Part shown: positions 1 to 64,000 of the stretch, piece after piece
Numbering within the stretch: the stretch's first letter is position 1
How the letters are laid out: each line of letters opens with the position of its first letter
Virus record (IMG/VR): IMGVR_UViG_3300018080_000099
Coordinates: 128,001 to 192,000 of that record
Source of the DNA: a virus
Reading direction: 5' to 3' (one strand)
Length of the DNA stretch: 64,000 nt
Notes under the pieces: model-generated
What the model was told of the DNA's origin: nothing
Databases searched by the model: none
The model's input: only the letters and a program-made list of their open reading frames with translations
Program-made: the position numbers and the translations under genes

Positions 1-91
1 CACCTTTATATGAAAAGAGATTTTTACTTTCTTCTCAGATGTACTTAGTTAGTTCCACCAAAATGTCAAAGAGCTATAATACAAAAAACGC

Positions 92-128
92 AATAAAAAA
101 GGTCGGACTCTTTTGTGAATCCGACCTT
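92..128 (-). terminator. Rho-independent terminator: perfect 9-bp stem AAGGTCGGA/TCCGACCTT with a T-run on the minus strand
   Basis: Inverted repeat at 99-107 and 120-128. On the minus strand it is followed by TTTTTTATTG (plus strand 91-100). Confidence 0.6.
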
Positions 129-318
129 AAAGTCCTTCTATTTCTCAGTCAGATTCACATGAGCCCCTGCTCCTGTCCTCTATCTTTATGTTCCATATTA
201 AACCAAGTATAGAGCACGGGCAGGACGCCAATACTAGGCGCGCACGGGCGCAAACTTGATGTTATGGATTGTAGAATTCTGACTGACATAATCTATTCCT
301 TAAAAATAGTTGTTTTCT

Positions 319-389
319 TGCAACGGCTGGGAGTTGAACCCAGTTACCCAAGGATATGAGCCTTGGTCGAATACCGACCCGCCCCCTGC
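319..389 (-). tRNA. tRNA-like element, anticodon CAU (Met/Ile2-like), with an imperfect acceptor stem
   Basis: On the minus strand: anticodon stem CAAGG/CCTTG with loop CTCATAT; T-arm CTGGG-TTCAACT-CCCAG; D-arm GTCG-GTATT-CGAC. The acceptor GCAGGGG/CCGTTGC has one G-G mismatch and the acceptor-to-D spacing is irregular. No encoded CCA. Confidence 0.4.
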
Positions 390-397
390 TGTGTTTG

Positions 398-463
398 AAA
401 AAATCTCAGGATGATTTTTGGTTTGCTAAGAAAGCAAATTTTTTAGTTTGCTGAACTCATCCT
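398..463 (-). terminator. Nested hairpin with a U-tract (attenuator or terminator) just downstream of the consensus promoter
   Basis: Minus strand: AGGATGA...(inner hairpin AGCAAA-N8-TTTGCT)...TCATCCT, followed by GAGATTTTTTC. Confidence 0.45.
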
Positions 464-481
464 TCTGATTTTATTTATATA

Positions 482-510
482 ATTATACCATCTTCCGGTA
501 CGAATGTCAA
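482..510 (-). promoter_or_regulatory. Consensus sigma70 promoter: TTGACA, 17-nt spacer, TATAAT
   Basis: Minus-strand reading: -35 TTGACA (plus 505-510), exactly 17 nt, -10 TATAAT (plus 482-487). Reads leftward towards the hairpin and the tRNA-like element. Confidence 0.65.
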
Positions 511-519
511 GAAAAAAGG

Positions 520-625
520 TGAATCGCAAGGTGCCAACCTCCCGTCACGCTTCTCTGCGCGCCCCGGACGCTACCCCGGAATTCTCGGTTCACCGGGTGA
601 GAACTGAAACATGTCAGTCCTCGAA
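520..625 (-). ncRNA. Candidate small structured RNA: a GC-rich island downstream of an early-type promoter
   Basis: Local GC well above genome background. CCGGGG direct repeats and complementary blocks UUCUC/GAGAA. Bounded by a promoter at 634-662 and a T-run near 515-520 (minus strand). No convincing ORF. Confidence 0.2.
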
Positions 626-633
626 TATAGATA

Positions 634-662
634 ATATAACATTTTCCCGCGGGTTTGTCAAC
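634..662 (-). promoter_or_regulatory. Early-type promoter of the conserved family (TTGACA-17-TGnTATATT)
   Basis: Minus strand: TTGACAaacccgcgggaaaatgTTATAT. Shares the -35 and the aaaaTGtTATAT extended -10 with the five other sites. Confidence 0.5.
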
Positions 663-763
663 CCCTTTTACGTCTTTTCTTTCTTTTTATTTTAAAAAGC
701 CCAAAAAGCTTGACTTCGTCGTCTGTGACTCTTATAATAGGTACCCGTACCTTAATCTTATCT

Positions 764-1105
764 TTAAGATTTCGGAGCTTTCGCATCGCCAATCTGTCGG
801 ATATAGCTTTCATCGCCATCGGCAATCTTACCAAGCACATCCTGTGCAATGTTAGCAGCTTTCTGCTTTCGAGTCTGAGGACCGATATAGATAATGTCAT
901 CCACTTCCAATCCGCCCTTCGTCTGAAGCATCATCGAAGGAATACTCGCCTCAAAAAGGATGTCAATTATTTCAGAGTTTGGTGTTCCTTTAGTAACAAC
1001 CCAAACATCTCCTACTTCATCCTCAATATTCTTACCAATTCCGAAGGGAAGGCCACTGGCTTCATTGAGTCTTTTTTCATCTACCCACTTTTTGAAGTTG
1101 TCCAT
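764..1105 (-). CDS. Hypothetical protein
   Basis: 113-aa ORF, co-directional with and tightly packed against its neighbours. Confidence 0.45.
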   Translation of the reverse strand: MDNFKKWVDEKRLNEASGLPFGIGKNIEDEVGDVWVVTKGTPNSEIIDILFEASIPSMMLQTKGGLEVDDIIYIGPQTRKQKAANIAQDVLGKIADGDESYIRQIGDAKAPKS

Positions 1106-1542
1106 TACTTCTTCTCCATCTTTTTATCAGCGAACTTTGCGAAGCTTTCTTCGACTTCCTCGGTCTCTTCCTCACCTTCGATTTCTTCTGGTGCTGGTTC
1201 TGATGGAACTTCGGCAGGCTCTTCGGACTGCTTGGCACCAATCTTCTCAGTAACAATCTCAATCACGATTTCCACAGGAACATTATCATCCTCACCTTCC
1301 TTGTATGTGGAAGTAGCAATGAATCTTGGGCCATTCTTCAGGATGCCCTTGTCATGTTCCTCAAGACCGATTTTCATGTTATTGAGAATCTGAGCCTTTT
1401 CATCTTCGCTTACGTCATATTCGGAGATGACGTACTCACGAAGGATGTCAATTATGTTCTTTGTCAAGCTTACTGAAACTTCCTTGGCTTCTTCAGTCAG
1501 GAGCTTGTTGTTGACAAATTTGGTGAATTCTCCGTTTCCCAT
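1105..1542 (-). CDS. Hypothetical protein with an acidic Glu/Pro-rich C-terminus
   Basis: 145-aa ORF. Its stop overlaps the start of the downstream gene. Confidence 0.5.
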   Translation of the reverse strand: MGNGEFTKFVNNKLLTEEAKEVSVSLTKNIIDILREYVISEYDVSEDEKAQILNNMKIGLEEHDKGILKNGPRFIATSTYKEGEDDNVPVEIVIEIVTEKIGAKQSEEPAEVPSEPAPEEIEGEEETEEVEESFAKFADKKMEKK

Positions 1543-1553
1543 TGGTTTACTCC

Positions 1554-2309
1554 TTATAGTATTTTAGATAGACACTGACTTTGTTCAGTACTTAGTCTTG
1601 TGAAAAGTCCTGTTTCTTCTTCTTTGTTATCAAGTACTTCACGAACAATGACTTCAGCAGATTTCTTAAGGTCATCCAATGTACCTTCGTTTTCAACGAC
1701 AAAATCCCAACGCTTCCATCCGTCTAGTGCCGTTTCTGAAGCGTGCTCTGCTATCTGTCTCTCAGTATTTATAGTTCTTTGAATCCTAATGGCTATAGTT
1801 TCATATCCATCATCGGCACATCCATCCACGATTCCATCTATCTCGTTAGGAAATCGGGTGTCTGTAACAAGAACTATGTCGGTATCTGTGGCAATGGCTC
1901 GGTTTCTCAACTGTTTAACCCACCAATCCTCGTCAACTCGCTTACGGAATATCTCAGTTCCATAGAGCTGAAGGATGTTCCGTGTGATGTCAGTCTTGTC
2001 CTCATACCAATTTTCATCCGAAATCCTAAGCTTATCAATGGCTTTCTCAATCGTTTCGATGGATGCCTGACTAAACATAGCATCTCTGTCATTGGTAAAA
2101 GTAAAGACGGCTGTTTTGATTTCTTCTGCAAGACTGTTTAATACGTTTTTGAGCTTGCTGAAGTCCTCTTTACAGCCGTCCTTAAGCGAGCGTGCAAACA
2201 AATCGTTAGTCACACGAAGTTCACGCACTTCGAAAGCTTCTCTGAGGTATGTTGCGAACTGATTTTTACCGCAGTTGATTTTCCCCGACAGGAGTATCAA
2301 TTTCTTCAT
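1554..2309 (-). CDS. Deoxynucleoside monophosphate kinase (T4 gp1-like)
   Basis: P-loop LSGKINCGKN near the N-terminus; a DTR-like motif (VTDTRFPNE) as in T4 dNMP kinase; length 251 aa (T4 gp1 is 241 aa). Confidence 0.55.
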   Translation of the reverse strand: MKKLILLSGKINCGKNQFATYLREAFEVRELRVTNDLFARSLKDGCKEDFSKLKNVLNSLAEEIKTAVFTFTNDRDAMFSQASIETIEKAIDKLRISDENWYEDKTDITRNILQLYGTEIFRKRVDEDWWVKQLRNRAIATDTDIVLVTDTRFPNEIDGIVDGCADDGYETIAIRIQRTINTERQIAEHASETALDGWKRWDFVVENEGTLDDLKKSAEVIVREVLDNKEEETGLFTRLSTEQSQCLSKIL

Positions 2310-2332
2310 AAACCCTCCTATTGTGCTTCATG

Positions 2333-2500
2333 TTAAGCACATTCATTCAATAGCTGAGGCGATACGTCAACGTAGTCAGAACCAAGATTTCCCTTTGTGA
2401 CGTTTTCCTGTGTCATCTTGACCTTCTGACAAGAACAGGTACCGTCCTTGGAAACAACTCCTCCGCAATGTACACACTTTACTTTCTTTTCAATGTTCAT
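2333..2500 (-). CDS. Small zinc-ribbon protein (55 aa, four Cys)
   Basis: ATG preceded by AAGGAG. Sequence MNIEKKVKCVHCGG...CSC. Not in the ORF track because it is under 60 aa. Confidence 0.3.
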   Translation of the reverse strand: MNIEKKVKCVHCGGVVSKDGTCSCQKVKMTQENVTKGNLGSDYVDVSPQLLNECA

Positions 2501-2517
2501 GATTTTTCTCCTTAATC

Positions 2518-3093
2518 TCAGAACTGAGACTCGTCATCGTTATTGCGTTTATGCTCATTCTCCCATTTCTCAATGAGATTGTCCATAATGTAGTCTTTTC
2601 TTTCCTTCAACTTACCGTCATACTTAAATGAACTGTCCGGATATCCGGTGTAATCAATAACGGTTCTTCCACACACTTGACACTTGAAAGGAATCTCTGG
2701 AACCTCATCAGGTGTCTTAAACATATATATGCCGAGTCCACACGGGCACTCAACTTCAAGGAAACAGTTCTCGAATCCTGTATTATCAGGATGCTTCTCC
2801 TCAACCATGTTGATTTTTTCTTCAACCATGTCCTTGTAGTATTTCTGTATTTCTTCGTCCGAACACTCAGATTCGCGCTTACCATTCTCTAGCACATCAT
2901 TGAATCTTGAGCTGTCTAAACAAAGGCTTATTCCTCGTAAGTCAACATCAATATCGCTATTCTCCAAAGCGTCCAACATCAAATCTTGTATCAGGTTCAA
3001 ACCCGAAATATACCCAACAAGGAAATCCTTATTTTTTACAACAATTGGCACCCACTGGGGATTACCTTTAAACTCAGGTGGCGTATAATGCAT
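2518..3093 (-). CDS. Hypothetical protein with a Cys cluster (CPCG...CQVCG)
   Basis: 191-aa ORF. Confidence 0.5.
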   Translation of the reverse strand: MHYTPPEFKGNPQWVPIVVKNKDFLVGYISGLNLIQDLMLDALENSDIDVDLRGISLCLDSSRFNDVLENGKRESECSDEEIQKYYKDMVEEKINMVEEKHPDNTGFENCFLEVECPCGLGIYMFKTPDEVPEIPFKCQVCGRTVIDYTGYPDSSFKYDGKLKERKDYIMDNLIEKWENEHKRNNDDESQF

Positions 3094-3118
3094 AGATACC
3101 TCCTTGGTACAAATGTAT

Positions 3119-3517
3119 TTATACGCCAGCTATCTGATTCTTACCATATTTGTGAAGCTCAAGTATCTCCTTAATTTGGTCTTCTTCAAGGACTTGTATA
3201 AATCTCTCCGCGTCCTTCAGTCCAACTTCGAAGTAATTGGCTATCACTTTCTTCTCAGTGAGAGTAAGGTCCTTCGCCTTTTTCAGGTATTTGAAATACT
3301 GCTTCCTCTTTGGAAGGAATGAGAAGTAATACCTGTAGTGGACACTCTTGGGAAGGTCATATCGGTTTGCCTCATTGACAACCGGCACGTAAACTTCGGA
3401 CATGCTTACAAACCGATTAATCATGTACGGCACATATCCCTTGCGGACTTCATCATTGTTGAAGTCCAAATCTTCTTTCTCGTTCGTCAACTTCTTTAAG
3501 TAATCAAACAGTTCCAT
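3119..3517 (-). CDS. Hypothetical protein
   Basis: 132-aa ORF. Confidence 0.45.
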   Translation of the reverse strand: MELFDYLKKLTNEKEDLDFNNDEVRKGYVPYMINRFVSMSEVYVPVVNEANRYDLPKSVHYRYYFSFLPKRKQYFKYLKKAKDLTLTEKKVIANYFEVGLKDAERFIQVLEEDQIKEILELHKYGKNQIAGV

Positions 3518-3998
3518 GTCGATTGCACCATTCTTCCCAAAAGGTTAAATCAGTATTATAATCGAATCCATCAATGTCAATCTTGTAGTTGTTGGACTCC
3601 GCATGATTCAAGAAAGGTATTGGCAGGATAACATCATGCTCATCCACATAGTGCTCAAGCATGTCGGGCCAAGCCCATATACCATCTGTCCTCTCACAAG
3701 AACCTAACATCTTCTCGCAAAGACGGCAACAGGAAAAGCCGCGATACCTGATAGCAACGGTGCCACTCTTCAGGTACTGACTAATCTTTTCCTTGTTATG
3801 CTTCTGCCAAAACTCTGGGTCAATGACTTGCTTGGGATGGATGTAGGGGTCTTGCTTTTCCTCTATCGGAGGGCAAGTGTCCAAGTAATTCTGAGCCGCG
3901 AGCACACCAAACTTCTCCTTGAAGTACTCGTACTTCTCTTGGCGAAACTCCTTCACCCATCCCTTTTCAGTCCAATATCCAATCAGTGTCAGCATCAC
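3504..3998 (-). CDS. Hypothetical protein
   Basis: 164-aa ORF, overlapping start/stop arrangement with its neighbours. Confidence 0.45.
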   Translation of the reverse strand: MMLTLIGYWTEKGWVKEFRQEKYEYFKEKFGVLAAQNYLDTCPPIEEKQDPYIHPKQVIDPEFWQKHNKEKISQYLKSGTVAIRYRGFSCCRLCEKMLGSCERTDGIWAWPDMLEHYVDEHDVILPIPFLNHAESNNYKIDIDGFDYNTDLTFWEEWCNRHGTV

Positions 3999-4324
3999 GA
4001 AATCTTGTCAACAATCTTATCAACGTCAAAGCTTTCTACGAACTCAGTTGCGAGTTCCTGTCCAGCATCGTACATCTGATTGATAATCTTGGCTTCGGTC
4101 TGTTCGCTGATACGTGGGATGTCCAGCTTGGCATTGAGCTTCTCGGTGAGCTTTTTCTGCCATTCATCACTTTCGATATATCCAAGAATCATTTTCTTCA
4201 GTCTCGGATAAATCATTTTGACTGCGAGTTTCTTAAGCCACTTCATAATTCCTCCATTGTTTCGATTTCGTTGAACCTGATAATGTAAATAGGCCCTTCG
4301 ATTTCTTCGTGACAGCGAACACAA
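3995..4324 (-). CDS. Hypothetical protein
   Basis: 109-aa ORF. Confidence 0.4.
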   Translation of the reverse strand: MCSLSRRNRRAYLHYQVQRNRNNGGIMKWLKKLAVKMIYPRLKKMILGYIESDEWQKKLTEKLNAKLDIPRISEQTEAKIINQMYDAGQELATEFVESFDVDKIVDKIS

Positions 4325-4566
4325 ACACGTTGGTCGCTTACTTTGGTTACAGACAAGACAGCAATTATCTTGCCGTCGATTTTCTCACTGAGTTCATTAA
4401 CGGTGCCTTGAACTCTCTTTAAAGCCATCATTTGGAGTTTGTCACCGACTGCTACAGCCCCGACTGGAGAGTCAACAGAAAATGCCAGCTTCGGCTTCAA
4501 CCCCATTGAAGCAATGGCTTCACATGCGGCATATCCTTTCCATTCAGTATCAGAATATTCGTACAT
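4243..4566 (-). CDS. Hypothetical protein
   Basis: 107-aa ORF. Confidence 0.35.
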   Translation of the reverse strand: MYEYSDTEWKGYAACEAIASMGLKPKLAFSVDSPVGAVAVGDKLQMMALKRVQGTVNELSEKIDGKIIAVLSVTKVSDQRVCVRCHEEIEGPIYIIRFNEIETMEEL

Positions 4567-4569
4567 ACA

Positions 4570-5085
4570 TCACCCCTTGACGATTAAGTATCTAAGTTGC
4601 TCTGTCCTCAGAACGCGACAGTCCACATGTACCCAAGACATCCCATCAAAGTCCTCTATACAGGTGATATACTGGAATGCCTTTTCATTTGGTTTATTTA
4701 TAATCTCTTTCCTAACATCCGAAGAATCCATCCCAGTGAGATAAAAGTCGATGGCTCTGCCATATGTATGTTGCGAATAAGGGGAATAGTCATCTGAATT
4801 AGGATTGCGGATTCCGGACCACTGCCTGCTTCCACCAAGATGCCAGTTGTTGATTGTCATTGGAAAGTTAAAGTATTCACGGATAGCATCAGCTGTCCAA
4901 AGCATTCTCCAATCCATCAATGAAATTGCCTTATCACCACGAGCATTGTAACTGTTCGAGTCAACAAACTCCTGAACCTTGAAGTTCCTTAGAATGTACT
5001 GATACATTCGAGAAGGAGTCTGTCCACAGTAATTCATGCTATATCTTTGCCTCAAACGGGTTATCAATTTTAATAAGCTCATCAC
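4570..5085 (-). CDS. Peptidase M15 family (VanY / L-alanyl-D-glutamate peptidase-like); possible cell-wall hydrolase
   Basis: SQHTYGRAIDFY together with WVHVD, the H-x6-D...H zinc-binding signature of M15 peptidases. Confidence 0.55.
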   Translation of the reverse strand: MMSLLKLITRLRQRYSMNYCGQTPSRMYQYILRNFKVQEFVDSNSYNARGDKAISLMDWRMLWTADAIREYFNFPMTINNWHLGGSRQWSGIRNPNSDDYSPYSQHTYGRAIDFYLTGMDSSDVRKEIINKPNEKAFQYITCIEDFDGMSWVHVDCRVLRTEQLRYLIVKG

Positions 5086-5560
5086 ATCCCTCTTCGGCTT
5101 CTGGGGCTTCGAAAGACTTCTTCATACCATTGATAACCATAGCCCACTTGCCCTTGTTATAGCCACGAGCATCCTTCATACGGTTCTCAAGGTTCTTCTC
5201 GCTTTCAGTAAACCACATGTACTTGATTTTGGTTTTGCCGTAGTCATCATTGATTAACCCGAAGCTGGATTCAAAATCTCTGACGACTTTTATGATTTCC
5301 CTACGTCTGTCCTTCTTGATATGAGTCTCGTCCACAATGACATCCAACCCGTACTCAAGAGCCTTTTCAATAGCAAGATTTGTGGCATTTTTAATGAAAG
5401 GTTCATACCTCATATCGAATGTGTATTCCCCACCTTTAATCATACTTCTGAAAGCATCACGATTGATGATAACAACATCTTTATTTTCTTTGGCGAATTT
5501 TGTAGAAAAAGTTGACTTACCACTACCAGGAAATCCAATATTGATATAAACAGTGCTCAT
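5039..5560 (-). CDS. P-loop kinase (polynucleotide-kinase-like kinase domain)
   Basis: IGFPGSGKSTF Walker A, closely resembling the T4 Pnk kinase domain GCPGSGKST; 173 aa. Confidence 0.5.
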   Translation of the reverse strand: MSTVYINIGFPGSGKSTFSTKFAKENKDVVIINRDAFRSMIKGGEYTFDMRYEPFIKNATNLAIEKALEYGLDVIVDETHIKKDRRREIIKVVRDFESSFGLINDDYGKTKIKYMWFTESEKNLENRMKDARGYNKGKWAMVINGMKKSFEAPEAEEGCDELIKIDNPFEAKI

Positions 5561-5563
5561 ATA

Positions 5564-5779
5564 TCAATCTCCTTTATTAATCTGTTGTGTAAAAAACTCA
5601 AAAATGGGATTAACCGCATTTGGAATAATAATTTTTAATTCTTTTGGCCACGGAACTTTACTTAAATATTTACCTTTACGAACAATCATGTTTTGTCCAT
5701 CACTACAAATAATTAAATCATTTGTTTTGATATTTTTAGACATTTGGTTGGTTAAATGACAATTCATTTTTTTGTTCAT
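5564..5779 (-). CDS. Small hypothetical protein (AT-rich cassette)
   Basis: 71-aa ORF with the conserved GGAGATTGGTATATG start context. Confidence 0.35.
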   Translation of the reverse strand: MNKKMNCHLTNQMSKNIKTNDLIICSDGQNMIVRKGKYLSKVPWPKELKIIIPNAVNPIFEFFTQQINKGD

Positions 5780-5967
5780 ATACCAATCTCCATATTTTCT
5801 AAACCTTCAATAATACCTTTACCAATAGTTTTACAAAATTCATCAAAAATGTCTTCACCAAGTGCTCTCGCATCACGAATAGATTCAACATTCATTTCAA
5901 CACCAAAATCAACAATAGGTGAAAAATCTTCAGTTTTTAGTTTTGGATTTTTAATTATTAAACTCAT
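5776..5967 (-). CDS. Small hypothetical protein (AT-rich cassette)
   Basis: 63-aa ORF with the conserved GGAGATTGATATATG start context. Confidence 0.35.
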   Translation of the reverse strand: MSLIIKNPKLKTEDFSPIVDFGVEMNVESIRDARALGEDIFDEFCKTIGKGIIEGLENMEIGI

Positions 5968-6749
5968 ATATCAATCTCCACTATTTCGTTGAGTTCTTGT
6001 TTCGGTTTGAATTGTCCTTCTTCATCGCCAACTTTGAAAGGCATCGTGTAGCCTTTGGCTTTCCACTTCTCAAAAAGCTTGTCTCTCGATGACTTCCACT
6101 CATCCTTGAACACACCCATACCAGTTGACTGATGATAGATGAGTATGTCGGCTACGGCAATTTTATATCCCTTGTCAAGGAACTGGAATCCGAAGTCGAT
6201 GTCATAGAAATCATTGTGCTCAAAAGTCTCAGTATCAAAAGAGATACCCTCTTTGAGGAATCTTCCCTTTGTCACCATGAAGCATCCGTCAATGGCAACA
6301 AGGTCGTCAAAGTATCCGATGGGGCCTTTGACAAGATGGAAACCTTCTCCCTGTCCACCACCATCCTTACCTTGAATCAGGTGGCCTCGCATCTTGTCAG
6401 GAGTCGTCATCCACCACCCACCCTTCTCGGTCAGCTCAGTCGCACCGGCAATTCCCACAAGTCCAACGTCTGTCTTTTCAGTAAAGAGAAGTTCAATCTT
6501 CTCCTTAAACAGGTTGTCCACCATTCCAATATCTTCGTGCATGAAAATGACAATATCATCGTCTGTCAAGTCAGCATTCATTGCGGCTTCAATACCGGCA
6601 TTATACTTCTTGAAAATACTCTCATTAGCTCCGGGGACTTTATCAAAAACTTGGAGGGCTTGAGTTCCAATCTTCTTGGTTGAAGGTTCAGCAAACATCT
6701 TATACTTAGCATCGTTATGCCGAGGGATTATGACTTTGATATTAGCCAT
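5964..6749 (-). CDS. Hypothetical protein, possible GT-A-like nucleotide-sugar transferase
   Basis: 261 aa. Acidic DDDIVIFMHED block reminiscent of a DxD region. No firm family assignment. Confidence 0.3.
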   Translation of the reverse strand: MANIKVIIPRHNDAKYKMFAEPSTKKIGTQALQVFDKVPGANESIFKKYNAGIEAAMNADLTDDDIVIFMHEDIGMVDNLFKEKIELLFTEKTDVGLVGIAGATELTEKGGWWMTTPDKMRGHLIQGKDGGGQGEGFHLVKGPIGYFDDLVAIDGCFMVTKGRFLKEGISFDTETFEHNDFYDIDFGFQFLDKGYKIAVADILIYHQSTGMGVFKDEWKSSRDKLFEKWKAKGYTMPFKVGDEEGQFKPKQELNEIVEIDI

Positions 6750-7476
6750 TCTTTTTCTCCTTAAGGTCTCTATACCACCATATATGCGGACTGGTGTATT
6801 CTACTTTACATCCTGTCTCGTACTCATCCGGCAAAGCATACTCATCACCATTCAGGTAGTCCTCAATTGCGTACACAGCTGGCGAGAACTTGTCAATGAA
6901 CTTCTTATCAGGAACAATCCAAAGACATCCTTGTTCCTCAATGATGCGGTCAATGAGAGCTGGTTCTTCGTGGTAGTAAATCGGTTTACCAATTGCTTTT
7001 TCCTTCCAGTCTCTCTCATTGAAGTTGAGAGCATGTCCCTGCAAAGTATAGAGAGTCTTTCTGGCTTGGATATAAGCATAGTCAATGTCTCGGTGGAACC
7101 CTTCAAAGAAAGGCTTACCATTTCTGGTTATAGCCCAGTTCCCACCTTCCTCAATACTCGACTCTCCCCACTTATGCTTAATGTTGTGGGTCTCGTATAT
7201 TTCAATTCCCCACAACACACCGGCATGAGCACCATTGTACTCAATCATGGTTTCGTATGAAGGTTCTTTACCAACAGGACAACACCAAAAGTTATTCTCT
7301 CCGTAGCGTCCACCTATGGAATGGTTGTAACCTTCAACCCTCCACACATCATACTTAATCCCACGGGCTTCAACGTCCCAGTTGAGCTTATACATGCTCA
7401 GCTTAGAGAAGTCCGTGTTTTCTTCAAACAGCTTTATCTCACAGCTCATAGAACACCAATTATTTCGAGTAAACAT
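6742..7476 (-). CDS. Hypothetical protein
   Basis: 244-aa ORF. Confidence 0.45.
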   Translation of the reverse strand: MFTRNNWCSMSCEIKLFEENTDFSKLSMYKLNWDVEARGIKYDVWRVEGYNHSIGGRYGENNFWCCPVGKEPSYETMIEYNGAHAGVLWGIEIYETHNIKHKWGESSIEEGGNWAITRNGKPFFEGFHRDIDYAYIQARKTLYTLQGHALNFNERDWKEKAIGKPIYYHEEPALIDRIIEEQGCLWIVPDKKFIDKFSPAVYAIEDYLNGDEYALPDEYETGCKVEYTSPHIWWYRDLKEKKNG

Positions 7477-8417
7477 GCTGTGAAGTTGATTTCCTTATCA
7501 ATGACAAAGGAGTTCCGATACATGTACTCAGCAATGACAAGAATCACCTGAGCCTGTTTGGATTTGTCAAGCATCGGCACAAGGTGGTCAAACATGTTGC
7601 GGTACATTTCATCGTGGTTGTAGTTTCTCTCAATGATGTACTTCCTCGCATCGGTGAGCTTCTTGTTCATCACCAAGTCATAAAACTCCGCATCCACCTT
7701 CTCAACATCGAAGATACCTGAATCAATGACACCGTTCTTCTTGGAGTACTGCTGAAGAAGGTTAATCATTCTCCTGATGTCAGGATAGAATGTGTCCACG
7801 ACTTTGATAATCGTGGCTGGCTTGAACTCGATTTGTTCCTGCTTCAGGATTCCACCGATTCTCTTTGTGATAAGAGGCTTCAGTTCCTTCTGAGATTTGG
7901 CATCTGTCATGTTGAAGTCGACTTGCTGACATCTTGACTTCAGTGGCTCGATAATCTTGGTAGCATAGTTACATGTCAGAACAAATCGACAGCTATCCTG
8001 AAACTCTTCCATGAAGGCTCTCATAGCCGCCTGCAGTGCAGGAGTTGAGCCATCGAACTCGTCAAGTATGCATATCTTTTTGCTTGCCGCGTTCTCTCCG
8101 CCCATCTCACCGTCAGAGCCGAATAGAGAGTAAGAGGTTGCGAATTTGGCAATCCTGTTTCTCAATGTGTCAATACCACTCTCGGATGACGTGTTGATGT
8201 AAATATAGTCGGCTCCTATGTCATGCACGAGTGCCTTGGCAACGGTAGTTTTTCCCACACCGGGACTGGAAGAATAGAAAAGGAGATGTGGAATCTCCTT
8301 CTCTTTCACCATATTGAGGAAGAACTGCTTGCTCTGGTCTGGGAGCAAAACTTGTGATATTGAAACAGGCCGATACTTTTCAACCCATAACGTGTAGCTC
8401 AATTGCTTTTTGCTCAT
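7446..8417 (-). CDS. Clamp loader ATPase subunit (T4 gp44 / RFC-like AAA+)
   Basis: Walker A SPGVGKTT, Walker B ILDEFD, and an SRC motif (LKSRCQ). 323 aa (T4 gp44 is 319 aa). Confidence 0.8.
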   Translation of the reverse strand: MSKKQLSYTLWVEKYRPVSISQVLLPDQSKQFFLNMVKEKEIPHLLFYSSSPGVGKTTVAKALVHDIGADYIYINTSSESGIDTLRNRIAKFATSYSLFGSDGEMGGENAASKKICILDEFDGSTPALQAAMRAFMEEFQDSCRFVLTCNYATKIIEPLKSRCQQVDFNMTDAKSQKELKPLITKRIGGILKQEQIEFKPATIIKVVDTFYPDIRRMINLLQQYSKKNGVIDSGIFDVEKVDAEFYDLVMNKKLTDARKYIIERNYNHDEMYRNMFDHLVPMLDKSKQAQVILVIAEYMYRNSFVIDKEINFTACLLEIIGVL

Positions 8418-9238
8418 TTCTTTTCCTTTTCAGCTTTCTTAAACATCTTTTCAAGTTTCTTACGGTTTTCCTTGAGGATTCTCTTGGTCTTCGTAATGGA
8501 AAGCTTCATCTCCCCGGCAGTCTTGCGAATTGACTTCAGGCCTACATACTGATTCAGAACCTTGTTGATGGTGGCAGTGGAAATCTTTTCTTCCTCTACC
8601 TTTTTTTCCGCCTTCTTCAGCATCCCTGATTTCTTCATTCGGCGGAACTCACGAGCAAGCGCCCGTGCCATCCTTCTTTTCATGGCTCTGTTTACACGAC
8701 CTTGCAGTCTTTGTGCATCATAGAAAGACTCACGCATTTTTTCGGTTTCGGACTTTCCGCGGAACAGGCAACGACATGGAATAGGCATCTTTGTCTGTGA
8801 GTCCATTCCTTCATAACCTCTTCCGTAGCACTTGTTACAGCTCGGCTTTGGGTCATGAATGTCGTGGTTGTTCTGCTTCGCAATAGCTTTGATTATCTCA
8901 AAAGGAGTTAGGTCCTCTTTGTTGATAACCTTACCCGAACCCGTGTCAACAAAAGCATCTGCGGCTTCTGGAACCTCATACTGACTGCCGGTAAGCAGTC
9001 CGCCAGACTCGTAGTCATCGTCAAAGGAGCCCGGCTTGAACATACCAGCTTCTTCAGGAAGTTCTTCATCCTTGGAATCTTCAACGATGCGGTCGACGAA
9101 TACATCCGCGGCAGCTGGGTCGGCTTCAAAAGCCTTATCGCCTTTCAGGAGTTTTTTGATTTCCTCTTTGTCTTTATCCTTGGTGAAATCGGACAGATTG
9201 ACCTGTTCATCATCACCATAGTTTTTTCTCTTAGCCAT
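8414..9238 (-). CDS. Hypothetical Lys-rich protein with a Cys4 cluster (possible clamp-loader accessory)
   Basis: 274 aa. CNKCYGRG...CRC. Sits between the clamp and clamp-loader genes. Confidence 0.35.
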   Translation of the reverse strand: MAKRKNYGDDEQVNLSDFTKDKDKEEIKKLLKGDKAFEADPAAADVFVDRIVEDSKDEELPEEAGMFKPGSFDDDYESGGLLTGSQYEVPEAADAFVDTGSGKVINKEDLTPFEIIKAIAKQNNHDIHDPKPSCNKCYGRGYEGMDSQTKMPIPCRCLFRGKSETEKMRESFYDAQRLQGRVNRAMKRRMARALAREFRRMKKSGMLKKAEKKVEEEKISTATINKVLNQYVGLKSIRKTAGEMKLSITKTKRILKENRKKLEKMFKKAEKEKK

Positions 9239-9336
9239 TTGTTCTCCTTATTGAATCGCACCCGAAAGTATCATACCAGCGAACACTGTTACGATGAATA
9301 AAGTCACCGTCAACAAAGCTAAAGCCTTGTTGGACA

Positions 9337-10041
9337 TTACGACTTAATCCTTCCGGTGTAAACGTCAAGCGTCATCTTTTCGTCCACCAATGAGATACGG
9401 ACGAAACCCTGCTTCTTTATCTCAATCTGATAGTCACGCTTCTGAGGGAACTGCTCGAATGTGTCAGAGAAGATAACGAAGTCTACTTCTTCGTCAGCAT
9501 TGTTGGACAGATTCTCAACCTCAAACTCCTTCTCGAAAGTATTGTCGTGAAGGTTGTTGAAAATCTTAATGGTAATCTTGTCACCCTTGCCGAATATCTG
9601 AGCCTTCTTGGGCTTGATAAGGTTTATCATTCTGATAAACTCATCGTGGTCGGATGCCTTAAACTTGAAGCGAATGTCCGGGTCGGTGAAGTTAATGGAC
9701 TTCGGACCGGGAGGAATTGCTTCAGGGTTGGACATAAGATAAACTGTTCTTGCACTCCCGTCTTTCATATTGACTTTCTTGTTGTCAATCGAAAGCTCAG
9801 GAGAGTTGACGAATGCCTTCAAATACTGATAGAACTCATTGTAGTTGTAGAAGGCAACTTGTTCATCCTTGAAATCGAAGTATTCCTTCGGTGCAGTGAG
9901 TTCATACGCAATGGTAGACTCAGAGTCGGCACGACGGACAACAACCTTCTTTTCCTCTTTATCCAACACAACAGCATTGTTGATGGAAGTCAAGTCTTTC
10001 AGGATGTCAAAAAGTTCTGCATTGTAATTAACTGTACCCAT
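9337..10041 (-). CDS. Sliding clamp (T4 gp45-like)
   Basis: 234 aa (T4 gp45 is 228 aa). Lies immediately upstream of the clamp loader in its transcription unit. Acidic, with a similar N-terminal pattern. Confidence 0.5.
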   Translation of the reverse strand: MGTVNYNAELFDILKDLTSINNAVVLDKEEKKVVVRRADSESTIAYELTAPKEYFDFKDEQVAFYNYNEFYQYLKAFVNSPELSIDNKKVNMKDGSARTVYLMSNPEAIPPGPKSINFTDPDIRFKFKASDHDEFIRMINLIKPKKAQIFGKGDKITIKIFNNLHDNTFEKEFEVENLSNNADEEVDFVIFSDTFEQFPQKRDYQIEIKKQGFVRISLVDEKMTLDVYTGRIKS

Positions 10042-10077
10042 GTCAAACTCCTTTGCTTAGGGTTGTTCTTTATTGTA

Positions 10078-10106
10078 AATATAACATCTTCTTAGGAAAC
10101 TGTCAA
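10078..10106 (-). promoter_or_regulatory. Conserved early promoter (TTGACA-17-TGtTATATT)
   Basis: Minus strand: TTGACAgtttcctaagaagatgtTATATT, about 30 nt upstream of the clamp gene start. Confidence 0.6.
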
Positions 10107-10116
10107 TATGCTAAGT

Positions 10117-10548
10117 TTATTTGATAGGCTTTTTGTGACCCATGTATATCCATTCGTTGTCCTCTGTATCAAAGACTTCAAGCTCATGCTCAACATCTCG
10201 GTTGATTGCCTTTTCAGAAGTGAACTTCTCTGGATACCTTCTTTGTAGTTTGCTAATGTTCCTTGTCATAATATCGTCCAGTGAGACTTCCATTACGTCA
10301 GCAGCGACACCGGCATACCACAACAAGTCACCAACTTCTTCCTGTGCATTCACCCAGTCCAACTCCTTGCCGTAGAACAAATGCTTTTTAAGCATGTCGG
10401 CAAGTTCTCCAGCTTCTGTGACTGCACCAAGAGCGGCATGGAGAAGTCGAAGGGTTTTGTCGTTCTTTAGTCTTTCAAGAACTTTGGTCAAGTCACAGGA
10501 CTCGGTTCTCAAAACATTTTCAACGTAGTTCTCCGAATTGATTCTCAT
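10117..10548 (-). CDS. MazG-like nucleoside triphosphate pyrophosphohydrolase
   Basis: EAGELADMLKK together with EEVGDLLWY, the EExGDLL MazG/HisE motif pair. Confidence 0.75.
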   Translation of the reverse strand: MRINSENYVENVLRTESCDLTKVLERLKNDKTLRLLHAALGAVTEAGELADMLKKHLFYGKELDWVNAQEEVGDLLWYAGVAADVMEVSLDDIMTRNISKLQRRYPEKFTSEKAINRDVEHELEVFDTEDNEWIYMGHKKPIK

Positions 10549-10898
10549 TAATTCTCCTTAGTATCGGAAAAAATGCTTTTATTATCTAACTCCTCACAAA
10601 TACCATATAGAGTTTTCCACAAAACCATAGTGTCCTCATCAATAGCCCACCTATCAGTCTTTATGGTAAAGTAGAATCCTCCACCACCGTCATGAAACTC
10701 AACTTCCATGTCTTGGGCTTCTTCGTTTGAACGTCCACAACAATCCTCGTCCTGTGTGAGGTCGAGTTTCATACCGCAAACGTAAACTCCTTTAGGCAGT
10801 TTCAGATTCATCAGATTCTTCCCTCTCAATTTGTTCAATAAGGATTTGCTTAACCTTCTGGTTGAAGGTGATGTCATCGGCATGTGCGAGTTCGGCAA
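10548..10898 (-). CDS. Hypothetical protein
   Basis: 116-aa ORF. Confidence 0.4.
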   Translation of the reverse strand: MPNSHMPMTSPSTRRLSKSLLNKLRGKNLMNLKLPKGVYVCGMKLDLTQDEDCCGRSNEEAQDMEVEFHDGGGGFYFTIKTDRWAIDEDTMVLWKTLYGICEELDNKSIFSDTKEN

Positions 10899-11091
10899 TC
10901 TTCATGAACACGTCATCCTTAATATCGACATCAATGTTCACACCGTCTTTGACTGTGAGCCATTCATCACGGACCCTTTCGATTTGCTCGATTGCGTTTT
11001 GAGCGTATGCGTTTAAGGAACCATCAATGGCTTCAACATTATCAATAGCCTGATTAAGTAATTCAATAGCTTCTTGCTTGGTCTTTATCAT
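10792..11091 (-). CDS. Hypothetical protein. True start is the internal ATG (MIKTKQ...), not 11184.
   Basis: The promoter at 11108-11138 and the RBS GGAGATTGATATG sit just upstream of the ATG at 11091. The longer track ORF would run through the promoter and overlap the RNR stop. Confidence 0.45.
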   Translation of the reverse strand: MIKTKQEAIELLNQAIDNVEAIDGSLNAYAQNAIEQIERVRDEWLTVKDGVNIDVDIKDDVFMKIAELAHADDITFNQKVKQILIEQIEREESDESETA

Positions 11092-11107
11092 ATCAATCTC
11101 CTTTGTA

Positions 11108-11138
11108 AAAAGATAACATTTTCTTAGGATATTGTCAA
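11108..11138 (-). promoter_or_regulatory. Conserved early promoter
   Basis: Minus strand: TTGACAatatcctaagaaaatgtTATCTT. Confidence 0.55.
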
Positions 11139-11159
11139 CGGAAAACCTGTAATAAGTTT

Positions 11160-13730
11160 TTAACCACAACCAGCATAACCACATTGCTTACAAACAAAAC
11201 AACCGGATTCCATGACAAGAGTTGAACCGCATTCGGGGCAATTCATCCCGACAATCTCCCGTCCATCATCAATCGTTGTACCAATGAATTTACGAACTGC
11301 TGTCAATAGAGATGAAACATTGTCACCATCAATTCCTGTAAGAGCCACCAAAATGTCCTCTCTCGGAATGTTGTGGCGTAAGCAAAGCGAAATCATTCTA
11401 GCTAGTCTGTTGTGAGGCATATCGCCCAAACACTTCTCCCAGTTATCGTCAATAATCTTGCCACGAATACCACAGCCACGAGCAAGATTGTCCAAAGAAC
11501 GACAAGCTCTGTTACATGCAATTGCTTCCTTCTTCGCATTGGTGTGAATCCACATGCAAACCGGATACTTCATGTTGCCATCGTCTGGAAGATAACTGAA
11601 ATGAATGTAGAACTTGGCTCCTTCACGCTTGATAGTCGTTGTCGGTCCATTGATGAATACTTCAGGAAGCTTGAGGTCTTCCTTGATAATCTTGCGTTCC
11701 TTTTCAGCTTCTTGGAGGTATTCAAGAACGGACTCCATAGAACCCTGACGATAAGTCGTGAAACCTACCAATCCTCGTTTCCATGCATCCATGTAAAGGT
11801 TCTTGAATTTGCTAAAAGGATATGTTTTAGGAATGTTACATGTCTTTGATACTGATTGGTTACAATACTTCTGAACTATCTGCTGGACATTGAGATGGTC
11901 CTCAATTTCAAGGCTGTTCGTAGTTACAATGAAGTCATCATTCTTCTTTTCAGGGAAATTGTCCAGAATCCACTGATAACCATAGTCACGAACGATGTTG
12001 ACTTTGCAGAGTCCGCGGTTGTGAGGTTCGTAGTAATACTTAATACCGTTGTATTCACCTTCCCAATATGTGAAGTCTTTCTGACTCTTTTCCTTCAGGA
12101 TTTCCTTCACATTGTTGGCATCCATTCCTTCAGGCCAGTCACAGATAACCTTACGTTCGTATTCAAGCTCAAAGACAGGCTCAATGCCGTTGGAAACATT
12201 GTCACAGATGACTGAGGAGTTTCCAAGTGGTGGATTGGTGGTTGTCTTAGCATTACGAGCACCGAACTTCATTATCATTTCTTTGGTGTCATCCCAAAGG
12301 ACACTAGACTTGAAGTACTTGGTGTTGGTGAATTCTTCTTTGTTGTAGAGTGGGAATACGCCTTTCTCCTTAGCGAGTTGTGCGGAAGTCTGCCATGTGA
12401 TGTTTTCCTTCTTCTCCACGAGTTCCTTGATAAAGCTCAGGGCCTTCTTGGAGTTGTAGGGTATACCTAGCATGATGAGTGCCGAACCAACTCCGTTCAA
12501 TCCCATACCGAACTGTCTATGCTGACGGACAGATTCTTCATAAGCTGGGAGAGGAAGTGATGTCAAGTCGTTCACGTTGTCCAGCATTCGGGCAAACACC
12601 TTAATGTCTTTCTCGTATTGCTCCCAGTTGAATGTCGGATTACCGTCAACGATTTCGACATACTGGGTAACATTGAGAGAGCCCAGAAGGCATACGGTTG
12701 TGGATTTAGGATTACCGGGAATTTCCCCACAAGGATTCGTGCAGTCACAATCACCAAGATACTGAACAGGATTGTTCTTCTTCATGTTGTCAAAGAACAG
12801 TACTCCCGGTTCACCACGGTTGTATGTGGACTTCATAATCAAGTCATAAAGAGCACGAGCCTTTATGCGTTTGTAAACCTTCCCCTTGAAGTGTAAGTCA
12901 TAAAGTTCGTTGGCATCCACAGCTTTCATGAACTTGTCATCTATGAGGACGCTCATATTGAACTTCGTAAGCTTTCCTGATTCCTGTTTGACACGAATGA
13001 ATTCCTCAATGTCTGGATGCCAGACTGGAAGAGCACCAAGCATGGCACCCTTACGAGTCTGCTTCTTGGTGATTCCTACGACTTCCTCGAACTCTTCTGG
13101 GGATAGATGGTTCTTGAGCAAGTCTGCATAACCGTCGTTGTCACCTTTTACGATACATTCAGAAACAGCATCCCATATCTCCATATATGAGACAACACCG
13201 GGATGCCTGATGCCGGTGCCTTTGATAATCGCTCCTCTTGGACGGATGAAGCCGAAGTTAATTCCATATCCACCTTCAGAAGCTAGAGTTTTTGCTTGCT
13301 CCAAAATGGTAAGGAAAATGTTGATAATGTCATCAGGGTTGTCGGTGGTTTTCATTTTCATTGAAACTGGCTTACCATTGAACTGACGATTGTATTTGAC
13401 TTCAGCATCGGAGACTGGTCCGTTGATGAAGCAGTTCATCATGGTAGCGCGTTTATATGATGTCCCGGCGTTTGAAGTAATTCTCCCACCCGTGGTACAT
13501 TTCAGTCCTTCAAAGCCTCCGTTACCATCTGATTTCATCAGTGTTTGGAAGAATTTTTGTTCCCATGCTTCGGGTTCTTTTTCTACTGATGCAAGCGCAC
13601 GAGCAACTCTTTGAAATGTTTCAACTGGTGTTTCTTCACCGAACTGGTACTTTCTTCCCCAGTTCTCATAAGCTAAAGCAGTTTTGAAAAAATTTCCATT
13701 CTCCATAAAGATTCCCTTCCTAAAAAGCAA
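11160..13730 (-). CDS. nrdJ: Ribonucleotide reductase, class II (adenosylcobalamin-type) with a C-terminal zinc-finger tail
   Basis: Active-site TNPCGEI motif (Cys-x-Glu, typical of class I/II); 856-aa single chain; C-terminal CPECGS...CFVCKQCGYAGCG Cys-rich tail as described for many class II RNRs. Confidence 0.65.
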   Translation of the reverse strand: MLFRKGIFMENGNFFKTALAYENWGRKYQFGEETPVETFQRVARALASVEKEPEAWEQKFFQTLMKSDGNGGFEGLKCTTGGRITSNAGTSYKRATMMNCFINGPVSDAEVKYNRQFNGKPVSMKMKTTDNPDDIINIFLTILEQAKTLASEGGYGINFGFIRPRGAIIKGTGIRHPGVVSYMEIWDAVSECIVKGDNDGYADLLKNHLSPEEFEEVVGITKKQTRKGAMLGALPVWHPDIEEFIRVKQESGKLTKFNMSVLIDDKFMKAVDANELYDLHFKGKVYKRIKARALYDLIMKSTYNRGEPGVLFFDNMKKNNPVQYLGDCDCTNPCGEIPGNPKSTTVCLLGSLNVTQYVEIVDGNPTFNWEQYEKDIKVFARMLDNVNDLTSLPLPAYEESVRQHRQFGMGLNGVGSALIMLGIPYNSKKALSFIKELVEKKENITWQTSAQLAKEKGVFPLYNKEEFTNTKYFKSSVLWDDTKEMIMKFGARNAKTTTNPPLGNSSVICDNVSNGIEPVFELEYERKVICDWPEGMDANNVKEILKEKSQKDFTYWEGEYNGIKYYYEPHNRGLCKVNIVRDYGYQWILDNFPEKKNDDFIVTTNSLEIEDHLNVQQIVQKYCNQSVSKTCNIPKTYPFSKFKNLYMDAWKRGLVGFTTYRQGSMESVLEYLQEAEKERKIIKEDLKLPEVFINGPTTTIKREGAKFYIHFSYLPDDGNMKYPVCMWIHTNAKKEAIACNRACRSLDNLARGCGIRGKIIDDNWEKCLGDMPHNRLARMISLCLRHNIPREDILVALTGIDGDNVSSLLTAVRKFIGTTIDDGREIVGMNCPECGSTLVMESGCFVCKQCGYAGCG

Positions 13731-14109
13731 CGGAACCGTCAGGTTCTATATGCCAGCCTTGGTCGAGGTAGTGCCACACACCCGGAAATGCCTGAGCGGT
13801 ATCAGGCAAAAGCTGACGCATTTTCTCTCTGCCGATTTCGTTAAAGCTGTGAATGACTACATGTGTGTTTTGTAAGTGCGGTTGTTCGACCATCCACTTT
13901 GCAAGTTGATAGCCGGTGTTAGGTTCTTCGGAGTCCACATAGATTCTACCGTCGAGGTCATGGTCGAGGAATGCTACATTCCATTCACCTTCGCGGAGGT
14001 AGGTCTTGGCTTCGTCCACGTTGGAGCAAACAACCACTTCGTGTCCTATCATATTCCTTCTGAACACACGGACACGAGTAGGGTCATCTTCAAGAATAAA
14101 AATTCTCAT
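13720..14109 (-). CDS. Stand-alone CheY-like receiver (REC) domain protein
   Basis: ILEDDP acidic pocket, FLDHDLDG with the phospho-acceptor Asp, and IHSF with the conserved Ser/Thr. 129 aa with no output domain. Confidence 0.6.
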   Translation of the reverse strand: MRIFILEDDPTRVRVFRRNMIGHEVVVCSNVDEAKTYLREGEWNVAFLDHDLDGRIYVDSEEPNTGYQLAKWMVEQPHLQNTHVVIHSFNEIGREKMRQLLPDTAQAFPGVWHYLDQGWHIEPDGSVAF

Positions 14110-14116
14110 AGTTGTC

Positions 14117-14566
14117 CTATTCGAATAAGTCTTTTTCAGTTACGATTTTCCAAGTGAGCCCGCGCTTGGCACAGAACTTCATTGCGCTTTGCCACTTGGA
14201 TTGATTAACCACATACATCTCAGTCTCGACCATATATCGCTTCAGTCGTTTCTGATTTCGGTTCTTAGGTTTTTGAGGCGGTTCAGTCTGCTTGGAAGGC
14301 TTGACTTCTGCCAAGTACTTCTTCACAGAACCATCCGGCTGTTTGATTTCAAGGTAGAAGTCCGGGTAATATCTTTGGACTTTATTTGTGACGGGATTAA
14401 AATACTTAATGTCAATCACTTCATATCCCCACTTAAGGACATTTACATTGTGGTCGCACCAGTAACAAAACCTACTTTCCCACGAACTACGAAACCGTGG
14501 GTTTTTATGACCCAAGTACTTATCCTTGTTTTCTACCTGATATTCGCCGTGATAGTATTTAAGCAT
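14117..14566 (-). CDS. Hypothetical protein
   Basis: 149-aa ORF. Confidence 0.45.
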   Translation of the reverse strand: MLKYYHGEYQVENKDKYLGHKNPRFRSSWESRFCYWCDHNVNVLKWGYEVIDIKYFNPVTNKVQRYYPDFYLEIKQPDGSVKKYLAEVKPSKQTEPPQKPKNRNQKRLKRYMVETEMYVVNQSKWQSAMKFCAKRGLTWKIVTEKDLFE

Positions 14567-14567
14567 T

Positions 14568-15503
14568 TTACCTCAGAGCCTTAATTGAGTCGGCGTAGTT
14601 CTGCCAGTCTGTCATCAACTTTTGGAGTCTGTGCTTAGAGAAAAATGCCATCAGTTTGCTACTATCAATGTCCTCAATTTCATAATTACCAAATGTATTT
14701 AGTATGTTCTTTGCCAATTCCGGAGGTATAAAATCGAAGTCTATGAGTTTTCTATTCCGGACATAATTCTCCTTAATTTCTTCATTACCCGGAGCGTCCA
14801 AATAGTCTTGTAATCCTGCCTTTAGAATCTTTTCGGCAGTGGCTGGACCACACATTTTCTTAACGGCAGGAATCCCGTCACCTTTATCCCCCGTGAGCAA
14901 CTTCACATCCAATTCCTTCTTTGGATTGACACATTGAACCATTTTGTTCTTAATCGGGTCAAACTGCTCAATGTTCGGATTTGTCAGGAGCTGATGTAAG
15001 TCCTTGTCGGTAGATACAATGATAACCTTATGGTCTTTGAACTTCTGCTTACACAGGATAGCAATGGTATCATCAGCTTCAGCCTTCGGTATCTCTAAGA
15101 CATAAACTTTACGGAAAGTATCGGCAATATCCTCTCTGAACTCATTGAACACAGGGAAGAACTTCTCGAAGTTCACAATTGCCTTATCCCGCGCACCTTT
15201 ACGGTTAGATTTGTAATCTGAATAGACTTCGTACCGCCAACTTCCCTTCACATCAAATGCAAGCACAACTCTCTCAGGATTGAACTTCTGAATAGTTTGA
15301 AAGAAGCTATTCATGAACAAATGACGCCAGAAATAGAACTGGTCGTTATCTTCAGGATTCATGAAAATGGCTGAAAACAGGGTTCTATAAGCCATGTTGT
15401 GTCCGTCAAAAATCAGAGTTACAGCTCTGTCCTGAGCCGCCTGCTTATCTTCCTCGGAGAAAAGGTCTAACAAACTATTTTTCTGCATGGTACTCCTCCT
15501 CAT
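14568..15503 (-). CDS. 5'-3' exonuclease / RNase H (FEN family, T4 rnh-like)
   Basis: LIFDGHNMAYR and EADDTIAIL motifs of the PIN/H3TH flap-endonuclease family. 311 aa (T4 RNase H is 305 aa). Confidence 0.8.
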   Translation of the reverse strand: MRRSTMQKNSLLDLFSEEDKQAAQDRAVTLIFDGHNMAYRTLFSAIFMNPEDNDQFYFWRHLFMNSFFQTIQKFNPERVVLAFDVKGSWRYEVYSDYKSNRKGARDKAIVNFEKFFPVFNEFREDIADTFRKVYVLEIPKAEADDTIAILCKQKFKDHKVIIVSTDKDLHQLLTNPNIEQFDPIKNKMVQCVNPKKELDVKLLTGDKGDGIPAVKKMCGPATAEKILKAGLQDYLDAPGNEEIKENYVRNRKLIDFDFIPPELAKNILNTFGNYEIEDIDSSKLMAFFSKHRLQKLMTDWQNYADSIKALR

Positions 15504-16059
15504 ATTGCTTCAAGGATTTTATTGGAAATTTGTATTTTTTCAGTTTTCTTGCTTTCAATGTGTACTTTGCTTCCTCGGCAACAAATGTTTGAGCAAACAA
15601 ACACTTCTTTGGACCGTAAGGAACAATTTTCTGGACGTATATTTTATGCTTCTGGAACATCCACTTCTGATTAATGGTGAACAGTCTTTGCATATTGTTC
15701 ATATCAAAAGAAGGTTTTACTTCGATTACAGACCGTTGACCGTTACAAATGAAGGGGGCTTTAAGCTTTGAACCGAAAGCGAGACTCTGATAAAATATCC
15801 CTGAAGCTTTTGCGTTCCAATACACTTCAAAGTCAGGTGTGTAGATATGTCCCTGTAGCAGTGTTGACCTCATCCACTTCTCTTTGGTTTTCAGTTGCTT
15901 CTTCCAGTCATATATTTCTGGAGCCGATAACTCGTATGAGTCCGGTTGATAGCTGAAAAGGTCAACGTATCCGTTGTCCTTCAGCTCGACAAGATACTGA
16001 TAGAAGCGAACTTCTTCTTCTGAATCAAACTCAATGTTGTTGTACAGTATCTGAGGCAT
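15475..16059 (-). CDS. Hypothetical protein
   Basis: 194-aa ORF. Confidence 0.45.
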   Translation of the reverse strand: MPQILYNNIEFDSEEEVRFYQYLVELKDNGYVDLFSYQPDSYELSAPEIYDWKKQLKTKEKWMRSTLLQGHIYTPDFEVYWNAKASGIFYQSLAFGSKLKAPFICNGQRSVIEVKPSFDMNNMQRLFTINQKWMFQKHKIYVQKIVPYGPKKCLFAQTFVAEEAKYTLKARKLKKYKFPIKSLKQYEEEYHAEK

Positions 16060-16264
16060 AACCTTCTTCCTTAAAATAAATTAGTCTAATCGGGTCGTAG
16101 AATGCGTCATTACAATCCCTCATTTTGACAGCATCCAAAAGCATTTCCTTGACTTTGGGAACTTCTACGTTGTGGAATCCGAAAGTAGTTGAGATTCCCC
16201 AAGGGTTCGTAAAGGTTCCTTCCCACTCGTCAATGCTGACATGCTTGATACTCCAATACATCAT
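16031..16264 (-). CDS. Small hypothetical protein
   Basis: 77-aa ORF. Confidence 0.3.
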   Translation of the reverse strand: MMYWSIKHVSIDEWEGTFTNPWGISTTFGFHNVEVPKVKEMLLDAVKMRDCNDAFYDPIRLIYFKEEGYASDTVQQH

Positions 16265-16731
16265 ACGTGCTTCAACCTTCGACTTGCAATGATATACTTA
16301 CGATAGATTCCACCGTCCTCATTCCATCCGTGCCGAGACCACTCCTTCACCATGTAACGAAGTACCCGTACAACGTCCTTCATCCCGAGCTTCTTAGATT
16401 TGTTGAGAGCCCATCGGTGTGCTGTGTATTCAGCTTGTGAGCCCCTATCCTTGTTGTTCTTGGCATGTCCAATCTCATGCATCATGACTGCCTTGAGCAC
16501 ATCGTCAGGATATGTATGGTTGAATGCCGAACGGTTGATAGCGAGTAGCATAATCTTCTGTCCCTCGTATTCAAGGGGAACACAGTTGGCTCCATGTTCT
16601 CCGATATTCTCTCTGAATTCCTTATCGCTAAAGTACCGAATACTAACCATCGTATCCGGCAGGAATTTCTCAATGAACTTTTCAAGCTGTGCTTTTTTCA
16701 TACCAACTCCTTTGTCAACTCTTTGTAGCAC
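16261..16731 (-). CDS. Small zinc metallopeptidase (HEIGH; ImmA/IrrE-like)
   Basis: MMHEIGHAKNN HExxH motif in a 156-aa protein. Confidence 0.45.
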   Translation of the reverse strand: MLQRVDKGVGMKKAQLEKFIEKFLPDTMVSIRYFSDKEFRENIGEHGANCVPLEYEGQKIMLLAINRSAFNHTYPDDVLKAVMMHEIGHAKNNKDRGSQAEYTAHRWALNKSKKLGMKDVVRVLRYMVKEWSRHGWNEDGGIYRKYIIASRRLKHV

Positions 16732-16886
16732 TCTTCTATCAATTGAATTTTGTCTTTGATAGACTTAACAGATGACATCGTTCCGTGGTATGTATCTGCT
16801 ATTTCAGCCTGTCTGATATTCTCTCTGGCTTCTGACAAAGCCGAACTAAGCAGGCCTTGAAGAAATGTAATTTGTTCCTTGGTCAT
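16698..16886 (-). CDS. Small hypothetical protein
   Basis: 62-aa ORF filling the gap between its neighbours. Confidence 0.3.
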   Translation of the reverse strand: MTKEQITFLQGLLSSALSEARENIRQAEIADTYHGTMSSVKSIKDKIQLIEECYKELTKELV

Positions 16887-17890
16887 ATGAAGTAAACCTT
16901 GTTGTAGATTGAGTTCGTAAAGAACGGTTTCAGTTCCTCAAATGTAAACTTGTCTCTATTCAAATGAATGATAGCTTCGTTCACATCCCACTTCTCCTTT
17001 TCAGGGAGACTATATTTCTTCATGAACCATTTCCAGCAAAAAACATGCTTGCCTTTCTCCAACAGTTCAATGACTTTTTTTCTCGTTTCTTCAGTCGTAT
17101 CAAAGTCAATCAGATAGTACTTATGCTTAAAATCGTCAAGCAGTTTATCTTCTAGTTTGACTCCTGTCATGGCGATTGAGTTCTCCACAAAGATGCTGTC
17201 AATCGGACCTTCCAGTATGACGACTGGTTTCTCTTTGTCAACGTGGAAGTAGTTGTAGATGCTATTATGGTTGCCTGCTCTTGACAGATATTTGAGTTCC
17301 ATATGTTCTAACAGGGCTCGGCCTTGATAGTAGTAAATCATTCCCTTATCATCGTAGAATGGAATGATGAGCCTGTTCTTGTACATTCCGTCAGTGGCAA
17401 CAAACCATTTGTGCCAAATTTGTTCGGGTATTCTTCTTCGCTTACAGAGCCCTATTGCTTTAGCGAACAGCGCAGTCTTGCCTTCCAGAATGTGAATGAA
17501 GTGCTGCGTATGCTTGCGTTCGTTGCTTTTTCTTTTGGGCTTCCTGATTGTCGGGTTCTTGACATTTTGTTCCTTCTTTTCCTTATCTCTTGCATTGAGT
17601 CTCATTACCTCGGAGATGTAGTCTTTGAAATGGAGAGGAAAGAATTCCTTCATCCACAGGGTTACAGGCTTGCTGTAGAAACAGTTGTGACAGTAGACTC
17701 TCCACGGTTCGTCTTTAGTCAGGATGTAACCACGTCTTTTGTATTTGGACTTCTTTGAGTCGCCACAGACATTGCATCGGAAGTTATACTGATTGTGTCC
17801 GGGAATATGTCCGGGGTCGATGTAGCCAAGAATCATTTTGATTTGACGTTCAAGAGCTACACCATTATTGATGACTTTTCGAAAGTCCAT
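16883..17890 (-). CDS. DNA primase (T4 gp61-like; zinc ribbon plus TOPRIM)
   Basis: N-terminal CNVCGD...CHNC zinc ribbon and a TOPRIM-like ILEGPIDS. 335 aa (T4 gp61 is 342 aa). Confidence 0.65.
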   Translation of the reverse strand: MDFRKVINNGVALERQIKMILGYIDPGHIPGHNQYNFRCNVCGDSKKSKYKRRGYILTKDEPWRVYCHNCFYSKPVTLWMKEFFPLHFKDYISEVMRLNARDKEKKEQNVKNPTIRKPKRKSNERKHTQHFIHILEGKTALFAKAIGLCKRRRIPEQIWHKWFVATDGMYKNRLIIPFYDDKGMIYYYQGRALLEHMELKYLSRAGNHNSIYNYFHVDKEKPVVILEGPIDSIFVENSIAMTGVKLEDKLLDDFKHKYYLIDFDTTEETRKKVIELLEKGKHVFCWKWFMKKYSLPEKEKWDVNEAIIHLNRDKFTFEELKPFFTNSIYNKVYFI

Positions 17891-17966
17891 CGCTTATCTC
17901 CAAAAAAGAGGGAGAGCCTGTTGACAGACTCCCCCTTCAAATAAACCAATCTGATAACCAACTTTC

Positions 17967-18851
17967 TTATTCGTCTGAGTTCTTCAAACTGTCGAAGAAG
18001 GTATCATCTTCACCGTCAAACACTGAATCTTCCGTGACTGCTTCAGGTTCCTTTGTGTCAGCTTTTGGTGCCGATGCCGGAGCATCTGCGGCTGGTGCCG
18101 ATGCCTGTGGTGCAGGAGCGGAAGGTGCGGTTGCTCCAACAACTCTTCTGAACTTGGATTCGAGTTCATCGTATGCCTTGAAGTTCTTCGGCTCTGTGAA
18201 TTCCTTCAAGCCGTAGAGGCTCTTGTGAATCTTTTCAATCTCTGCATCCGTACCGACTGATGAAGGAGACTCGAACTCACATGAATCGTAGTTCGGAAGG
18301 TTAAGGTTTCCGACCTTAATCTTCTTGATGATAAGGTCAAAGTCAGCACCATCGTAGTAATCGAAAACCATTACAGGTTCTTTGATGGCGTTTTCTTCGG
18401 GCTGAATCTTCTCCATAATCTTCTGATGAACCTTGAAACCGTATCTGAACAAGAAGACCTTGCCTTCGTTCTCAGGGTTTGCCGGGTCCTTCACGACGAG
18501 GATGTTGGAGTAGTAATTCTGCTTTCTCTTTCTGCTTCTGGCAGTGTCCGGGTCGGAATCCCAGATAGCAGAGTTGGCCTTACAGACAGGGCATTCCTTC
18601 TTCAGGGTTGTCGGACAATTCTCAATGTACCATCCACCAACACCACGAATTGAGTGGCTGTAGACGTTGACGAATGGGATGTCAGTGTCCGGACTCGGAA
18701 GGAATCTGATGACTGCCTGAGCCGTGCCGTTGTCGTTGAACTGAGGGTAGTAAATTCTTTCGTCCTTGAACGAATTCTTGTTGGACTTTTCTTGGTCCTT
18801 AATCTTGTTCATCGTGTTGCCCCAGTCAATCTTGAACTTCTTTTTCTGCAT
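17967..18851 (-). CDS. Single-stranded DNA-binding protein (T4 gp32 family)
   Basis: AQAVIRFLPS...WYIENC matches T4 gp32 QAVIRFLPS...WYIETC. Zinc-site Cys/His residues present. Acidic C-terminal tail. 294 aa. Confidence 0.85.
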   Translation of the reverse strand: MQKKKFKIDWGNTMNKIKDQEKSNKNSFKDERIYYPQFNDNGTAQAVIRFLPSPDTDIPFVNVYSHSIRGVGGWYIENCPTTLKKECPVCKANSAIWDSDPDTARSRKRKQNYYSNILVVKDPANPENEGKVFLFRYGFKVHQKIMEKIQPEENAIKEPVMVFDYYDGADFDLIIKKIKVGNLNLPNYDSCEFESPSSVGTDAEIEKIHKSLYGLKEFTEPKNFKAYDELESKFRRVVGATAPSAPAPQASAPAADAPASAPKADTKEPEAVTEDSVFDGEDDTFFDSLKNSDE

Positions 18852-19414
18852 TACTGCTTCCTCCTGTTTAGTATTGTTTTTATCTTCGTAACTACATGTA
18901 CGAATGACTTATAATCACTATTAAATATAACATTTTCCTTAGCATTTGTCAAGAGCTTTCCTAAATATTTTACGCAAAAAGCTAACGAAATTAAGCCTTT
19001 TTTTGTCAAGACAAACGCAATATTTGTACCATCTTCCTGCGCTTCAAAAAACTTGTCGGGGTTCTTGAATTTGAACTCCTTGTACACCGATGTCATCACT
19101 ACATGGTCAGCATCCAATTGCTTCTTCGTGAAGATTTGCTTGGTTGCCAAGACTGAGTCCAAATGAATCTTGCCAAGCACGCACTCTCCATCAATGGCAT
19201 ACTGACAAAGGATAGCGACGGCCAAATCTTCTTCGGTGTAGTAACTGTTCTCAATGTCATTGTAGAAGCGCTTACAATGATACTTGAGTCGGTTGTCGCC
19301 GTTCTCAAATTGCTTCTTGCCGACCTTGGAGAAGATGGACCTCTCCTTACCACTCCTCACATACTCGCCAATGTTTTTGACGATGGAGTACATCTGATAG
19401 ACTGAAGTATTCAT
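18851..19414 (-). CDS. Hypothetical protein (occupies the position of a helicase loader next to gp32)
   Basis: 187 aa. TAATG stop/start overlap with the gp32 gene. Confidence 0.4.
   Translation of the reverse strand: MNTSVYQMYSIVKNIGEYVRSGKERSIFSKVGKKQFENGDNRLKYHCKRFYNDIENSYYTEEDLAVAILCQYAIDGECVLGKIHLDSVLATKQIFTKKQLDADHVVMTSVYKEFKFKNPDKFFEAQEDGTNIAFVLTKKGLISLAFCVKYLGKLLTNAKENVIFNSDYKSFVHVVTKIKTILNRRKQ
18922..18952 (-). promoter_or_regulatory. Conserved early promoter upstream of gp32
   Basis: Minus strand: TTGACAaatgctaaggaaaatgtTATATT. Confidence 0.55.
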
Positions 19415-19818
19415 CCTAAAATCTCACCTAGATTGTTTTCGTCAATCTTGATTCGGAACTTGTTTGACAGCTCTCTTTTGAGAATGGATTTAGTCTCGTC
19501 ATCAAAGACTGACAGGATTCGTTTGAACTTGATAAATGACTCTTCCAAGTAGATAATGCAGTCAGTAATTGAGATGTGCGTTTCCTTCTTAATACTCCTC
19601 AAGGTATTGTTGAACCTGTACTGCTCTGTCGAACTCAACCTCTTTCCTTCAAAAATCTCTTTGAGTTCGTCATGTCCATATCCATGCTCTTCTAAGACGG
19701 AGAAGAACTCCGCCTTAGAAATTTCTTCCACGAGCACAGACTCATTAACCTTGTCAATTACCTTCTCTCTATCTACGGTTGTAATGTTATGCTTTGGCAC
19801 CCCTCTCTCCTTATTCAA
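19411..19818 (-). CDS. Hypothetical protein
   Basis: 135-aa ORF. Confidence 0.4.
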   Translation of the reverse strand: MNKERGVPKHNITTVDREKVIDKVNESVLVEEISKAEFFSVLEEHGYGHDELKEIFEGKRLSSTEQYRFNNTLRSIKKETHISITDCIIYLEESFIKFKRILSVFDDETKSILKRELSNKFRIKIDENNLGEILG

Positions 19819-21226
19819 ATTCTATTGTCTTTCCGAACTTATCCTTCCTATCCTTGTTCAGGACGTTTCGGGTTTCTTCAATTGCTTTATCGACAGCATT
19901 CTTGTCGCCGTTCGAACCCCCTCCAACTGTGCTGTTCTTTGAGAATGAAGCGGCAGTAGGCGCACCATTACCGTCCTCATCATCAGTAATCCTCATCTTG
20001 TCATAGTCCACATTCACCGGGAATCCGAACTTGTTAATTCCATATCGGTTCTTTAGCATAATCCACTGATACTTTCCTTGCTCCTTGAATTCCTTAGACT
20101 GCGTGACACCAATGATAACGTCAGCCGTTGCCGCGGTACCTATGGAGTCTGAAATGTCTGTCAAGTCAATCTCGGCATCACCGAATCCCTTACGGTTTGT
20201 CTGGACTGCTGATACGAAAGGAATAGCCATCTCGACAGCAAGAGCACGGATTTCCTCGGAGATTCTTTTGACTTCAAGATATGTGTTGTCCTGCTTGTTC
20301 TTGAAAATCGGGAGAAGTATACCAAGGTAGTCAACGTAGATAATGTCAGGCTTGAACTTCTTACGAACCTCAAGGTCCTTAACCAGATTCCGTATATGGT
20401 TAGCATTGATTGCTCTCGGTGGATATTCCTTAATGATGATTTTCTTCTGGGCTTCCTTCCGAATTTTTATGAACTTCTCATGGAACGTATTCTTTGGAAG
20501 TAGTCGAAGGTCATGAAGGTTCACGTCAAACAGATTCGACATCACTCTCTCGGAAATCTTGTCCTCAGACATTTCGCAAGTAATGTACAGCACGTTCTTA
20601 TTCCGCAACATGGAATCAACTGCTAATGAAGCCATGATGAGGGACTTACCCATGTTAGTCTCTGCCATGAATAGTGTCAGAGACTTCTCATGGAATCCAC
20701 CGTCAATGCATTTGTTCAAAGCTTGTATTGGACTTGGGATGTACTTGTCACGGTTATGCAAGTAGTTGTACAATCGGTCTTCTTCATCCATGAAGTCCAA
20801 CCCTACCTTCGTATCGAAGCTGAAGGCGATGGCTTCTCTAAGTTTATCAGGAGACTGTTTAAGTTCTTCCATCTTGTCGTTGTTGAGTGACATTGCCACA
20901 TCAACATTGACATTTGAGATGAGTTTCTTCCTGAAGAAATCTTCTATCTCTCCTTCGAGAAACTCGCTTTTGTATTCGGACACATCCATGTCCATAATTT
21001 CAAAAAGCTGATTGAACGCCTCTTCGTTTTTCATGTCCAGCTTCATCTCAGCGACGGAAGGAAACTTCTCAAATCGCTTGTTGAACTGTATGACATCTTT
21101 TATGATTTGGATGTTTTTGTGGTCATCGAAAATGTCAGGTACGAGAAAGGGCATGACCCTATCTCGCACCTTATCTTCGGTGAACATCAGCTTAATTAAA
21201 ATTTTCTCGAAAAATACAGGTTCCAT
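19811..21226 (-). CDS. Replicative DNA helicase, DnaB family (T4 gp41-like)
   Basis: Walker A AETNMGKSLI and a DnaB H4-like VQTNRKG. 471 aa (T4 gp41 is 475 aa). Confidence 0.8.
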   Translation of the reverse strand: MEPVFFEKILIKLMFTEDKVRDRVMPFLVPDIFDDHKNIQIIKDVIQFNKRFEKFPSVAEMKLDMKNEEAFNQLFEIMDMDVSEYKSEFLEGEIEDFFRKKLISNVNVDVAMSLNNDKMEELKQSPDKLREAIAFSFDTKVGLDFMDEEDRLYNYLHNRDKYIPSPIQALNKCIDGGFHEKSLTLFMAETNMGKSLIMASLAVDSMLRNKNVLYITCEMSEDKISERVMSNLFDVNLHDLRLLPKNTFHEKFIKIRKEAQKKIIIKEYPPRAINANHIRNLVKDLEVRKKFKPDIIYVDYLGILLPIFKNKQDNTYLEVKRISEEIRALAVEMAIPFVSAVQTNRKGFGDAEIDLTDISDSIGTAATADVIIGVTQSKEFKEQGKYQWIMLKNRYGINKFGFPVNVDYDKMRITDDEDGNGAPTAASFSKNSTVGGGSNGDKNAVDKAIEETRNVLNKDRKDKFGKTIEFE

Positions 21227-22323
21227 TACTTCTTTTTTCCAGCCTTCTTCGGAGCATTACCATTAAGTACTTCAAGAGCTTCTTCCTCGGTGGCAATGTC
21301 CAAAGGATTGCTAAATGTATATTTCTTTTCAAGATACTGCTTGAAATCAGTGTCGTTAAAAACTGGTAGCCAAAAGTCCGCCGTGTATATCTCGGTGTTC
21401 TTAACCGGCTTGTCATCCTTGATGTGGGTCCTTCCGCAATATCCTACCTTCGGCACATCAACGAATCCACCTTCCAAAGCATCATTCAAGATACCGTAGA
21501 AGATGTCCAGTCCACCATTCACCTTGATACGGAACTTAAGCTTTGACTTCTCCCTTGAGAATCTTGACTTGTAGGTTTCCGCGGTGATAAGATGTCCGAC
21601 AATCTCAGGATTGGAAGCGGACTTCTTCTCTTTGGCTCTGCTTCTTCCAAGCACAACACAGTCACTGTTGAATACAATCTTGCGTCCACCCGGTACTTGC
21701 ATGGTGTCACCCATTCCACCTACGTTATCGTAGACGTGGTTGACTACAAAGAAAGTACATTTGGTGTTCAGCATAATGTTGGCGAGGTTGTTCTTCTTTT
21801 TCGGAATGGTGAAATCGGCGGCGTCATTACCAACGAGTGCATTGCTCAGAGTCTTTGATGTCACCAAGGCACCCCAACTGTCAATGACAAAGAACACGTT
21901 TTTACGTTGCTCCTTTTCTACCTGTGTAGCAATAGTCATGATGATTCCCGATACATCCTCAATGCCGTTCTCCTGAAGAACAACGAGTTTGTCCGGGCTA
22001 ATGTCGATACCGATTGCCTGAGCAAACTGGAAGCTGAAGGCTCTTTCGGTGTCGATGATACAGACTTGCATTCCCCTCTTCTGAGCATTTTTAACCAGTC
22101 CATATGCAATGAAAGACTTACCAAGCATTGACGGTGCTGAAATCATTGACATTCTACCAATCGGGATTCCGCCGTCTACTCGGCCACTGTAAAGCAGATT
22201 CAGAGCAATGATGTTCGTTGAAAGGAACTCAGTTGGCTCGTCCTCTGTAAAAAGATACTCAGACAAGGCTGGACTATCTTTAGTAGCCTTATCCTTAATT
22301 ACTATGTCGTACAAACTCCTCAT
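21226..22323 (-). CDS. RecA-family recombinase (UvsX-like)
   Basis: Walker A SAPSMLGKSF, Walker-B-like VFFVIDSWGAL, and a RecA VVNH/INQ-like block. 365 aa. Confidence 0.65.
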   Translation of the reverse strand: MRSLYDIVIKDKATKDSPALSEYLFTEDEPTEFLSTNIIALNLLYSGRVDGGIPIGRMSMISAPSMLGKSFIAYGLVKNAQKRGMQVCIIDTERAFSFQFAQAIGIDISPDKLVVLQENGIEDVSGIIMTIATQVEKEQRKNVFFVIDSWGALVTSKTLSNALVGNDAADFTIPKKKNNLANIMLNTKCTFFVVNHVYDNVGGMGDTMQVPGGRKIVFNSDCVVLGRSRAKEKKSASNPEIVGHLITAETYKSRFSREKSKLKFRIKVNGGLDIFYGILNDALEGGFVDVPKVGYCGRTHIKDDKPVKNTEIYTADFWLPVFNDTDFKQYLEKKYTFSNPLDIATEEEALEVLNGNAPKKAGKKK

Positions 22324-22637
22324 TGTGCCTCCTTCTTAATGATTTCACCCATGAAATCATCATTTTCGTTCTCAAATGCTAAATAAGTGTCTATCTCTCT
22401 CATGATACAATTTGTAAAGTTAGCGTGTCCGTAACTTTTCTTTTCAATGAAGTATTTTTCAATTCCCTTACCAACCAGTTCCTCCAGTGTGCCGCGCTCA
22501 ATAACTACCTTAGACATGAGCCACCCCTTTGCTAAAATTGTATAAGTTCTTCCAGAGAGTTTTCTTCGAGCTGAATGTCGCCCCATTCCAGTACATCGAA
22601 GAAGCGTTGAATCGCGTTCTGAAACACCCTGTTCCAC
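22320..22637 (-). CDS. Small hypothetical protein
   Basis: 105-aa ORF between the recombinase and polymerase genes; the track ORF appears to overlap the polymerase 3' end. Confidence 0.3.
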   Translation of the reverse strand: MEQGVSERDSTLLRCTGMGRHSARRKLSGRTYTILAKGWLMSKVVIERGTLEELVGKGIEKYFIEKKSYGHANFTNCIMREIDTYLAFENENDDFMGEIIKKEAQ

Positions 22638-25129
22638 TGCGACTCAATATCAACATAGAATAGCTCATCAAATTCCTTCGGCCATTCATTGATAAACCCG
22701 ATGACGTTCTGATGTAGTTCATTCTTTGCTGGGGCTACATGCATGAACTTCATCTTAGTTCCATTGTTGACATGCATCAACGGCAGATTATGCTTGGCGA
22801 CAATGAAGTTGTAATTCATTGCGGCTCTGACATGTTTTGGTAGATTCTTGGGATAGTATATCTCGTTTGCTTTCAAGTATGTCTCAACTGGTTCTGCATA
22901 CTTCTGATAGTCCTTAATCCCTGTAGGTACTGCAATGTCTGATGGGTCTGCCTTTAGGAACTCGTCATGTGTCTTTCTCAGCTTTTCAAGAACCGGCTTC
23001 TTGTCGGCTCCCTTAACCTCAAATATTTTTTCAATAACGCTCATGATTCTATCACGGCTGAACTTCGGTGTGTCGGTACGCACAACCTCAATTCCCGTAA
23101 TCGAAATCTTAGGCTTTTCAATGTACAACTTATCTTCATTGGCAATGACTTCATCTGCATACTTCTTCTTTGCCAATATGAACTTCTGAGTAATAATCTT
23201 CTCCCTCTTGAAGTCAATCAACTGCGGAACACCGTATCTCTTAGCATAGATTGTCAGTATTTTGTCGAAGAACGGGTTGAAGAACCTGTCATTCAGCTTC
23301 TGAATCCATGTCATGAACTGCTCATTGCTCATGTCAGTTAAGCCCATGTTTTGCACAATCTCGTCAAGGCATACATAGTTGGAGTCCGTGTCCACAAGAA
23401 CTACTACATCATTCTTAAGTGGTTTCCATTCTCCATTAAAATCTGGAAATACCTTCGGAGCAATGTTATGCCAGTTGGACTTCATGTATGTGTTCAATGA
23501 GTCCGACAGATACTTAATCAAGTCCTGTCCACCAAGTGTAACGGCAATCGCATTGTTGACGTTAAAGAAGTTGAAGTATTCATTTCCAAGGACTCCGTAC
23601 ATTGAGTTGATAAGAATTTTTCTAATCAACTGCTGGGAGTCATAATACTCGGCTGTTTCACCTTCACTCTTTGCTTCTGCGACAAGTTCAGGTGGGTAAC
23701 TGTCAAGCGGTCTGCCTTTATTGATAGCATCCACGATGAAGCCTTTCTTCTTGAGCTTCTTACGTTCTTCGTAGATGTCACTGACAATCTCTGCAAGGAT
23801 TCCCTTCTTGTCCTTGCGATAGTAGATTCCACCTGTGTCAAACTTACCTTCAGCCGTGTCCCATGTCTTGTATTCAGAGAGCGGAGTCTTGAAGTATTCT
23901 TCCGGATTCTCAGGATTGAGGACAAGGGTTTCAGGTGAAATGTTGTACATCATAATCATGTGCGGATACATGGAAGCTACGTCAAAGGAAACGAGCCATT
24001 TAAAGAAGCCCGGCTTTGCCATAACGTATGCACCCGGAAACTTTCCTTCCTTTTTCACAGAAGGCCTATCGGGGAACACAATGTTTCTCTCATGCATGTA
24101 CTTCAACATATAGCCAGTGATGAGGGAGATGGATGAAAAGATTCTATCAAACGGGATTAATGCCTGATAACAGAAACTGATAGTCAGGGCAATATGCTTC
24201 TTCTTTTCTTCTATCTTCTTACACAACAGTACGTCTTGCACATTATACTCAACAAATCCGTTCCAATCCTTCTCCCATGCATCATTGACTGTTCCTTCTA
24301 AGTCTTTCTTACCTTCTTTAACTTCAAGTTCCCCGATGGCCTGAAGTGAATATCGTTCTCTATTTTCATAGACGAAGTTCTTGTATAAGTCAAGTCCATC
24401 CAAGATGGATATTCCTGCAATGTCGTAACCACCACCAGTGATGTGATAGCCACCTGTTCTCTTTTCCCGGTAGATGTTGAGCGGTGAAAGAGAATGTGTG
24501 ATGCCAAGAACATTACTGCGGTTGACAAGATAAGGAACGTCGAAGAATCTGATGTTCCATCCAGTCATGATGTCAACTTGCTTCTTACGGAAATGCTGAA
24601 TGAATCTCTCCAGCATTGTCTTTTCATCTGGACAGTAATGATAATTCTTTAGTAGTGGACTATTGCCGGTGTATGGTTTGGTTCCGAATGTATAGACTTC
24701 ATCATTCTTTGAGTAGTGAACCGAAATCAAGTTGACTGGATACTTGGCATGTTCAGGGCGAGGGAACTCATACTTAGATTCAACCTCGATGTCGATGGTA
24801 GCTATTTGGAATGTGTCTAGGTCAGGCTTGAGTTTCTTCCCCATGTATCTCTTTTGGAGGAACTTAATATCTTCACCGATGTCGGTTTCACAGGTAGGCA
24901 TTGCTTCTGCAACAGCTTTCATGTCTTTGCGAGTATCGCTTGTCATGAGGGCAACAGGTTTCCCGAAGATGTCGCGGTATTGGGATTGTCCTGTTTTATC
25001 TGGTGCGTAGTATTCGAACTTTGGATGGAAGTCTAGCTTTCTTCTCTTTCCATCTACGTTCTCTATACAGTACAAACGGTTTTTATAACCGTCGTAGAAT
25101 ATTCTGGTAAACATTGATTCTCCTATCAA
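22532..25129 (-). CDS. DNA polymerase, family B (T4 gp43-like)
   Basis: Motif C VLVDTDSNYV (DTDS) and motif B KILINSMYGVLG (KxxxNSxYG). 865 aa. Confidence 0.9.
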   Translation of the reverse strand: MIGESMFTRIFYDGYKNRLYCIENVDGKRRKLDFHPKFEYYAPDKTGQSQYRDIFGKPVALMTSDTRKDMKAVAEAMPTCETDIGEDIKFLQKRYMGKKLKPDLDTFQIATIDIEVESKYEFPRPEHAKYPVNLISVHYSKNDEVYTFGTKPYTGNSPLLKNYHYCPDEKTMLERFIQHFRKKQVDIMTGWNIRFFDVPYLVNRSNVLGITHSLSPLNIYREKRTGGYHITGGGYDIAGISILDGLDLYKNFVYENRERYSLQAIGELEVKEGKKDLEGTVNDAWEKDWNGFVEYNVQDVLLCKKIEEKKKHIALTISFCYQALIPFDRIFSSISLITGYMLKYMHERNIVFPDRPSVKKEGKFPGAYVMAKPGFFKWLVSFDVASMYPHMIMMYNISPETLVLNPENPEEYFKTPLSEYKTWDTAEGKFDTGGIYYRKDKKGILAEIVSDIYEERKKLKKKGFIVDAINKGRPLDSYPPELVAEAKSEGETAEYYDSQQLIRKILINSMYGVLGNEYFNFFNVNNAIAVTLGGQDLIKYLSDSLNTYMKSNWHNIAPKVFPDFNGEWKPLKNDVVVLVDTDSNYVCLDEIVQNMGLTDMSNEQFMTWIQKLNDRFFNPFFDKILTIYAKRYGVPQLIDFKREKIITQKFILAKKKYADEVIANEDKLYIEKPKISITGIEVVRTDTPKFSRDRIMSVIEKIFEVKGADKKPVLEKLRKTHDEFLKADPSDIAVPTGIKDYQKYAEPVETYLKANEIYYPKNLPKHVRAAMNYNFIVAKHNLPLMHVNNGTKMKFMHVAPAKNELHQNVIGFINEWPKEFDELFYVDIESQWNRVFQNAIQRFFDVLEWGDIQLEENSLEELIQF

Positions 25130-25314
25130 ATAATATGGGTGAGGAATTCCTGAACATCATTGTCGCCGTGCTCTATGAGGAATCCTAACATAAGATAACA
25201 TATTCTTGACAGGATGTAAAGAGCCAAATTGCAAAAAGCTGTCCAGCAGAGCATAAATGTTAGGAAAAACACAATGGGTTGTATCATTTGTCAACTTCCG
25301 TCTGTATTTTGTGG

Positions 25315-25566
25315 TTAACTTACGTCGCCGTTCTCTTTAATCTTCTCGTTCTCGTAGTGTGCTGTAAACCTTCTCCTGATTTCAGCGGCACACTCTTCCA
25401 GTTCCCCACAAAAGGCTTTGTAGTTTTTGTAGCCCGGTTGAACAGTTTTAAGACAGAACTTAAAGAGCACGTAGTTAAGCTTGCCGTCTGGTTGTACGCC
25501 TTGCTTAATCATTTCGTCTACTACTATATCCATTGGTGGTCTGTCAGCTTGTTTGATATAAGGCAT
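25315..25566 (-). CDS. Small hypothetical protein
   Basis: 83-aa ORF. Confidence 0.35.
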   Translation of the reverse strand: MPYIKQADRPPMDIVVDEMIKQGVQPDGKLNYVLFKFCLKTVQPGYKNYKAFCGELEECAAEIRRRFTAHYENEKIKENGDVS

Positions 25567-25766
25567 TATGCCTCCCTATGTTCGGTATGTGGGTAGTTGT
25601 ATAGAAGGTTTTGAGTGGCACCACACTTTTCGCATGTATGAGGATATTGAGGAGGATAACTAGTCAGTGTGATGCCTCTCCACTTCATCTTACCTACTTT
25701 ACATTCATCACAAATGTAATCAACTTTATATACTTTCACTTCAGTTTTTTGTTCCACTATTCCCAC
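25566..25766 (-). CDS. Small zinc-ribbon protein
   Basis: CDECK...CEKCG in 66 aa. Confidence 0.35.
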   Translation of the reverse strand: MGIVEQKTEVKVYKVDYICDECKVGKMKWRGITLTSYPPQYPHTCEKCGATQNLLYNYPHTEHREA

Positions 25767-26053
25767 TCCTTGGGTTCATCATCTTCGTCCGTCAACCCGT
25801 CAATAGCTTCTGGATGATGTTCAATGTACTCAGTACAGTCATTGAAAATCTGGTTAGCATACTTGTAGATTTCATCCTTTGTCATTTCTTCTTTTCCAGC
25901 AACCTGAAAAGCAATCATTACACAAGCCGCATTGATAGCCGTAGGAACGTCAAGGTTGTCATCATTTTCCATAAGTCTTTCGGCAACAAGATTGACATGT
26001 TTGAATAGCTCAGCTGGGTCTTTCAGTCTGATATGTTCTGCCATGAATTTCAT
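25757..26053 (-). CDS. Hypothetical acidic protein
   Basis: 98-aa ORF. Confidence 0.4.
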   Translation of the reverse strand: MKFMAEHIRLKDPAELFKHVNLVAERLMENDDNLDVPTAINAACVMIAFQVAGKEEMTKDEIYKYANQIFNDCTEYIEHHPEAIDGLTDEDDEPKEWE

Positions 26054-26054
26054 G

Positions 26055-26630
26055 TTATCTCCCTAGTATTTCAGATAGTGAGCTTTTTTGATTATTGATG
26101 ACTACACCACTCTTGACAATCTTCAGGTTTTTGACCCACGGTGATATGTAGTACATTCCGACAATGTAGTCAGCGTAACCTTCCTGTCGGTTCCCACGGA
26201 AGCTTCTTTTACCACGAGGTGGATTGGGTAGCCTTTTAACGTCCATTCTTTGACCGTACATAAGAATAGCAGTGCCATCTCTTGGAAAGAATCTGTCGAA
26301 GTATCCAATACCTGTTCGTTCTGCATACCAGTTCTCGATGTTTACCTGTTCGAGGTTAAACTCTAAGTAAGGGCCGTGGTCGCCAAAAACAATTCGTGTG
26401 TACCCCTTACACAACAGGTTGTCATGTTTCGTGAGGAAAGTTGTTTCGGAGTTGCCTTCTTCGGTGAGAGGTATTGCTTCCAAAAGTTCTTTTCTATCAC
26501 GAATCCTGTTCTCATAGATTGCTGTTGTTTCAAACAAGTTCCCACACCTTATCTGAGACTTCATACGACTGTTCGTACTCATTGTAATCTTCGTCCAAGA
26601 AGCTTTCATTTGGAATCGGAACTTCTTCAT
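26055..26630 (-). CDS. Hypothetical protein
   Basis: 191-aa ORF. Confidence 0.45.
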   Translation of the reverse strand: MKKFRFQMKASWTKITMSTNSRMKSQIRCGNLFETTAIYENRIRDRKELLEAIPLTEEGNSETTFLTKHDNLLCKGYTRIVFGDHGPYLEFNLEQVNIENWYAERTGIGYFDRFFPRDGTAILMYGQRMDVKRLPNPPRGKRSFRGNRQEGYADYIVGMYYISPWVKNLKIVKSGVVINNQKSSLSEILGR

Positions 26631-26774
26631 GCTTCTCTATGAGATTATCTTCAGGTACATCCAGTCTTTCAAACATGTACTCACTGCCGGGCTCTGCTCT
26701 GACAACGTATGGGTCATTCAGTAACCAGTTAGCGTAGTTAATGTAATCTCTATATTTCATACTGTTATGTCTAA

Positions 26775-26990
26775 TTATTCAACAGACAAAGCTTCTTTTT
26801 TTGTCTCTTTATTATTAAAAATAGCTTTAATCTGACCATCACCAGTTTCATTTTTTTCCATTCTATTGAGAAGCTTTTTAACTTCCTTAACCAAGAAATT
26901 TTTGTTTACTTGGTTTAATTTTGAATGGTAACTGTCAAGAGTTAATAAACAAGATGTTATAATCCCATAATCCATTTTATCAATTCTCAT
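26775..26990 (-). CDS. Small hypothetical protein (AT-rich)
   Basis: 71-aa ORF. Confidence 0.3.
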   Translation of the reverse strand: MRIDKMDYGIITSCLLTLDSYHSKLNQVNKNFLVKEVKKLLNRMEKNETGDGQIKAIFNNKETKKEALSVE

Positions 26991-26999
26991 AATTCCTCC

Positions 27000-27485
27000 T
27001 TAATATTGTGCGCTATGCCATGCCTTGTAGAACTCATTGATGATTTTGTGCTCAAGCAAATCATCTACACTCGGAACAATCCAACTCGCGAAGTATTCCA
27101 AGAACGGATGGAACTTGTATTGGTCTTCATCAGTAATCATGATGATTGGCTTGTGCATCTGCCAACCCCAAGCAAGTTCACATATGGTTCCAGTTAGCGG
27201 TCGGGTCTTTCCAAACCTGTCCATGTTGACAACAATCAAGTCACACTTCTCGACACATGTGTAATCCTTATGGACGATGGCATGTGGCGGAATCTGACCT
27301 TTCAATCCGTCCGGAGAAATTTCAGCAAAGTTTTCCCCATTGAGCGGGTCGAGCCAACAAATAGGATAGCGCTTATTCTGCCCTTTCCAGTTGTCATAAT
27401 GCTCGCGAATCCTGACTCTCCACTCCGTACATTCCTTAATAACCTGTCCCTGAATGTACCCGGCAAGATAAACTTTCATTGCCAT
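27000..27485 (-). CDS. Nucleoside 2-deoxyribosyltransferase-like protein
   Basis: N-terminal VYLAGYIQG and a distal PLTGTICELAWGW, the YLAG...GTxxExxxA pattern of this fold. Confidence 0.5.
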   Translation of the reverse strand: MAMKVYLAGYIQGQVIKECTEWRVRIREHYDNWKGQNKRYPICWLDPLNGENFAEISPDGLKGQIPPHAIVHKDYTCVEKCDLIVVNMDRFGKTRPLTGTICELAWGWQMHKPIIMITDEDQYKFHPFLEYFASWIVPSVDDLLEHKIINEFYKAWHSAQY

Positions 27486-27488
27486 AAC

Positions 27489-28379
27489 CTACTCCTTTCG
27501 TTTTGCCAATTTCTCAGCAATTTCGTCCTCAAGTACTTTTACCTTCATTTTGAAGTCATTGAGGTCGGTTGTAAAGAAGCCTGCTGACTCAGCATGGCCT
27601 CCGCCCCATCCATGAGTTTTAAGTATCTCACCGGCATTCAAACCTTCAATACGGTGACGGACTGAAACTCTTTCAGTCGATGGGTTACGAACAAAAATGA
27701 TATTGTAGCCTTCTTCATTCATCAGTCTATCACAAATCTCATTGATGAATTCTCTGGACTGTGCAATACACCCGTTGAGCTTATCAAACTCGAATGCTGT
27801 CAGATTATTGTAAATCTTCTCGAACTTGATTGCTCTTTCCTCAAGCCATGCTTCCTCTTCTTCGGTGAAAGTGGTGCGTCCGTCAAAGAACTTGTCACGG
27901 AACTTGTTTGGACGATAGAGATAGAACATGACATCATTCATCTGCTTACTTTTAGGGTCATTCAGAATCCACATGTCATAGTCGTTAGTCATCTCCACCA
28001 AATCCCTAAGATGGTCGAGTTTGATGTCGTACATTTTTTCCACAAACCTTAGAGTCAGTTTGGCTCCGCATATGCCGGGAATGACATAATGCATCTTGGA
28101 TGGGTCAGTGTACTCCTCTGCCGACTCGTGGTGGTCGAGTAGGATAATCTTGTCGGACAGATAGAGGTTCTGCTGTAAGTCAGGATGGATGTCTGTCAGG
28201 ATGACATAATCGTACTTATCGTATTCAAGTGACTCAAGGATAGAGTCGATTTTGTAGAACGAAGTGTTGAGAAACGTGATGTTGTCATACACATGTCCTA
28301 ATACGATTTGAGCAACTGTTCCATCCAAATCGTTATGGCTTATGCTAAAAATCTTAGCATCTAATGGGATTTTCTTCAT
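27489..28379 (-). CDS. DHH-family phosphoesterase (NrnA/RecJ-like)
   Basis: Motifs HNDLDGT, ILTDIHPD and LLDHHES (the DHH triad). 296 aa. Confidence 0.65.
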   Translation of the reverse strand: MKKIPLDAKIFSISHNDLDGTVAQIVLGHVYDNITFLNTSFYKIDSILESLEYDKYDYVILTDIHPDLQQNLYLSDKIILLDHHESAEEYTDPSKMHYVIPGICGAKLTLRFVEKMYDIKLDHLRDLVEMTNDYDMWILNDPKSKQMNDVMFYLYRPNKFRDKFFDGRTTFTEEEEAWLEERAIKFEKIYNNLTAFEFDKLNGCIAQSREFINEICDRLMNEEGYNIIFVRNPSTERVSVRHRIEGLNAGEILKTHGWGGGHAESAGFFTTDLNDFKMKVKVLEDEIAEKLAKRKE

Positions 28380-28753
28380 TATACTCTCTCTTGTGGCGAT
28401 ACTTTGTCAAGGAGTTCACCGATTGAACCGACAACAGGAATTCCTAGTTCTTTGGCGAGGGCAACTTCTCTGTCGGCACCGCTGGAGTCTCCGGGCAGTC
28501 TAAGCAGAACGTCAACTCGACGAACAATTTCGAAATCAATTTGCATCCATTCCTCTTCCCCTCTGGGGCGAGCCATCTGTAGGAAGTGACTCAGAAGTGG
28601 GGCAATCGGACAAAAACCTTTATCCATAAGAATATGGGCGGTATCAATCTGCCTTTTGACGTTTGTAGCTTGGTCTCCTTTAGCGTATGGCGACGCAATA
28701 TAAACAACAACCATGATAAACTCCTTTCCTTCAATTAGGTTTTCAATTGTCAA
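28379..28753 (-). CDS. Second nucleoside 2-deoxyribosyltransferase-like (DUF4406-type) protein
   Basis: VVYIASPYAKGD near the N-terminus, and PGDSSGADREVALAKELGIPV near the C-terminus. Confidence 0.45.
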   Translation of the reverse strand: MTIENLIEGKEFIMVVVYIASPYAKGDQATNVKRQIDTAHILMDKGFCPIAPLLSHFLQMARPRGEEEWMQIDFEIVRRVDVLLRLPGDSSGADREVALAKELGIPVVGSIGELLDKVSPQERV

Positions 28754-28755
28754 CC

Positions 28756-28787
28756 ATTAACATAACATCTTCTGTAGGAAATGTCAA
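28756..28787 (-). promoter_or_regulatory. Conserved early promoter
   Basis: Minus strand: TTGACAtttcctacagaagatgtTATGTT. Confidence 0.5.
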
Positions 28788-28796
28788 TAAGCAAAC

Positions 28797-29990
28797 TTAG
28801 ATTATGCTTGTTATCATCTTGACGTATTTCGGTGACTCAAGCCACCTTCCATCTCTGTCCATTGCCGCGTACTGGGCCTTAATAGTTTCATTGAACTTTT
28901 GAGGTTCCGTGTACTCGTCCACAATGTCCTGAATGTCTTGAACAGTACATTCATTTGTAACCTTGGCAATGTTGTTGTCATACGGACTTGGCTTACCATT
29001 TGTAAATGTTGTTCCGATACTTAACAAACCCAAAGAGCAGTACTCAATGTGTTTGATGTCGGACTTAGAATAGTTGAAATAGTTAGGTACCAATGGCGCA
29101 ATACCAATGTCAGGACGGAAATCCTTAATTGGCAAATGGTACTGATACGAGTTCACCCAGTTGATTGCTTTAAAGTTTTGTCTGCCTTTGATTGGCTCAA
29201 AAAACCACGGTAGCCCACCCATACAGCAGAACTCAATCTTGTTGTCTCTAACGCTTTTGATAACCCATTCACACCACGCATTCTCCCAGTCACCCCTAAG
29301 CTTTTTCTTTTGGTGATAGTGAGTCGGTGAACCTGTGTAGATGACACGAGGCTTTGTAATCTTTGCGTTAATCGGTCGCCTTCTATGCGGGCCCCAGAAG
29401 TATTGTGGCACGGCATTATACACGACTTTGATGTTAGATGTCACGCCTCTCTTTTTGATGTACTCTCCTAAGAACTCTGTTGACACACAAACCGTGTCCA
29501 TGAGGTTCATGATGTCAATGCATGATTGTCTGACTTCATCGGTGATGGTAGAACCACCGAAGTTATACTCAGGGATTGACTCTCCTTCGTCCGGTCCGTT
29601 CCAGATAAAGTCGTCAATGTCGTAAATCATTTTGTAGCCATACTTGGGCTGGTTCTCTTTGTACATTTGTACAGCTCGAACGTGGCCCGGAGCCATTGTT
29701 CTTTGGAAGAAAACACTTCGAGTTCTCAGCAACACGTCGTGCTGGAATATCATGATTGGTGAGAGCATGATATTGAAGCGTCCGGTCTTTCCGAAGATGG
29801 AGTTCAAGTATGTCATCGGGAACACGTTCCTGATGTGTCCACATCCTGTCGAGTCTGAAACATATGACAGGACAATATTCTTCTGAACCTTCATCATGTT
29901 GCCTTCTTGTGTTGCGACTTCAAAAGGCTTATTCGGGTTCATTAGATGCTGTCTAAATACCTCGTAGTTACTGGTAGGTATTTGCTTCAT
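28797..29990 (-). CDS. Hypothetical protein in the position T4 uses for alpha-glucosyltransferase; possible GT-B glycosyltransferase
   Basis: 397 aa (T4 a-gt is 400 aa). Lies next to the gp47/gp55/gp46 genes, as a-gt does in T4. Only weak motif similarity (GCG near the N-terminus). Confidence 0.25.
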   Translation of the reverse strand: MKQIPTSNYEVFRQHLMNPNKPFEVATQEGNMMKVQKNIVLSYVSDSTGCGHIRNVFPMTYLNSIFGKTGRFNIMLSPIMIFQHDVLLRTRSVFFQRTMAPGHVRAVQMYKENQPKYGYKMIYDIDDFIWNGPDEGESIPEYNFGGSTITDEVRQSCIDIMNLMDTVCVSTEFLGEYIKKRGVTSNIKVVYNAVPQYFWGPHRRRPINAKITKPRVIYTGSPTHYHQKKKLRGDWENAWCEWVIKSVRDNKIEFCCMGGLPWFFEPIKGRQNFKAINWVNSYQYHLPIKDFRPDIGIAPLVPNYFNYSKSDIKHIEYCSLGLLSIGTTFTNGKPSPYDNNIAKVTNECTVQDIQDIVDEYTEPQKFNETIKAQYAAMDRDGRWLESPKYVKMITSII

Positions 29991-31030
29991 AAAACATCTC
30001 CCTTAACCTCATTGTACAAATCTATAAGCGAATCATAGATTTCTTCTTTGTTGGTAATTTCCAATGTGTCAATAAACTCTCGCATCAAATCAGTCATAGA
30101 GCCGATGTCGTATGCATCGAGGTCCAAGTCTCCACCTAAGAGATTGCTGTTATCGACGAATATGTTTGGAGGAATGGCTGGGCCATACTCCTCAATTTTC
30201 TTGACGTATTTATCAATCTTGTTTTCGTTGTAACTCTCGTCAAAGTCAACATGCACATCCACAATGTTTCCCTGTACCGTGTTCTTTGAAAACTTCTCAG
30301 GGAACTTGAGTTTGATGTACTTCAGAGATGTTGTGTTGTTGACATATTCATATGACAAGTCATCGGTGTCGAGGATGATGAAGCCTCTATCTTCGTCTAT
30401 ATCGTTTCGAGTAAGCTGATACGGAGAGCCTACATAAACGATTTCGGCTCCGTGGAGTTCTTGTCGGTTACGAATGTGGAAGTGTCCGGTGAAAACCTTT
30501 TTACACTTCTGGAAGATTCTGCCGTTGATTCCATCGTCTGATGACTTCCATTTGTTGTATTGGAATCCTGTAATGTTGAAGTGACCCATGCATACGTCAG
30601 GGTTAGTCTTGTTGAACTCTCTGACGAACTTCATGGTGTCTACAATCCACGGCACAAGCACGAAGTTCTTTCCATCCATCTCTACCGATGTCATATCCTC
30701 AATGAGATGCACACCTTTGAAGTTGCTAAGTGGCTTCAAAGAATTGACACGGATAGAGCTGTTGAAATAACAATCGTGGTTGCCTACCAACAGGTAGATT
30801 TCGAAGTCCTTTAGATGCTTCTCAAAAAGATTGTGTACTTCATTCAGTACCTTAGTGTTCGTACTACTCCGGTTATCAAAGATGTCGCCAAGCATAAAGA
30901 TTTTCTTTATCTTGTGCTCTTTGAGATAAGGAGCGAACTGCTTTGATATAAACTTGGACTGACTTCGGAGAAAAACTTCTGAGTTTTTGCGCGCTCCGAA
31001 GTGCAAGTCACTGATGATTGCGACTTTCAA
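29987..31030 (-). CDS. Mre11/SbcD-like nuclease (T4 gp47)
   Basis: Calcineurin-fold motifs ISDLHFG, GDIFD, GNHD and GHFH. 347 aa. Confidence 0.85.
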   Translation of the reverse strand: MKVAIISDLHFGARKNSEVFLRSQSKFISKQFAPYLKEHKIKKIFMLGDIFDNRSSTNTKVLNEVHNLFEKHLKDFEIYLLVGNHDCYFNSSIRVNSLKPLSNFKGVHLIEDMTSVEMDGKNFVLVPWIVDTMKFVREFNKTNPDVCMGHFNITGFQYNKWKSSDDGINGRIFQKCKKVFTGHFHIRNRQELHGAEIVYVGSPYQLTRNDIDEDRGFIILDTDDLSYEYVNNTTSLKYIKLKFPEKFSKNTVQGNIVDVHVDFDESYNENKIDKYVKKIEEYGPAIPPNIFVDNSNLLGGDLDLDAYDIGSMTDLMREFIDTLEITNKEEIYDSLIDLYNEVKGDVL

Positions 31031-31041
31031 ATTACAGCTCC

Positions 31042-31407
31042 TTACAGGGTATTGTTCATAGTATCGGTATTGTCGATATACTCAATCGGAGTAAACATGT
31101 TATCACGCTTCGAGTAGTCATTGATGTTCTGCAAGAAAGCGTTTCTCGCAATCATCGTGAAGTACGCGAAGGGATTCTTTTTCGACAGGTCGAACTTGTC
31201 GATGTACCTACACATGTAGAACACTGCATCGGACACCATTTCGTCCTTGCGGTCCGGTGTGTAGTTGATAAAGTTGGCACGATTGAGTAGATTTCTCGCT
31301 ATGAGCAAGAAGCTTTTGCCTAACTCGTTAAACACTTTTCTGGACTTGGTTTCTTGGTATTCTTTTAGCTGATTATAGAATATTTTATTGTTTATGTATT
31401 CAGCCAT
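31042..31407 (-). CDS. Late-transcription sigma factor (T4 gp55 family)
   Basis: YTPDRKDEMVSDA...KKNPFAYFTMIARNAFLQNI aligns with T4 gp55 YTQSWKQEMIADG...[20 protein letters not shown]. Confidence 0.8.
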   Translation of the reverse strand: MAEYINNKIFYNQLKEYQETKSRKVFNELGKSFLLIARNLLNRANFINYTPDRKDEMVSDAVFYMCRYIDKFDLSKKNPFAYFTMIARNAFLQNINDYSKRDNMFTPIEYIDNTDTMNNTL

Positions 31408-33187
31408 CCATTACCTCCTTCATTTGATTAATCTCAGAGAAGCTGTTACCATTCTTTTGAACCTGAAGGCAACTGCTGAACTGAGATGAATAGTCCTGCT
31501 GTAGTCTATGCGAGATGATATAAACACACAAATCCTTATTGTCGTATGCCATCGTTTTCAAACTACCTACCAACTTCTCCAAACCGTTCTCGTCAATGGC
31601 GCTGTCCAGTAGTTCGTCAATGATGAGTAGGTTACAGTTCCAGTTGGAAATTGTTTTTGTAATACTAATAAACGACAGAAGGATGGACATGTCAATTCTC
31701 TTTTTCTCTCCCTCAGAATAAGAGTAGTACGAAATGTCATTCTTCAGGTTATCAAGGTTTGTGATTTTCTCGTTCATAAACTCATCGAACTGGATAATCG
31801 CTGGGAGTTCGAATAGCTTAATGTACTCATTGATTTTCGAATTCAGAATCGGTATCAGCTTCTTGAAAAAGTAAGCCTTGATTCCGGACTCCGAAAGTAT
31901 GCCTTGGATGACATCATTGTTCTTCAGCGTCTTTTTGATGCCTTCGGTTTCTTTCCAAAGCAATTTGTATTCATCTTTCCTCTCCTCAAACTCTTCTTGT
32001 ACTGAACCCAGATTAAATTCAATCTCGCGGTTCAGTATTTCATTTCTCCTTTCTTCTGCGACAGCCAACTCTCTGTCAATCATTTCCAGTTTGTCTTTTA
32101 AGGATTTCGAGCTAAACTGTAAAGTATTTAATTCTTTCAGTGCATCTTCTTGTTCTCTAATCTTATCTTCGGCTTCTTTTCTGTCAATCTGAAGGTCATC
32201 AATGATGCTTTTGTCCTTTTCAATCTCACCGGCGAGGCGGTCAATTTCGGACTCTTTGTGCTCGGGGGTTATCTCGGTTTGACATAGAGGGCATACCGTG
32301 TGCGATTCCAATGACTTTATCGTCTTGGTGGAAGATTTGATGTTATACTCTTTCCCGTTCTGGTATCTGATTATCTTATCCCTCGAAGCCTTCAGTTCTT
32401 TTAGAGTTGCTTCCTCAAATTCATTCAGCGTAATCTGCTTAGAAATGTCACTGATTTTCGCCTCAATGTCGATTTTATCGTTTAAATAAGCCTTTATTCT
32501 ATCGTCAATAGCACTGAGGTCGTTAGCTTTGTTGCTCTGGAAGTTGTTTTGTGCATCTGTCAACTCCAAGACTCTTTTTCTCAGAGATTTCAAATGCTGT
32601 TCCAGTAAAGCAACGCTTCTATCGTTTACCTCAGCCTTTGTGCGAATGTCAACATTTTTCTTTTTCAGAACCTTAAGCATCTGTCCAAAGACAACGATGT
32701 TGAAGATTTGCTCAATGATTTCTCGCTTCTCCCACAATCCCAAAGACAAGAATGGTCGATTGTAGTTTACTGCAAGCGAGATTACCTGTCTGAACATCGT
32801 GTGGTCGATTCCCACGATTTTGTCGAGTTCTTCTTGGTTGAGCCTCTTGGAAGATAGAAGCTCAAGTTCTTCACCGTTCTTTAGAATCTCCAGCTTGTCC
32901 GGTGTTAAGGTTCTTGTGACAACGAATTCGTCGTTGTTGTCTACCATGAACTCGCAAGTAACCTTAAGATTCCTCTTGTTTCTTCTGTTGAGCAATTCCT
33001 TAATCTTGATGCTTCGGTATGGTTTGCCGTAGAGACAGAACGAGAGAGCATCTAAGAGCGCGGACTTTCCACTACCATTTTTTCCTGAAATAAGGTTTAC
33101 ACCGTGTTTGAAATCTATGGTTGTAGGGCTTGCTCCGAATGACAAAATATTCTGAAATGTCAAGCGTTTGAACTTAACGACCATCAA
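31400..33187 (-). CDS. Rad50/SbcC-like ATPase (T4 gp46)
   Basis: Walker A GKNGSGKSALLDAL, zinc hook CPLCQ in the coiled-coil region, signature YSEGEKKR, Walker B LLIIDE. 595 aa. Confidence 0.9.
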   Translation of the reverse strand: MMVVKFKRLTFQNILSFGASPTTIDFKHGVNLISGKNGSGKSALLDALSFCLYGKPYRSIKIKELLNRRNKRNLKVTCEFMVDNNDEFVVTRTLTPDKLEILKNGEELELLSSKRLNQEELDKIVGIDHTMFRQVISLAVNYNRPFLSLGLWEKREIIEQIFNIVVFGQMLKVLKKKNVDIRTKAEVNDRSVALLEQHLKSLRKRVLELTDAQNNFQSNKANDLSAIDDRIKAYLNDKIDIEAKISDISKQITLNEFEEATLKELKASRDKIIRYQNGKEYNIKSSTKTIKSLESHTVCPLCQTEITPEHKESEIDRLAGEIEKDKSIIDDLQIDRKEAEDKIREQEDALKELNTLQFSSKSLKDKLEMIDRELAVAEERRNEILNREIEFNLGSVQEEFEERKDEYKLLWKETEGIKKTLKNNDVIQGILSESGIKAYFFKKLIPILNSKINEYIKLFELPAIIQFDEFMNEKITNLDNLKNDISYYSYSEGEKKRIDMSILLSFISITKTISNWNCNLLIIDELLDSAIDENGLEKLVGSLKTMAYDNKDLCVYIISHRLQQDYSSQFSSCLQVQKNGNSFSEINQMKEVMDG

Positions 33188-33221
33188 AATCTCCTGTTAG
33201 GGTTGTCTTGACATGTGATAA

Positions 33222-33250
33222 AAGATAACATCTTCTTAGGATTTTGTCAA
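33222..33250 (-). promoter_or_regulatory. Conserved early promoter upstream of gp46
   Basis: Minus strand: TTGACAaaatcctaagaagatgtTATCTT. Confidence 0.55.
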
Positions 33251-33431
33251 TACATTTTGCGATAAAAACCTAAAAGTCTACAACATGTTGTATTTAGGTT
33301 TTGTGAAAATCAATGAGTTACGTCTGCTTAGAAAAATGCTAATTCTTGAAATCGCTATATATATTAAAGAAGTATAATATAAATTAAGGAAGTTAAAAAG
33401 CTTTTAATATATTATAGGTACTCTAGGACCT

Positions 33432-33492
33432 GACCGGTCATGACCGGTCAATTCCTACAGGACCGGTCAGGGCCAATTCCTAACGGAATTGG
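33432..33492. repeat. Three copies of the palindromic octamer GACCGGTC plus a 9-bp perfect palindrome GCCAATTCC-TAAC-GGAATTGGC in the divergent intergenic region
   Basis: GACCGGTCA at 33432, 33442 and 33461. Palindrome at 33470-33492. Flanked by an extremely AT-rich tract at 33350-33420. Confidence 0.7.
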
Positions 33493-33535
33493 CTGGCGAT
33501 GCCATTACGTTAATTTTTAAGCAAAAGGAGTTTGT

Positions 33536-33946
33536 ATGACAAAGGACGAGTTCAAGAAATTGAAGCTGATGGTAGAGAAGAGCCTGAAAATTACCCACGA
33601 CAATGTGACAGACAAAACAATCTCACTTTCTACGCTGTACGCAAATCTGATTCAGGTTTACTCAAAAGAAGTGAAAATATTGAAAACTAAGTTTCACGAC
33701 AAAGAGAAAATCTATGGAGATTTGTACCATCACTACAAATTCAATTTCCAATTCCAGCTTGATACCAAAGCCGAGGTAGAAGCCTACATTAAAGCCGACA
33801 ATAAGTACTACACTGCCGCTCTCGAATATGTAGACCAAGAAATTGTCGTTAAGTTCATTGAGCAAACCCTTGACCATATAAATAATATTGGATTCAGGAT
33901 TAAGAATTACATTGACTTAAAGAAGATGGAAAAGGGATTAATGTAG
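33536..33946 (+). CDS. Hypothetical protein (first gene of the rightward arm)
   Basis: 136-aa ORF with AGGAG 8 nt upstream. Confidence 0.5.
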   Translation: MTKDEFKKLKLMVEKSLKITHDNVTDKTISLSTLYANLIQVYSKEVKILKTKFHDKEKIYGDLYHHYKFNFQFQLDTKAEVEAYIKADNKYYTAALEYVDQEIVVKFIEQTLDHINNIGFRIKNYIDLKKMEKGLM

Positions 33947-33955
33947 GAGAAAATC

Positions 33956-34204
33956 ATGGAAAGAAAAGACTACCTCAAAGGTGCTAATGCGTACCTCACA
34001 GAAGAAGAGTTTGACCCTCAAGAAGCTCGTCAGGCGGCGAAAGCCATATTGACAACGGCATTACTCGAAGCCGCTAGCACTCCCGACACAATCGCTGATA
34101 GAATAGGAGTGGACACCAAAAACGAATATTTCTATGCTAAAGTCATGGAGGACCTTCAGGACATAGCGGGGATGACAGTAAAAAATATTGACAGAATGCC
34201 GTAA
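33956..34204 (+). CDS. Hypothetical protein
   Basis: 82-aa ORF. Confidence 0.45.
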   Translation: MERKDYLKGANAYLTEEEFDPQEARQAAKAILTTALLEAASTPDTIADRIGVDTKNEYFYAKVMEDLQDIAGMTVKNIDRMP

Positions 34205-34217
34205 ATAAGGACTGCTT

Positions 34218-35585
34218 ATGAGCGATATTATCGCGCTTGAAAAATTGAATGAAGTCGATTTTCGAGTCAAAGGACTCACACAAGGCTCTGCGCTTGAACT
34301 CAAGGAACACCTTACATGCGTCATAGATAACTGGTGGTTCCATCCGAGAGCAAAGGCTGGCTGGCGTGGAGAGATTTCATACTTCAACTGGAACGAACAA
34401 ACAGTACCCATTGGACTTTTTCCTCAAATGGTGAAGTTCTGCAAGAAGTTTGGGTATAAGCTAAAGATAGATTTTGACAAAGAAGAACTCTTTAATGACA
34501 TCAGCGATGAGGACTTCGAGGAATTCTACAAGGCAATCTTCAGGGATTCGACATTTGAACCCCGCGATTATCAGGACGAGTCCATCAAAAGGGCTCTTAG
34601 AAAGAAGCGCGGAATTATAGAATCTCCTACAGGCTCAGGAAAATCGTTAGTAATCTATACGCTGATACGATTTTTGTTAGGAGTTTGTGAAGGAAAGATA
34701 CTCTTGATTGTGCCGAACATTAGTCTTGTAAACCAGATGTTCTCAGACTTCAAGGAGTACGGCTGGGAGCAGTGTGAAGGGTATTGCAATTTGGTGTTCG
34801 GTGGCTCACAGAAAAGGTGGCAGTTACCCATAACTATCTCCACTTGGCAGTCAATTTACAAGAAGTCTATTGACTTTTTTGCACAATATCAGGCTGTTAT
34901 CGTGGACGAAACCCACGGAGCTAAGGCATCTTCAATACAGAAGTGCCTGAAGAAGTGTATCAATGCTGAGTACCGAATTGGTACAACAGGCACAATGCCG
35001 GATAGTAGGCAGGACCAGTTCACCATTTATGGGTATCTGGGGCCGAAAATCTTCAGCTTGACAAGTGGGGAATTGATTGACAAGGGCATCTTGTCGAAGA
35101 TAAAGATTGCGAACTTGTTGGTTCATTATCCGAAGGAAACGGTTTGGAATTACTGGCATGATGCTGAGGGGCATTTGGTTGGCAACTCTTATCAAGAGGA
35201 GCTTGACCAAATCTATGGAAATCATAGCAGAAATGGGGTTTTTAACTTCGTTTTGGACAATATTGATGCTGAGCAGAACGTGCTGATTCTCTGTCACAAA
35301 ATCAGTCATTTGAAGGACATTCGTGAGTACTTAGAAAAGAACTTTGGTGACAGAACGATATATGAGATTTACGGTCGTACTAAGGGTGATGAAAGAGAAA
35401 GAATAAGAAAAAAATTAGATACTGGTGAAAGAAAAATATTTTTAACTGATAATTCTTATATTATTATTGAAAATAAAGAAAAAGTTTTATTAACAAACGG
35501 ACAGTATAAAGAAGGATTAAAAATTACTTTAAAAGATGATATTAGTGATGTTTGGATAAAATCTAAAAAAGTTTATAAAAATTAA
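34218..35585 (+). CDS. SF2 DExH helicase, N-terminal part (UvsW-like); the reading frame ends inside an AT-rich insertion
   Basis: Motif I SPTGSGKSLV, motif II VIVDETH, motif III GTTGTMPD. Motifs V and VI are missing from this ORF. GC drops sharply after about 35440. Confidence 0.7.
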   Translation: MSDIIALEKLNEVDFRVKGLTQGSALELKEHLTCVIDNWWFHPRAKAGWRGEISYFNWNEQTVPIGLFPQMVKFCKKFGYKLKIDFDKEELFNDISDEDFEEFYKAIFRDSTFEPRDYQDESIKRALRKKRGIIESPTGSGKSLVIYTLIRFLLGVCEGKILLIVPNISLVNQMFSDFKEYGWEQCEGYCNLVFGGSQKRWQLPITISTWQSIYKKSIDFFAQYQAVIVDETHGAKASSIQKCLKKCINAEYRIGTTGTMPDSRQDQFTIYGYLGPKIFSLTSGELIDKGILSKIKIANLLVHYPKETVWNYWHDAEGHLVGNSYQEELDQIYGNHSRNGVFNFVLDNIDAEQNVLILCHKISHLKDIREYLEKNFGDRTIYEIYGRTKGDERERIRKKLDTGERKIFLTDNSYIIIENKEKVLLTNGQYKEGLKITLKDDISDVWIKSKKVYKN

Positions 35586-35595
35586 TGTTTATTGG

Positions 35596-35603
35596 TATAA
35601 ATA
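35596..35603 (+). promoter_or_regulatory. T4-type late promoter TATAAATA
   Basis: Exact TATAAATA 28 nt upstream of the ATG at 35631. Confidence 0.5.
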
Positions 35604-35630
35604 TAATTAGAATATTAAATACAAGGATTT

Positions 35631-36041
35631 ATGATGAATTTTAACAATTATTTAATGGAATCAATTAATAAGTTAAATAAAATTATTGAAGATTTTAGAA
35701 AAACTCTTGAAAATGATTATGATTGGCAAGAAGATAAAATGTGTATGAAAGGCACGTGCCAATCTGTTACTAAAGAACTTGTAGATTTGTTAAACAAAAA
35801 TGGATATAATGCTAAAAGAGTTAACGGAAGATATATGAACATATCAGATGATTTTGAGCCTGATATGAGTCAATGGAGTGATGAAGATATAGAAGAATGG
35901 ACTCCTGATATGGGAATGAATCATTGGTGGGTTGAGATTGGTGATAAAATTGTTGATGTGACTGCTGACCAATTTCATCCAAAAGAAGAAGATGATTATA
36001 GAATTATTATTACTAATAAAAGCAATAGGGATTATGAATGA
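35631..36041 (+). CDS. Hypothetical protein encoded inside the insertion
   Basis: 136-aa ORF, AT-rich codon usage. Confidence 0.4.
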   Translation: MMNFNNYLMESINKLNKIIEDFRKTLENDYDWQEDKMCMKGTCQSVTKELVDLLNKNGYNAKRVNGRYMNISDDFEPDMSQWSDEDIEEWTPDMGMNHWWVEIGDKIVDVTADQFHPKEEDDYRIIITNKSNRDYE

Positions 36042-36904
36042 TTTTTAGTAAATTTATTAAATTATTAGGAGAACCTACTAATAGAAAATTACTTCTTCAA
36101 TATATTTCATTTTGTAAAAACAGTTGTACTAATATTGGAAATAAAATAGAAAAACATCATATTGTTCCTAAAAGTGTTTGTAGAGAATGGATTAAAGAAA
36201 GTTTCAATATTATTCCTATGGAGTATGAGAATCATATTAAAGCTCATAGAATGTTAGTAGAAATTTATCCAATTAGAAAGTTTTATAGACCGTTGAATTA
36301 TATGCTTAATTATAATAAACCCGATGAATATTCAAAAATGAAAAGTAAAGAAGTAATTGATTGGTGGGTGTCTTTTAGAAAAAGCGATGAATATTTATTG
36401 TGGATTGAAAGAAGAAGAAAAAGTACTAATAATTTTGAAAATTTTATAAAAGGTGGTATTAAAAGTTCTATAAAAAGAAATAAAAGTAAAAAGTATCGGG
36501 AGAAAATTTCTGAAAAATGTAAGGATTTTTGGAATGTTAAAAATAGAAAAGAACATTCTAAAAAAATAAAAGAAGCAATGACAAATGAAGTTAAAAATAA
36601 AATGTCAATAATTTCAGAAGAAAGATGGGCTAATAAAGATTTTAGAAATAAAATGAAGAATAAAATGAAAGATGTTAATAGTCAAGAAGAAAAAAGGAAA
36701 ATTAGTTCAGAAAAAAATAAAAAGCATTGGAAGAGTTTGGAATATAGAAAGAAAATGAAAGAAGCAAGAGAAAATGGAAAGCAAAGAGATGTCGTTGGTC
36801 AATCAAATAAAATGAAAGAAAAATGGAAAAATCCTGAATTTAGAAAAATGATGTTAGAAAAAAGAAGGAAATCATATGAAGCCAAAAAAAATAGAGGAAA
36901 TTAA
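36038..36904 (+). CDS. HNH homing endonuclease
   Basis: EKHHIVPKSV...YENHIKAHR HNH motif, and a Lys-rich C-terminal DNA-binding-like tail with repeated KNKMK. Confidence 0.65.
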   Translation: MIFSKFIKLLGEPTNRKLLLQYISFCKNSCTNIGNKIEKHHIVPKSVCREWIKESFNIIPMEYENHIKAHRMLVEIYPIRKFYRPLNYMLNYNKPDEYSKMKSKEVIDWWVSFRKSDEYLLWIERRRKSTNNFENFIKGGIKSSIKRNKSKKYREKISEKCKDFWNVKNRKEHSKKIKEAMTNEVKNKMSIISEERWANKDFRNKMKNKMKDVNSQEEKRKISSEKNKKHWKSLEYRKKMKEARENGKQRDVVGQSNKMKEKWKNPEFRKMMLEKRRKSYEAKKNRGN

Positions 36905-36948
36905 AAGTCCCGGCCAAATTTTGGTCGGGACTTATTAGTTAAGCCACC

Positions 36949-37266
36949 ATGAGTACAGGAATAAATATAAAAAGACTACATCATGTTATATTTGCCTCAA
37001 GTTACCGTTCAAAGATTAAGGTGCTTCAGAGTATAGGTAGAGGCCTGAGAACCCACAAGACTAAGGACTTGTTAATTGTGTGGGATATTGTTGATGACTT
37101 GAGTTTCATACACAAGTGGGGCGATAAGGATGTGCTTCACAAAAACCATGTGTTCAAGCACTGGTATCAGAGATTGCAATACTATAAAAAACAAGGCTTT
37201 AATTTTGTCACAAGAAAGATAAATACAACTGAATATTATACTCAGGAGGATTCGGAAAATGGCTAA
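36949..37266 (+). CDS. SF2 helicase C-terminal segment (motifs V and VI); candidate exon 2
   Basis: STGINIKRLHHVIF (motif V) and QSIGRGLR (motif VI). No RBS before its ATG. The in-frame sequence extends back to 36943. Confidence 0.6.
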   Translation: MSTGINIKRLHHVIFASSYRSKIKVLQSIGRGLRTHKTKDLLIVWDIVDDLSFIHKWGDKDVLHKNHVFKHWYQRLQYYKKQGFNFVTRKINTTEYYTQEDSENG

Positions 37267-37927
37267 GAAGCCCAAATACATTAAAAAGTACTTCACCAAA
37301 CACGGTAAGGAAACCGAGGATTTGGAGAAGGCCGAAAAGGTTGTTATCGAATTGCAAGGCAGCGAAGCCGCACAAGCTACCAAAGTTGCTAAAGCATTGA
37401 GTAGTGCTGCTACTGAAAAGAAAAAATTCGATAATGATGTTAAGAAGTACGGCGCTCAAGCAACTGAAATGATTGAAGCGGCAACGGATGTGGCTGACGA
37501 AGCTTTCACAAGAGTTCTTCAAATGTCGCAAATGGCATTGGCGCTTGATAAAAGTGCTCCAACTCCAAAGGCCCAGTTTGATAATGAGGGATTCATGAAG
37601 GCAGTTATAGAAGCATCGGGACTTGCTGAGGACGTAATTGAAGAACTTCGTGCGAAGTTCACTACTGAGGTTATGAAGAAAAGAAAGCCGAGCGTTAAAG
37701 CAGTACCTGTTGAATCGAATTTGGAAGAAAGCATCTGGGGTAAAATCACCGGCAATGTCATGAAAGTCTTGTCGGTACTTGGAAGAAGCTTTACAGACTC
37801 AGTGAAAAATTTCTTCAATGACACAGACCAGCTCATGGCTGATATGAGAAAACAGCTTGCGTCTTATCAGAAATACGAAAGCTACCAAAACTACGAAAAG
37901 TACTTGAAGGATGCAGGAGCATTTTAA
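37259..37927 (+). CDS. Hypothetical alpha-helical protein
   Basis: 222-aa ORF whose start overlaps the stop of the previous gene. Confidence 0.5.
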   Translation: MAKKPKYIKKYFTKHGKETEDLEKAEKVVIELQGSEAAQATKVAKALSSAATEKKKFDNDVKKYGAQATEMIEAATDVADEAFTRVLQMSQMALALDKSAPTPKAQFDNEGFMKAVIEASGLAEDVIEELRAKFTTEVMKKRKPSVKAVPVESNLEESIWGKITGNVMKVLSVLGRSFTDSVKNFFNDTDQLMADMRKQLASYQKYESYQNYEKYLKDAGAF

Positions 37928-38430
37928 TGGGATTTTTGAAGTGTCTCAAAGAAGGCTTGTACGATGAGGAAAGAGAGGATGTAGTCGAAGAGCCCCAAGA
38001 GTATGACTTCCAAGGACAGGTAGACATGTCCGCGGAACTAGGGAATGCAGACGAGTACCTTTACTCCAATTCCGAACCTATGACCTATTATGCTAACGGT
38101 AATGGGTTTGAGTTGACAGACAACGACCAACTGTACGAGATAATTAAGCTCGTACATGAGTTGACTGACAAGCATTTCTTTGTGAGAGACTTGACATGGA
38201 AAGCAAACATTAAACATAGATACGTCGAATTCATTTTCAAGCTAGGTGAAGGTGACGACGAAGCAGACAAATTTTTTCTCGATGGAGTTCACGCTTATCT
38301 TAACAGTGAAATCCTGAAAAACTTTGGACCACTGTACAATGTTTACAAGGAACCTTTTGTAGACAGTGTGGGGAAAAACTCAGCTAAGATAACCGTGAAA
38401 AAGAAAAGCGAGGAAGAAAAACATGTTTGA
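37927..38430 (+). CDS. Hypothetical acidic protein
   Basis: 167-aa ORF with ATG/TAA overlap. Confidence 0.5.
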   Translation: MGFLKCLKEGLYDEEREDVVEEPQEYDFQGQVDMSAELGNADEYLYSNSEPMTYYANGNGFELTDNDQLYEIIKLVHELTDKHFFVRDLTWKANIKHRYVEFIFKLGEGDDEADKFFLDGVHAYLNSEILKNFGPLYNVYKEPFVDSVGKNSAKITVKKKSEEEKHV

Positions 38431-39160
38431 CGCAGAAACGTGGGAAGTATTTTTTGACTTCATTGAGTCATTCGGCATGGACTGGTGGCAGGCTTTGATT
38501 TTCATTACTGTCATCTTATTCACATGGGCTGTAGGAAAGTTTTGGCGAAATGTACTTGCATGGATTGGCAAGAAGCTTGGCGGAGTATCTCCTGAGACAC
38601 TTCAGTATCGAATGTTCTGGGGCTTGGTTAGTGATGCCCTGAATATCAAGATGAAGAATGAACTCCGTAGGTCATTTAAGGAAAACGGATTCCATGAGAC
38701 AAGTGGAAACGATTTCTCAGCATACGTCAAGAATCAGAGCAAGGCTTTGATGTCGATGCTGAGAGACCATATCATAAACCTATATCCTCCGACAAACAAC
38801 AAACTGATTGTAAGTATGGAAGATGTATTGGATTATTTGGATAAGAAGGAGCCTGAGATAGAGGATTCCTTTTTTGAAATTTACATAGAAGCAAAGAGAC
38901 TCCGTAAGCATGAAATAGATAAGAAGGCAGACATTGAAACGAAGTTCGCGGAAGAAATCAATACCTTCGTGGAAAAGGACCATGACGACTGTAGTAGTTG
39001 TATGCTAATCCTTTTCGGCAAAAGAGAGATTGCTGAGAACAAGAAAGAGCAGATTAAAACGCTTAAAGCACAGATGAATTTTGTTGAACAGAAGTTTACG
39101 GAGATACAATCAGACTTACTCTCATTTTACAGTGAGAAGATAAACGACAAGAATAAATAA
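38423..39160 (+). CDS. Hypothetical membrane-associated protein
   Basis: Hydrophobic segment WWQALIFITVILFTWAVGKFW near the N-terminus. 245 aa. Confidence 0.5.
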   Translation: MFDAETWEVFFDFIESFGMDWWQALIFITVILFTWAVGKFWRNVLAWIGKKLGGVSPETLQYRMFWGLVSDALNIKMKNELRRSFKENGFHETSGNDFSAYVKNQSKALMSMLRDHIINLYPPTNNKLIVSMEDVLDYLDKKEPEIEDSFFEIYIEAKRLRKHEIDKKADIETKFAEEINTFVEKDHDDCSSCMLILFGKREIAENKKEQIKTLKAQMNFVEQKFTEIQSDLLSFYSEKINDKNK

Positions 39161-39170
39161 GGAGGATATA

Positions 39171-39500
39171 ATGGCCGAGGACATCAACAGAATCATAACC
39201 GATTTCGTGAATTACGACATTGAGAATGATTACTACCAAGAAGATGATAAGGATGAATTAGTTAGAGACTTCAAAAAGATTCTCTATCATGATGACCCGA
39301 CTGTTCGTCAGTGGCTCAAGGCAGTTTTCAATAGTTCTCAGATGCTTGCAGATGAGTATGATTTGATTGCTAAGGAAGGCGAGGCTGAAGAAGTTCCTGT
39401 GGAAGAGCCTGAGGGTGAAGTAGTAGAACCTGAGATTGAAGAGCCTGAGGAGAGGTTGAGGAACCTGAGGGAGCATTGGAAGAACCTGAAGGTGCCGTAG
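39171..39500 (+). CDS. Hypothetical acidic protein
   Basis: 109-aa ORF with AGGAGG upstream. Confidence 0.45.
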   Translation: MAEDINRIITDFVNYDIENDYYQEDDKDELVRDFKKILYHDDPTVRQWLKAVFNSSQMLADEYDLIAKEGEAEEVPVEEPEGEVVEPEIEEPEERLRNLREHWKNLKVP

Positions 39501-39634
39501 AGGAACCACCAATGGAAGAGCCTGAGGATGCCGAGGAAGAAGCTGAGGACGCCGAAGAAAAGAATGAATCAGCGATTAGAGAAGTATATATCAAAACCGC
39601 TGCTAATTTATTGTACGAATAAACGGAGGAACTT

Positions 39635-39961
39635 ATGGGTGGATTTTTAGACTATCTGGACAATTACGAAATCAAGTCTGAGAAACCAGTACCACCAAAA
39701 CCAAAGAAGGTGGTTAAGGAGTCGCAGAAGAAAGTCGTAAAGAAAGTGGCCAAGAAACAACCATTCAAAATACCGCCAAAGAAAGTCATTAAATACCCGG
39801 TGAAGGAGACTTATTCACATGCTGTTGATATTTTGGATGGACTACCGGACGAGCCGGTTGCTCCACCAATGGTTGAAGGACAGTCTGTACCAATAATGCC
39901 TCCGAAACCACAGGAGCCTGATTTGGACACCGTTGCCGGTCATGCTTCCGCACTTTTGTAA
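39635..39961 (+). CDS. Lys/Pro-rich basic protein (possible internal or DNA-binding virion protein)
   Basis: KPVPPKPKKVVKESQKKVVKKVAKK repeats. 108 aa. Confidence 0.45.
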   Translation: MGGFLDYLDNYEIKSEKPVPPKPKKVVKESQKKVVKKVAKKQPFKIPPKKVIKYPVKETYSHAVDILDGLPDEPVAPPMVEGQSVPIMPPKPQEPDLDTVAGHASALL

Positions 39962-39973
39962 GAAGGAGATAAC

Positions 39974-40396
39974 ATGCCTACAGTAACTACAAATCTTTAC
40001 AGACAGGAATCTGCCGGAGGAAATGTCAGCTTGAGTGGTGACAGTTTCAATGTCTCACTTATGGACAGTTATGTTTCTGCAACTGACACTTCCGCGTTGA
40101 AACATGTAAACTATTGGTCAGAAGTTTCTGCTAATGAGGTTAGTGGGGCAACATACTCTGCAATGGCGTTGTCAGCCGATACTCTTTCAGCCAACTCAAG
40201 TGATGTTGTGTATTGGGATGGTGTCAATCTAACGTGGACTGGTGTAACAGTTAGTCCGTATGGATTGGCAATCTATCGTCCATCGGACAACTTGGTAGTT
40301 GGTTTCGTGGAGTTTGACAATGCTCCAATTGTGGCAGTCAATGGGTCCATTACGATTAGCTGGAACCCTGCTGGCATTATGAACATATTTGGATAA
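39974..40396 (+). CDS. Hypothetical structural protein
   Basis: 140-aa ORF with AGGAG upstream. Confidence 0.5.
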   Translation: MPTVTTNLYRQESAGGNVSLSGDSFNVSLMDSYVSATDTSALKHVNYWSEVSANEVSGATYSAMALSADTLSANSSDVVYWDGVNLTWTGVTVSPYGLAIYRPSDNLVVGFVEFDNAPIVAVNGSITISWNPAGIMNIFG

Positions 40397-40406
40397 GGAG
40401 TAATCA

Positions 40407-40880
40407 ATGTCGAGAACGGGCGCTCAACTAAAAGCAAAGTGGGACGACGACCCTTTACTTCCTATGCGTTTGGCAAAAAAGAGTTATCCTATTAAGGATG
40501 ACTCTACTGTATATGAGCCAGTCTATGCTCAAATAAGAGTCTACTACAATAAGAACGGTAAAGCTGACATTCACCAAGAAAATTTTGAGGACACGACTAA
40601 AACATTATCAGCCGCAATTCCTCATTTTGATGACTTAAATTCAGTAAGAATCTTTTTGAGCTATGTTCCTAGTGTTAGCGCATTTTGGGATAATTTCAAT
40701 AAAGGTCCTCAGGACAGAGTTGAAATAAAAATGTTTGACATGTATGAAGATTATAGTTTATCAGAATTACAGGCTTTTGGGACTCTTAAAACTAAAAATA
40801 TTGGAGAGCTGACCCTTCAACAATTGCTTGATGCAATCGAGGGGAAGAAAGTTTCAGCAACCATAGAATCAATAAGGTAA
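40407..40880 (+). CDS. Hypothetical protein
   Basis: 157-aa ORF. Confidence 0.5.
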   Translation: MSRTGAQLKAKWDDDPLLPMRLAKKSYPIKDDSTVYEPVYAQIRVYYNKNGKADIHQENFEDTTKTLSAAIPHFDDLNSVRIFLSYVPSVSAFWDNFNKGPQDRVEIKMFDMYEDYSLSELQAFGTLKTKNIGELTLQQLLDAIEGKKVSATIESIR

Positions 40881-40884
40881 TTTA

Positions 40885-43800
40885 ATGGCAACCTTTACTG
40901 ATGCACAAAACGGTAACTGGGCAGATACCAATTCGTGGAATGAAGTAGGATTTCCGGTAGCCGGAGATGATGTAACCATTTCAGCCTACAACATTTCGTT
41001 ATCCGCAGACGAAGCTTGTGCTAGCCTTGACATTCAAGGTGGAAACTTCAACTTTGGTACCGGCGGATATACCATGACTGTATCCGGTGACTATACAGTC
41101 GCCAACAGTTCAGGTTTAATCACTCAAGGAGATGGAACACTTTTCTTATCGGGTGATGGAAACCTTTCTACGCCCCATCAAGATAACGGGCCTGATTTAA
41201 TAAAATGTGCTAATTCTGGTTATACCACAACTCTGGCATCCACTTCGGAAGTTAGAAGTATGCGTTGGTTGGGCGGAACATTTGGTGTTGGAAGTAGCCA
41301 GCATATAGCCGTTGGTCAACAAGCAGGCGATGAAGACCTTGTATTTTCGGCAGACCCCGGAACAACGGCTACTGTTGGTGGTGGTGGAGAAATATACTTC
41401 TCTACGCGTAACAGCGAAACTCGTAATATTGCCGGTTTTGATTTTAATGCGGCTATTGGTTTAAGCTTTTTTGGTGCTGGTGATTTTAACATTTCGGGAA
41501 CCATTTTTAGAACTACTGGTGGTATTTGGAATTGGATGAATCCGGGTTCGTGGAATTTGTTAGGTGGTGTTAATGTCGATTGTGAAGGTCTACAGAACAA
41601 TGACTGTACTTTAAATACTGGAACTGGCACGCACATCTTTAGAAGTGTTACTACATTCACATCCAACGCAACTTTCAATTTTAGCGCATCTAACTGGATA
41701 CTTACAGGCGAGTGGGACCCTGGTTCAACCACCACAGTCAATACCCAACAAGGTACAATAACTTTCAGTGGAGGTTCAGACCAAGATGTTACCTCTCACG
41801 GTGAAACTTTACCAGACATAATTGTTGATAAGTCCGGTGGAACAGTTGCACAGCAAGACGATTTTAACTGTGAGGACTTTTCAATCTCCGGTGGAACATG
41901 GGACACTAACGGTGGTTCCAACTATGATTTGGATGTTGATGGAGACTTTTTACTAGCTGGTGGAACCATTGATGTACAAAGCTCTGATGTGCTTCTTGCC
42001 CAAGGATTCCTTAAAACAGGCGGAACGCTTACAGAAGATTCAAGTAGATGGATATTTAATGGAAATACAGGAACACATACTATCGACTCGTCTTCCGGCA
42101 TTCTTCCTACATTTATCGTTAGTGGAACAGGTGGAACATGGAACTGGGGTGGTACTAATGGATTTGATGCCGTTACAGTAGAAGCTGGAACATTCTCGCT
42201 TAACAACAACAGTAAACAGGTATCATGGACTTCATTGACTGTTAATGGTGGTTTCTTCGATGCTACCAATGGTACGATAGAACCTTATGGTGGAATCACG
42301 ATTGCTGATGCCGCAAACATTGCTGACTTTGGAACATCCAAGATTGTATTCCCTCTTGGTCAGTCTGTATCTAACCCTAACTCAACAAACCCGTTTTACA
42401 ACATTGTGGTTGATGATGGTACAGTAACCATGAACAGTGTTCTTCGCTGTGATGGTGAGATTCAGATTGATGGTGGTACTCTTGATGTTCAATCTTACGA
42501 TGTATACTGTGACGACCTTGACATCAATGGTGGCACATTGGATTTGTCTGATGCCGCCGGCCCTACAGTTTATATTACCGGAGATATAGATGCTACTGGT
42601 AGTGGAACGATTTCGGAAGGAAGTTCAACATTTGATTTTTATGGCGACACCGACCAAAACATAACAAGTAATGGAATAGCTTTTAATGATGTTGTCGTTA
42701 CAAATGTAGACGGTACTATACGTTTTGTAGACGCGTCAACAATATCAGGAACATTTGCACCGGGTAATGGCTCATCTACTGTTACTGTTGGTTTTGAAGA
42801 ATCGCAGAATCACTATTGGGGAGCATATGATGATACGAATGCTTCGGGTGATAGTACGGTTGTTTTAGTAAGTAATTCTCCGACAACGCAGTGGAACCTG
42901 ACAATAGGTTCAAACCAGTCAGCATTCCATACAGATGTAACTGACAGTAATTTGACAGGTAACACTATTGATGCTACCGCGGCAGGAAACGTCGATGGTG
43001 GAAACAACAGCGTAAATTGGATTTTCGCAGACGAGTCGAGTTCAAGCGAATCAAGCTCAAGTGAATCGAGCCAGAGTTCGCCGTCCTCAGAGTCGAGTAG
43101 TAGTGAATCGAGTCAGAGTTCGCCATCTTCGGAGTCAAGTTCATCTGAATCAAGCCCTTCCTCAGAGTCGAGTCCTTCGTCTGAATCTAGTTCAAGTGAA
43201 TCTAGTCCTTCATCGGAGTCGAGTTCATCTGAATCGAGTCAGAGTTCGCCTTCAAGCGAATCGAGTAGCAGCGAATCAAGTCCTTCGTCAGAGTCTAGTT
43301 CCAGTGAGTCTAGTCAGTCAAGTCCTTCGTCAGAATCAAGCCAGAGTTCGCCTTCCAGTGAGTCGAGTTCTTCACAGTCTAGCCCATCTTCGGAATCCAG
43401 TTCAAGCGAATCTTCTCCGTCAAGTCCGTCGTCGGAATCAAGCTCAAGTCAGTCTAGTCCTTCGTCGGAATCGAGTAGCGAATCGAGTCAGAGTTCAGAA
43501 TCGTCCGTAAGCGAGTCGAGTCAGTCGTCTGAATCTAGCGAATCCAGTTCAAGCGAATCTTCTCCGTCAAGTCCGTCGTCGGAATCCAGCAGTTCTGAAT
43601 CGAGTCTATCTTCGGAATCGAGTGAGTCGAGTTCCAGCGAATCTTCTCCTTCGTCTGAAAGTAGTTCCTCGCAGTCATCGCAGTCATCTGAATCTAGTGA
43701 GTCAAGTTCCAGCGAATCAAGTCCGTCGTCTGAGTCAAGTCAGTCGTCACCAAGCTCAGAATCAAGCAGTAGTGAATCGAGTCAGAGTTCGCCGTCGTCT

Positions 43801-45516
43801 GAATCGAGTAGTAGCGAATCAAGTCAGTCGTCACCAAGCTCAGAATCAAGCAGTAGTGAGTCCAGCTCAAGTGAATCGAGTCAGAGTTCACCATCATCGG
43901 AATCAAGCAGTAGTGAATCGAGTCAGAGTTCGCCTTCATCAGAATCTTCAGTAAGTGAATCAAGTCCGTCATCGGAATCAAGCTCAAGTGAGTCGAGCCA
44001 GTCGTCTGAGTCTAGCGAATCAAGTTCTTCGGAGTCTAGTCCGTCGTCTGAATCATCAGTCAGCGAATCAAGCCAGTCAAGTGAATCGTCCGTGAGCGAG
44101 TCGAGCCAGTCGTCTGAGTCGAGTGAATCAAGTTCCAGCGAATCTTCTCCGTCAAGTCCGTCGTCTGAGTCCAGCAGTTCCGAATCAAGCCCATCGTCAG
44201 AGTCAAGCGAATCAAGTTCTTCTCAGTCGAGTCCTTCGTCAGAGTCAAGCGAATCAAGTTCTTCTCAGTCGAGTCCTTCGTCAGAGTCAAGCGAATCAAG
44301 TTCTTCGGAGTCGAGTCCGTCGTCTGAATCTTCGAGTTCCGAATCGAGTCAGTCATCGCAGTCTAGTGAGTCAAGCTCAAGCCAGAGTTCACAGTCATCG
44401 GAATCGTCTAGTTCTGAGTCGAGTCCTTCGTCTGAGTCGTCTGAATCAAGCTCAAGCCAGTCATCACCATCGTCTGAATCTTCGAGTTCTGAGTCGAGTC
44501 CTTCTTCCGAATCTTCAAGTTCGGAATCAAGTCCTTCTTCCCAGTCGAGCCAGTCCGATGAATCAAGCTCAAGCATTTCAAGCTCAAGTGAGTCGAGTCC
44601 ATCTTCGGAGTCAAGTTCTTCTGAATCGAGTCCTTCGTCTGAGTCGAGTGAGTCCTCGCCGTCGAGTGAGTCAAGCTCAAGTGAGTCGAGTCCGTCGTCG
44701 GAATCAAGCGAGTCGAGTTCTAGCGAATCGAGCCCTTCATCTCAGTCGAGCGAATCTAGTTCCTCACAGTCGAGTCCTTCGTCACAGTCAAGCGAATCTA
44801 GTTCCTCACAGTCAAGTGAAAGCTCGCCATCTTCGGAATCTAGCAGCAGTGAATCTAGCTCATCTGAGTCGAGTGTAAGCTCACCGTCATCTGAATCAAG
44901 CGAATCGAGTTCTTCACAGTCGAGTGAAAGTTCTCCTTCGTCACAGTCGAGTGAGTCTAGTTCTTCTCAGTCAAGTGAATCTTCTCCTTCAAGTGAGTCG
45001 AGTTCTTCTCAGTCAAGTCAGAGTTCACCGTCATCTGAATCAAGCTCAAGTGAAAGCTCTCCTTCATCGGAGTCAAGCTCAAGCCAATCATCGGAATCAA
45101 GTCAAAGCTCTCCTTCGTCAGAGTCGAGCAGTAGTGAATCGAGTCCTTCGTCTGAATCAAGCGTATCTTCTGAGTCAAGTGAATCGAGTTCATCTAGTAG
45201 TTCGGAATCAAGTCAAAGCTCTCCTTCATCTGAGAGTAGCTCTTCGGAATCGAGCCAGAGTTCACCATCGTCCGAATCTAGCTCATCTGAATCAAGTCAA
45301 AGCTCGCCTTCATCTGAGAGTAGTTCTTCTCAGTCAAGTCAGTCGAGTCCAAGCTCAGAGTCGGAATCGAGCCAGTCATCGCCGTCAAGCGAATCAAGCG
45401 AATCAAGCAGTTCTGAATCAAGTCCTTCGTCTGAATCCAGTGAATCTAGTGAGTCAAGCTCAAGTTCGGCTACAACTCCACCAATGTTTTATTACTACAG
45501 ACGAAGAAGGCTATAA
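40885..45516 (+). CDS. Giant virion-associated protein: N-terminal Gly/Thr/Asn-rich beta-helix/adhesin-like domain (about 710 aa) plus a C-terminal tail of about 820 aa of Ser-Glu-Ser-Pro-Gln low-complexity repeats
   Basis: 1543-aa continuous ORF. Repeated GGT/TGG beta-solenoid-like units in the N-terminal half. The C-terminal half is almost exclusively SESSSSESSPSSESSQSSPS. Ends YYYRRRRL. Confidence 0.7.
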   Translation: MATFTDAQNGNWADTNSWNEVGFPVAGDDVTISAYNISLSADEACASLDIQGGNFNFGTGGYTMTVSGDYTVANSSGLITQGDGTLFLSGDGNLSTPHQDNGPDLIKCANSGYTTTLASTSEVRSMRWLGGTFGVGSSQHIAVGQQAGDEDLVFSADPGTTATVGGGGEIYFSTRNSETRNIAGFDFNAAIGLSFFGAGDFNISGTIFRTTGGIWNWMNPGSWNLLGGVNVDCEGLQNNDCTLNTGTGTHIFRSVTTFTSNATFNFSASNWILTGEWDPGSTTTVNTQQGTITFSGGSDQDVTSHGETLPDIIVDKSGGTVAQQDDFNCEDFSISGGTWDTNGGSNYDLDVDGDFLLAGGTIDVQSSDVLLAQGFLKTGGTLTEDSSRWIFNGNTGTHTIDSSSGILPTFIVSGTGGTWNWGGTNGFDAVTVEAGTFSLNNNSKQVSWTSLTVNGGFFDATNGTIEPYGGITIADAANIADFGTSKIVFPLGQSVSNPNSTNPFYNIVVDDGTVTMNSVLRCDGEIQIDGGTLDVQSYDVYCDDLDINGGTLDLSDAAGPTVYITGDIDATGSGTISEGSSTFDFYGDTDQNITSNGIAFNDVVVTNVDGTIRFVDASTISGTFAPGNGSSTVTVGFEESQNHYWGAYDDTNASGDSTVVLVSNSPTTQWNLTIGSNQSAFHTDVTDSNLTGNTIDATAAGNVDGGNNSVNWIFADESSSSESSSSESSQSSPSSESSSSESSQSSPSSESSSSESSPSSESSPSSESSSSESSPSSESSSSESSQSSPSSESSSSESSPSSESSSSESSQSSPSSESSQSSPSSESSSSQSSPSSESSSSESSPSSPSSESSSSQSSPSSESSSESSQSSESSVSESSQSSESSESSSSESSPSSPSSESSSSESSLSSESSESSSSESSPSSESSSSQSSQSSESSESSSSESSPSSESSQSSPSSESSSSESSQSSPSSESSSSESSQSSPSSESSSSESSSSESSQSSPSSESSSSESSQSSPSSESSVSESSPSSESSSSESSQSSESSESSSSESSPSSESSVSESSQSSESSVSESSQSSESSESSSSESSPSSPSSESSSSESSPSSESSESSSSQSSPSSESSESSSSQSSPSSESSESSSSESSPSSESSSSESSQSSQSSESSSSQSSQSSESSSSESSPSSESSESSSSQSSPSSESSSSESSPSSESSSSESSPSSQSSQSDESSSSISSSSESSPSSESSSSESSPSSESSESSPSSESSSSESSPSSESSESSSSESSPSSQSSESSSSQSSPSSQSSESSSSQSSESSPSSESSSSESSSSESSVSSPSSESSESSSSQSSESSPSSQSSESSSSQSSESSPSSESSSSQSSQSSPSSESSSSESSPSSESSSSQSSESSQSSPSSESSSSESSPSSESSVSSESSESSSSSSSESSQSSPSSESSSSESSQSSPSSESSSSESSQSSPSSESSSSQSSQSSPSSESESSQSSPSSESSESSSSESSPSSESSESSESSSSSATTPPMFYYYRRRRL
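43024..45480 (+). repeat. Degenerate tandem repeat of about 42 nt encoding the Ser-rich tail
   Basis: Repeated tcgagttc(a/t)agcgaatc(a/g)agc... units throughout. Confidence 0.85.
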
Positions 45517-45520
45517 ATAT
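45513..45520 (+). promoter_or_regulatory. T4-type late promoter TATAAATA (overlaps the TAA stop of the giant ORF)
   Basis: Exact motif 33 nt upstream of the ATG at 45554. Confidence 0.45.
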
Positions 45521-45553
45521 AAGTGTAAACCAATTGTAACATGGGAGATATGA

Positions 45554-46105
45554 ATGAATTACTTTAGACAATCAACTTCAGCGACTTTCCGATTCGGGCC
45601 GTTTGTTAGCGAATCCGATGGATATACGCCGGTAACGAACTTAAGTATTTCGGCATCGGACGTTAGATTGTCCAAGGATGGTGGTTCCTTCGCAGCTAAA
45701 AGCGATTCCACTTCGGGCGTACATGATGAGTTTGGTTACTACAACATTACGATGAACGCCACGGATACTGCATCGGCAGGACCACTGAGAGCGGCAGTTG
45801 ATATGGCTGGTGCGCTTCCTGTATGGGAAGATTTTACAGTTCTTCCTGCAAATGTATACGATTCATTGGTAGCCGGAACGGACACCCTTGAGGCTGTAAT
45901 GGTTAGCGCTACAAGTGGTGGTACTTCGGCAATATTCGGAACGACTATTGATACCAAGACGTTTGAGGAAATCTTGGAAATCCTGCTGGCAATGGCCACG
46001 GGTAAGGTCAACAGAACCAACGAAGTATTCAAGTACTATAAGCAGGATAATACGACCGAGCTATATACGCTGACATCGACGACCACTGCACGAACGAGGT
46101 CATAA
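45554..46105 (+). CDS. Hypothetical structural protein
   Basis: 183-aa ORF. Confidence 0.5.
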   Translation: MNYFRQSTSATFRFGPFVSESDGYTPVTNLSISASDVRLSKDGGSFAAKSDSTSGVHDEFGYYNITMNATDTASAGPLRAAVDMAGALPVWEDFTVLPANVYDSLVAGTDTLEAVMVSATSGGTSAIFGTTIDTKTFEEILEILLAMATGKVNRTNEVFKYYKQDNTTELYTLTSTTTARTRS

Positions 46106-46951
46106 ATGGCTAACTGGGTAGGGGTATATAACGCCGGTTGGTTCGGAGAAGGCACGACCAATTCCGACCCATTATCGGTATTCCATCACGGATGGTTCGT
46201 GAGTATGGAGATTAGCGGGGTTTCACCCTCTGCTAGCGTCTATGATAGCGTCTATCTGAACTACCAGAATGTCCCGAACCAGTATATCACCAAATGTATC
46301 AATAGCAGCTATGGCGGTTCCGTAGGAAACTATAACAACGAAAGAGAACTGTTCGATGTTCTTGTCACTGAAGCTTACAACAAGCACGGTGTCTGCATGG
46401 ATTACTACGTCACATCGTATGATAAGGCGTATGATAAGATTTGGGGCGAGGACAACGATAGAAGATACGTCCGCAGATTCGAAGTCATGGCATTCTTCAC
46501 ACTTCCGAGAGAGGAAAGACTCTGGACTAAGTTCGGAATTGAAGGCCTTGACTCATTTAGTATGTACGTTTCCAAGAGGCACTTCTGGACGGCTTCACAA
46601 TACGATGCCGCTCAGACAACTCCAAATGCTTATAGTCCGTATATTCCTAAAGCAGGAGACTACATTTACTCTAAATACAACAAATATGTCTATGAGATTG
46701 TCGAAGTAAAAGACGAAATCATGATGAACTTGCTGTCCAAACAGCACGTTTGGGAATTCATGGTGAAGCCATTCAAGGACGAACATATCGAAACCACGAG
46801 TCTTACATCGGCATCACCAATGTCAGCTATCACGAATAAGGATAGCGACAAGTTTGATATTACCAGTGTTGTGGACGCTAAGAAGCCAGATGTTAACTAT
46901 CAACCGCCTCCAACTGAGGAAGGTCCAGACGACCCATTTGGCAATTGGTAA
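46106..46951 (+). CDS. Hypothetical structural protein
   Basis: 281-aa ORF with ATG/TAA overlap. Confidence 0.5.
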   Translation: MANWVGVYNAGWFGEGTTNSDPLSVFHHGWFVSMEISGVSPSASVYDSVYLNYQNVPNQYITKCINSSYGGSVGNYNNERELFDVLVTEAYNKHGVCMDYYVTSYDKAYDKIWGEDNDRRYVRRFEVMAFFTLPREERLWTKFGIEGLDSFSMYVSKRHFWTASQYDAAQTTPNAYSPYIPKAGDYIYSKYNKYVYEIVEVKDEIMMNLLSKQHVWEFMVKPFKDEHIETTSLTSASPMSAITNKDSDKFDITSVVDAKKPDVNYQPPPTEEGPDDPFGNW

Positions 46952-46965
46952 AATAAGGAGGAAAC

Positions 46966-47265
46966 ATGGCAGAAGGTTTTAAGGACTTCAGAAGCAATAA
47001 AGAAAAGCCAAGAGAGGACTTGACAAAGAACGCTGATTGTCAGGAAGCTATCAGGGAACATATTATGGAAAAGATGGGAGTCAGTAATAACGCTCTTGTT
47101 TCCTTGGTTGTTCACGCTACAAGAAACACACCTGTCAATGAAAATGATGTTAAGGAACTTGAGTTTTTCGGATATATTGCCGAAGGAACAATAACCACAA
47201 AGGGAAAAGCTTTTCTTGACGAAGAAGAAACTATCGACAGATTGAAGAAAATGATTGGGTATTAA
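46966..47265 (+). CDS. Hypothetical protein
   Basis: 99-aa ORF with AGGAGG upstream. Confidence 0.45.
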   Translation: MAEGFKDFRSNKEKPREDLTKNADCQEAIREHIMEKMGVSNNALVSLVVHATRNTPVNENDVKELEFFGYIAEGTITTKGKAFLDEEETIDRLKKMIGY

Positions 47266-48244
47266 GCCAATGGCACATATTGATGATGTTAGCAGGAAAG
47301 CTATTGAAGATTTTTTGAGGTCAAAAGATTCCCTTATTGGGAATCTTTTGTCGTTAGATGAAAAATCAGCTATCATGGACCAGCTCTATCCACGTCCAGA
47401 TAGTCCGGCTCCTGTTACGTCTGCAATTCAGGTCGTTAGAGAAGAGGTTGACGTTGAAGAAATCCTTAGTCGAATCCTTATGAACGAGGATATAGTTGCC
47501 CGGTTCAAAGGAGATAAGGGTGACAAAGGCGACAAGGGAGATGACGGAGAAAGCGTCATTGGCGAACAGGGGCCTCCGGGTAAGGACGGTAAAGCTGGAA
47601 AGAGAGGTCCGAGAGGAACCAAAGGTAAAGATGCTGACGTTGAAGAAATTCTAAGAAGGCTTCAAGACGATATTGAGTTCATTCAAAGAGTTCGTGGGTC
47701 TGGTCCAGCTTGGTTAGTTGGCGGCGGAGGCGGAGGAGAGAACAACTCCATTTCTGATGTGGGTGGTGGAACCGGACTTTACTACGGCAAACATGGCTCA
47801 GAACTACAACTCAAATCTCTTTCAGGAGATAACATCACGATTGAGGATGGCGGAGACACTGTTAACTTCTCAGGCGTCAAGTCAGTTTGTATTACTCCAT
47901 TTGAATCTATTTCAGCTGTTCAAATCGAAACAGGAACGATTGCATTCGCTGTTCCTTCTGAAATCAATAACTATGACTTAACCGCAGCTGTAGCTACTGT
48001 TCATGATGCTGGAACCGGCACAGGTTCTATTGATGTTCAGATAAGACGTAGAAGAAACGGCTCCGATGTTGATATGCTAACATCCCCAATAACTCTATCA
48101 GTTGGTGAATTCTTTGCCACTGACGGAGTCATAAATACAGGTAATAATACCGTTCAAACAGGAGACCAAATCTTCATAGATGTGGATTCAGTGACAACAA
48201 CTCCTCCGAACGGATTAGCTGTAACACTGACATTTAGAAAGTAA
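47255..48244 (+). CDS. Fibre-like protein with a short collagen-like Gly-X-Y segment and a GGGGENNSI module shared with the ORF at 57923
   Basis: GDKGDKGDKGDDGE...GPPGKDGKAGKRGPRGTKGKD (about 14 GXY triplets) flanked by DVEEIL..R repeats, then GGGGGENNSISDVGGGTGLYY. Confidence 0.55.
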   Translation: MGIKPMAHIDDVSRKAIEDFLRSKDSLIGNLLSLDEKSAIMDQLYPRPDSPAPVTSAIQVVREEVDVEEILSRILMNEDIVARFKGDKGDKGDKGDDGESVIGEQGPPGKDGKAGKRGPRGTKGKDADVEEILRRLQDDIEFIQRVRGSGPAWLVGGGGGGENNSISDVGGGTGLYYGKHGSELQLKSLSGDNITIEDGGDTVNFSGVKSVCITPFESISAVQIETGTIAFAVPSEINNYDLTAAVATVHDAGTGTGSIDVQIRRRRNGSDVDMLTSPITLSVGEFFATDGVINTGNNTVQTGDQIFIDVDSVTTTPPNGLAVTLTFRK

Positions 48245-48268
48245 CTCAACTGACATTGAGGACATGAT

Positions 48269-48601
48269 ATGATAATTGTCAATCATTTATCAGAGTGGTT
48301 GTACAGTACTGATTGCTATGGCAACCGACTGGTACAGGACTGGGAAATCCCTTTCATCTTTGAGCGTCTAAACGAAATAGAATTAGAAGATTTAGTTATC
48401 GTTGAAGGAAACTTAGAAACCGACCAACCCAACTCTATCCTTGTTGACATCACCACACACATTTCAGGCACATTTCAACCGGGCAAAGATGTGATAATAT
48501 CCTTGGCCCATTTTATAAGACCGTGCCCTTGTGGATGTCACGAACTCCAGTGCGAATGTTATGTAGCTGACTGTGAGTGTTGTTCAGGAGAATGTACATA
48601 A
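48269..48601 (+). CDS. Cys-rich small protein
   Basis: CPCGCHELQCECYVADCECCSGEC at the C-terminus. 110 aa. Confidence 0.4.
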   Translation: MIIVNHLSEWLYSTDCYGNRLVQDWEIPFIFERLNEIELEDLVIVEGNLETDQPNSILVDITTHISGTFQPGKDVIISLAHFIRPCPCGCHELQCECYVADCECCSGECT

Positions 48602-51313
48602 ATGGCTGTAGGAGATGTATGTAAATATCGGGTTTCGACACATGCGTTACCAACTTCAGAAGATGTTTGGGAAGGTGTCGCCTTTGGTACAACTGTAGGA
48701 ACACCAGCCACCATCTATTCGATGAGCGCCAACAACATCGACATTCAGATAAACGAAACTGGATGGTATCTCGCTACATATCGTGTTAGAACTGAAGGTG
48801 AAGCTAATAACCGAAACATTCTAAGATGTAAAGCTGTATATGATAGAACTGATATTGAAGGTGCTATCGGAACTCGTTATTATCGAAACGATGCCAATGA
48901 TGAAGTTTGTCCAACCGCTCACTGCTTATTTGAAGTAACCGCAACAGGTAACTTCTTTAGAGTTGAAGCATTGGTTCGTGGAGAAGATTCGACACCAACA
49001 GATGATGCTACAACTGATAGTGAAGTTCAGTTGGTTCGACTTACAGATGAAACAGCCGCGTCCTATGCAAACTATACTGATGGTTCAGATACAGGAAGTT
49101 ATGGTACGACTACTTGGGATGGATTATCGTGGGATACTGTTGAAGATGAAACCGACACATCCGTCATCGAATTAAGCGCAGACGGAGAGACGGTTGAATT
49201 AAAAGAGATTGCAAGGTATCTTGTTTCGTACAATGTGACCTTCCAACATACAAACCGTTCCGCTAGAATTGGTCGAGCAACTCTTAATGGTGTCGAACTT
49301 CCAAACTCAAATAGTCAGCTATATCTTAGAGATACTGATGTTGACTTTAACTCCTTGAATGCTCTTTTCATTGTTGATGTTAGTGCTGCTAATTCTACAC
49401 TGAAAATAGAGGCACAGGTCGGTGATAACTCAAGTGGAGGGTCAAGAGTAGTAAATGCAAGCAGACTTGGTGTCATGCGATTGCCTGATACGGCTGAGGT
49501 TGTTATTGGTAGGGATGATACTGGTGGGCAGGAAATGGGTGGGGCTGGTAATGTTACCCTAATCAACTCATGTAGAACTACGCCCACAATTGACGCCGCA
49601 TCTTTTACAAGGAATGATAATACTACAATCGAAGTCGAGAAAGATGGTAACTATCTATTCATGCTTAATGGTAGATTGAATAGAGGGACTTCAACAGGTA
49701 CAAGATGTCAGATTCTTTCTCGATGGACATTGAATAATGTAGACCAACAGGTTCTTTCTACGTGCTACATTCGAGGTCTTCAGTCATCTCTTTACACATA
49801 CGATGGTGGATATGGTGCTTCATTTATAGCCAACCTTTCAGCTAATGACCAAATTGAGTTTGAGTCATTTGAGCAGGGTGATAACGGATTAGCACAGACA
49901 GTTGGTGGTAGTATTGGTATGGCGGCTTTGAACCTTGATACTTTGTTAGGTGAGGAATCAAGCTCCGAGTCAAGCTCACAATCGCAAGATATTTCATCAG
50001 AATCTTCTGAGTCTAGTTCATCTCAGTCAAGTCCTTCGTCAGAATCCAGCAGTAGTGAATCGAGCCAATCTTCTCCGTCAAGTCCTTCGTCTGAGAGTTC
50101 ATCTTCTCAGTCAAGTCCTTCTTCGGAATCGAGTTCCTCAGAGTCCAGTGTTTCGTCACCGAGTTCTGAGTCGTCAAGCTCACCGTCAAGTCCTTCGTCT
50201 GAATCGTCATCGTCTGAATCGAGTCAGTCTAGCCCATCTTCGGAGTCTAGTTCAAGCGAGAGTTCGGAGTCGAGTCCTTCGTCTGAGTCCAGCAGTTCGG
50301 AATCAAGCCCATCATCCGAAAGCAGTTCTTCTCAGTCAAGCCCATCTTCTGAGTCAAGTTCTAGCCAGTCCAGTCCTTCGTCCGAGTCGTCCGAATCGAG
50401 TCCTTCATCCGAAAGTAGTTCTTCTCAGTCAAGTCCTTCTTCCGAATCAAGCCCTTCTTCGGAATCGAGTTCTAGCCAATCTTCGCCGTCATCGGAATCG
50501 AGTTCTAGCCAGTCTAGTCCTTCATCGGAGAGCAGTTCTTCTCAGTCAAGTCCTTCGTCTGAATCCTCGGAATCGTCAAGCTCACAATCAAGCCCATCGT
50601 CCGAGTCGAGCAGTAGCGAAAGTTCTCCTTCGTCTGAGTCGTCTGAATCAAGCTCAAGTCAGTCTAGTCCTTCGTCCGAATCAAGTTCATCGGAATCGAG
50701 CCTGTCAAGTCCTTCATCTGAGAGTAGTTCTTCTCAGTCAAGTCCTTCGTCAGAATCTAGTTCCAGTGAATCGAGTGTTTCTTCTCCTTCTTCGGAATCG
50801 AGTAGTAGTGAAAGCTCTCCTTCGTCCGAATCTAGCGAATCAAGCTCAAGTGAATCGAGCCCATCTTCGGTATCGTCCGAATCAAGCTCAAGCGAATCTA
50901 GTCCTTCATCGGAATCTTCGAGTTCGGAATCAAGCTTGTCATCACCGTCAAGCCAGAGTGAAGAAAGTGAATCGTCTGAATCAAGTTCTAGCCAGTCATC
51001 TCCTTCGTCTGAATCAAGCTCATCCGAATCAAGCCAGTCGTCGCTTTCATCTGAATCAAGTTCCAGCGAAAGTTCGGAATCAAGCCCGTCGTCACCATCG
51101 TCAGAATCAAGTAGTAGCGAATCAAGTCCTTCGTCTGAATCCAGTTCAAGTGAATCAAGCCCATCTTCGGCATCGAGTGCTTCGTCAGAATCAAGTTCAT
51201 CATCGGTATCAAGCGCTTCTTCGGAATCTAGCTCATCCGAATCTAGTTCATCCGAGGGGCCACAACCCATAGTTGGTAGGAGACTAAATAACCGTATAAT
51301 GATGTTGTCGTAA
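48602..51313 (+). CDS. Second large virion-associated protein: N-terminal folded domain of about 445 aa plus a C-terminal Ser-Glu-Ser repeat tail of about 440 aa
   Basis: 903-aa ORF. The tail composition is identical in style to that of 40885-45516. Confidence 0.7.
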   Translation: MAVGDVCKYRVSTHALPTSEDVWEGVAFGTTVGTPATIYSMSANNIDIQINETGWYLATYRVRTEGEANNRNILRCKAVYDRTDIEGAIGTRYYRNDANDEVCPTAHCLFEVTATGNFFRVEALVRGEDSTPTDDATTDSEVQLVRLTDETAASYANYTDGSDTGSYGTTTWDGLSWDTVEDETDTSVIELSADGETVELKEIARYLVSYNVTFQHTNRSARIGRATLNGVELPNSNSQLYLRDTDVDFNSLNALFIVDVSAANSTLKIEAQVGDNSSGGSRVVNASRLGVMRLPDTAEVVIGRDDTGGQEMGGAGNVTLINSCRTTPTIDAASFTRNDNTTIEVEKDGNYLFMLNGRLNRGTSTGTRCQILSRWTLNNVDQQVLSTCYIRGLQSSLYTYDGGYGASFIANLSANDQIEFESFEQGDNGLAQTVGGSIGMAALNLDTLLGEESSSESSSQSQDISSESSESSSSQSSPSSESSSSESSQSSPSSPSSESSSSQSSPSSESSSSESSVSSPSSESSSSPSSPSSESSSSESSQSSPSSESSSSESSESSPSSESSSSESSPSSESSSSQSSPSSESSSSQSSPSSESSESSPSSESSSSQSSPSSESSPSSESSSSQSSPSSESSSSQSSPSSESSSSQSSPSSESSESSSSQSSPSSESSSSESSPSSESSESSSSQSSPSSESSSSESSLSSPSSESSSSQSSPSSESSSSESSVSSPSSESSSSESSPSSESSESSSSESSPSSVSSESSSSESSPSSESSSSESSLSSPSSQSEESESSESSSSQSSPSSESSSSESSQSSLSSESSSSESSESSPSSPSSESSSSESSPSSESSSSESSPSSASSASSESSSSSVSSASSESSSSESSSSEGPQPIVGRRLNNRIMMLS
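49946..51250 (+). repeat. Ser-rich-tail coding repeat (paralogous to 43024-45480)
   Basis: Same degenerate 42-nt unit. Confidence 0.85.
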
Positions 51314-51330
51314 CAATTAAAGGAGTTTAT

Positions 51331-53025
51331 ATGAGCGTTGAATTGACTTTTAGTACATGTGACAGAATACCAATCCCATTCGAGAACCACTACAAAAACT
51401 CTTCATGTTTCTTGGTGCTTTCCGGCCCGTCATTGAACAATCACGACCTGACAAAGATTCAGCAACCGGGTATTACCACATTTGGCGTAAACAATTCTCC
51501 GAAAGCATTTAGGCCCAACATGTGGATTTGTGTGGACCACCCTTCAAGGTTCATGATTAGCATATGGAAAGACCCGAACATTACTAAGTTCGTGCCGTTC
51601 TTTAAAGCCAAATCTAACCTCTTTGATAACTTCAACTGGCAGAACACCGACAGAAGGGTTATGGATTCTCCGAATGTTGTGTACTACCATCGGAACGAAC
51701 AGTTCAATCCCGACACATTCTTGACTGAAAAGACTGTCAACTGGGGAAACCACAAGAAGTATGGTGGTGGCCGAAGTGTTATGATGGCGGCACTGAAGAT
51801 TTGCTATCTGCTGGGATTCAAAAACGTGTTCCTGCTTGGATGTGACTTCAAGATGGAGAAGGATAAGCAAAACTACTCATGGGAACAAAACCGAAGTGTC
51901 GGTTCCGTGAGAGGAAACAACAGCACATATAATAAAATGATTGATAGATACACGAAGCTTCAACCGATTTTTGAGGAGAAGGACTTCCATGTGTACAACT
52001 GCAATCCCGACTCTCAGCTTCAAGTCTTTCCGTACATGTCCTATGACGATGCCGTGGCAACTGCATTGAAAGAGTTCCCTGATGTGAAAACAGAAAGAGC
52101 TGAAGGAATGTATGACAGATTTGATGCTGAAGAAAAGAGGAAAAAGGATAAAAAGAAAATGAAGCAAATTGAGAAAATCAAGAAGTCCGAGAAACCGATT
52201 GAAGGCTCTTGTGGAGTCATCTATTACAATGTGGGTAAGGGAGCCTTGGTAAGACTTGCGGTATCTCTTGCAACTTGTGTGAATCACTACCCTAAAGACA
52301 AGATAACAATTCTGGCAGACTATGAAGGCTACAATGAATGTAAGAAGATTGCAAAACACTTCGGAGTCAACTTGAAAATCATTGAACTGGAAAAGCTTGA
52401 CAAGAAGGAAGTCCTTCTCAATAAGTGTTTGGCACACACATACACACCTTATGACAATACGATATTCATAGATTCTGATACCATTGTACTGGGAAGCTTT
52501 GATGAACTACATGATGAAGCTGAAAAGCATGAATTCGTAACTACACAGTTCTCAGACTGGCTAACCACAAGGGGAGTCATTAAGAAAAGAATCAAGGAGT
52601 GGAAGCCTATCTTCCCAGATATGATTGGTGAAGCTCTCAAGGAGAGGCCATCAGTCAATGTGGGTGTCTTTGCATTTCGTAGGGATAGTGAATTTATGAA
52701 GGTGTGGTTTGATTATGCTAAGCATGGAACTCACATGTTCATTCCTGATGAACAATGCTGTCATTTGCTTATACCAAAGTTCAAGAACAGTATCGTATCA
52801 CACGACTACAACTCAAGTTGTAAGTATGACGAAATAACCGATTCCACCAAGATTCTTCACTTCCACGGAAGGAAGCACTGTCGAGTGGACGAAGATGGAA
52901 CATACAAATTCAATAGCGACAAATGGTATGCTGAGTTTGACAAGATTAGAGAGTTGGACTTTGTTAAGGACAATATCCAACACGATAGACAACTGAGAAA
53001 GCATTTACCGATGAGGGACAAATGA
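51331..53025 (+). CDS. Two-domain putative glycosyltransferase: N-terminal Maf/CstII-like (GxGPSL...GCDF) domain and C-terminal GT8/GT-A-like DxD domain
   Basis: LVLSGPSL and LLGCDFKM motifs in the N-terminal half. YNVGKGALVRLAVSLATCVNHY followed by IDSDTIV (DxD) in the C-terminal half. 564 aa. Confidence 0.5.
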   Translation: MSVELTFSTCDRIPIPFENHYKNSSCFLVLSGPSLNNHDLTKIQQPGITTFGVNNSPKAFRPNMWICVDHPSRFMISIWKDPNITKFVPFFKAKSNLFDNFNWQNTDRRVMDSPNVVYYHRNEQFNPDTFLTEKTVNWGNHKKYGGGRSVMMAALKICYLLGFKNVFLLGCDFKMEKDKQNYSWEQNRSVGSVRGNNSTYNKMIDRYTKLQPIFEEKDFHVYNCNPDSQLQVFPYMSYDDAVATALKEFPDVKTERAEGMYDRFDAEEKRKKDKKKMKQIEKIKKSEKPIEGSCGVIYYNVGKGALVRLAVSLATCVNHYPKDKITILADYEGYNECKKIAKHFGVNLKIIELEKLDKKEVLLNKCLAHTYTPYDNTIFIDSDTIVLGSFDELHDEAEKHEFVTTQFSDWLTTRGVIKKRIKEWKPIFPDMIGEALKERPSVNVGVFAFRRDSEFMKVWFDYAKHGTHMFIPDEQCCHLLIPKFKNSIVSHDYNSSCKYDEITDSTKILHFHGRKHCRVDEDGTYKFNSDKWYAEFDKIRELDFVKDNIQHDRQLRKHLPMRDK

Positions 53026-54410
53026 GAGATTTTACAATCGTAACAGCCTGCACGCCGGACTATCTGACGAAGCTTCAATGGAGTTTGCCGTCATGGAATA
53101 CGAAGCCTCAGTTCAGGGGTAAGAAGATGATTCTATTCCACCACGGCTTTGACAACCTGAAAAATCTCAGGTTTGTCAAGAAGCATTTCGATGTCAAGTT
53201 TGTGCATTGGGATATGCCAGAGTACGCCAATGTGAGAGAGTTAATGCTCTCGTCATTCATTCTGGGTTCGGCTAGGTATGTCAAAACCAAATACTTTGTG
53301 AAGATAGATGCCGACACCTATTTCACGAATCCAGACGATGTGTTTGGTAGGAGAGATTTCAGGTACGATGTCGTGTCTCATAAATGGAGATATACGAAGC
53401 CGGGCCATTGGATAAACGACTTGGACAAATACTACTTGGACAAAGATACAGGTAAGTATGGAAGATTGTACCACGAGCCAAGAATACAAAGTATATGTTG
53501 CCTACACAAGACAGAGTTTGTTAGGAGACTAGCTGAAAGATTTGGTGAGAGACTTCCTGTGCCGAGTCACGACACGGTTCTATGGTACTTTGCTGATAGA
53601 ATGCCGGACAGGAGTTGGAAGGGTAGGAACCTGAGAAAGCGAGGAGTCGGTCATGCATCTCAATGGAAAACCATTCGGGAAGGTGTTTGTGCTACCGGCG
53701 ATGCCAACAACGCATTCCTTAGAGATAGTTTGATGAATAACATTCAACTGGAAGTGACTTCATTCTGCCAGTTGGGATGTTTCAACTGTGATAGGAACTG
53801 TGGCATTTACAAGGATGCTACATATATCCCATTGGAGGATATTCAGAAGTTTGTGGACGATTCTATCCGGTTCAATAAGAAGTGGAGTCGTATAGATATT
53901 ATTGGAGGCGAGCCGACATACTATCCGTACTATCAGCAGATGTTTGAAGTGATTAAACAGTATAAAGATTTTTACCCAAAGTGTCGAGTCAGATTCAGCA
54001 CGAATGGTTTGGGTAAGTTTGTCAATGAGAGATTGAAGGAGATTCCGGCATGGGTTCATGTTAGAAACTCCAACAAGTCAAGTCGGAAGCAGGCATTCAC
54101 TTCATACAATTCGGCACCAGTTGACAACGGGGAAACCGAAATAAAGGCTTGCTCGATTCCGTGGAGATGTGGAATGGCTTTGACACAACACGGATACTTT
54201 ATCTGTGGTGCCGGTGCTTCCCTTGCCAAGGTGTTTCAGTTTGATATTGGTATCAAGAACTTTGAGGAAGTGGAGCCGGGCAGACTACTGAATCAGATTC
54301 CAATTCTGTGTAAGTACTGTGGACACAGCAACTGCAAGAGTAAGCATATAACGGAAGTTGAAGAAATCAGTGAGAGCTGGCAAAAAGCATTGGATAAAAG
54401 GGAAAAGTAA
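53022..54410 (+). CDS. Fusion protein: glycogenin-like GT8 glycosyltransferase N-terminal domain plus a radical-SAM domain with a SPASM/twitch-like C-terminal Cys cluster
   Basis: FTIVTACTPDYL together with KIDADTYF (the GT8 A-VT...DY and DxD motifs). Then CQLGCFNC (CxxxCxxC) and IDIIGGEPTYY (the GGEP SAM motif). Then C-terminal CSIPWRCG...CKYCGHSNC. Confidence 0.6.
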   Translation: MRDFTIVTACTPDYLTKLQWSLPSWNTKPQFRGKKMILFHHGFDNLKNLRFVKKHFDVKFVHWDMPEYANVRELMLSSFILGSARYVKTKYFVKIDADTYFTNPDDVFGRRDFRYDVVSHKWRYTKPGHWINDLDKYYLDKDTGKYGRLYHEPRIQSICCLHKTEFVRRLAERFGERLPVPSHDTVLWYFADRMPDRSWKGRNLRKRGVGHASQWKTIREGVCATGDANNAFLRDSLMNNIQLEVTSFCQLGCFNCDRNCGIYKDATYIPLEDIQKFVDDSIRFNKKWSRIDIIGGEPTYYPYYQQMFEVIKQYKDFYPKCRVRFSTNGLGKFVNERLKEIPAWVHVRNSNKSSRKQAFTSYNSAPVDNGETEIKACSIPWRCGMALTQHGYFICGAGASLAKVFQFDIGIKNFEEVEPGRLLNQIPILCKYCGHSNCKSKHITEVEEISESWQKALDKREK

Positions 54411-55348
54411 TGGGAGCTTTTTATAAGACGTTTAATGAAAAGATACGAGAGGTTTGGAAGCTAGCAACCCAACTGGACAAACCAGTACGAGAGAACCTTA
54501 CATGGACTGTTGGTATTATCAATGGTAGATGTGACTTTGAGGATTTACAGGCACATGGAGCCGCCCTCATGGCAAGCATCATCATTAAGGAGAAAGTAGT
54601 TCCCAAAATCATTTGTGTCTGGGACACCCCGACTGATACTAACACCAGTAAGTGGGACCTTGAGGAAAGACAACGAATCTATCCTTTGTATCTTTTAAGA
54701 CTGTTTGACGAATTTGATGAAAGCTTTTTGGAGAAACCAAAGATATTCAGCTGCAATCGGCTGAGTAACCAATATGTTTCGTTACACAGGGCCGGTTGGT
54801 CAGTCAATCCAATTCCATCAGGATTGACGCTTGGTTATAGGGCTAAGTATCTTGGTTTGAATTATGTCAGGACGACGCACGCTATCATGTCAGATATTGA
54901 TACTATATGCACGGATGAGTGCTGTGATTATGTTCAGGAAAACATTGATAGAAACCCAGAGACCTTTTGTTTAACGAATTACTACGATAATGAGAATGTG
55001 AGTGTAGGGCTTGTAGCATTCAACATGCGAAAGTACAGAGAAGTCTATTTACCACTGTGGCATGAGATGTATTGGAAGTTACCGAAAGCCGATGCTAAGT
55101 TCATTCAAGCTATTCGGAAAGAATATCTTGAATGTCAGGATGAGCTTGATATACAATTGATGGACAAGAACGTTGTCAACACTGAAAAATACTACCACAA
55201 TATTCCAAGGAAGAATCACTGGGTAGATGATAAGTCAAAACACTACCATGCTTGGAAAGGTGAGATGGAGCAAAACACCGAAGAGTTCAATAGCTTCTAT
55301 AACGACATACTGGACAATCTAATAAAGGATGCAAAAACAAATGATTGA
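54410..55348 (+). CDS. Hypothetical protein within the glycosylation cluster
   Basis: 312-aa ORF with ATG/TAA overlap on both sides. No motif recognised. Confidence 0.45.
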   Translation: MGAFYKTFNEKIREVWKLATQLDKPVRENLTWTVGIINGRCDFEDLQAHGAALMASIIIKEKVVPKIICVWDTPTDTNTSKWDLEERQRIYPLYLLRLFDEFDESFLEKPKIFSCNRLSNQYVSLHRAGWSVNPIPSGLTLGYRAKYLGLNYVRTTHAIMSDIDTICTDECCDYVQENIDRNPETFCLTNYYDNENVSVGLVAFNMRKYREVYLPLWHEMYWKLPKADAKFIQAIRKEYLECQDELDIQLMDKNVVNTEKYYHNIPRKNHWVDDKSKHYHAWKGEMEQNTEEFNSFYNDILDNLIKDAKTND

Positions 55349-56081
55349 AATGTGTGTAGTGTGTTACAACTTTCAGAGAAGATGGACAATGCAGTTAGCT
55401 TCTTTGGCTCAGCAAATAGAACCACCGGACTTCATAATCAATGTTGCTTATGTCAAGGACAACGGCAACCCGGATGTAGAAACGGTTGTGAATTTCTATG
55501 AGCAAAAGGGACTAAAGTTCAAGTTGACTCCATATGAGCATATGGGTAAAGGTAGAGGGCTCATCAGGAATCGACAGGTTCAAAAATCTTCGGAAGATTG
55601 GTTACTGTTTATGGACTGTGATTTGATTTACCACCCTACGTTTTTTCAAGGGATAGCAAAGCATATGAACCCGGACTGTCAAAACGTAATCGGAGTGCCG
55701 AATATTGCTTATACAAGGGTTGAGAATGTGAATCCATTTTTTGACAATTTTGAATCTATGTATGTTGAATCAGCTTATGATGTAGCGAAATCATTTGGGA
55801 TAACAAGAACGCATGGTCAGAAAAGGAAGGGAGCCAATGGAGGCTTCCAATTGGTTAGGAGAGAAATGGTGATGGAGAAGTGCAAAGGTAGATATGTAAA
55901 TCCCAAACGAACAGGTGATAAGCAGATGGGCCACATGGGAACCAGAAGCGATATTAAGTTCAGACAAGCTATTGATGGAGGGGCATACAGGTCGAAAATG
56001 ATTAATACACTACCAGTACAAATTCACCTTGAACATTGGCGAAAGATAGATGAACAATTTAACATCGAGGCACAACGATGA
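55329..56081 (+). CDS. Family 2 (GT-A) glycosyltransferase
   Basis: GKGRGLIRNRQVQKSSEDWLLFMDCDL, the GT2 signature (ARNxG...FLDxDD pattern). Confidence 0.65.
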   Translation: MQKQMIEMCVVCYNFQRRWTMQLASLAQQIEPPDFIINVAYVKDNGNPDVETVVNFYEQKGLKFKLTPYEHMGKGRGLIRNRQVQKSSEDWLLFMDCDLIYHPTFFQGIAKHMNPDCQNVIGVPNIAYTRVENVNPFFDNFESMYVESAYDVAKSFGITRTHGQKRKGANGGFQLVRREMVMEKCKGRYVNPKRTGDKQMGHMGTRSDIKFRQAIDGGAYRSKMINTLPVQIHLEHWRKIDEQFNIEAQR

Positions 56082-56746
56082 AGCTACATTCAAATACGAG
56101 AAGGGTTTTGTTTGAGGAACTAAAGCAAGAATGTTATGGCCTGAAAATGATTTCTCAGGACAGCATTCCAAATATGATTGACATTGGAGCTAATGTTGGA
56201 ATGTTATCAATCATGGCAAGATTGCTTCATCCTCATATGAATATATTTGCTTTTGAGCCCCACGAAGAAACGTTTAAGGATTTGAAAGAGAATGTTGACA
56301 ATCTGAGAATCAAAACATACAGGTATGCTTTTGGAAATGGCGACGTGTTCTACTTGACAAAAGAGAGAAAGATGGACTTGTGTAATAGTTTTAGTACTGA
56401 AAAGAACATTATTAATAAGACACAAGAAATCCAAAGTCTCGACCTTGAGCAAATTTTCAAGATGGTTAGTGTTGAACCAGAGGACACATTCCTCAAAATA
56501 GATTGTGAGGGAGCTGAAACGTTTATGGTGGATTGCCCGAAGTCAATTGAGTTACTGAAAAGAACAAAGCTTGTTGCAATGGAAGCTCATGAAAAGGACG
56601 CTGTGATTAAGCTAAAACCCTTCATAGAATGGTTTATGAAAACGATGTGGGGAACACATACAGTAATCATTGACAAGCAAACCAGTGTTGTGGCGAAGTT
56701 ATTAGCCGTTGAAAAATCTTATTACAGGAGCCAGTTATCCATATGA
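56078..56746 (+). CDS. FkbM-family SAM-dependent methyltransferase
   Basis: MIDIGANVGMLS...NIFAFEP, the FkbM domain signature. Confidence 0.7.
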   Translation: MKLHSNTRRVLFEELKQECYGLKMISQDSIPNMIDIGANVGMLSIMARLLHPHMNIFAFEPHEETFKDLKENVDNLRIKTYRYAFGNGDVFYLTKERKMDLCNSFSTEKNIINKTQEIQSLDLEQIFKMVSVEPEDTFLKIDCEGAETFMVDCPKSIELLKRTKLVAMEAHEKDAVIKLKPFIEWFMKTMWGTHTVIIDKQTSVVAKLLAVEKSYYRSQLSI

Positions 56747-57297
56747 TTTGGCACAAACAATTTCCGAAACTTATACAACACATAGCGAAGGGCATGAGTG
56801 TAAGCAATGGCTTAAACAACTACTTGGAGCTGGGTGTGTTTCGGGGTAGGACTTTTAATAGAGTTGCCCCATATGCCAAGAATGCCTATGCCGTTGATAT
56901 GAAGAAGGTTTTCTACAAATATATCGCCCACAACGAGAACCTCGTGTGGTACAGATGTACCACGGACGAGTTCTTTGAACAGTTGGACGAGAATACGATG
57001 TTTGATTTAGTATTCATAGACGCTAACCATTCCCGTGAGAATAGCATGAGGGACTTTAAGAACTCTTTTAAGCACTTAAATGGGAATGGAATAATCTTAT
57101 TGCATGACACTTATCCACCGGACGAATCTCAGATTACTGATGGAATCAATGGATGTGGCACAGCATATCAAACGGCTTTAGAAATTAAGCAGGAATGGGG
57201 AGAAGTCTGTGAAATAACGACACTTCCGTTCTGGTTTGGGATTTCAATAGTGAGGAAAATTTCAAATAATGTTCAGCTATATTGGAAAGGAGAGTAA
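56743..57297 (+). CDS. Class I SAM-dependent O-methyltransferase (TylF/MycF-like)
   Basis: YLELGVFRGRT (motif I) and DLVFIDANHS (DxDH). Confidence 0.65.
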   Translation: MIWHKQFPKLIQHIAKGMSVSNGLNNYLELGVFRGRTFNRVAPYAKNAYAVDMKKVFYKYIAHNENLVWYRCTTDEFFEQLDENTMFDLVFIDANHSRENSMRDFKNSFKHLNGNGIILLHDTYPPDESQITDGINGCGTAYQTALEIKQEWGEVCEITTLPFWFGISIVRKISNNVQLYWKGE

Positions 57298-57653
57298 TCA
57301 TGATTAAGCAATCCAAGATTTGGGGTGAAACAAGTAAATTCTTTTCAAAGAATAATGTGGAGATACATAGACTAAATATAACTGAGGGAGGCTATTGTAG
57401 CGAACACTACCACAACTTTAAGTACAACATGTTCTTAGTTGAGAGTGGTGAGATTGAAGTGACAATCTATCGTGATAATGGTATCAAGGAAACGACAGTT
57501 TTGAAGGATTGTGACCAGACTACAGTTCCCCCGAATTTCATTCATCGCTTCAAAGCCAATAAGGATTCAGTAGTCTATGAAATATATTGGGTTGCCCTTG
57601 AAGGTGAAGATATTGAGAGGCGTACTGTTGGAGGGACAACAGTAATAGAATGA
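57282..57653 (+). CDS. Cupin-fold protein (sugar epimerase/isomerase-like, RmlC/FdtA type)
   Basis: SEHYHNFKYNMFLVESGEIEV cupin motif. 123 aa. Confidence 0.45.
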   Translation: MERRVIMIKQSKIWGETSKFFSKNNVEIHRLNITEGGYCSEHYHNFKYNMFLVESGEIEVTIYRDNGIKETTVLKDCDQTTVPPNFIHRFKANKDSVVYEIYWVALEGEDIERRTVGGTTVIE

Positions 57654-57659
57654 AACACT

Positions 57660-57667
57660 TATAAATA
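57660..57667 (+). promoter_or_regulatory. T4-type late promoter TATAAATA
   Basis: Exact motif 35 nt upstream of the ATG at 57703, with AGGAGG in between. Confidence 0.5.
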
Positions 57668-57702
57668 TATAAGTAAGCTGCAAATTATTTCAGGAGGATA
57701 AC

Positions 57703-57909
57703 ATGCCAATCGTAGTAGGAACGCTTAATATTCCGGGCGAAGATGACCAGACTACAGTCTCAGCTGTAGACATTGATGCCAACGGACAGACTGTACTGAT
57801 TACTTATGTTGATAGTAGTGGAAATCTTAAAGTCAAGGGTACGAGTATTACACAGAACGTAGACGGAAGTCTACCAGTTCCAATGTCAGGTTGTTCTATA
57901 ACACCTTAA
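57703..57909 (+). CDS. Small hypothetical protein
   Basis: 68-aa ORF with RBS AGGAGG. Confidence 0.45.
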   Translation: MPIVVGTLNIPGEDDQTTVSAVDIDANGQTVLITYVDSSGNLKVKGTSITQNVDGSLPVPMSGCSITP

Positions 57910-57922
57910 CGGAAATTGATAA

Positions 57923-59011
57923 ATGAACCTTGAAGATTTCAAAAGAGAAAAAGAAATCCAAGAAGGTCTTCAGGAAATTTTTAGCGATAATACAAAGCCA
58001 GAACAAATTGACGAAAGTAAAAAGGTTAAGATTTCCAAAGAGGGCTTAAAGGAATTCCTCAAAAAGGACGAAAAACCTGTTGTCGAAGAGCCAGTTGAGG
58101 AGCCGGTTGAGGAACACATTCACGAACCTGTGCCAGAGCCGGAACCAAATCCAGTATCGGATTTGGAAGATAATCCCGAGGATGAAGTTTGGGATGAGCC
58201 TGTCGAGGAAGAAGTTGCTAAAACTCCTAACATGATGGATAGGCTTCTTGAAAAGGAAGAAGCTCCTGAGGGACCACAGACAGTTCAGACGAGCATGGCT
58301 CAGTACCTCGCGTATGGAGGCGGTGGAGAGAACAACTCCATTGTCAACTTAGGTGAAGGGACAACTATCTATAAGGATAAGATTGGGCCAGACCTTCGTA
58401 TTAAAACGCTTTCCGCCACAGGCAGTGCTTCACTTTCCGAAGTCGGAGATGTAATTGTTATTAATGCCACCGATGTAAGTGGTACTGACTCTTGGAGAGG
58501 AGTTTCGGCGGACTACTATACCAAGTCTGAAACATATTCACAGACTGAAGTTGATGCTCTTATATCAGGTGTCAGTGCTGACTCTGATTCATGGCCTTCA
58601 GTATCCGCAGACTATTACAATAAGACAGATACAGATAGCTTGTTAGCTACAAAGGCGGACATTTCTGCCGTTTCAGCAGACGCAGATTCATGGCCTTCAG
58701 TATCAGCCGACTATTACAATAAGACGGAAGTTGATGCATTAGTTTCGGGTGCAAATGTTATAAGTCAAACAGTTTCATACTCAGCAACATCCGCAGACGA
58801 TGTTATTCTTTGTAGTGCTTCAAATGTAAGTCTTTTACCAGCAAATGAAGTAGAAAATAGAACTATCAGTGTAAAGAATAGAAGCAATACAACGCAGTGT
58901 ACAGTTGATGTGCAAGGTGGCGGAACGATAGATAAAGTCACAAGTCAAGTAATATTGGCTTTAGACAACTTACAGGTTGTTTCAGATGGGACGGAATACT
59001 GGATAATTTAA
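57923..59011 (+). CDS. Fibre protein with a Pro/Glu-rich N-terminus, the shared GGGGENNSI module and three internal tandem repeats
   Basis: AYGGGGENNSIVNLGEG is paralogous to 47255-48244. Repeats (D)SWPSVSADYYNKT(D/E) occur three times. Confidence 0.55.
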   Translation: MNLEDFKREKEIQEGLQEIFSDNTKPEQIDESKKVKISKEGLKEFLKKDEKPVVEEPVEEPVEEHIHEPVPEPEPNPVSDLEDNPEDEVWDEPVEEEVAKTPNMMDRLLEKEEAPEGPQTVQTSMAQYLAYGGGGENNSIVNLGEGTTIYKDKIGPDLRIKTLSATGSASLSEVGDVIVINATDVSGTDSWRGVSADYYTKSETYSQTEVDALISGVSADSDSWPSVSADYYNKTDTDSLLATKADISAVSADADSWPSVSADYYNKTEVDALVSGANVISQTVSYSATSADDVILCSASNVSLLPANEVENRTISVKNRSNTTQCTVDVQGGGTIDKVTSQVILALDNLQVVSDGTEYWII

Positions 59012-59023
59012 GGAGAAACATAA

Positions 59024-60241
59024 ATGAGTTTTCTTGATAGAACAAAAAGAATACCAAAGTTTACAGGCACAATCTATTATGTTGAGCCTGATGGTGATGA
59101 TAGTAATGACGGATTATCTCCTGAGGCAGATTTGCAGACAATTGGCGCAGCTATTGCTAAATTAAGTTCTGGTGATGCTATTGTAGTCGGAGCAGGAAAC
59201 TATACAGAAAATAATTTGAATTTGAATGTCAACGCTTGTGAAATGTGGTTTGAAATTGGTGCTCAAATATCTCCAACGTCTGGTACTGCTCTTACTATTT
59301 CTGGTAACTTTTGCAGAGTAACTTGTCGTGAAGGTGCTTTGAAAGTCAACCCTGCCAACGGTGAGGCTGGTGTTGTTGTTACTGGTAATTTCTGCTATCT
59401 TGACGAAATAAGAGTAGCTTGTAATTCAGTAGGAACTTTTGGTTATGATTTTCAAGGGGATGGTGCTGATGCAAGAAGATGTAGATGTGCTTCTCCAACT
59501 TCAGCGGCATTTAGAATACAAGGCGACACTTGTAAGCTTGAGGACTGTTGTACAGGTGGAGAAGTTGCTAATAATTCTATTGGATTTTGGATTACAACAT
59601 CTGCTGATAAACCAAGGTTAAAATATTGTGGTTCACAGGGCCATGCGGCTGGTGGTTTTATAGTTGATGCTGGAGTAACAAATGGTGCATTGAACTGGAT
59701 TTACACAGGCGAAGGCGATGGTAAATGGAGAGATGATACTCGTGCTTGTGTTTGGGGTGAATTGGATTATGACGATGAACACTTTACAACAATTACACTA
59801 GATGGTTCTACAACATACAATCTTTTTAAGTTTACAGGCGCAGTAAGACTTTCAGATATTTATGGGAATGTTATTAGTGCAATAGATAATACGAGTAGCA
59901 GTATTCATTTAGAATTGTATTCTACTAGTGGTACTGCTGATATAACAGATGCACCCGGACTACAGATTCAAGCAGACCCATCTGGAACTTTATACATGCG
60001 AAATGAGCCGTCTGACCAGGCTTTAAATAAAGCTGAAACAGATTCAGGGCCAGCATTTACAGAGGCAGACCCCGGAAGTTTCTTTAATCCATCAGACAAG
60101 ACATCAGTTGATTGTGTAGCAGACACTAATGCAGATACTTATGTCAGGTTAGTTTTAAGTGATGCTGTTACTGGTGGCCAGATGCGTTGGCATTGTCATT
60201 GGATGCCTTTGTCTAATGATGGATTTTTAGAAGATGTATAA
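59024..60241 (+). CDS. Right-handed beta-helix (pectin-lyase fold) tailspike/depolymerase-like protein
   Basis: Repeated GNFC/NxxG coils: ISGNFCRVTCREGALKV, VVTGNFCYLDEI, FRIQGDTCKLEDC. Confidence 0.5.
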   Translation: MSFLDRTKRIPKFTGTIYYVEPDGDDSNDGLSPEADLQTIGAAIAKLSSGDAIVVGAGNYTENNLNLNVNACEMWFEIGAQISPTSGTALTISGNFCRVTCREGALKVNPANGEAGVVVTGNFCYLDEIRVACNSVGTFGYDFQGDGADARRCRCASPTSAAFRIQGDTCKLEDCCTGGEVANNSIGFWITTSADKPRLKYCGSQGHAAGGFIVDAGVTNGALNWIYTGEGDGKWRDDTRACVWGELDYDDEHFTTITLDGSTTYNLFKFTGAVRLSDIYGNVISAIDNTSSSIHLELYSTSGTADITDAPGLQIQADPSGTLYMRNEPSDQALNKAETDSGPAFTEADPGSFFNPSDKTSVDCVADTNADTYVRLVLSDAVTGGQMRWHCHWMPLSNDGFLEDV

Positions 60242-60249
60242 ATGATTAG

Positions 60250-60257
60250 CATAAATA
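60250..60257 (+). promoter_or_regulatory. Near-consensus late promoter CATAAATA
   Basis: 18 nt upstream of the ATG at 60275, with AGAGGAG in between. Confidence 0.3.
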
Positions 60258-60274
60258 AGTAAGAGGAGTATGAT

Positions 60275-60550
60275 ATGCCAGAACTTAACAAAGAACTTCT
60301 GTATGAGAAAATTGCTACAATCAGTGAAGCGAAAGGAAAGCTGATAACTGAGAAGGAGCAGTTGGTTAAGGAGAACGAGGAATTCAAGAAGAAGATTGAC
60401 GAGCTTGAACAGCAAGTCAAGGCTCTTCAGGCCGGTGTCTCTATGGAGTCAATGGTCAAACTCGTTGATGAATTGAAGCAAAAGTTGGTAGAAGAAATCA
60501 ACGCTCAGAAGGAAGATAAAGAAGATGTCGAAAGCGGAACACAAGAGTAA
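60275..60550 (+). CDS. Coiled-coil small protein
   Basis: 91-aa ORF. Confidence 0.45.
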   Translation: MPELNKELLYEKIATISEAKGKLITEKEQLVKENEEFKKKIDELEQQVKALQAGVSMESMVKLVDELKQKLVEEINAQKEDKEDVESGTQE

Positions 60551-60947
60551 TGTAGACACGATTCTGTCTTACATCCTTGTGAAGAAATTGGTAACTCCAA
60601 TCATTCGCTCGGATGCTTATAGATTGAAGTTAGTCAACCAAGCAGGCAAGGTTGTTAGGGAACCCGTGACCGAACCGGAACGTGCCGCCTTGACACTCTT
60701 GGATAGAATTGTCTTTAAGCTAAAGAGACTGTTGGGCGGAAAGCTATTGAACCTCAACAACTTTCTTTACCTTCAGACAATCAACAACGACTTCTACAAC
60801 AAGTTAGTTGTTCGTGGAACTGTTCGTCAAAGGGCAGAGATACGAAGGATTGCCAAGGATGTACGAAGTATCAAAGAGAAGTATAACTTGGAGAATGATG
60901 AAGTCGTCTACTCTCTAATCACAGAAGAACTAGAGAAGGAATTTTAA
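60525..60947 (+). CDS. Hypothetical protein
   Basis: 140-aa ORF. Confidence 0.45.
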   Translation: MSKAEHKSNVDTILSYILVKKLVTPIIRSDAYRLKLVNQAGKVVREPVTEPERAALTLLDRIVFKLKRLLGGKLLNLNNFLYLQTINNDFYNKLVVRGTVRQRAEIRRIAKDVRSIKEKYNLENDEVVYSLITEELEKEF

Positions 60948-60948
60948 G

Positions 60949-61275
60949 ATGCCAAAGAAAGCAGAAATAGAAGCAAAGTATGCTGATGAAGAAGCAAGAC
61001 TTCGTGAGAAATTTGCAATGGACCTTGCTCGACTAAAGCAGAGAAAAGCTCGCGACCTTGAAAGAGTCGAAGAAGAAGTTGAAACCGAGGAAGCTCAAGC
61101 CGCTATTACTACCACGTCAGTTGGTAATGCCGCCTCAGCTGGTGGACAAGCCAACTATGCTCCTCACATGGGAACCTTCTCCCGTAGAGGATTCAAGAAG
61201 GCTCCTTCTAAGCATAAGAAGAAGGAACGCAAAAAGGCGAGAACGTGGCAAGAGCATTACTTTGAAGAAAAATAA
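60949..61275 (+). CDS. Hypothetical protein with a basic C-terminus
   Basis: 108-aa ORF. Confidence 0.45.
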   Translation: MPKKAEIEAKYADEEARLREKFAMDLARLKQRKARDLERVEEEVETEEAQAAITTTSVGNAASAGGQANYAPHMGTFSRRGFKKAPSKHKKKERKKARTWQEHYFEEK

Positions 61276-61284
61276 GGAGCTAAC

Positions 61285-63120
61285 ATGGCCGTAGATTTCA
61301 GTAAGTTTTTCTTGTTTAACCCATTCGCCAAATACTTCAGGCAATCGCGTCCTGAAGAAGAGGCAAGGGAACAGGAAGAAATTCAGAACAGTCAGGGTAT
61401 TTCCCAAGAGGAAATTGACCTTGCTAACTTCATAAACTACGACTATCTGTCTACGCCGGGATATACGATGACTTACATCGGCATCCAGTTCGAACAGTAC
61501 TTCGCAAGTAAGGCTGGACGAATCCTCAAGTACAGACAGATGGCGCGCTATCCAATCATCAATGATGGAATTAATCAGATTTGTGATGAAGCCATTGTTG
61601 ACAATGCTGACGGTGGCGTTCTGGACCTTGAAATCAACGAGGAAATCCCAGAACACATCGAAGCTGAAATTCGTAAGATTTGGAACTATCTCACAGTGAC
61701 CGTTTTCAGGTTCAACGAAAGAGGATGGGAACTATTCAGGAAGTGGCTTGTAGAAGCAGAACTCTATGTTGAAATGGTTCTGAATGATAAGGGAGATGAC
61801 ATCATTGGTATTAAGGTTCTCCCTGCACATACCATGACTCCAGTCTATGACGAAAACAAGATTAAAGCCTTCATGCAAGTTGGAACGAATATGCCTGATG
61901 AGGATATTCGTAGAGTCTATCCAGACAATGCCAATCGTGGAAACGTATCATACGCACACACTCAGAACTTCTCTCAGGGGATGGCTAACAATGTCATTTT
62001 CGATAAGGACCAAGTTGCCTATTCCAACTTCGGAGACTTTGGTGACAGCCTTCTTGACGTAAGAGGGTATTTGGACCCAGCAATCCGTTCATACAACCAG
62101 CTCAAGAACATGGAAGATGCTTTGGTTGTTTACAGATTGGTTCGTGCTCCACAGAGAAGAGTCTGGAACATTTACACTGCAAGAATGCCGAAGGGTAAAG
62201 CTGATGAATATGTCAGACAGTTAGCCTTCAGATATAAAAAGAAAGTCATCTATGACCCAGAGACTGGTGCCATGAACTCGGCTCAGAACGTACAGGGTTT
62301 GACAGAGGACTTTTGGTTCACTCGTGACATCAACGGTAACGGTACAACGGTAGACACCATCGGTGGAGACTCCAACTTTGGTGAGATGGATGACATTAAG
62401 TACTTCCAAGAAAACCTGTACAAGACAATGAACCTTCCTAAGACTCGTTGGGATGACGTTGCCGCTGACAACCAGTACACAACTGGTAAGTCCGGTGAAA
62501 TTGCCAGAGAAGAAATCAAGTTCTCTCGTATGGTAGAGAGAATGCAGAGAAGATTCAAGTATGTAATCCTTGACCCATTCATGACATTGCTTAGACTTCG
62601 TGGCATAGATGAAAGATATGTTGACTACAACATGTACAACATCAATTTCACTAAGTCCAACCTGTTCAAGGAATACAAGGAACTCGAACTGCTTGAAGCC
62701 AGAATCGCCATCCTTGGTTCCGTTAGTGAATTCATTTACGATGCTGAGGAAAATCCAACGGGATTCTTTGCTAAGGAGTTTGCACTACGAAGATTCTTCT
62801 TGATTAGTGATGAGGATTATAACTGGAACAAGGAGCTTTTGGAGAAGCAACAGCAAGCCGCGGCACCGGAGGAAGGTGAAGGTGAGGAAGCTGGTGGTGG
62901 CGGCTTCGGAGGCGGCGGAGCCGAAGAAGCTGGAGGTTTTGGTGGTGAGGAAGCTGGTGGTGGTGAGGAAGCCGCCCCGGCGGAAACGCCTGAGTCTATT
63001 AACTTTAAGATAGACCAAATAGACACATCCATCCTTAAGGAGTGGAACCAGTTAGATGAGTCTATCAAGGACAGATATAGAGATAAGTCTCTAAGGAACA
63101 AACATAAAAAGCGAAAATAA
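61285..63120 (+). CDS. Portal protein candidate (gp20 position)
   Basis: 611 aa. Lies immediately upstream of a small protein and the prohead protease, in T4 20-67/68-21 order. Gly/Glu-rich C-terminal tail. Confidence 0.5.
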   Translation: MAVDFSKFFLFNPFAKYFRQSRPEEEAREQEEIQNSQGISQEEIDLANFINYDYLSTPGYTMTYIGIQFEQYFASKAGRILKYRQMARYPIINDGINQICDEAIVDNADGGVLDLEINEEIPEHIEAEIRKIWNYLTVTVFRFNERGWELFRKWLVEAELYVEMVLNDKGDDIIGIKVLPAHTMTPVYDENKIKAFMQVGTNMPDEDIRRVYPDNANRGNVSYAHTQNFSQGMANNVIFDKDQVAYSNFGDFGDSLLDVRGYLDPAIRSYNQLKNMEDALVVYRLVRAPQRRVWNIYTARMPKGKADEYVRQLAFRYKKKVIYDPETGAMNSAQNVQGLTEDFWFTRDINGNGTTVDTIGGDSNFGEMDDIKYFQENLYKTMNLPKTRWDDVAADNQYTTGKSGEIAREEIKFSRMVERMQRRFKYVILDPFMTLLRLRGIDERYVDYNMYNINFTKSNLFKEYKELELLEARIAILGSVSEFIYDAEENPTGFFAKEFALRRFFLISDEDYNWNKELLEKQQQAAAPEEGEGEEAGGGGFGGGGAEEAGGFGGEEAGGGEEAAPAETPESINFKIDQIDTSILKEWNQLDESIKDRYRDKSLRNKHKKRK

Positions 63121-63130
63121 GTATTTCAAT

Positions 63131-63138
63131 TATAAATA
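63131..63138 (+). promoter_or_regulatory. T4-type late promoter TATAAATA
   Basis: Exact motif 42 nt upstream of the ATG at 63180. Confidence 0.5.
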
Positions 63139-63179
63139 CCTATGTAGCTATAAGCTAACAATGAATAAGGGAGGTTTTT

Positions 63180-63368
63180 ATGAATTCAGTTGTTAAGAGA
63201 GTACTAAACGGAGATTGGGCAAGCCTTCAGACCGATGTAGAGAAGATGGCGGCTGACAAAGTTCAGGCCAAGGTTGATGCTAAGAAGGTCGAGGTTCTTG
63301 CAAAAATCAACGACATTAGTGCTGACAAGCAAAAGGAATTAATAGCTGTTTCTAGCGAAGGGGAATAA
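63180..63368 (+). CDS. Small prohead-core-like protein
   Basis: 62-aa ORF between the portal candidate and the protease. Confidence 0.4.
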   Translation: MNSVVKRVLNGDWASLQTDVEKMAADKVQAKVDAKKVEVLAKINDISADKQKELIAVSSEGE

Positions 63369-63371
63369 GAG

Positions 63372-64000
63372 ATGAAACTATTAACCGAATTTGTTTCTTT
63401 CGATAAGCTGGAAGTTCTTACGGAAGAGGAAGAAGGAAAGAAAGTTTTCAGATTGAGAGGCCCTTTTTTGGAAGCTGAAATCGAGAACAAGAATGGAAGG
63501 GTTTATTCCAAGGACATTCTGGTTCGCGAAGTTGATGATTTTGTAAAGAACAAAATCAAGATGAATCGCTCAATGGGCGAGCTTGACCATCCTGAGAATC
63601 CGCAAATCAACCTAGAAAGAGTATCACACATTATCGAGAACCTTGAGATGAAGGATAACGTTGGTTATGGTTCAGCTCGTATTATTGATACTCCGATGGG
63701 TAAGATTGCTAAGACTCTTGTGGATGAGGGTGTTATTGTCGGTATGTCAACTCGTGGAGTTGGCTCACTTGACGGTAAGACGGTTAAGGAGGACTACAAA
63801 TTGATTACTGTTGATATAGTTGCTGACCCTTCGGCACCTAATTGCTTCGTAGAGGGTGTCTTGGAGAACAAGGAATTTATCATTGACGGCGATGAAATTG
63901 TCGAAGTCGCGGTAAGAAATTTGCAGAAAAAGGTCGAAAAGAAGTACGACCCTAAGTCAATGTCTAATCATGTGTTAAGTTACATGTTGGACTTCGTAAA
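63372..64000 (+). CDS. Prohead core protease (T4 gp21-like), partial; runs past the window end
   Basis: N-terminal LTEEEEGKKVFRLRGPFLEAEI...GELDHPE pattern like T4 gp21. Its position follows the portal/small-core genes. Confidence 0.55.
   Translation, partial: MKLLTEFVSFDKLEVLTEEEEGKKVFRLRGPFLEAEIENKNGRVYSKDILVREVDDFVKNKIKMNRSMGELDHPENPQINLERVSHIIENLEMKDNVGYGSARIIDTPMGKIAKTLVDEGVIVGMSTRGVGSLDGKTVKEDYKLITVDIVADPSAPNCFVEGVLENKEFIIDGDEIVEVAVRNLQKKVEKKYDPKSMSNHVLSYMLDFV

Follow-up and report, generated by a model that had tools for sequence, protein, structure and literature searches.

A late-gene cassette of an uncultured T4-like giant phage predicted to O-glycosylate poly-serine stalks of neighbouring fibrous proteins

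The locus comprises seven plus-strand ORFs (g1 to g7, Table 1), arranged head-to-tail at positions 51331-57653 of the window, i.e. the whole 64,000-nucleotide stretch that was analysed. Adjacent genes overlap by 1-20 nt or are separated by a gap of 2 nt, and a ribosome-binding site (AAAGGAG) is located ahead of g1. Gene calls made independently on the 263.8-kb source contig match the ORFs of the window and, together with the exact ORF limits, bear out the contiguous, overlapping seven-gene set described in a first-pass annotation. The source is an uncultured giant phage, whose earlier assignment as T4-like is upheld by a core set of T4-type genes (portal, gp14, gp32, UvsX, gp41, gp43, gp44, gp46/47 and RNase H), although this kinship is remote, with the portal being at most 30% identical to that of any GenBank phage. 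The T4-type late-promoter motif TATAAATA occurs nine times in exact form in the window, compared to 1.98 expected occurrences. Two of these copies flank the block 45554-57653, which contains the cluster as well as the genes for gp14 and a collagen-like fibre: one precedes the genes running from p183 to the cupin gene, and the other opens the next unit, which contains fibre-like genes (57703-60241). A late-promoter consensus is absent immediately ahead of g1, and no convincing terminator was found between the motif at 45512 and position 57653. The notion that the cluster is under late promoters thus receives indirect support, from motifs that bracket the block and not from one directly before g1. 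Judged from this arrangement, the seven genes most likely form a late-expressed, operon-like cassette, and the predicted gp14-like gene indicates that its surroundings are the part of the late module devoted to neck and fibres.

Table 1. Positions of the cassette genes and of associated features in the window.
Feature	Position	Strand	Description
Glycosyltransferase in replication module	5964-6749	-	PF13712
Ser-rich protein 1	40885-45516	+	1543 aa; also among the gene calls of the source contig
Late-promoter motif	45512-45519	+	exact; upstream of block from p183 to cupin gene
gp14-like neck (head-closure) protein	46106-46951	+	PHROG 679/460 head closure Hc2, E 7e-13; PF11649 T4_neck-protein
Collagen-repeat fibre protein	47255-48244	+	329 aa; Pfam Collagen 26.1 bits, just under 27.2 cut-off; many PHROG tail-fibre matches
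Ser-rich protein 2	48602-51313	+	903 aa; stop codon 18 nt ahead of g1
g1	51331-53025	+	564 aa; Maf/MptE-like (DUF115) domain and GT8-fold domain
g2	53022-54410	+	462 aa; unnamed conserved domain and radical-SAM domain
g3	54410-55348	+	312 aa; predicted GT-A fold, GT8-like glycosyltransferase, invariant D162-x-D164
g4	55329-56081	+	250 aa; GT2; Pfam Glycos_transf_2 36.4 bits (cut-off 23.3)
g5	56078-56746	+	222 aa; FkbM-family SAM methyltransferase; Pfam 29.6 (22.7), TIGR01444 61.5 (37.7)
g6	56743-57297	+	184 aa; class I SAM methyltransferase; Pfam Methyltransf_24 44.7 bits (26.3)
g7	57300-57653	+	117 aa; single-domain cupin, WbuC-like; ATG at 57300, alternative TTG at 57282; Cupin_2 28.2 (27.2), WbuC cupin E 2e-6, sub-threshold
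Late-promoter motif	57660-57667	+	exact; directly after cluster

The two Ser-rich proteins upstream, already pointed out at first pass, are real in that their repetitive tracts are in frame with non-repetitive N-terminal domains. In Ser-rich protein 1, an N-terminal part of about 690 aa with a weak, sub-threshold Pfam match to G8/beta-helix-like domains is followed by a tract of about 834 aa containing 574 serines (69% Ser, 15% Glu, 6.5% Pro, 5% Gln) and by a short C-terminal tail (...PPMFYYYRRRRL). Ser-rich protein 2 starts with about 450 aa of BclA_C/C1q-like beta-sandwich repeats (BclA_C E 2.5e-7, sub-threshold), continues with a tract of about 430 aa with 306 serines (71% Ser) and ends in ...RRLNNRIMMLS, the final 7 residues of which are common to the Ser-rich ORF of relative L008. 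Neither N-terminal domain finds a match among GenBank phages or PHROGs. Both tracts use all six Ser codons, and the DNA repeats underlying the tract of Ser-rich protein 1 are degenerate (33-84 nt), which argues for selection on the amino acid and not for a DNA satellite. When loci are compared, Ser is the sole conserved residue of such tracts, its partners varying among E/P/Q, T, L and N. Given the position of their genes, both proteins presumably belong to the virion, and we propose them as candidate glycosylation substrates.

The N-terminal part of g1 (residues ~1-265) resembles Maf/MptE-like (DUF115) glycosyltransferases, with an E-value of 1e-6 and 28.9 bits against the Pfam MptE-like/Maf family (cut-off 34.6) and 1e-9 against the PHROG 'alpha-2,3-sialyltransferase'; the domains that flank the core in true Maf proteins are missing. 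A helical linker connects it to a GT8-fold retaining GT-A domain (residues ~290-564) with D381-x-D383, so that the earlier division of g1 into Maf/CstII-like and GT8-like domains holds, its Maf-like half at a sub-threshold score. In g2, residues 1-235 represent an unnamed conserved family with the motifs K94-x-D96-x-D98 and PxPSHD. This domain is possibly GT-A-like; it has no match in Pfam or the PDB and only weak profile matches around the DxD motif. Residues 236-462 constitute a radical-SAM domain (31.2 bits, cut-off 29.5) with C249-x3-C253-x2-C256 and four more invariant cysteines, to which CteB, the best solved relative, could be aligned over the core only. Hence, of the GT8 and radical-SAM/SPASM domains initially assigned to g2, the radical-SAM part stands, while GT8 and SPASM are not confirmed. 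The radical-SAM domain, whose relative CteB is a SPASM peptide-modifying enzyme, might instead turn Ser into formylglycine or D-Ser or introduce cross-links; alternatively, a kinase or pyrophosphokinase activity of the MptE-like domain might yield a phosphoserine-rich polyanion from S-x-E motifs. We regard it as very unlikely that the Ser tracts are modified in these ways and not, or not first, by sugars.

For g3, profile searches of Pfam, PHROG and NCBIfam gave zero matches. Its predicted fold (pLDDT 90.9), however, matches XXYLT1 (1e-7), LARGE1, UGGT and GlyE in Foldseek, which, along with D162-x-D164, places this formerly hypothetical protein among the GT-A/GT8-like glycosyltransferases. 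The earlier calls of a GT2 enzyme (g4, with additional weak NCBIfam matches to EpsD/HpsE), an FkbM methyltransferase (g5) and a cupin (g7) all score above the Pfam cut-offs, whereas g6, thought to be TylF-like, falls into Methyltransf_24. Taken together, profile searches of each ORF and the fold search assign the ORFs to glycosylation or sugar-modification families, and the cassette encodes at least four glycosyltransferase domains, i.e. the Maf-like and GT8-fold domains of g1, g3 and the GT2 enzyme. A pathway for nonulosonic acid or any other nucleotide sugar, from which the donor could be identified, was detected neither in the window nor among the neighbours of related genes.

Such an enzyme set could in principle act on other substrates. 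O-antigen and exopolysaccharide clusters typically contain GT2, GT8, FkbM and WbuC-like cupin genes, and the best NCBIfam matches are EpsD, HpsE and WbuC. The enzymes might alter envelope glycans of the host (LPS, capsule, S-layer) or build a lipid-carrier glycan, serving superinfection exclusion or progeny release. We consider this decidedly unlikely, as the cluster encodes neither a flippase, a polymerase, an initiating phosphoglycosyl transferase nor a membrane protein, is located among the late structural genes of a T4-like phage of lytic type, and as the poly-Ser association would be left unexplained. The latter also applies to a hypermodification of phage DNA with a methylated glycan, analogous to the glucosylation of hydroxymethylcytosine in T4. 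T4-like phages classically glycosylate their DNA, a gp1-like dNMP kinase is encoded in the window and the PHROG match of g6 is annotated as 'DNA methyltransferase'. Yet the cluster resides in the late neck/fibre block, apart from the nucleotide-metabolism genes, the window yielded no hydroxymethylase, and any DNA glycosylation would more naturally be ascribed to the different glycosyltransferase in the replication module. A role of the cassette in DNA modification therefore appears highly improbable.

The pairing of the enzymes with Ser-rich proteins was evaluated in 43 non-redundant IMG/VR viral loci seeded by the Maf-like domain, with 88 T4-like portal loci, i.e. portal neighbourhoods only, as controls. 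A Ser-rich ORF, defined as 200 aa or longer with a stretch of 60 aa or more in which Ser makes up at least 55%, is present within 10 kb of the Maf-like gene in 18 of the 43 loci and in none of the 88 controls (Fisher p = 1e-10; loci not phylogenetically independent); using only controls of at least 10 kb, the latter count is 0/31 (p = 1e-5, with the same non-independence). Almost all of these ORFs (26/27) are co-oriented with the Maf-like gene. The same Maf-like family also adjoins giant proteins starting with SSSESSSS tracts in PVC-bacterial MAG contigs. Among 148 ORFs neighbouring Maf-like genes, sugar-modifying families predominate (FkbM, MT_24, cupin, GT2, GT8, UDP-galactopyranose mutase, epimerase/dehydratase, formyltransferase and sulfotransferase). 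More than 20 loci combine a Maf-like gene with an adjacent g7 homologue; across distant loci, the best-conserved partners include the cupin along with the Maf-like domain and the family of the g2 N-domain.

The remaining 25 of the 43 loci lack a Ser-rich ORF within 10 kb. In line with this, the cluster might glycosylate other virion parts (for instance the collagen-like fibre or, as in mycobacteriophages, capsid or tail proteins), with the Ser-rich genes being independent cargo of a hypervariable fibre region. The collagen-repeat fibre, a possible additional substrate, and further fibre-like genes are encoded in the same block, and the collagen-like regions of BclA are known to be glycosylated. 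However, the pairing persists among loci whose Maf domains are 30-35% identical and whose genes are otherwise unrelated, as well as in non-T4 and prophage-like contexts. Moreover, in the close relatives L060, L061, L070 and L072, gp14 lies close to the portal, with neither cluster nor Ser-rich ORF in between. This co-absence, along with the locus counts and the shared strand, supports the proposed link between cluster and Ser-rich proteins and renders this alternative unlikely.

As far as sequence analysis can test it, the first-pass proposal of a candidate virion glycosylation system is thus supported, in some respects more strongly than initially put. We therefore consider it reasonably probable that the cassette represents a late-expressed cytoplasmic O-glycosylation system for the poly-Ser stalks of fibrous, presumably virion, proteins. 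It would modify serines in the long SSESSxS-type stalks of the two neighbouring proteins in the cytoplasm of the infected cell, ahead of particle assembly. By analogy, the Maf-like domain, the one enzyme common to all surveyed loci, probably forms the first sugar-Ser bond. The glycan would then be extended by the GT8-like, GT-A and GT2 domains, methylated by g5 and g6, and its sugar tailored by the cupin and the radical-SAM enzyme; the sugars may be oxidised, as suggested at first pass. The outcome would be an extended, mucin-like 'bottle-brush' spacer that resists proteases and would keep the folded N-domains (beta-helix-like and BclA_C/C1q-like) away from the particle.

Cytoplasmic O-glycosylation of Ser/Thr is established for Maf enzymes (PMC11339370, PMC4065374), and in the solved relatives the acceptor is flagellin. 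Known Maf enzymes transferring nonulosonic acid to flagellin include those of Magnetospirillum (PDB 5MU5), Clostridium botulinum (PMC11339370) and Aeromonas (Maf1; PMC3426422, PMC4065374). In contrast, the phage protein possesses only the ~260-aa core, which scores under the Pfam threshold and is fused to a GT8 domain, and lacks the flagellin-binding and N-terminal domains. Neither flagellin nor a nonulosonate pathway is found near the cluster, and the acceptor would be poly-Ser tracts instead of a few surface Ser/Thr residues. The overall layout is reminiscent of the streptococcal Ser-rich-repeat adhesins, with an unrelated enzyme set. In these Gram-positive adhesins (GspB, Fap1, PsrP), GtfA/GtfB act first, followed by Gtf3, GlyD, GlyE (PDB 5GVV) and others. 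The phage has no GtfA/GtfB (GT4 and DUF1975) initiating pair, accessory Sec system or LPXTG anchor, its tracts contain 70% Ser with E/P/Q instead of SAS(T/E/V) dipeptide repeats, and its late-module cassette adds methyltransferases, a cupin and a radical-SAM enzyme.

Mycobacteriophages reportedly glycosylate their virions as well. There, phage-encoded glycosyltransferases adjoining structural genes O-glycosylate virion proteins, as is predicted here from the genes. In these siphoviruses, which infect actinobacteria, the modified sites are short extensions at the C-termini of capsid and tail-tube subunits. The enzymes differ from those described here, being of GT2/GT4 type, and poly-Ser proteins, a Maf-like enzyme and radical SAM are absent. 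BclA of Bacillus anthracis, which forms the exosporium filament, combines a C1q-like globular domain with a repetitive stalk that is heavily O-glycosylated with methylated sugars. Ser-rich protein 2 similarly pairs its sub-threshold BclA_C/C1q-like domain with a repetitive stalk of predicted glycosylation; BclA, however, has a collagen-like stalk (GXX with Thr) instead of a poly-Ser one, and the domain order is reversed. Giant eukaryotic viruses also glycosylate their own capsid or fibrils (PBCV-1 A64R, PDB 2P6W; Mimivirus R699, PDB 9DYT), but differ in acceptors (major capsid protein, fibrils) and pathway genes.

GenBank phages do not carry the Maf-like family, the single match (25% identical) stemming from an uncultured 462-kb phage without a Ser-rich neighbour; we found neither a cultured phage with this system nor literature on it. 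The recurrence of the pairing in many unrelated phage contigs suggests that these viruses probably carry mucin-like, sugar-coated stalks on their fibres which, if this holds true, would be a feature not yet described for phages.

The seven plus-strand genes g1 to g7 form a compact block in which neighbours overlap by 1-20 nt or stand 2 nt apart, with an AAAGGAG site ahead of g1. Since megablast and blastn found no DNA match to this 6.3-kb cluster in GenBank phages, annotation could not be transferred to it. Comparison with Pfam, PHROG and NCBIfam, along with checks at the structure level, bears out and sharpens the observation of a seven-gene sugar cluster made in the first-pass annotation (see table).

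Coordinates of the features discussed; a locus name marks related viral loci (L005, L006, L008) and contigs of metagenome-assembled genomes (MAGs; L159, L174, L187, L221)
Position	Strand	Feature	Assignment or content
319-389	-	tRNA gene	tRNA-Met (CAT), one copy
472-4702	-	span of TATAAATA copies	four copies, 0.4-4.7 kb
1554-2309	-	replication module, with 5964-6749
5964-6749	-	separate glycosyltransferase gene	PF13712 Glyco_tranf_2_5, 76 bits; replication module
7446-8417	-	replication module, with 5964-6749
33877-63138	+	span of TATAAATA copies
36000-38000		low-GC stretch	33% GC vs ~42% elsewhere
36038-36904	+	HNH/homing-endonuclease gene
40885-45516		Ser-rich protein 1	1543 aa
41316-45193	-	rejected ORF over Ser repeats
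45512	+	TATAAATA
46106-46951	+	neck gp14
48602-51313		Ser-rich protein 2	903 aa
50734-51390	-	rejected ORF over Ser repeats	218 aa of LDSDELDS repeats
51293-51313		end of Ser-rich protein 2	...RRLNNRIMMLS, stop
51331-53025	+	g1	N-terminus: MptE-like/Maf, E 1e-6, under threshold; PHROG sialyltransferase, 1e-9. C-terminus: weak GT8
53022-54410	+	g2	Radical_SAM, over threshold
54410-55348	+	g3	no Pfam, PHROG or NCBIfam match
55329-56081	+	g4	GT2, over threshold
56078-56746	+	g5	FkbM, over threshold in two libraries: TIGR01444 61.5 vs 37.7; PF05050 29.6 vs 22.7
56743-57297	+	g6	Methyltransf_24, over threshold
57300-57653	+	g7	Cupin_2, barely over threshold; WbuC-like, under threshold
57660	+	TATAAATA
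57923-59011	+	fibre-like gene	acidic PVEE repeats, then SADYYNKT-x-DxL repeats
59024-60241	+	fibre-like gene downstream of cluster	N-terminal fibre/baseplate-wedge-like segment; faint Pel9A beta-helix match
61285-63120	+	portal gp20
L005/L006:4669-6498		UvsW-like helicase gene of a related phage	intein (Hint, Hom_end_hint, Intein_splicing matches)
L008:5326-5347		end of a 1782-aa Ser-rich ORF	...TLKNRIMMLS, stop
L159:11614-18945		Maf-like gene and giant protein
L174:408-7733		Maf-like gene and giant protein
L187:3190-9222		Maf-like gene and giant protein
L221:5489-12282		Maf-like gene in tail-like context	Phycisphaeraceae MAG, 1.9-Mb contig

Sequence-only searches of the PDB gave a marginal sialyltransferase match (E 0.26) as the only result for the Maf-like N-terminal domain of g1 and no match for g3; fold prediction was needed for both genes. 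The AlphaFold2 model of g1, based on 20 homologues, reaches a pLDDT of 87.7 and that of g3 a pLDDT of 90.9 with a pTM of 0.91. Both g3 and the C-terminal domain of g1 show a GT-A fold with a DxD motif, in g1 at D381/D383, nearest to GT8 structures. Against the Pfam Glyco_transf_8 threshold of 24.3 bits, g1 scores 16.8 and g3 gives no match; a profile search of the PDB with g1 returns glycogenin at E 7e-4. The nearest structures to g3 are XXYLT1, LARGE1, UGGT and GlyE, and its D162-x-D164 is invariant. With g3 as a GT-A fold, the cluster contains at least four glycosyltransferase domains, and the earlier description of g3 as hypothetical does not hold.

The N-terminal part of g1 contains the central Rossmann-like transferase fold of the Maf family. 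It scores 28.9-31.2 bits (E 1e-6 to 2e-7) against the gathering score of 34.6 for PF01973 (MptE-like/MAF_flag10), and 23 of 27 homologues match this family, every one at E 2.3e-7 or weaker. The three-domain Maf architecture, with its flagellin-binding C-terminal domain, is absent, g1 consisting of the ~265-aa core alone fused to the GT8 domain. We found 336 unnamed homologues of g1, and the core by itself is 45-60% identical in more than 100 proteins of varied architecture. Maf enzymes transfer a CMP-activated nonulosonic acid to Ser/Thr and are linked to flagellin and nonulosonate-biosynthesis genes. Neither flagellin nor NeuB, PseI or a CMP-synthetase occurs among the window ORFs scanned or the 25 most frequent neighbour families of 38 loci. 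With the Maf flagellin glycosyltransferases g1 therefore has the fold alone in common; it scores under their family threshold, is built from other domains and lies among other genes.

In g2, the radical-SAM domain (31.2 vs 29.5 for Pfam Radical_SAM) carries a CX3CX2C motif with invariant C249, C253 and C256, and the C-terminal half has four further invariant cysteines (C377, C395, C430, C433). The Pfam SPASM model does not match g2 and NCBIfam twitch/SPASM matches fall far under threshold; the nearest solved relative of the C-terminal half is the SPASM sactisynthase CteB (E 4e-7), in an alignment that spans the core only. Residues 1-235 belong to a conserved unnamed family of 90 metagenomic members, ~260 aa long when standalone, lacking a Pfam domain and sharing the motifs K-x-D-x-D (D96 and D98 in g2) and PxPSxD. 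The earlier GT8 label for this domain is not endorsed, as a sequence search of the PDB gave no match, 27 members yielded no consistent Pfam family, and hhalign aligns it weakly with both the g1 GT8 domain (E 0.02, probability 2%) and g3 (E 0.005, probability 7%), each alignment being centred on K-x-D-x-D and pairing it with the DxD region of the partner. A GT-A-like fold is no more than a guess.

Ser-rich protein 1 joins a non-repetitive N-terminal region of 690 aa to ~834 aa composed of 69% Ser, 15% Glu, 6.5% Pro and 5% Gln. Ser-rich protein 2, whose stop codon lies 18 nt before the g1 start, begins with ~450 aa containing BclA_C/C1q-like repeats (E 2.5e-7, sub-threshold) and continues with ~430 aa at 71% Ser. 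The two genes are separated by p183, the gp14 neck protein, a small ORF, a collagen-repeat fibre gene and p110. Both tracts use all six Ser codons and are encoded by degenerate DNA repeats, which mostly match at 64-87%; selection thus acts on the residue and not on a satellite. Neither GenBank phages nor PHROGs gave a match to the N-terminal domains of the two proteins. Their C-termini read ...YYYRRRRL and ...NRIMMLS, not LPXTG; the latter peptide of seven residues also ends the Ser-rich ORF of locus L008, a related viral locus with a 77% identical g1, and its conservation behind otherwise different tracts may mark an anchoring or assembly signal. The antisense and alternative-frame ORFs over the Ser repeats were rejected as shadows made by the repeats; in control loci, shadows of this kind swell any naive count of Ser/Thr-rich ORFs.

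Scanning IMG/VR with the g1 alignment yielded 47 viral loci, 43 after removal of duplicates. As poly-Ser ORF we counted any ORF of 200 aa or longer that has a stretch of 60 aa or more with a Ser content of at least 55%, within 10 kb; a first, looser Ser/Thr criterion was dropped because of 9 short antisense false-positive ORFs in control loci. Such an ORF is present in 18 of the 43 Maf-seeded loci and in 0 of 88 T4-like portal loci on contigs without a Maf gene (Fisher p = 1e-10; 828 kb for the portal loci vs 764 kb), and p = 1e-5 when only controls of at least 10 kb are used (n = 31). All but one of 27 poly-Ser ORFs lie on the strand of the Maf-like gene, and the median distance is 4.7 kb. 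The association extends to loci with unrelated other genes and with Maf domains of just 30-35% identity. Across loci the tracts are C-terminal, internal or N-terminal, and Ser is their sole conserved residue, with partners varying among E/P/Q, T, L and N. The sole GenBank phage record with a Maf-like match, LR756500.1 (weak, 25% identity), was uninformative for comparison, as no Ser-rich ORF or partner gene lies near the match.

Within the lineage of the window, phages with 77-80% and 65% identical g1 retain Ser-rich giants beside reshuffled clusters. In four relatives with a 41-63% identical portal (L060, L061, L070, L072), the interval from gp14 to the portal measures ~1.6-6.5 kb and holds neither the cluster nor a Ser-rich ORF, and the collagen fibre and fibre genes of the window are missing as well. 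The ~14-kb interval with collagen fibre, Ser-rich protein, cluster and fibre genes thus behaves as an accessory cassette, and by this comparison the cluster and the Ser-rich genes behave as one. That the enzymes glycosylate other virion targets and the Ser-rich genes are independent cargo would fit the neighbouring fibre genes; given the joint presence and absence, we consider it unlikely.

The Maf-like gene is most constantly accompanied by the g2 N-domain family and a small cupin, and next by GT2. When 148 ORFs flanking it in 38 loci were assigned to Pfam families, FkbM (10), Methyltransf_24 (8), cupin (7) and GT2 (4) came first, then UDP-galactopyranose mutase, sulfotransferase, GT8, epimerase/dehydratase, formyltransferase and GNAT; nonulosonate synthase and CMP-sugar synthetase do not figure among the top families. 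Judged by these families, the surroundings are a sugar-tailoring neighbourhood. In a close relative, a standalone radical SAM enzyme and a Gfo/Idh/MocA oxidoreductase take the place of the fused radical SAM, a swap that again points to sugar chemistry. That serine carries a non-sugar modification, made by the radical SAM enzyme or by an MptE domain acting like a kinase, appears quite improbable to us.

Among 185,579 species genomes scanned, 204 Maf-like relatives were found, and the best 80 of these come overwhelmingly from Verrucomicrobiota and Planctomycetota MAGs (40-50% identity), a distribution that hints at host range. Some of the contigs are clearly phage-like, and one (L147) repeats the whole cluster. 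L221 shows what looks like a prophage or tail-like element, in which genes for a tape-measure-like protein of 664 aa and a methyltransferase are followed, in this order, by the Maf-like gene and a gene for an S/G-rich protein of 508 aa that has a Hint (intein-like) domain embedded in it. On L159, L174 and L187, from MAGs of the same two phyla, a Maf-like gene (40-50% identical to the g1 core) adjoins a protein of 2000-2400 aa with SSSESSSS-type tracts at its start or within, and with RHS repeats or DUF6531 plus Laminin_G_3. The pairing is thus not confined to virion fibres, and its spread suggests that enzyme and substrate were coupled before the phage of the window arose.

The window genes are part of a 263.8-kb metagenomic contig (ena:ERZ27256796:k141_2651556) and turn up again on a Logan contig and in IMG/VR; samples that contain the phage are ERZ27256796, SRR6963352 and IMG 3300028920. 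The phage belongs remotely to the T4 superfamily, its portal being at most 30% identical to that of any GenBank phage. The minus-strand half encodes a gp43-like polymerase, gp41-like helicase, clamp loader, gp32, UvsX, RNase H, gp46/47, ribonucleotide reductase and a gp1-like dNMP kinase, and the plus-strand half, from ~33.5 kb, the gp14 neck protein, fibre-like genes and the gp20 portal. The HNH stretch where the late region begins is probably a mobile insertion, and the gene at 59024-60241 may encode a tailspike.

Flanked by neck and portal genes, g1-g7 place glycosyltransferases inside the structural, late module. The window contains 9 exact copies of the T4 late-promoter octamer TATAAATA, where 2 would be expected, and each lies on the coding strand of the genes around it. 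Two copies bracket the neck, fibre, Ser-rich protein 2 and g1-g7 genes, a block that is putatively one late unit. The proposal that the cluster is under late promoters has indirect support from these bracketing motifs; directly ahead of g1 none is found. DNA hypermodification by the cluster is in our view very improbable indeed: the PF13712 gene, which adjoins the gp44-like clamp loader close to the gp1-like dNMP kinase, would be the likelier DNA enzyme, if any. Its product, which stands apart from the late cluster, may modify DNA or be an early glycosyltransferase of another kind.

The interpretation as virion glycosylation acting on the Ser-rich proteins is supported as far as computation reaches, through the enzyme repertoire, the operon-like packing amid late structural genes and the statistical link to poly-Ser ORFs. 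In the proposed mechanism, the Maf-like domain would start Ser O-glycosylation in the cytoplasm, where Maf proteins likewise glycosylate Ser/Thr of flagellin (PMC11339370, PMC4065374). The GT8-like, GT-A and GT2 domains would lengthen the glycan, g5 and g6 would methylate it, and cupin and radical SAM would tailor a sugar. The product would be a glyco-stalk, stiff and resistant to proteases, with the N-terminal binding domains on display. The same enzymes might remodel host-envelope glycans; we regard this as distinctly unlikely, as the cluster is without flippase, polymerase and initiating transferase. A bolder reading, held tentatively and at slightly less than an even chance, is a widespread, hitherto undescribed protein O-glycosylation system in phages and prophage-like elements, of which many apparently belong to Verrucomicrobiota and Planctomycetota. 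At its core would stand the truncated Maf-like transferase, the unnamed DxD-domain family and the small cupin, turning poly-Ser into mucin-like glyco-stalks on virion fibres and giant Rhs-type proteins. Here the glycan would also be methylated and radical-SAM-tailored, giving "hairy" T4-like particles with hundreds of modified serines per fibre.

The cluster resembles a hybrid of Maf flagellin and streptococcal serine-rich-repeat protein (SRRP) glycosylation, placed in a late module as in mycobacteriophages, and belongs to none of these systems. As in Gram-positive SRRP loci, the gene of a long, Ser-rich putative substrate adjoins glycosyltransferase genes; GtfA/GtfB, SecA2/SecY2/Asp and LPXTG are absent here, and no GT-B/GT4 or Sec component was found in the cluster or the neighbours scanned. 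The mycobacteriophage type shares the position of glycosyltransferase genes in the structural module, whereas targets and enzymes differ. To our knowledge, the only phages shown to have glycosylated virions are a few mycobacteriophages, in which the modification blunts recognition by antibodies. Literature searches on phage serine-rich or polyserine proteins, Maf, DUF115 and virion glycosylation gave no description of the present system, and a "moraphage" paper mentions glycosyltransferases only generically (PMC12619734).

The hypothesis is directly testable without phage culture by heterologous co-expression of a Ser-tract fragment with the cluster, whose compact enzymes are on offer for poly-Ser glycoconjugate engineering. 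It would bear on the role of the large Maf-like and g2 N-domain families, with hundreds of unannotated metagenomic members, and on the poly-Ser "low-complexity" ORFs of viromes, which would be glycoprotein stalks and not junk. If true, this would be a second, mechanistically distinct case of phage virion glycosylation, on hundreds of serines along long fibre stalks, and a viral counterpart to bacterial serine-rich-repeat adhesins, with bearing on the protease resistance of environmental jumbo phages and their adhesion to hosts or particles.
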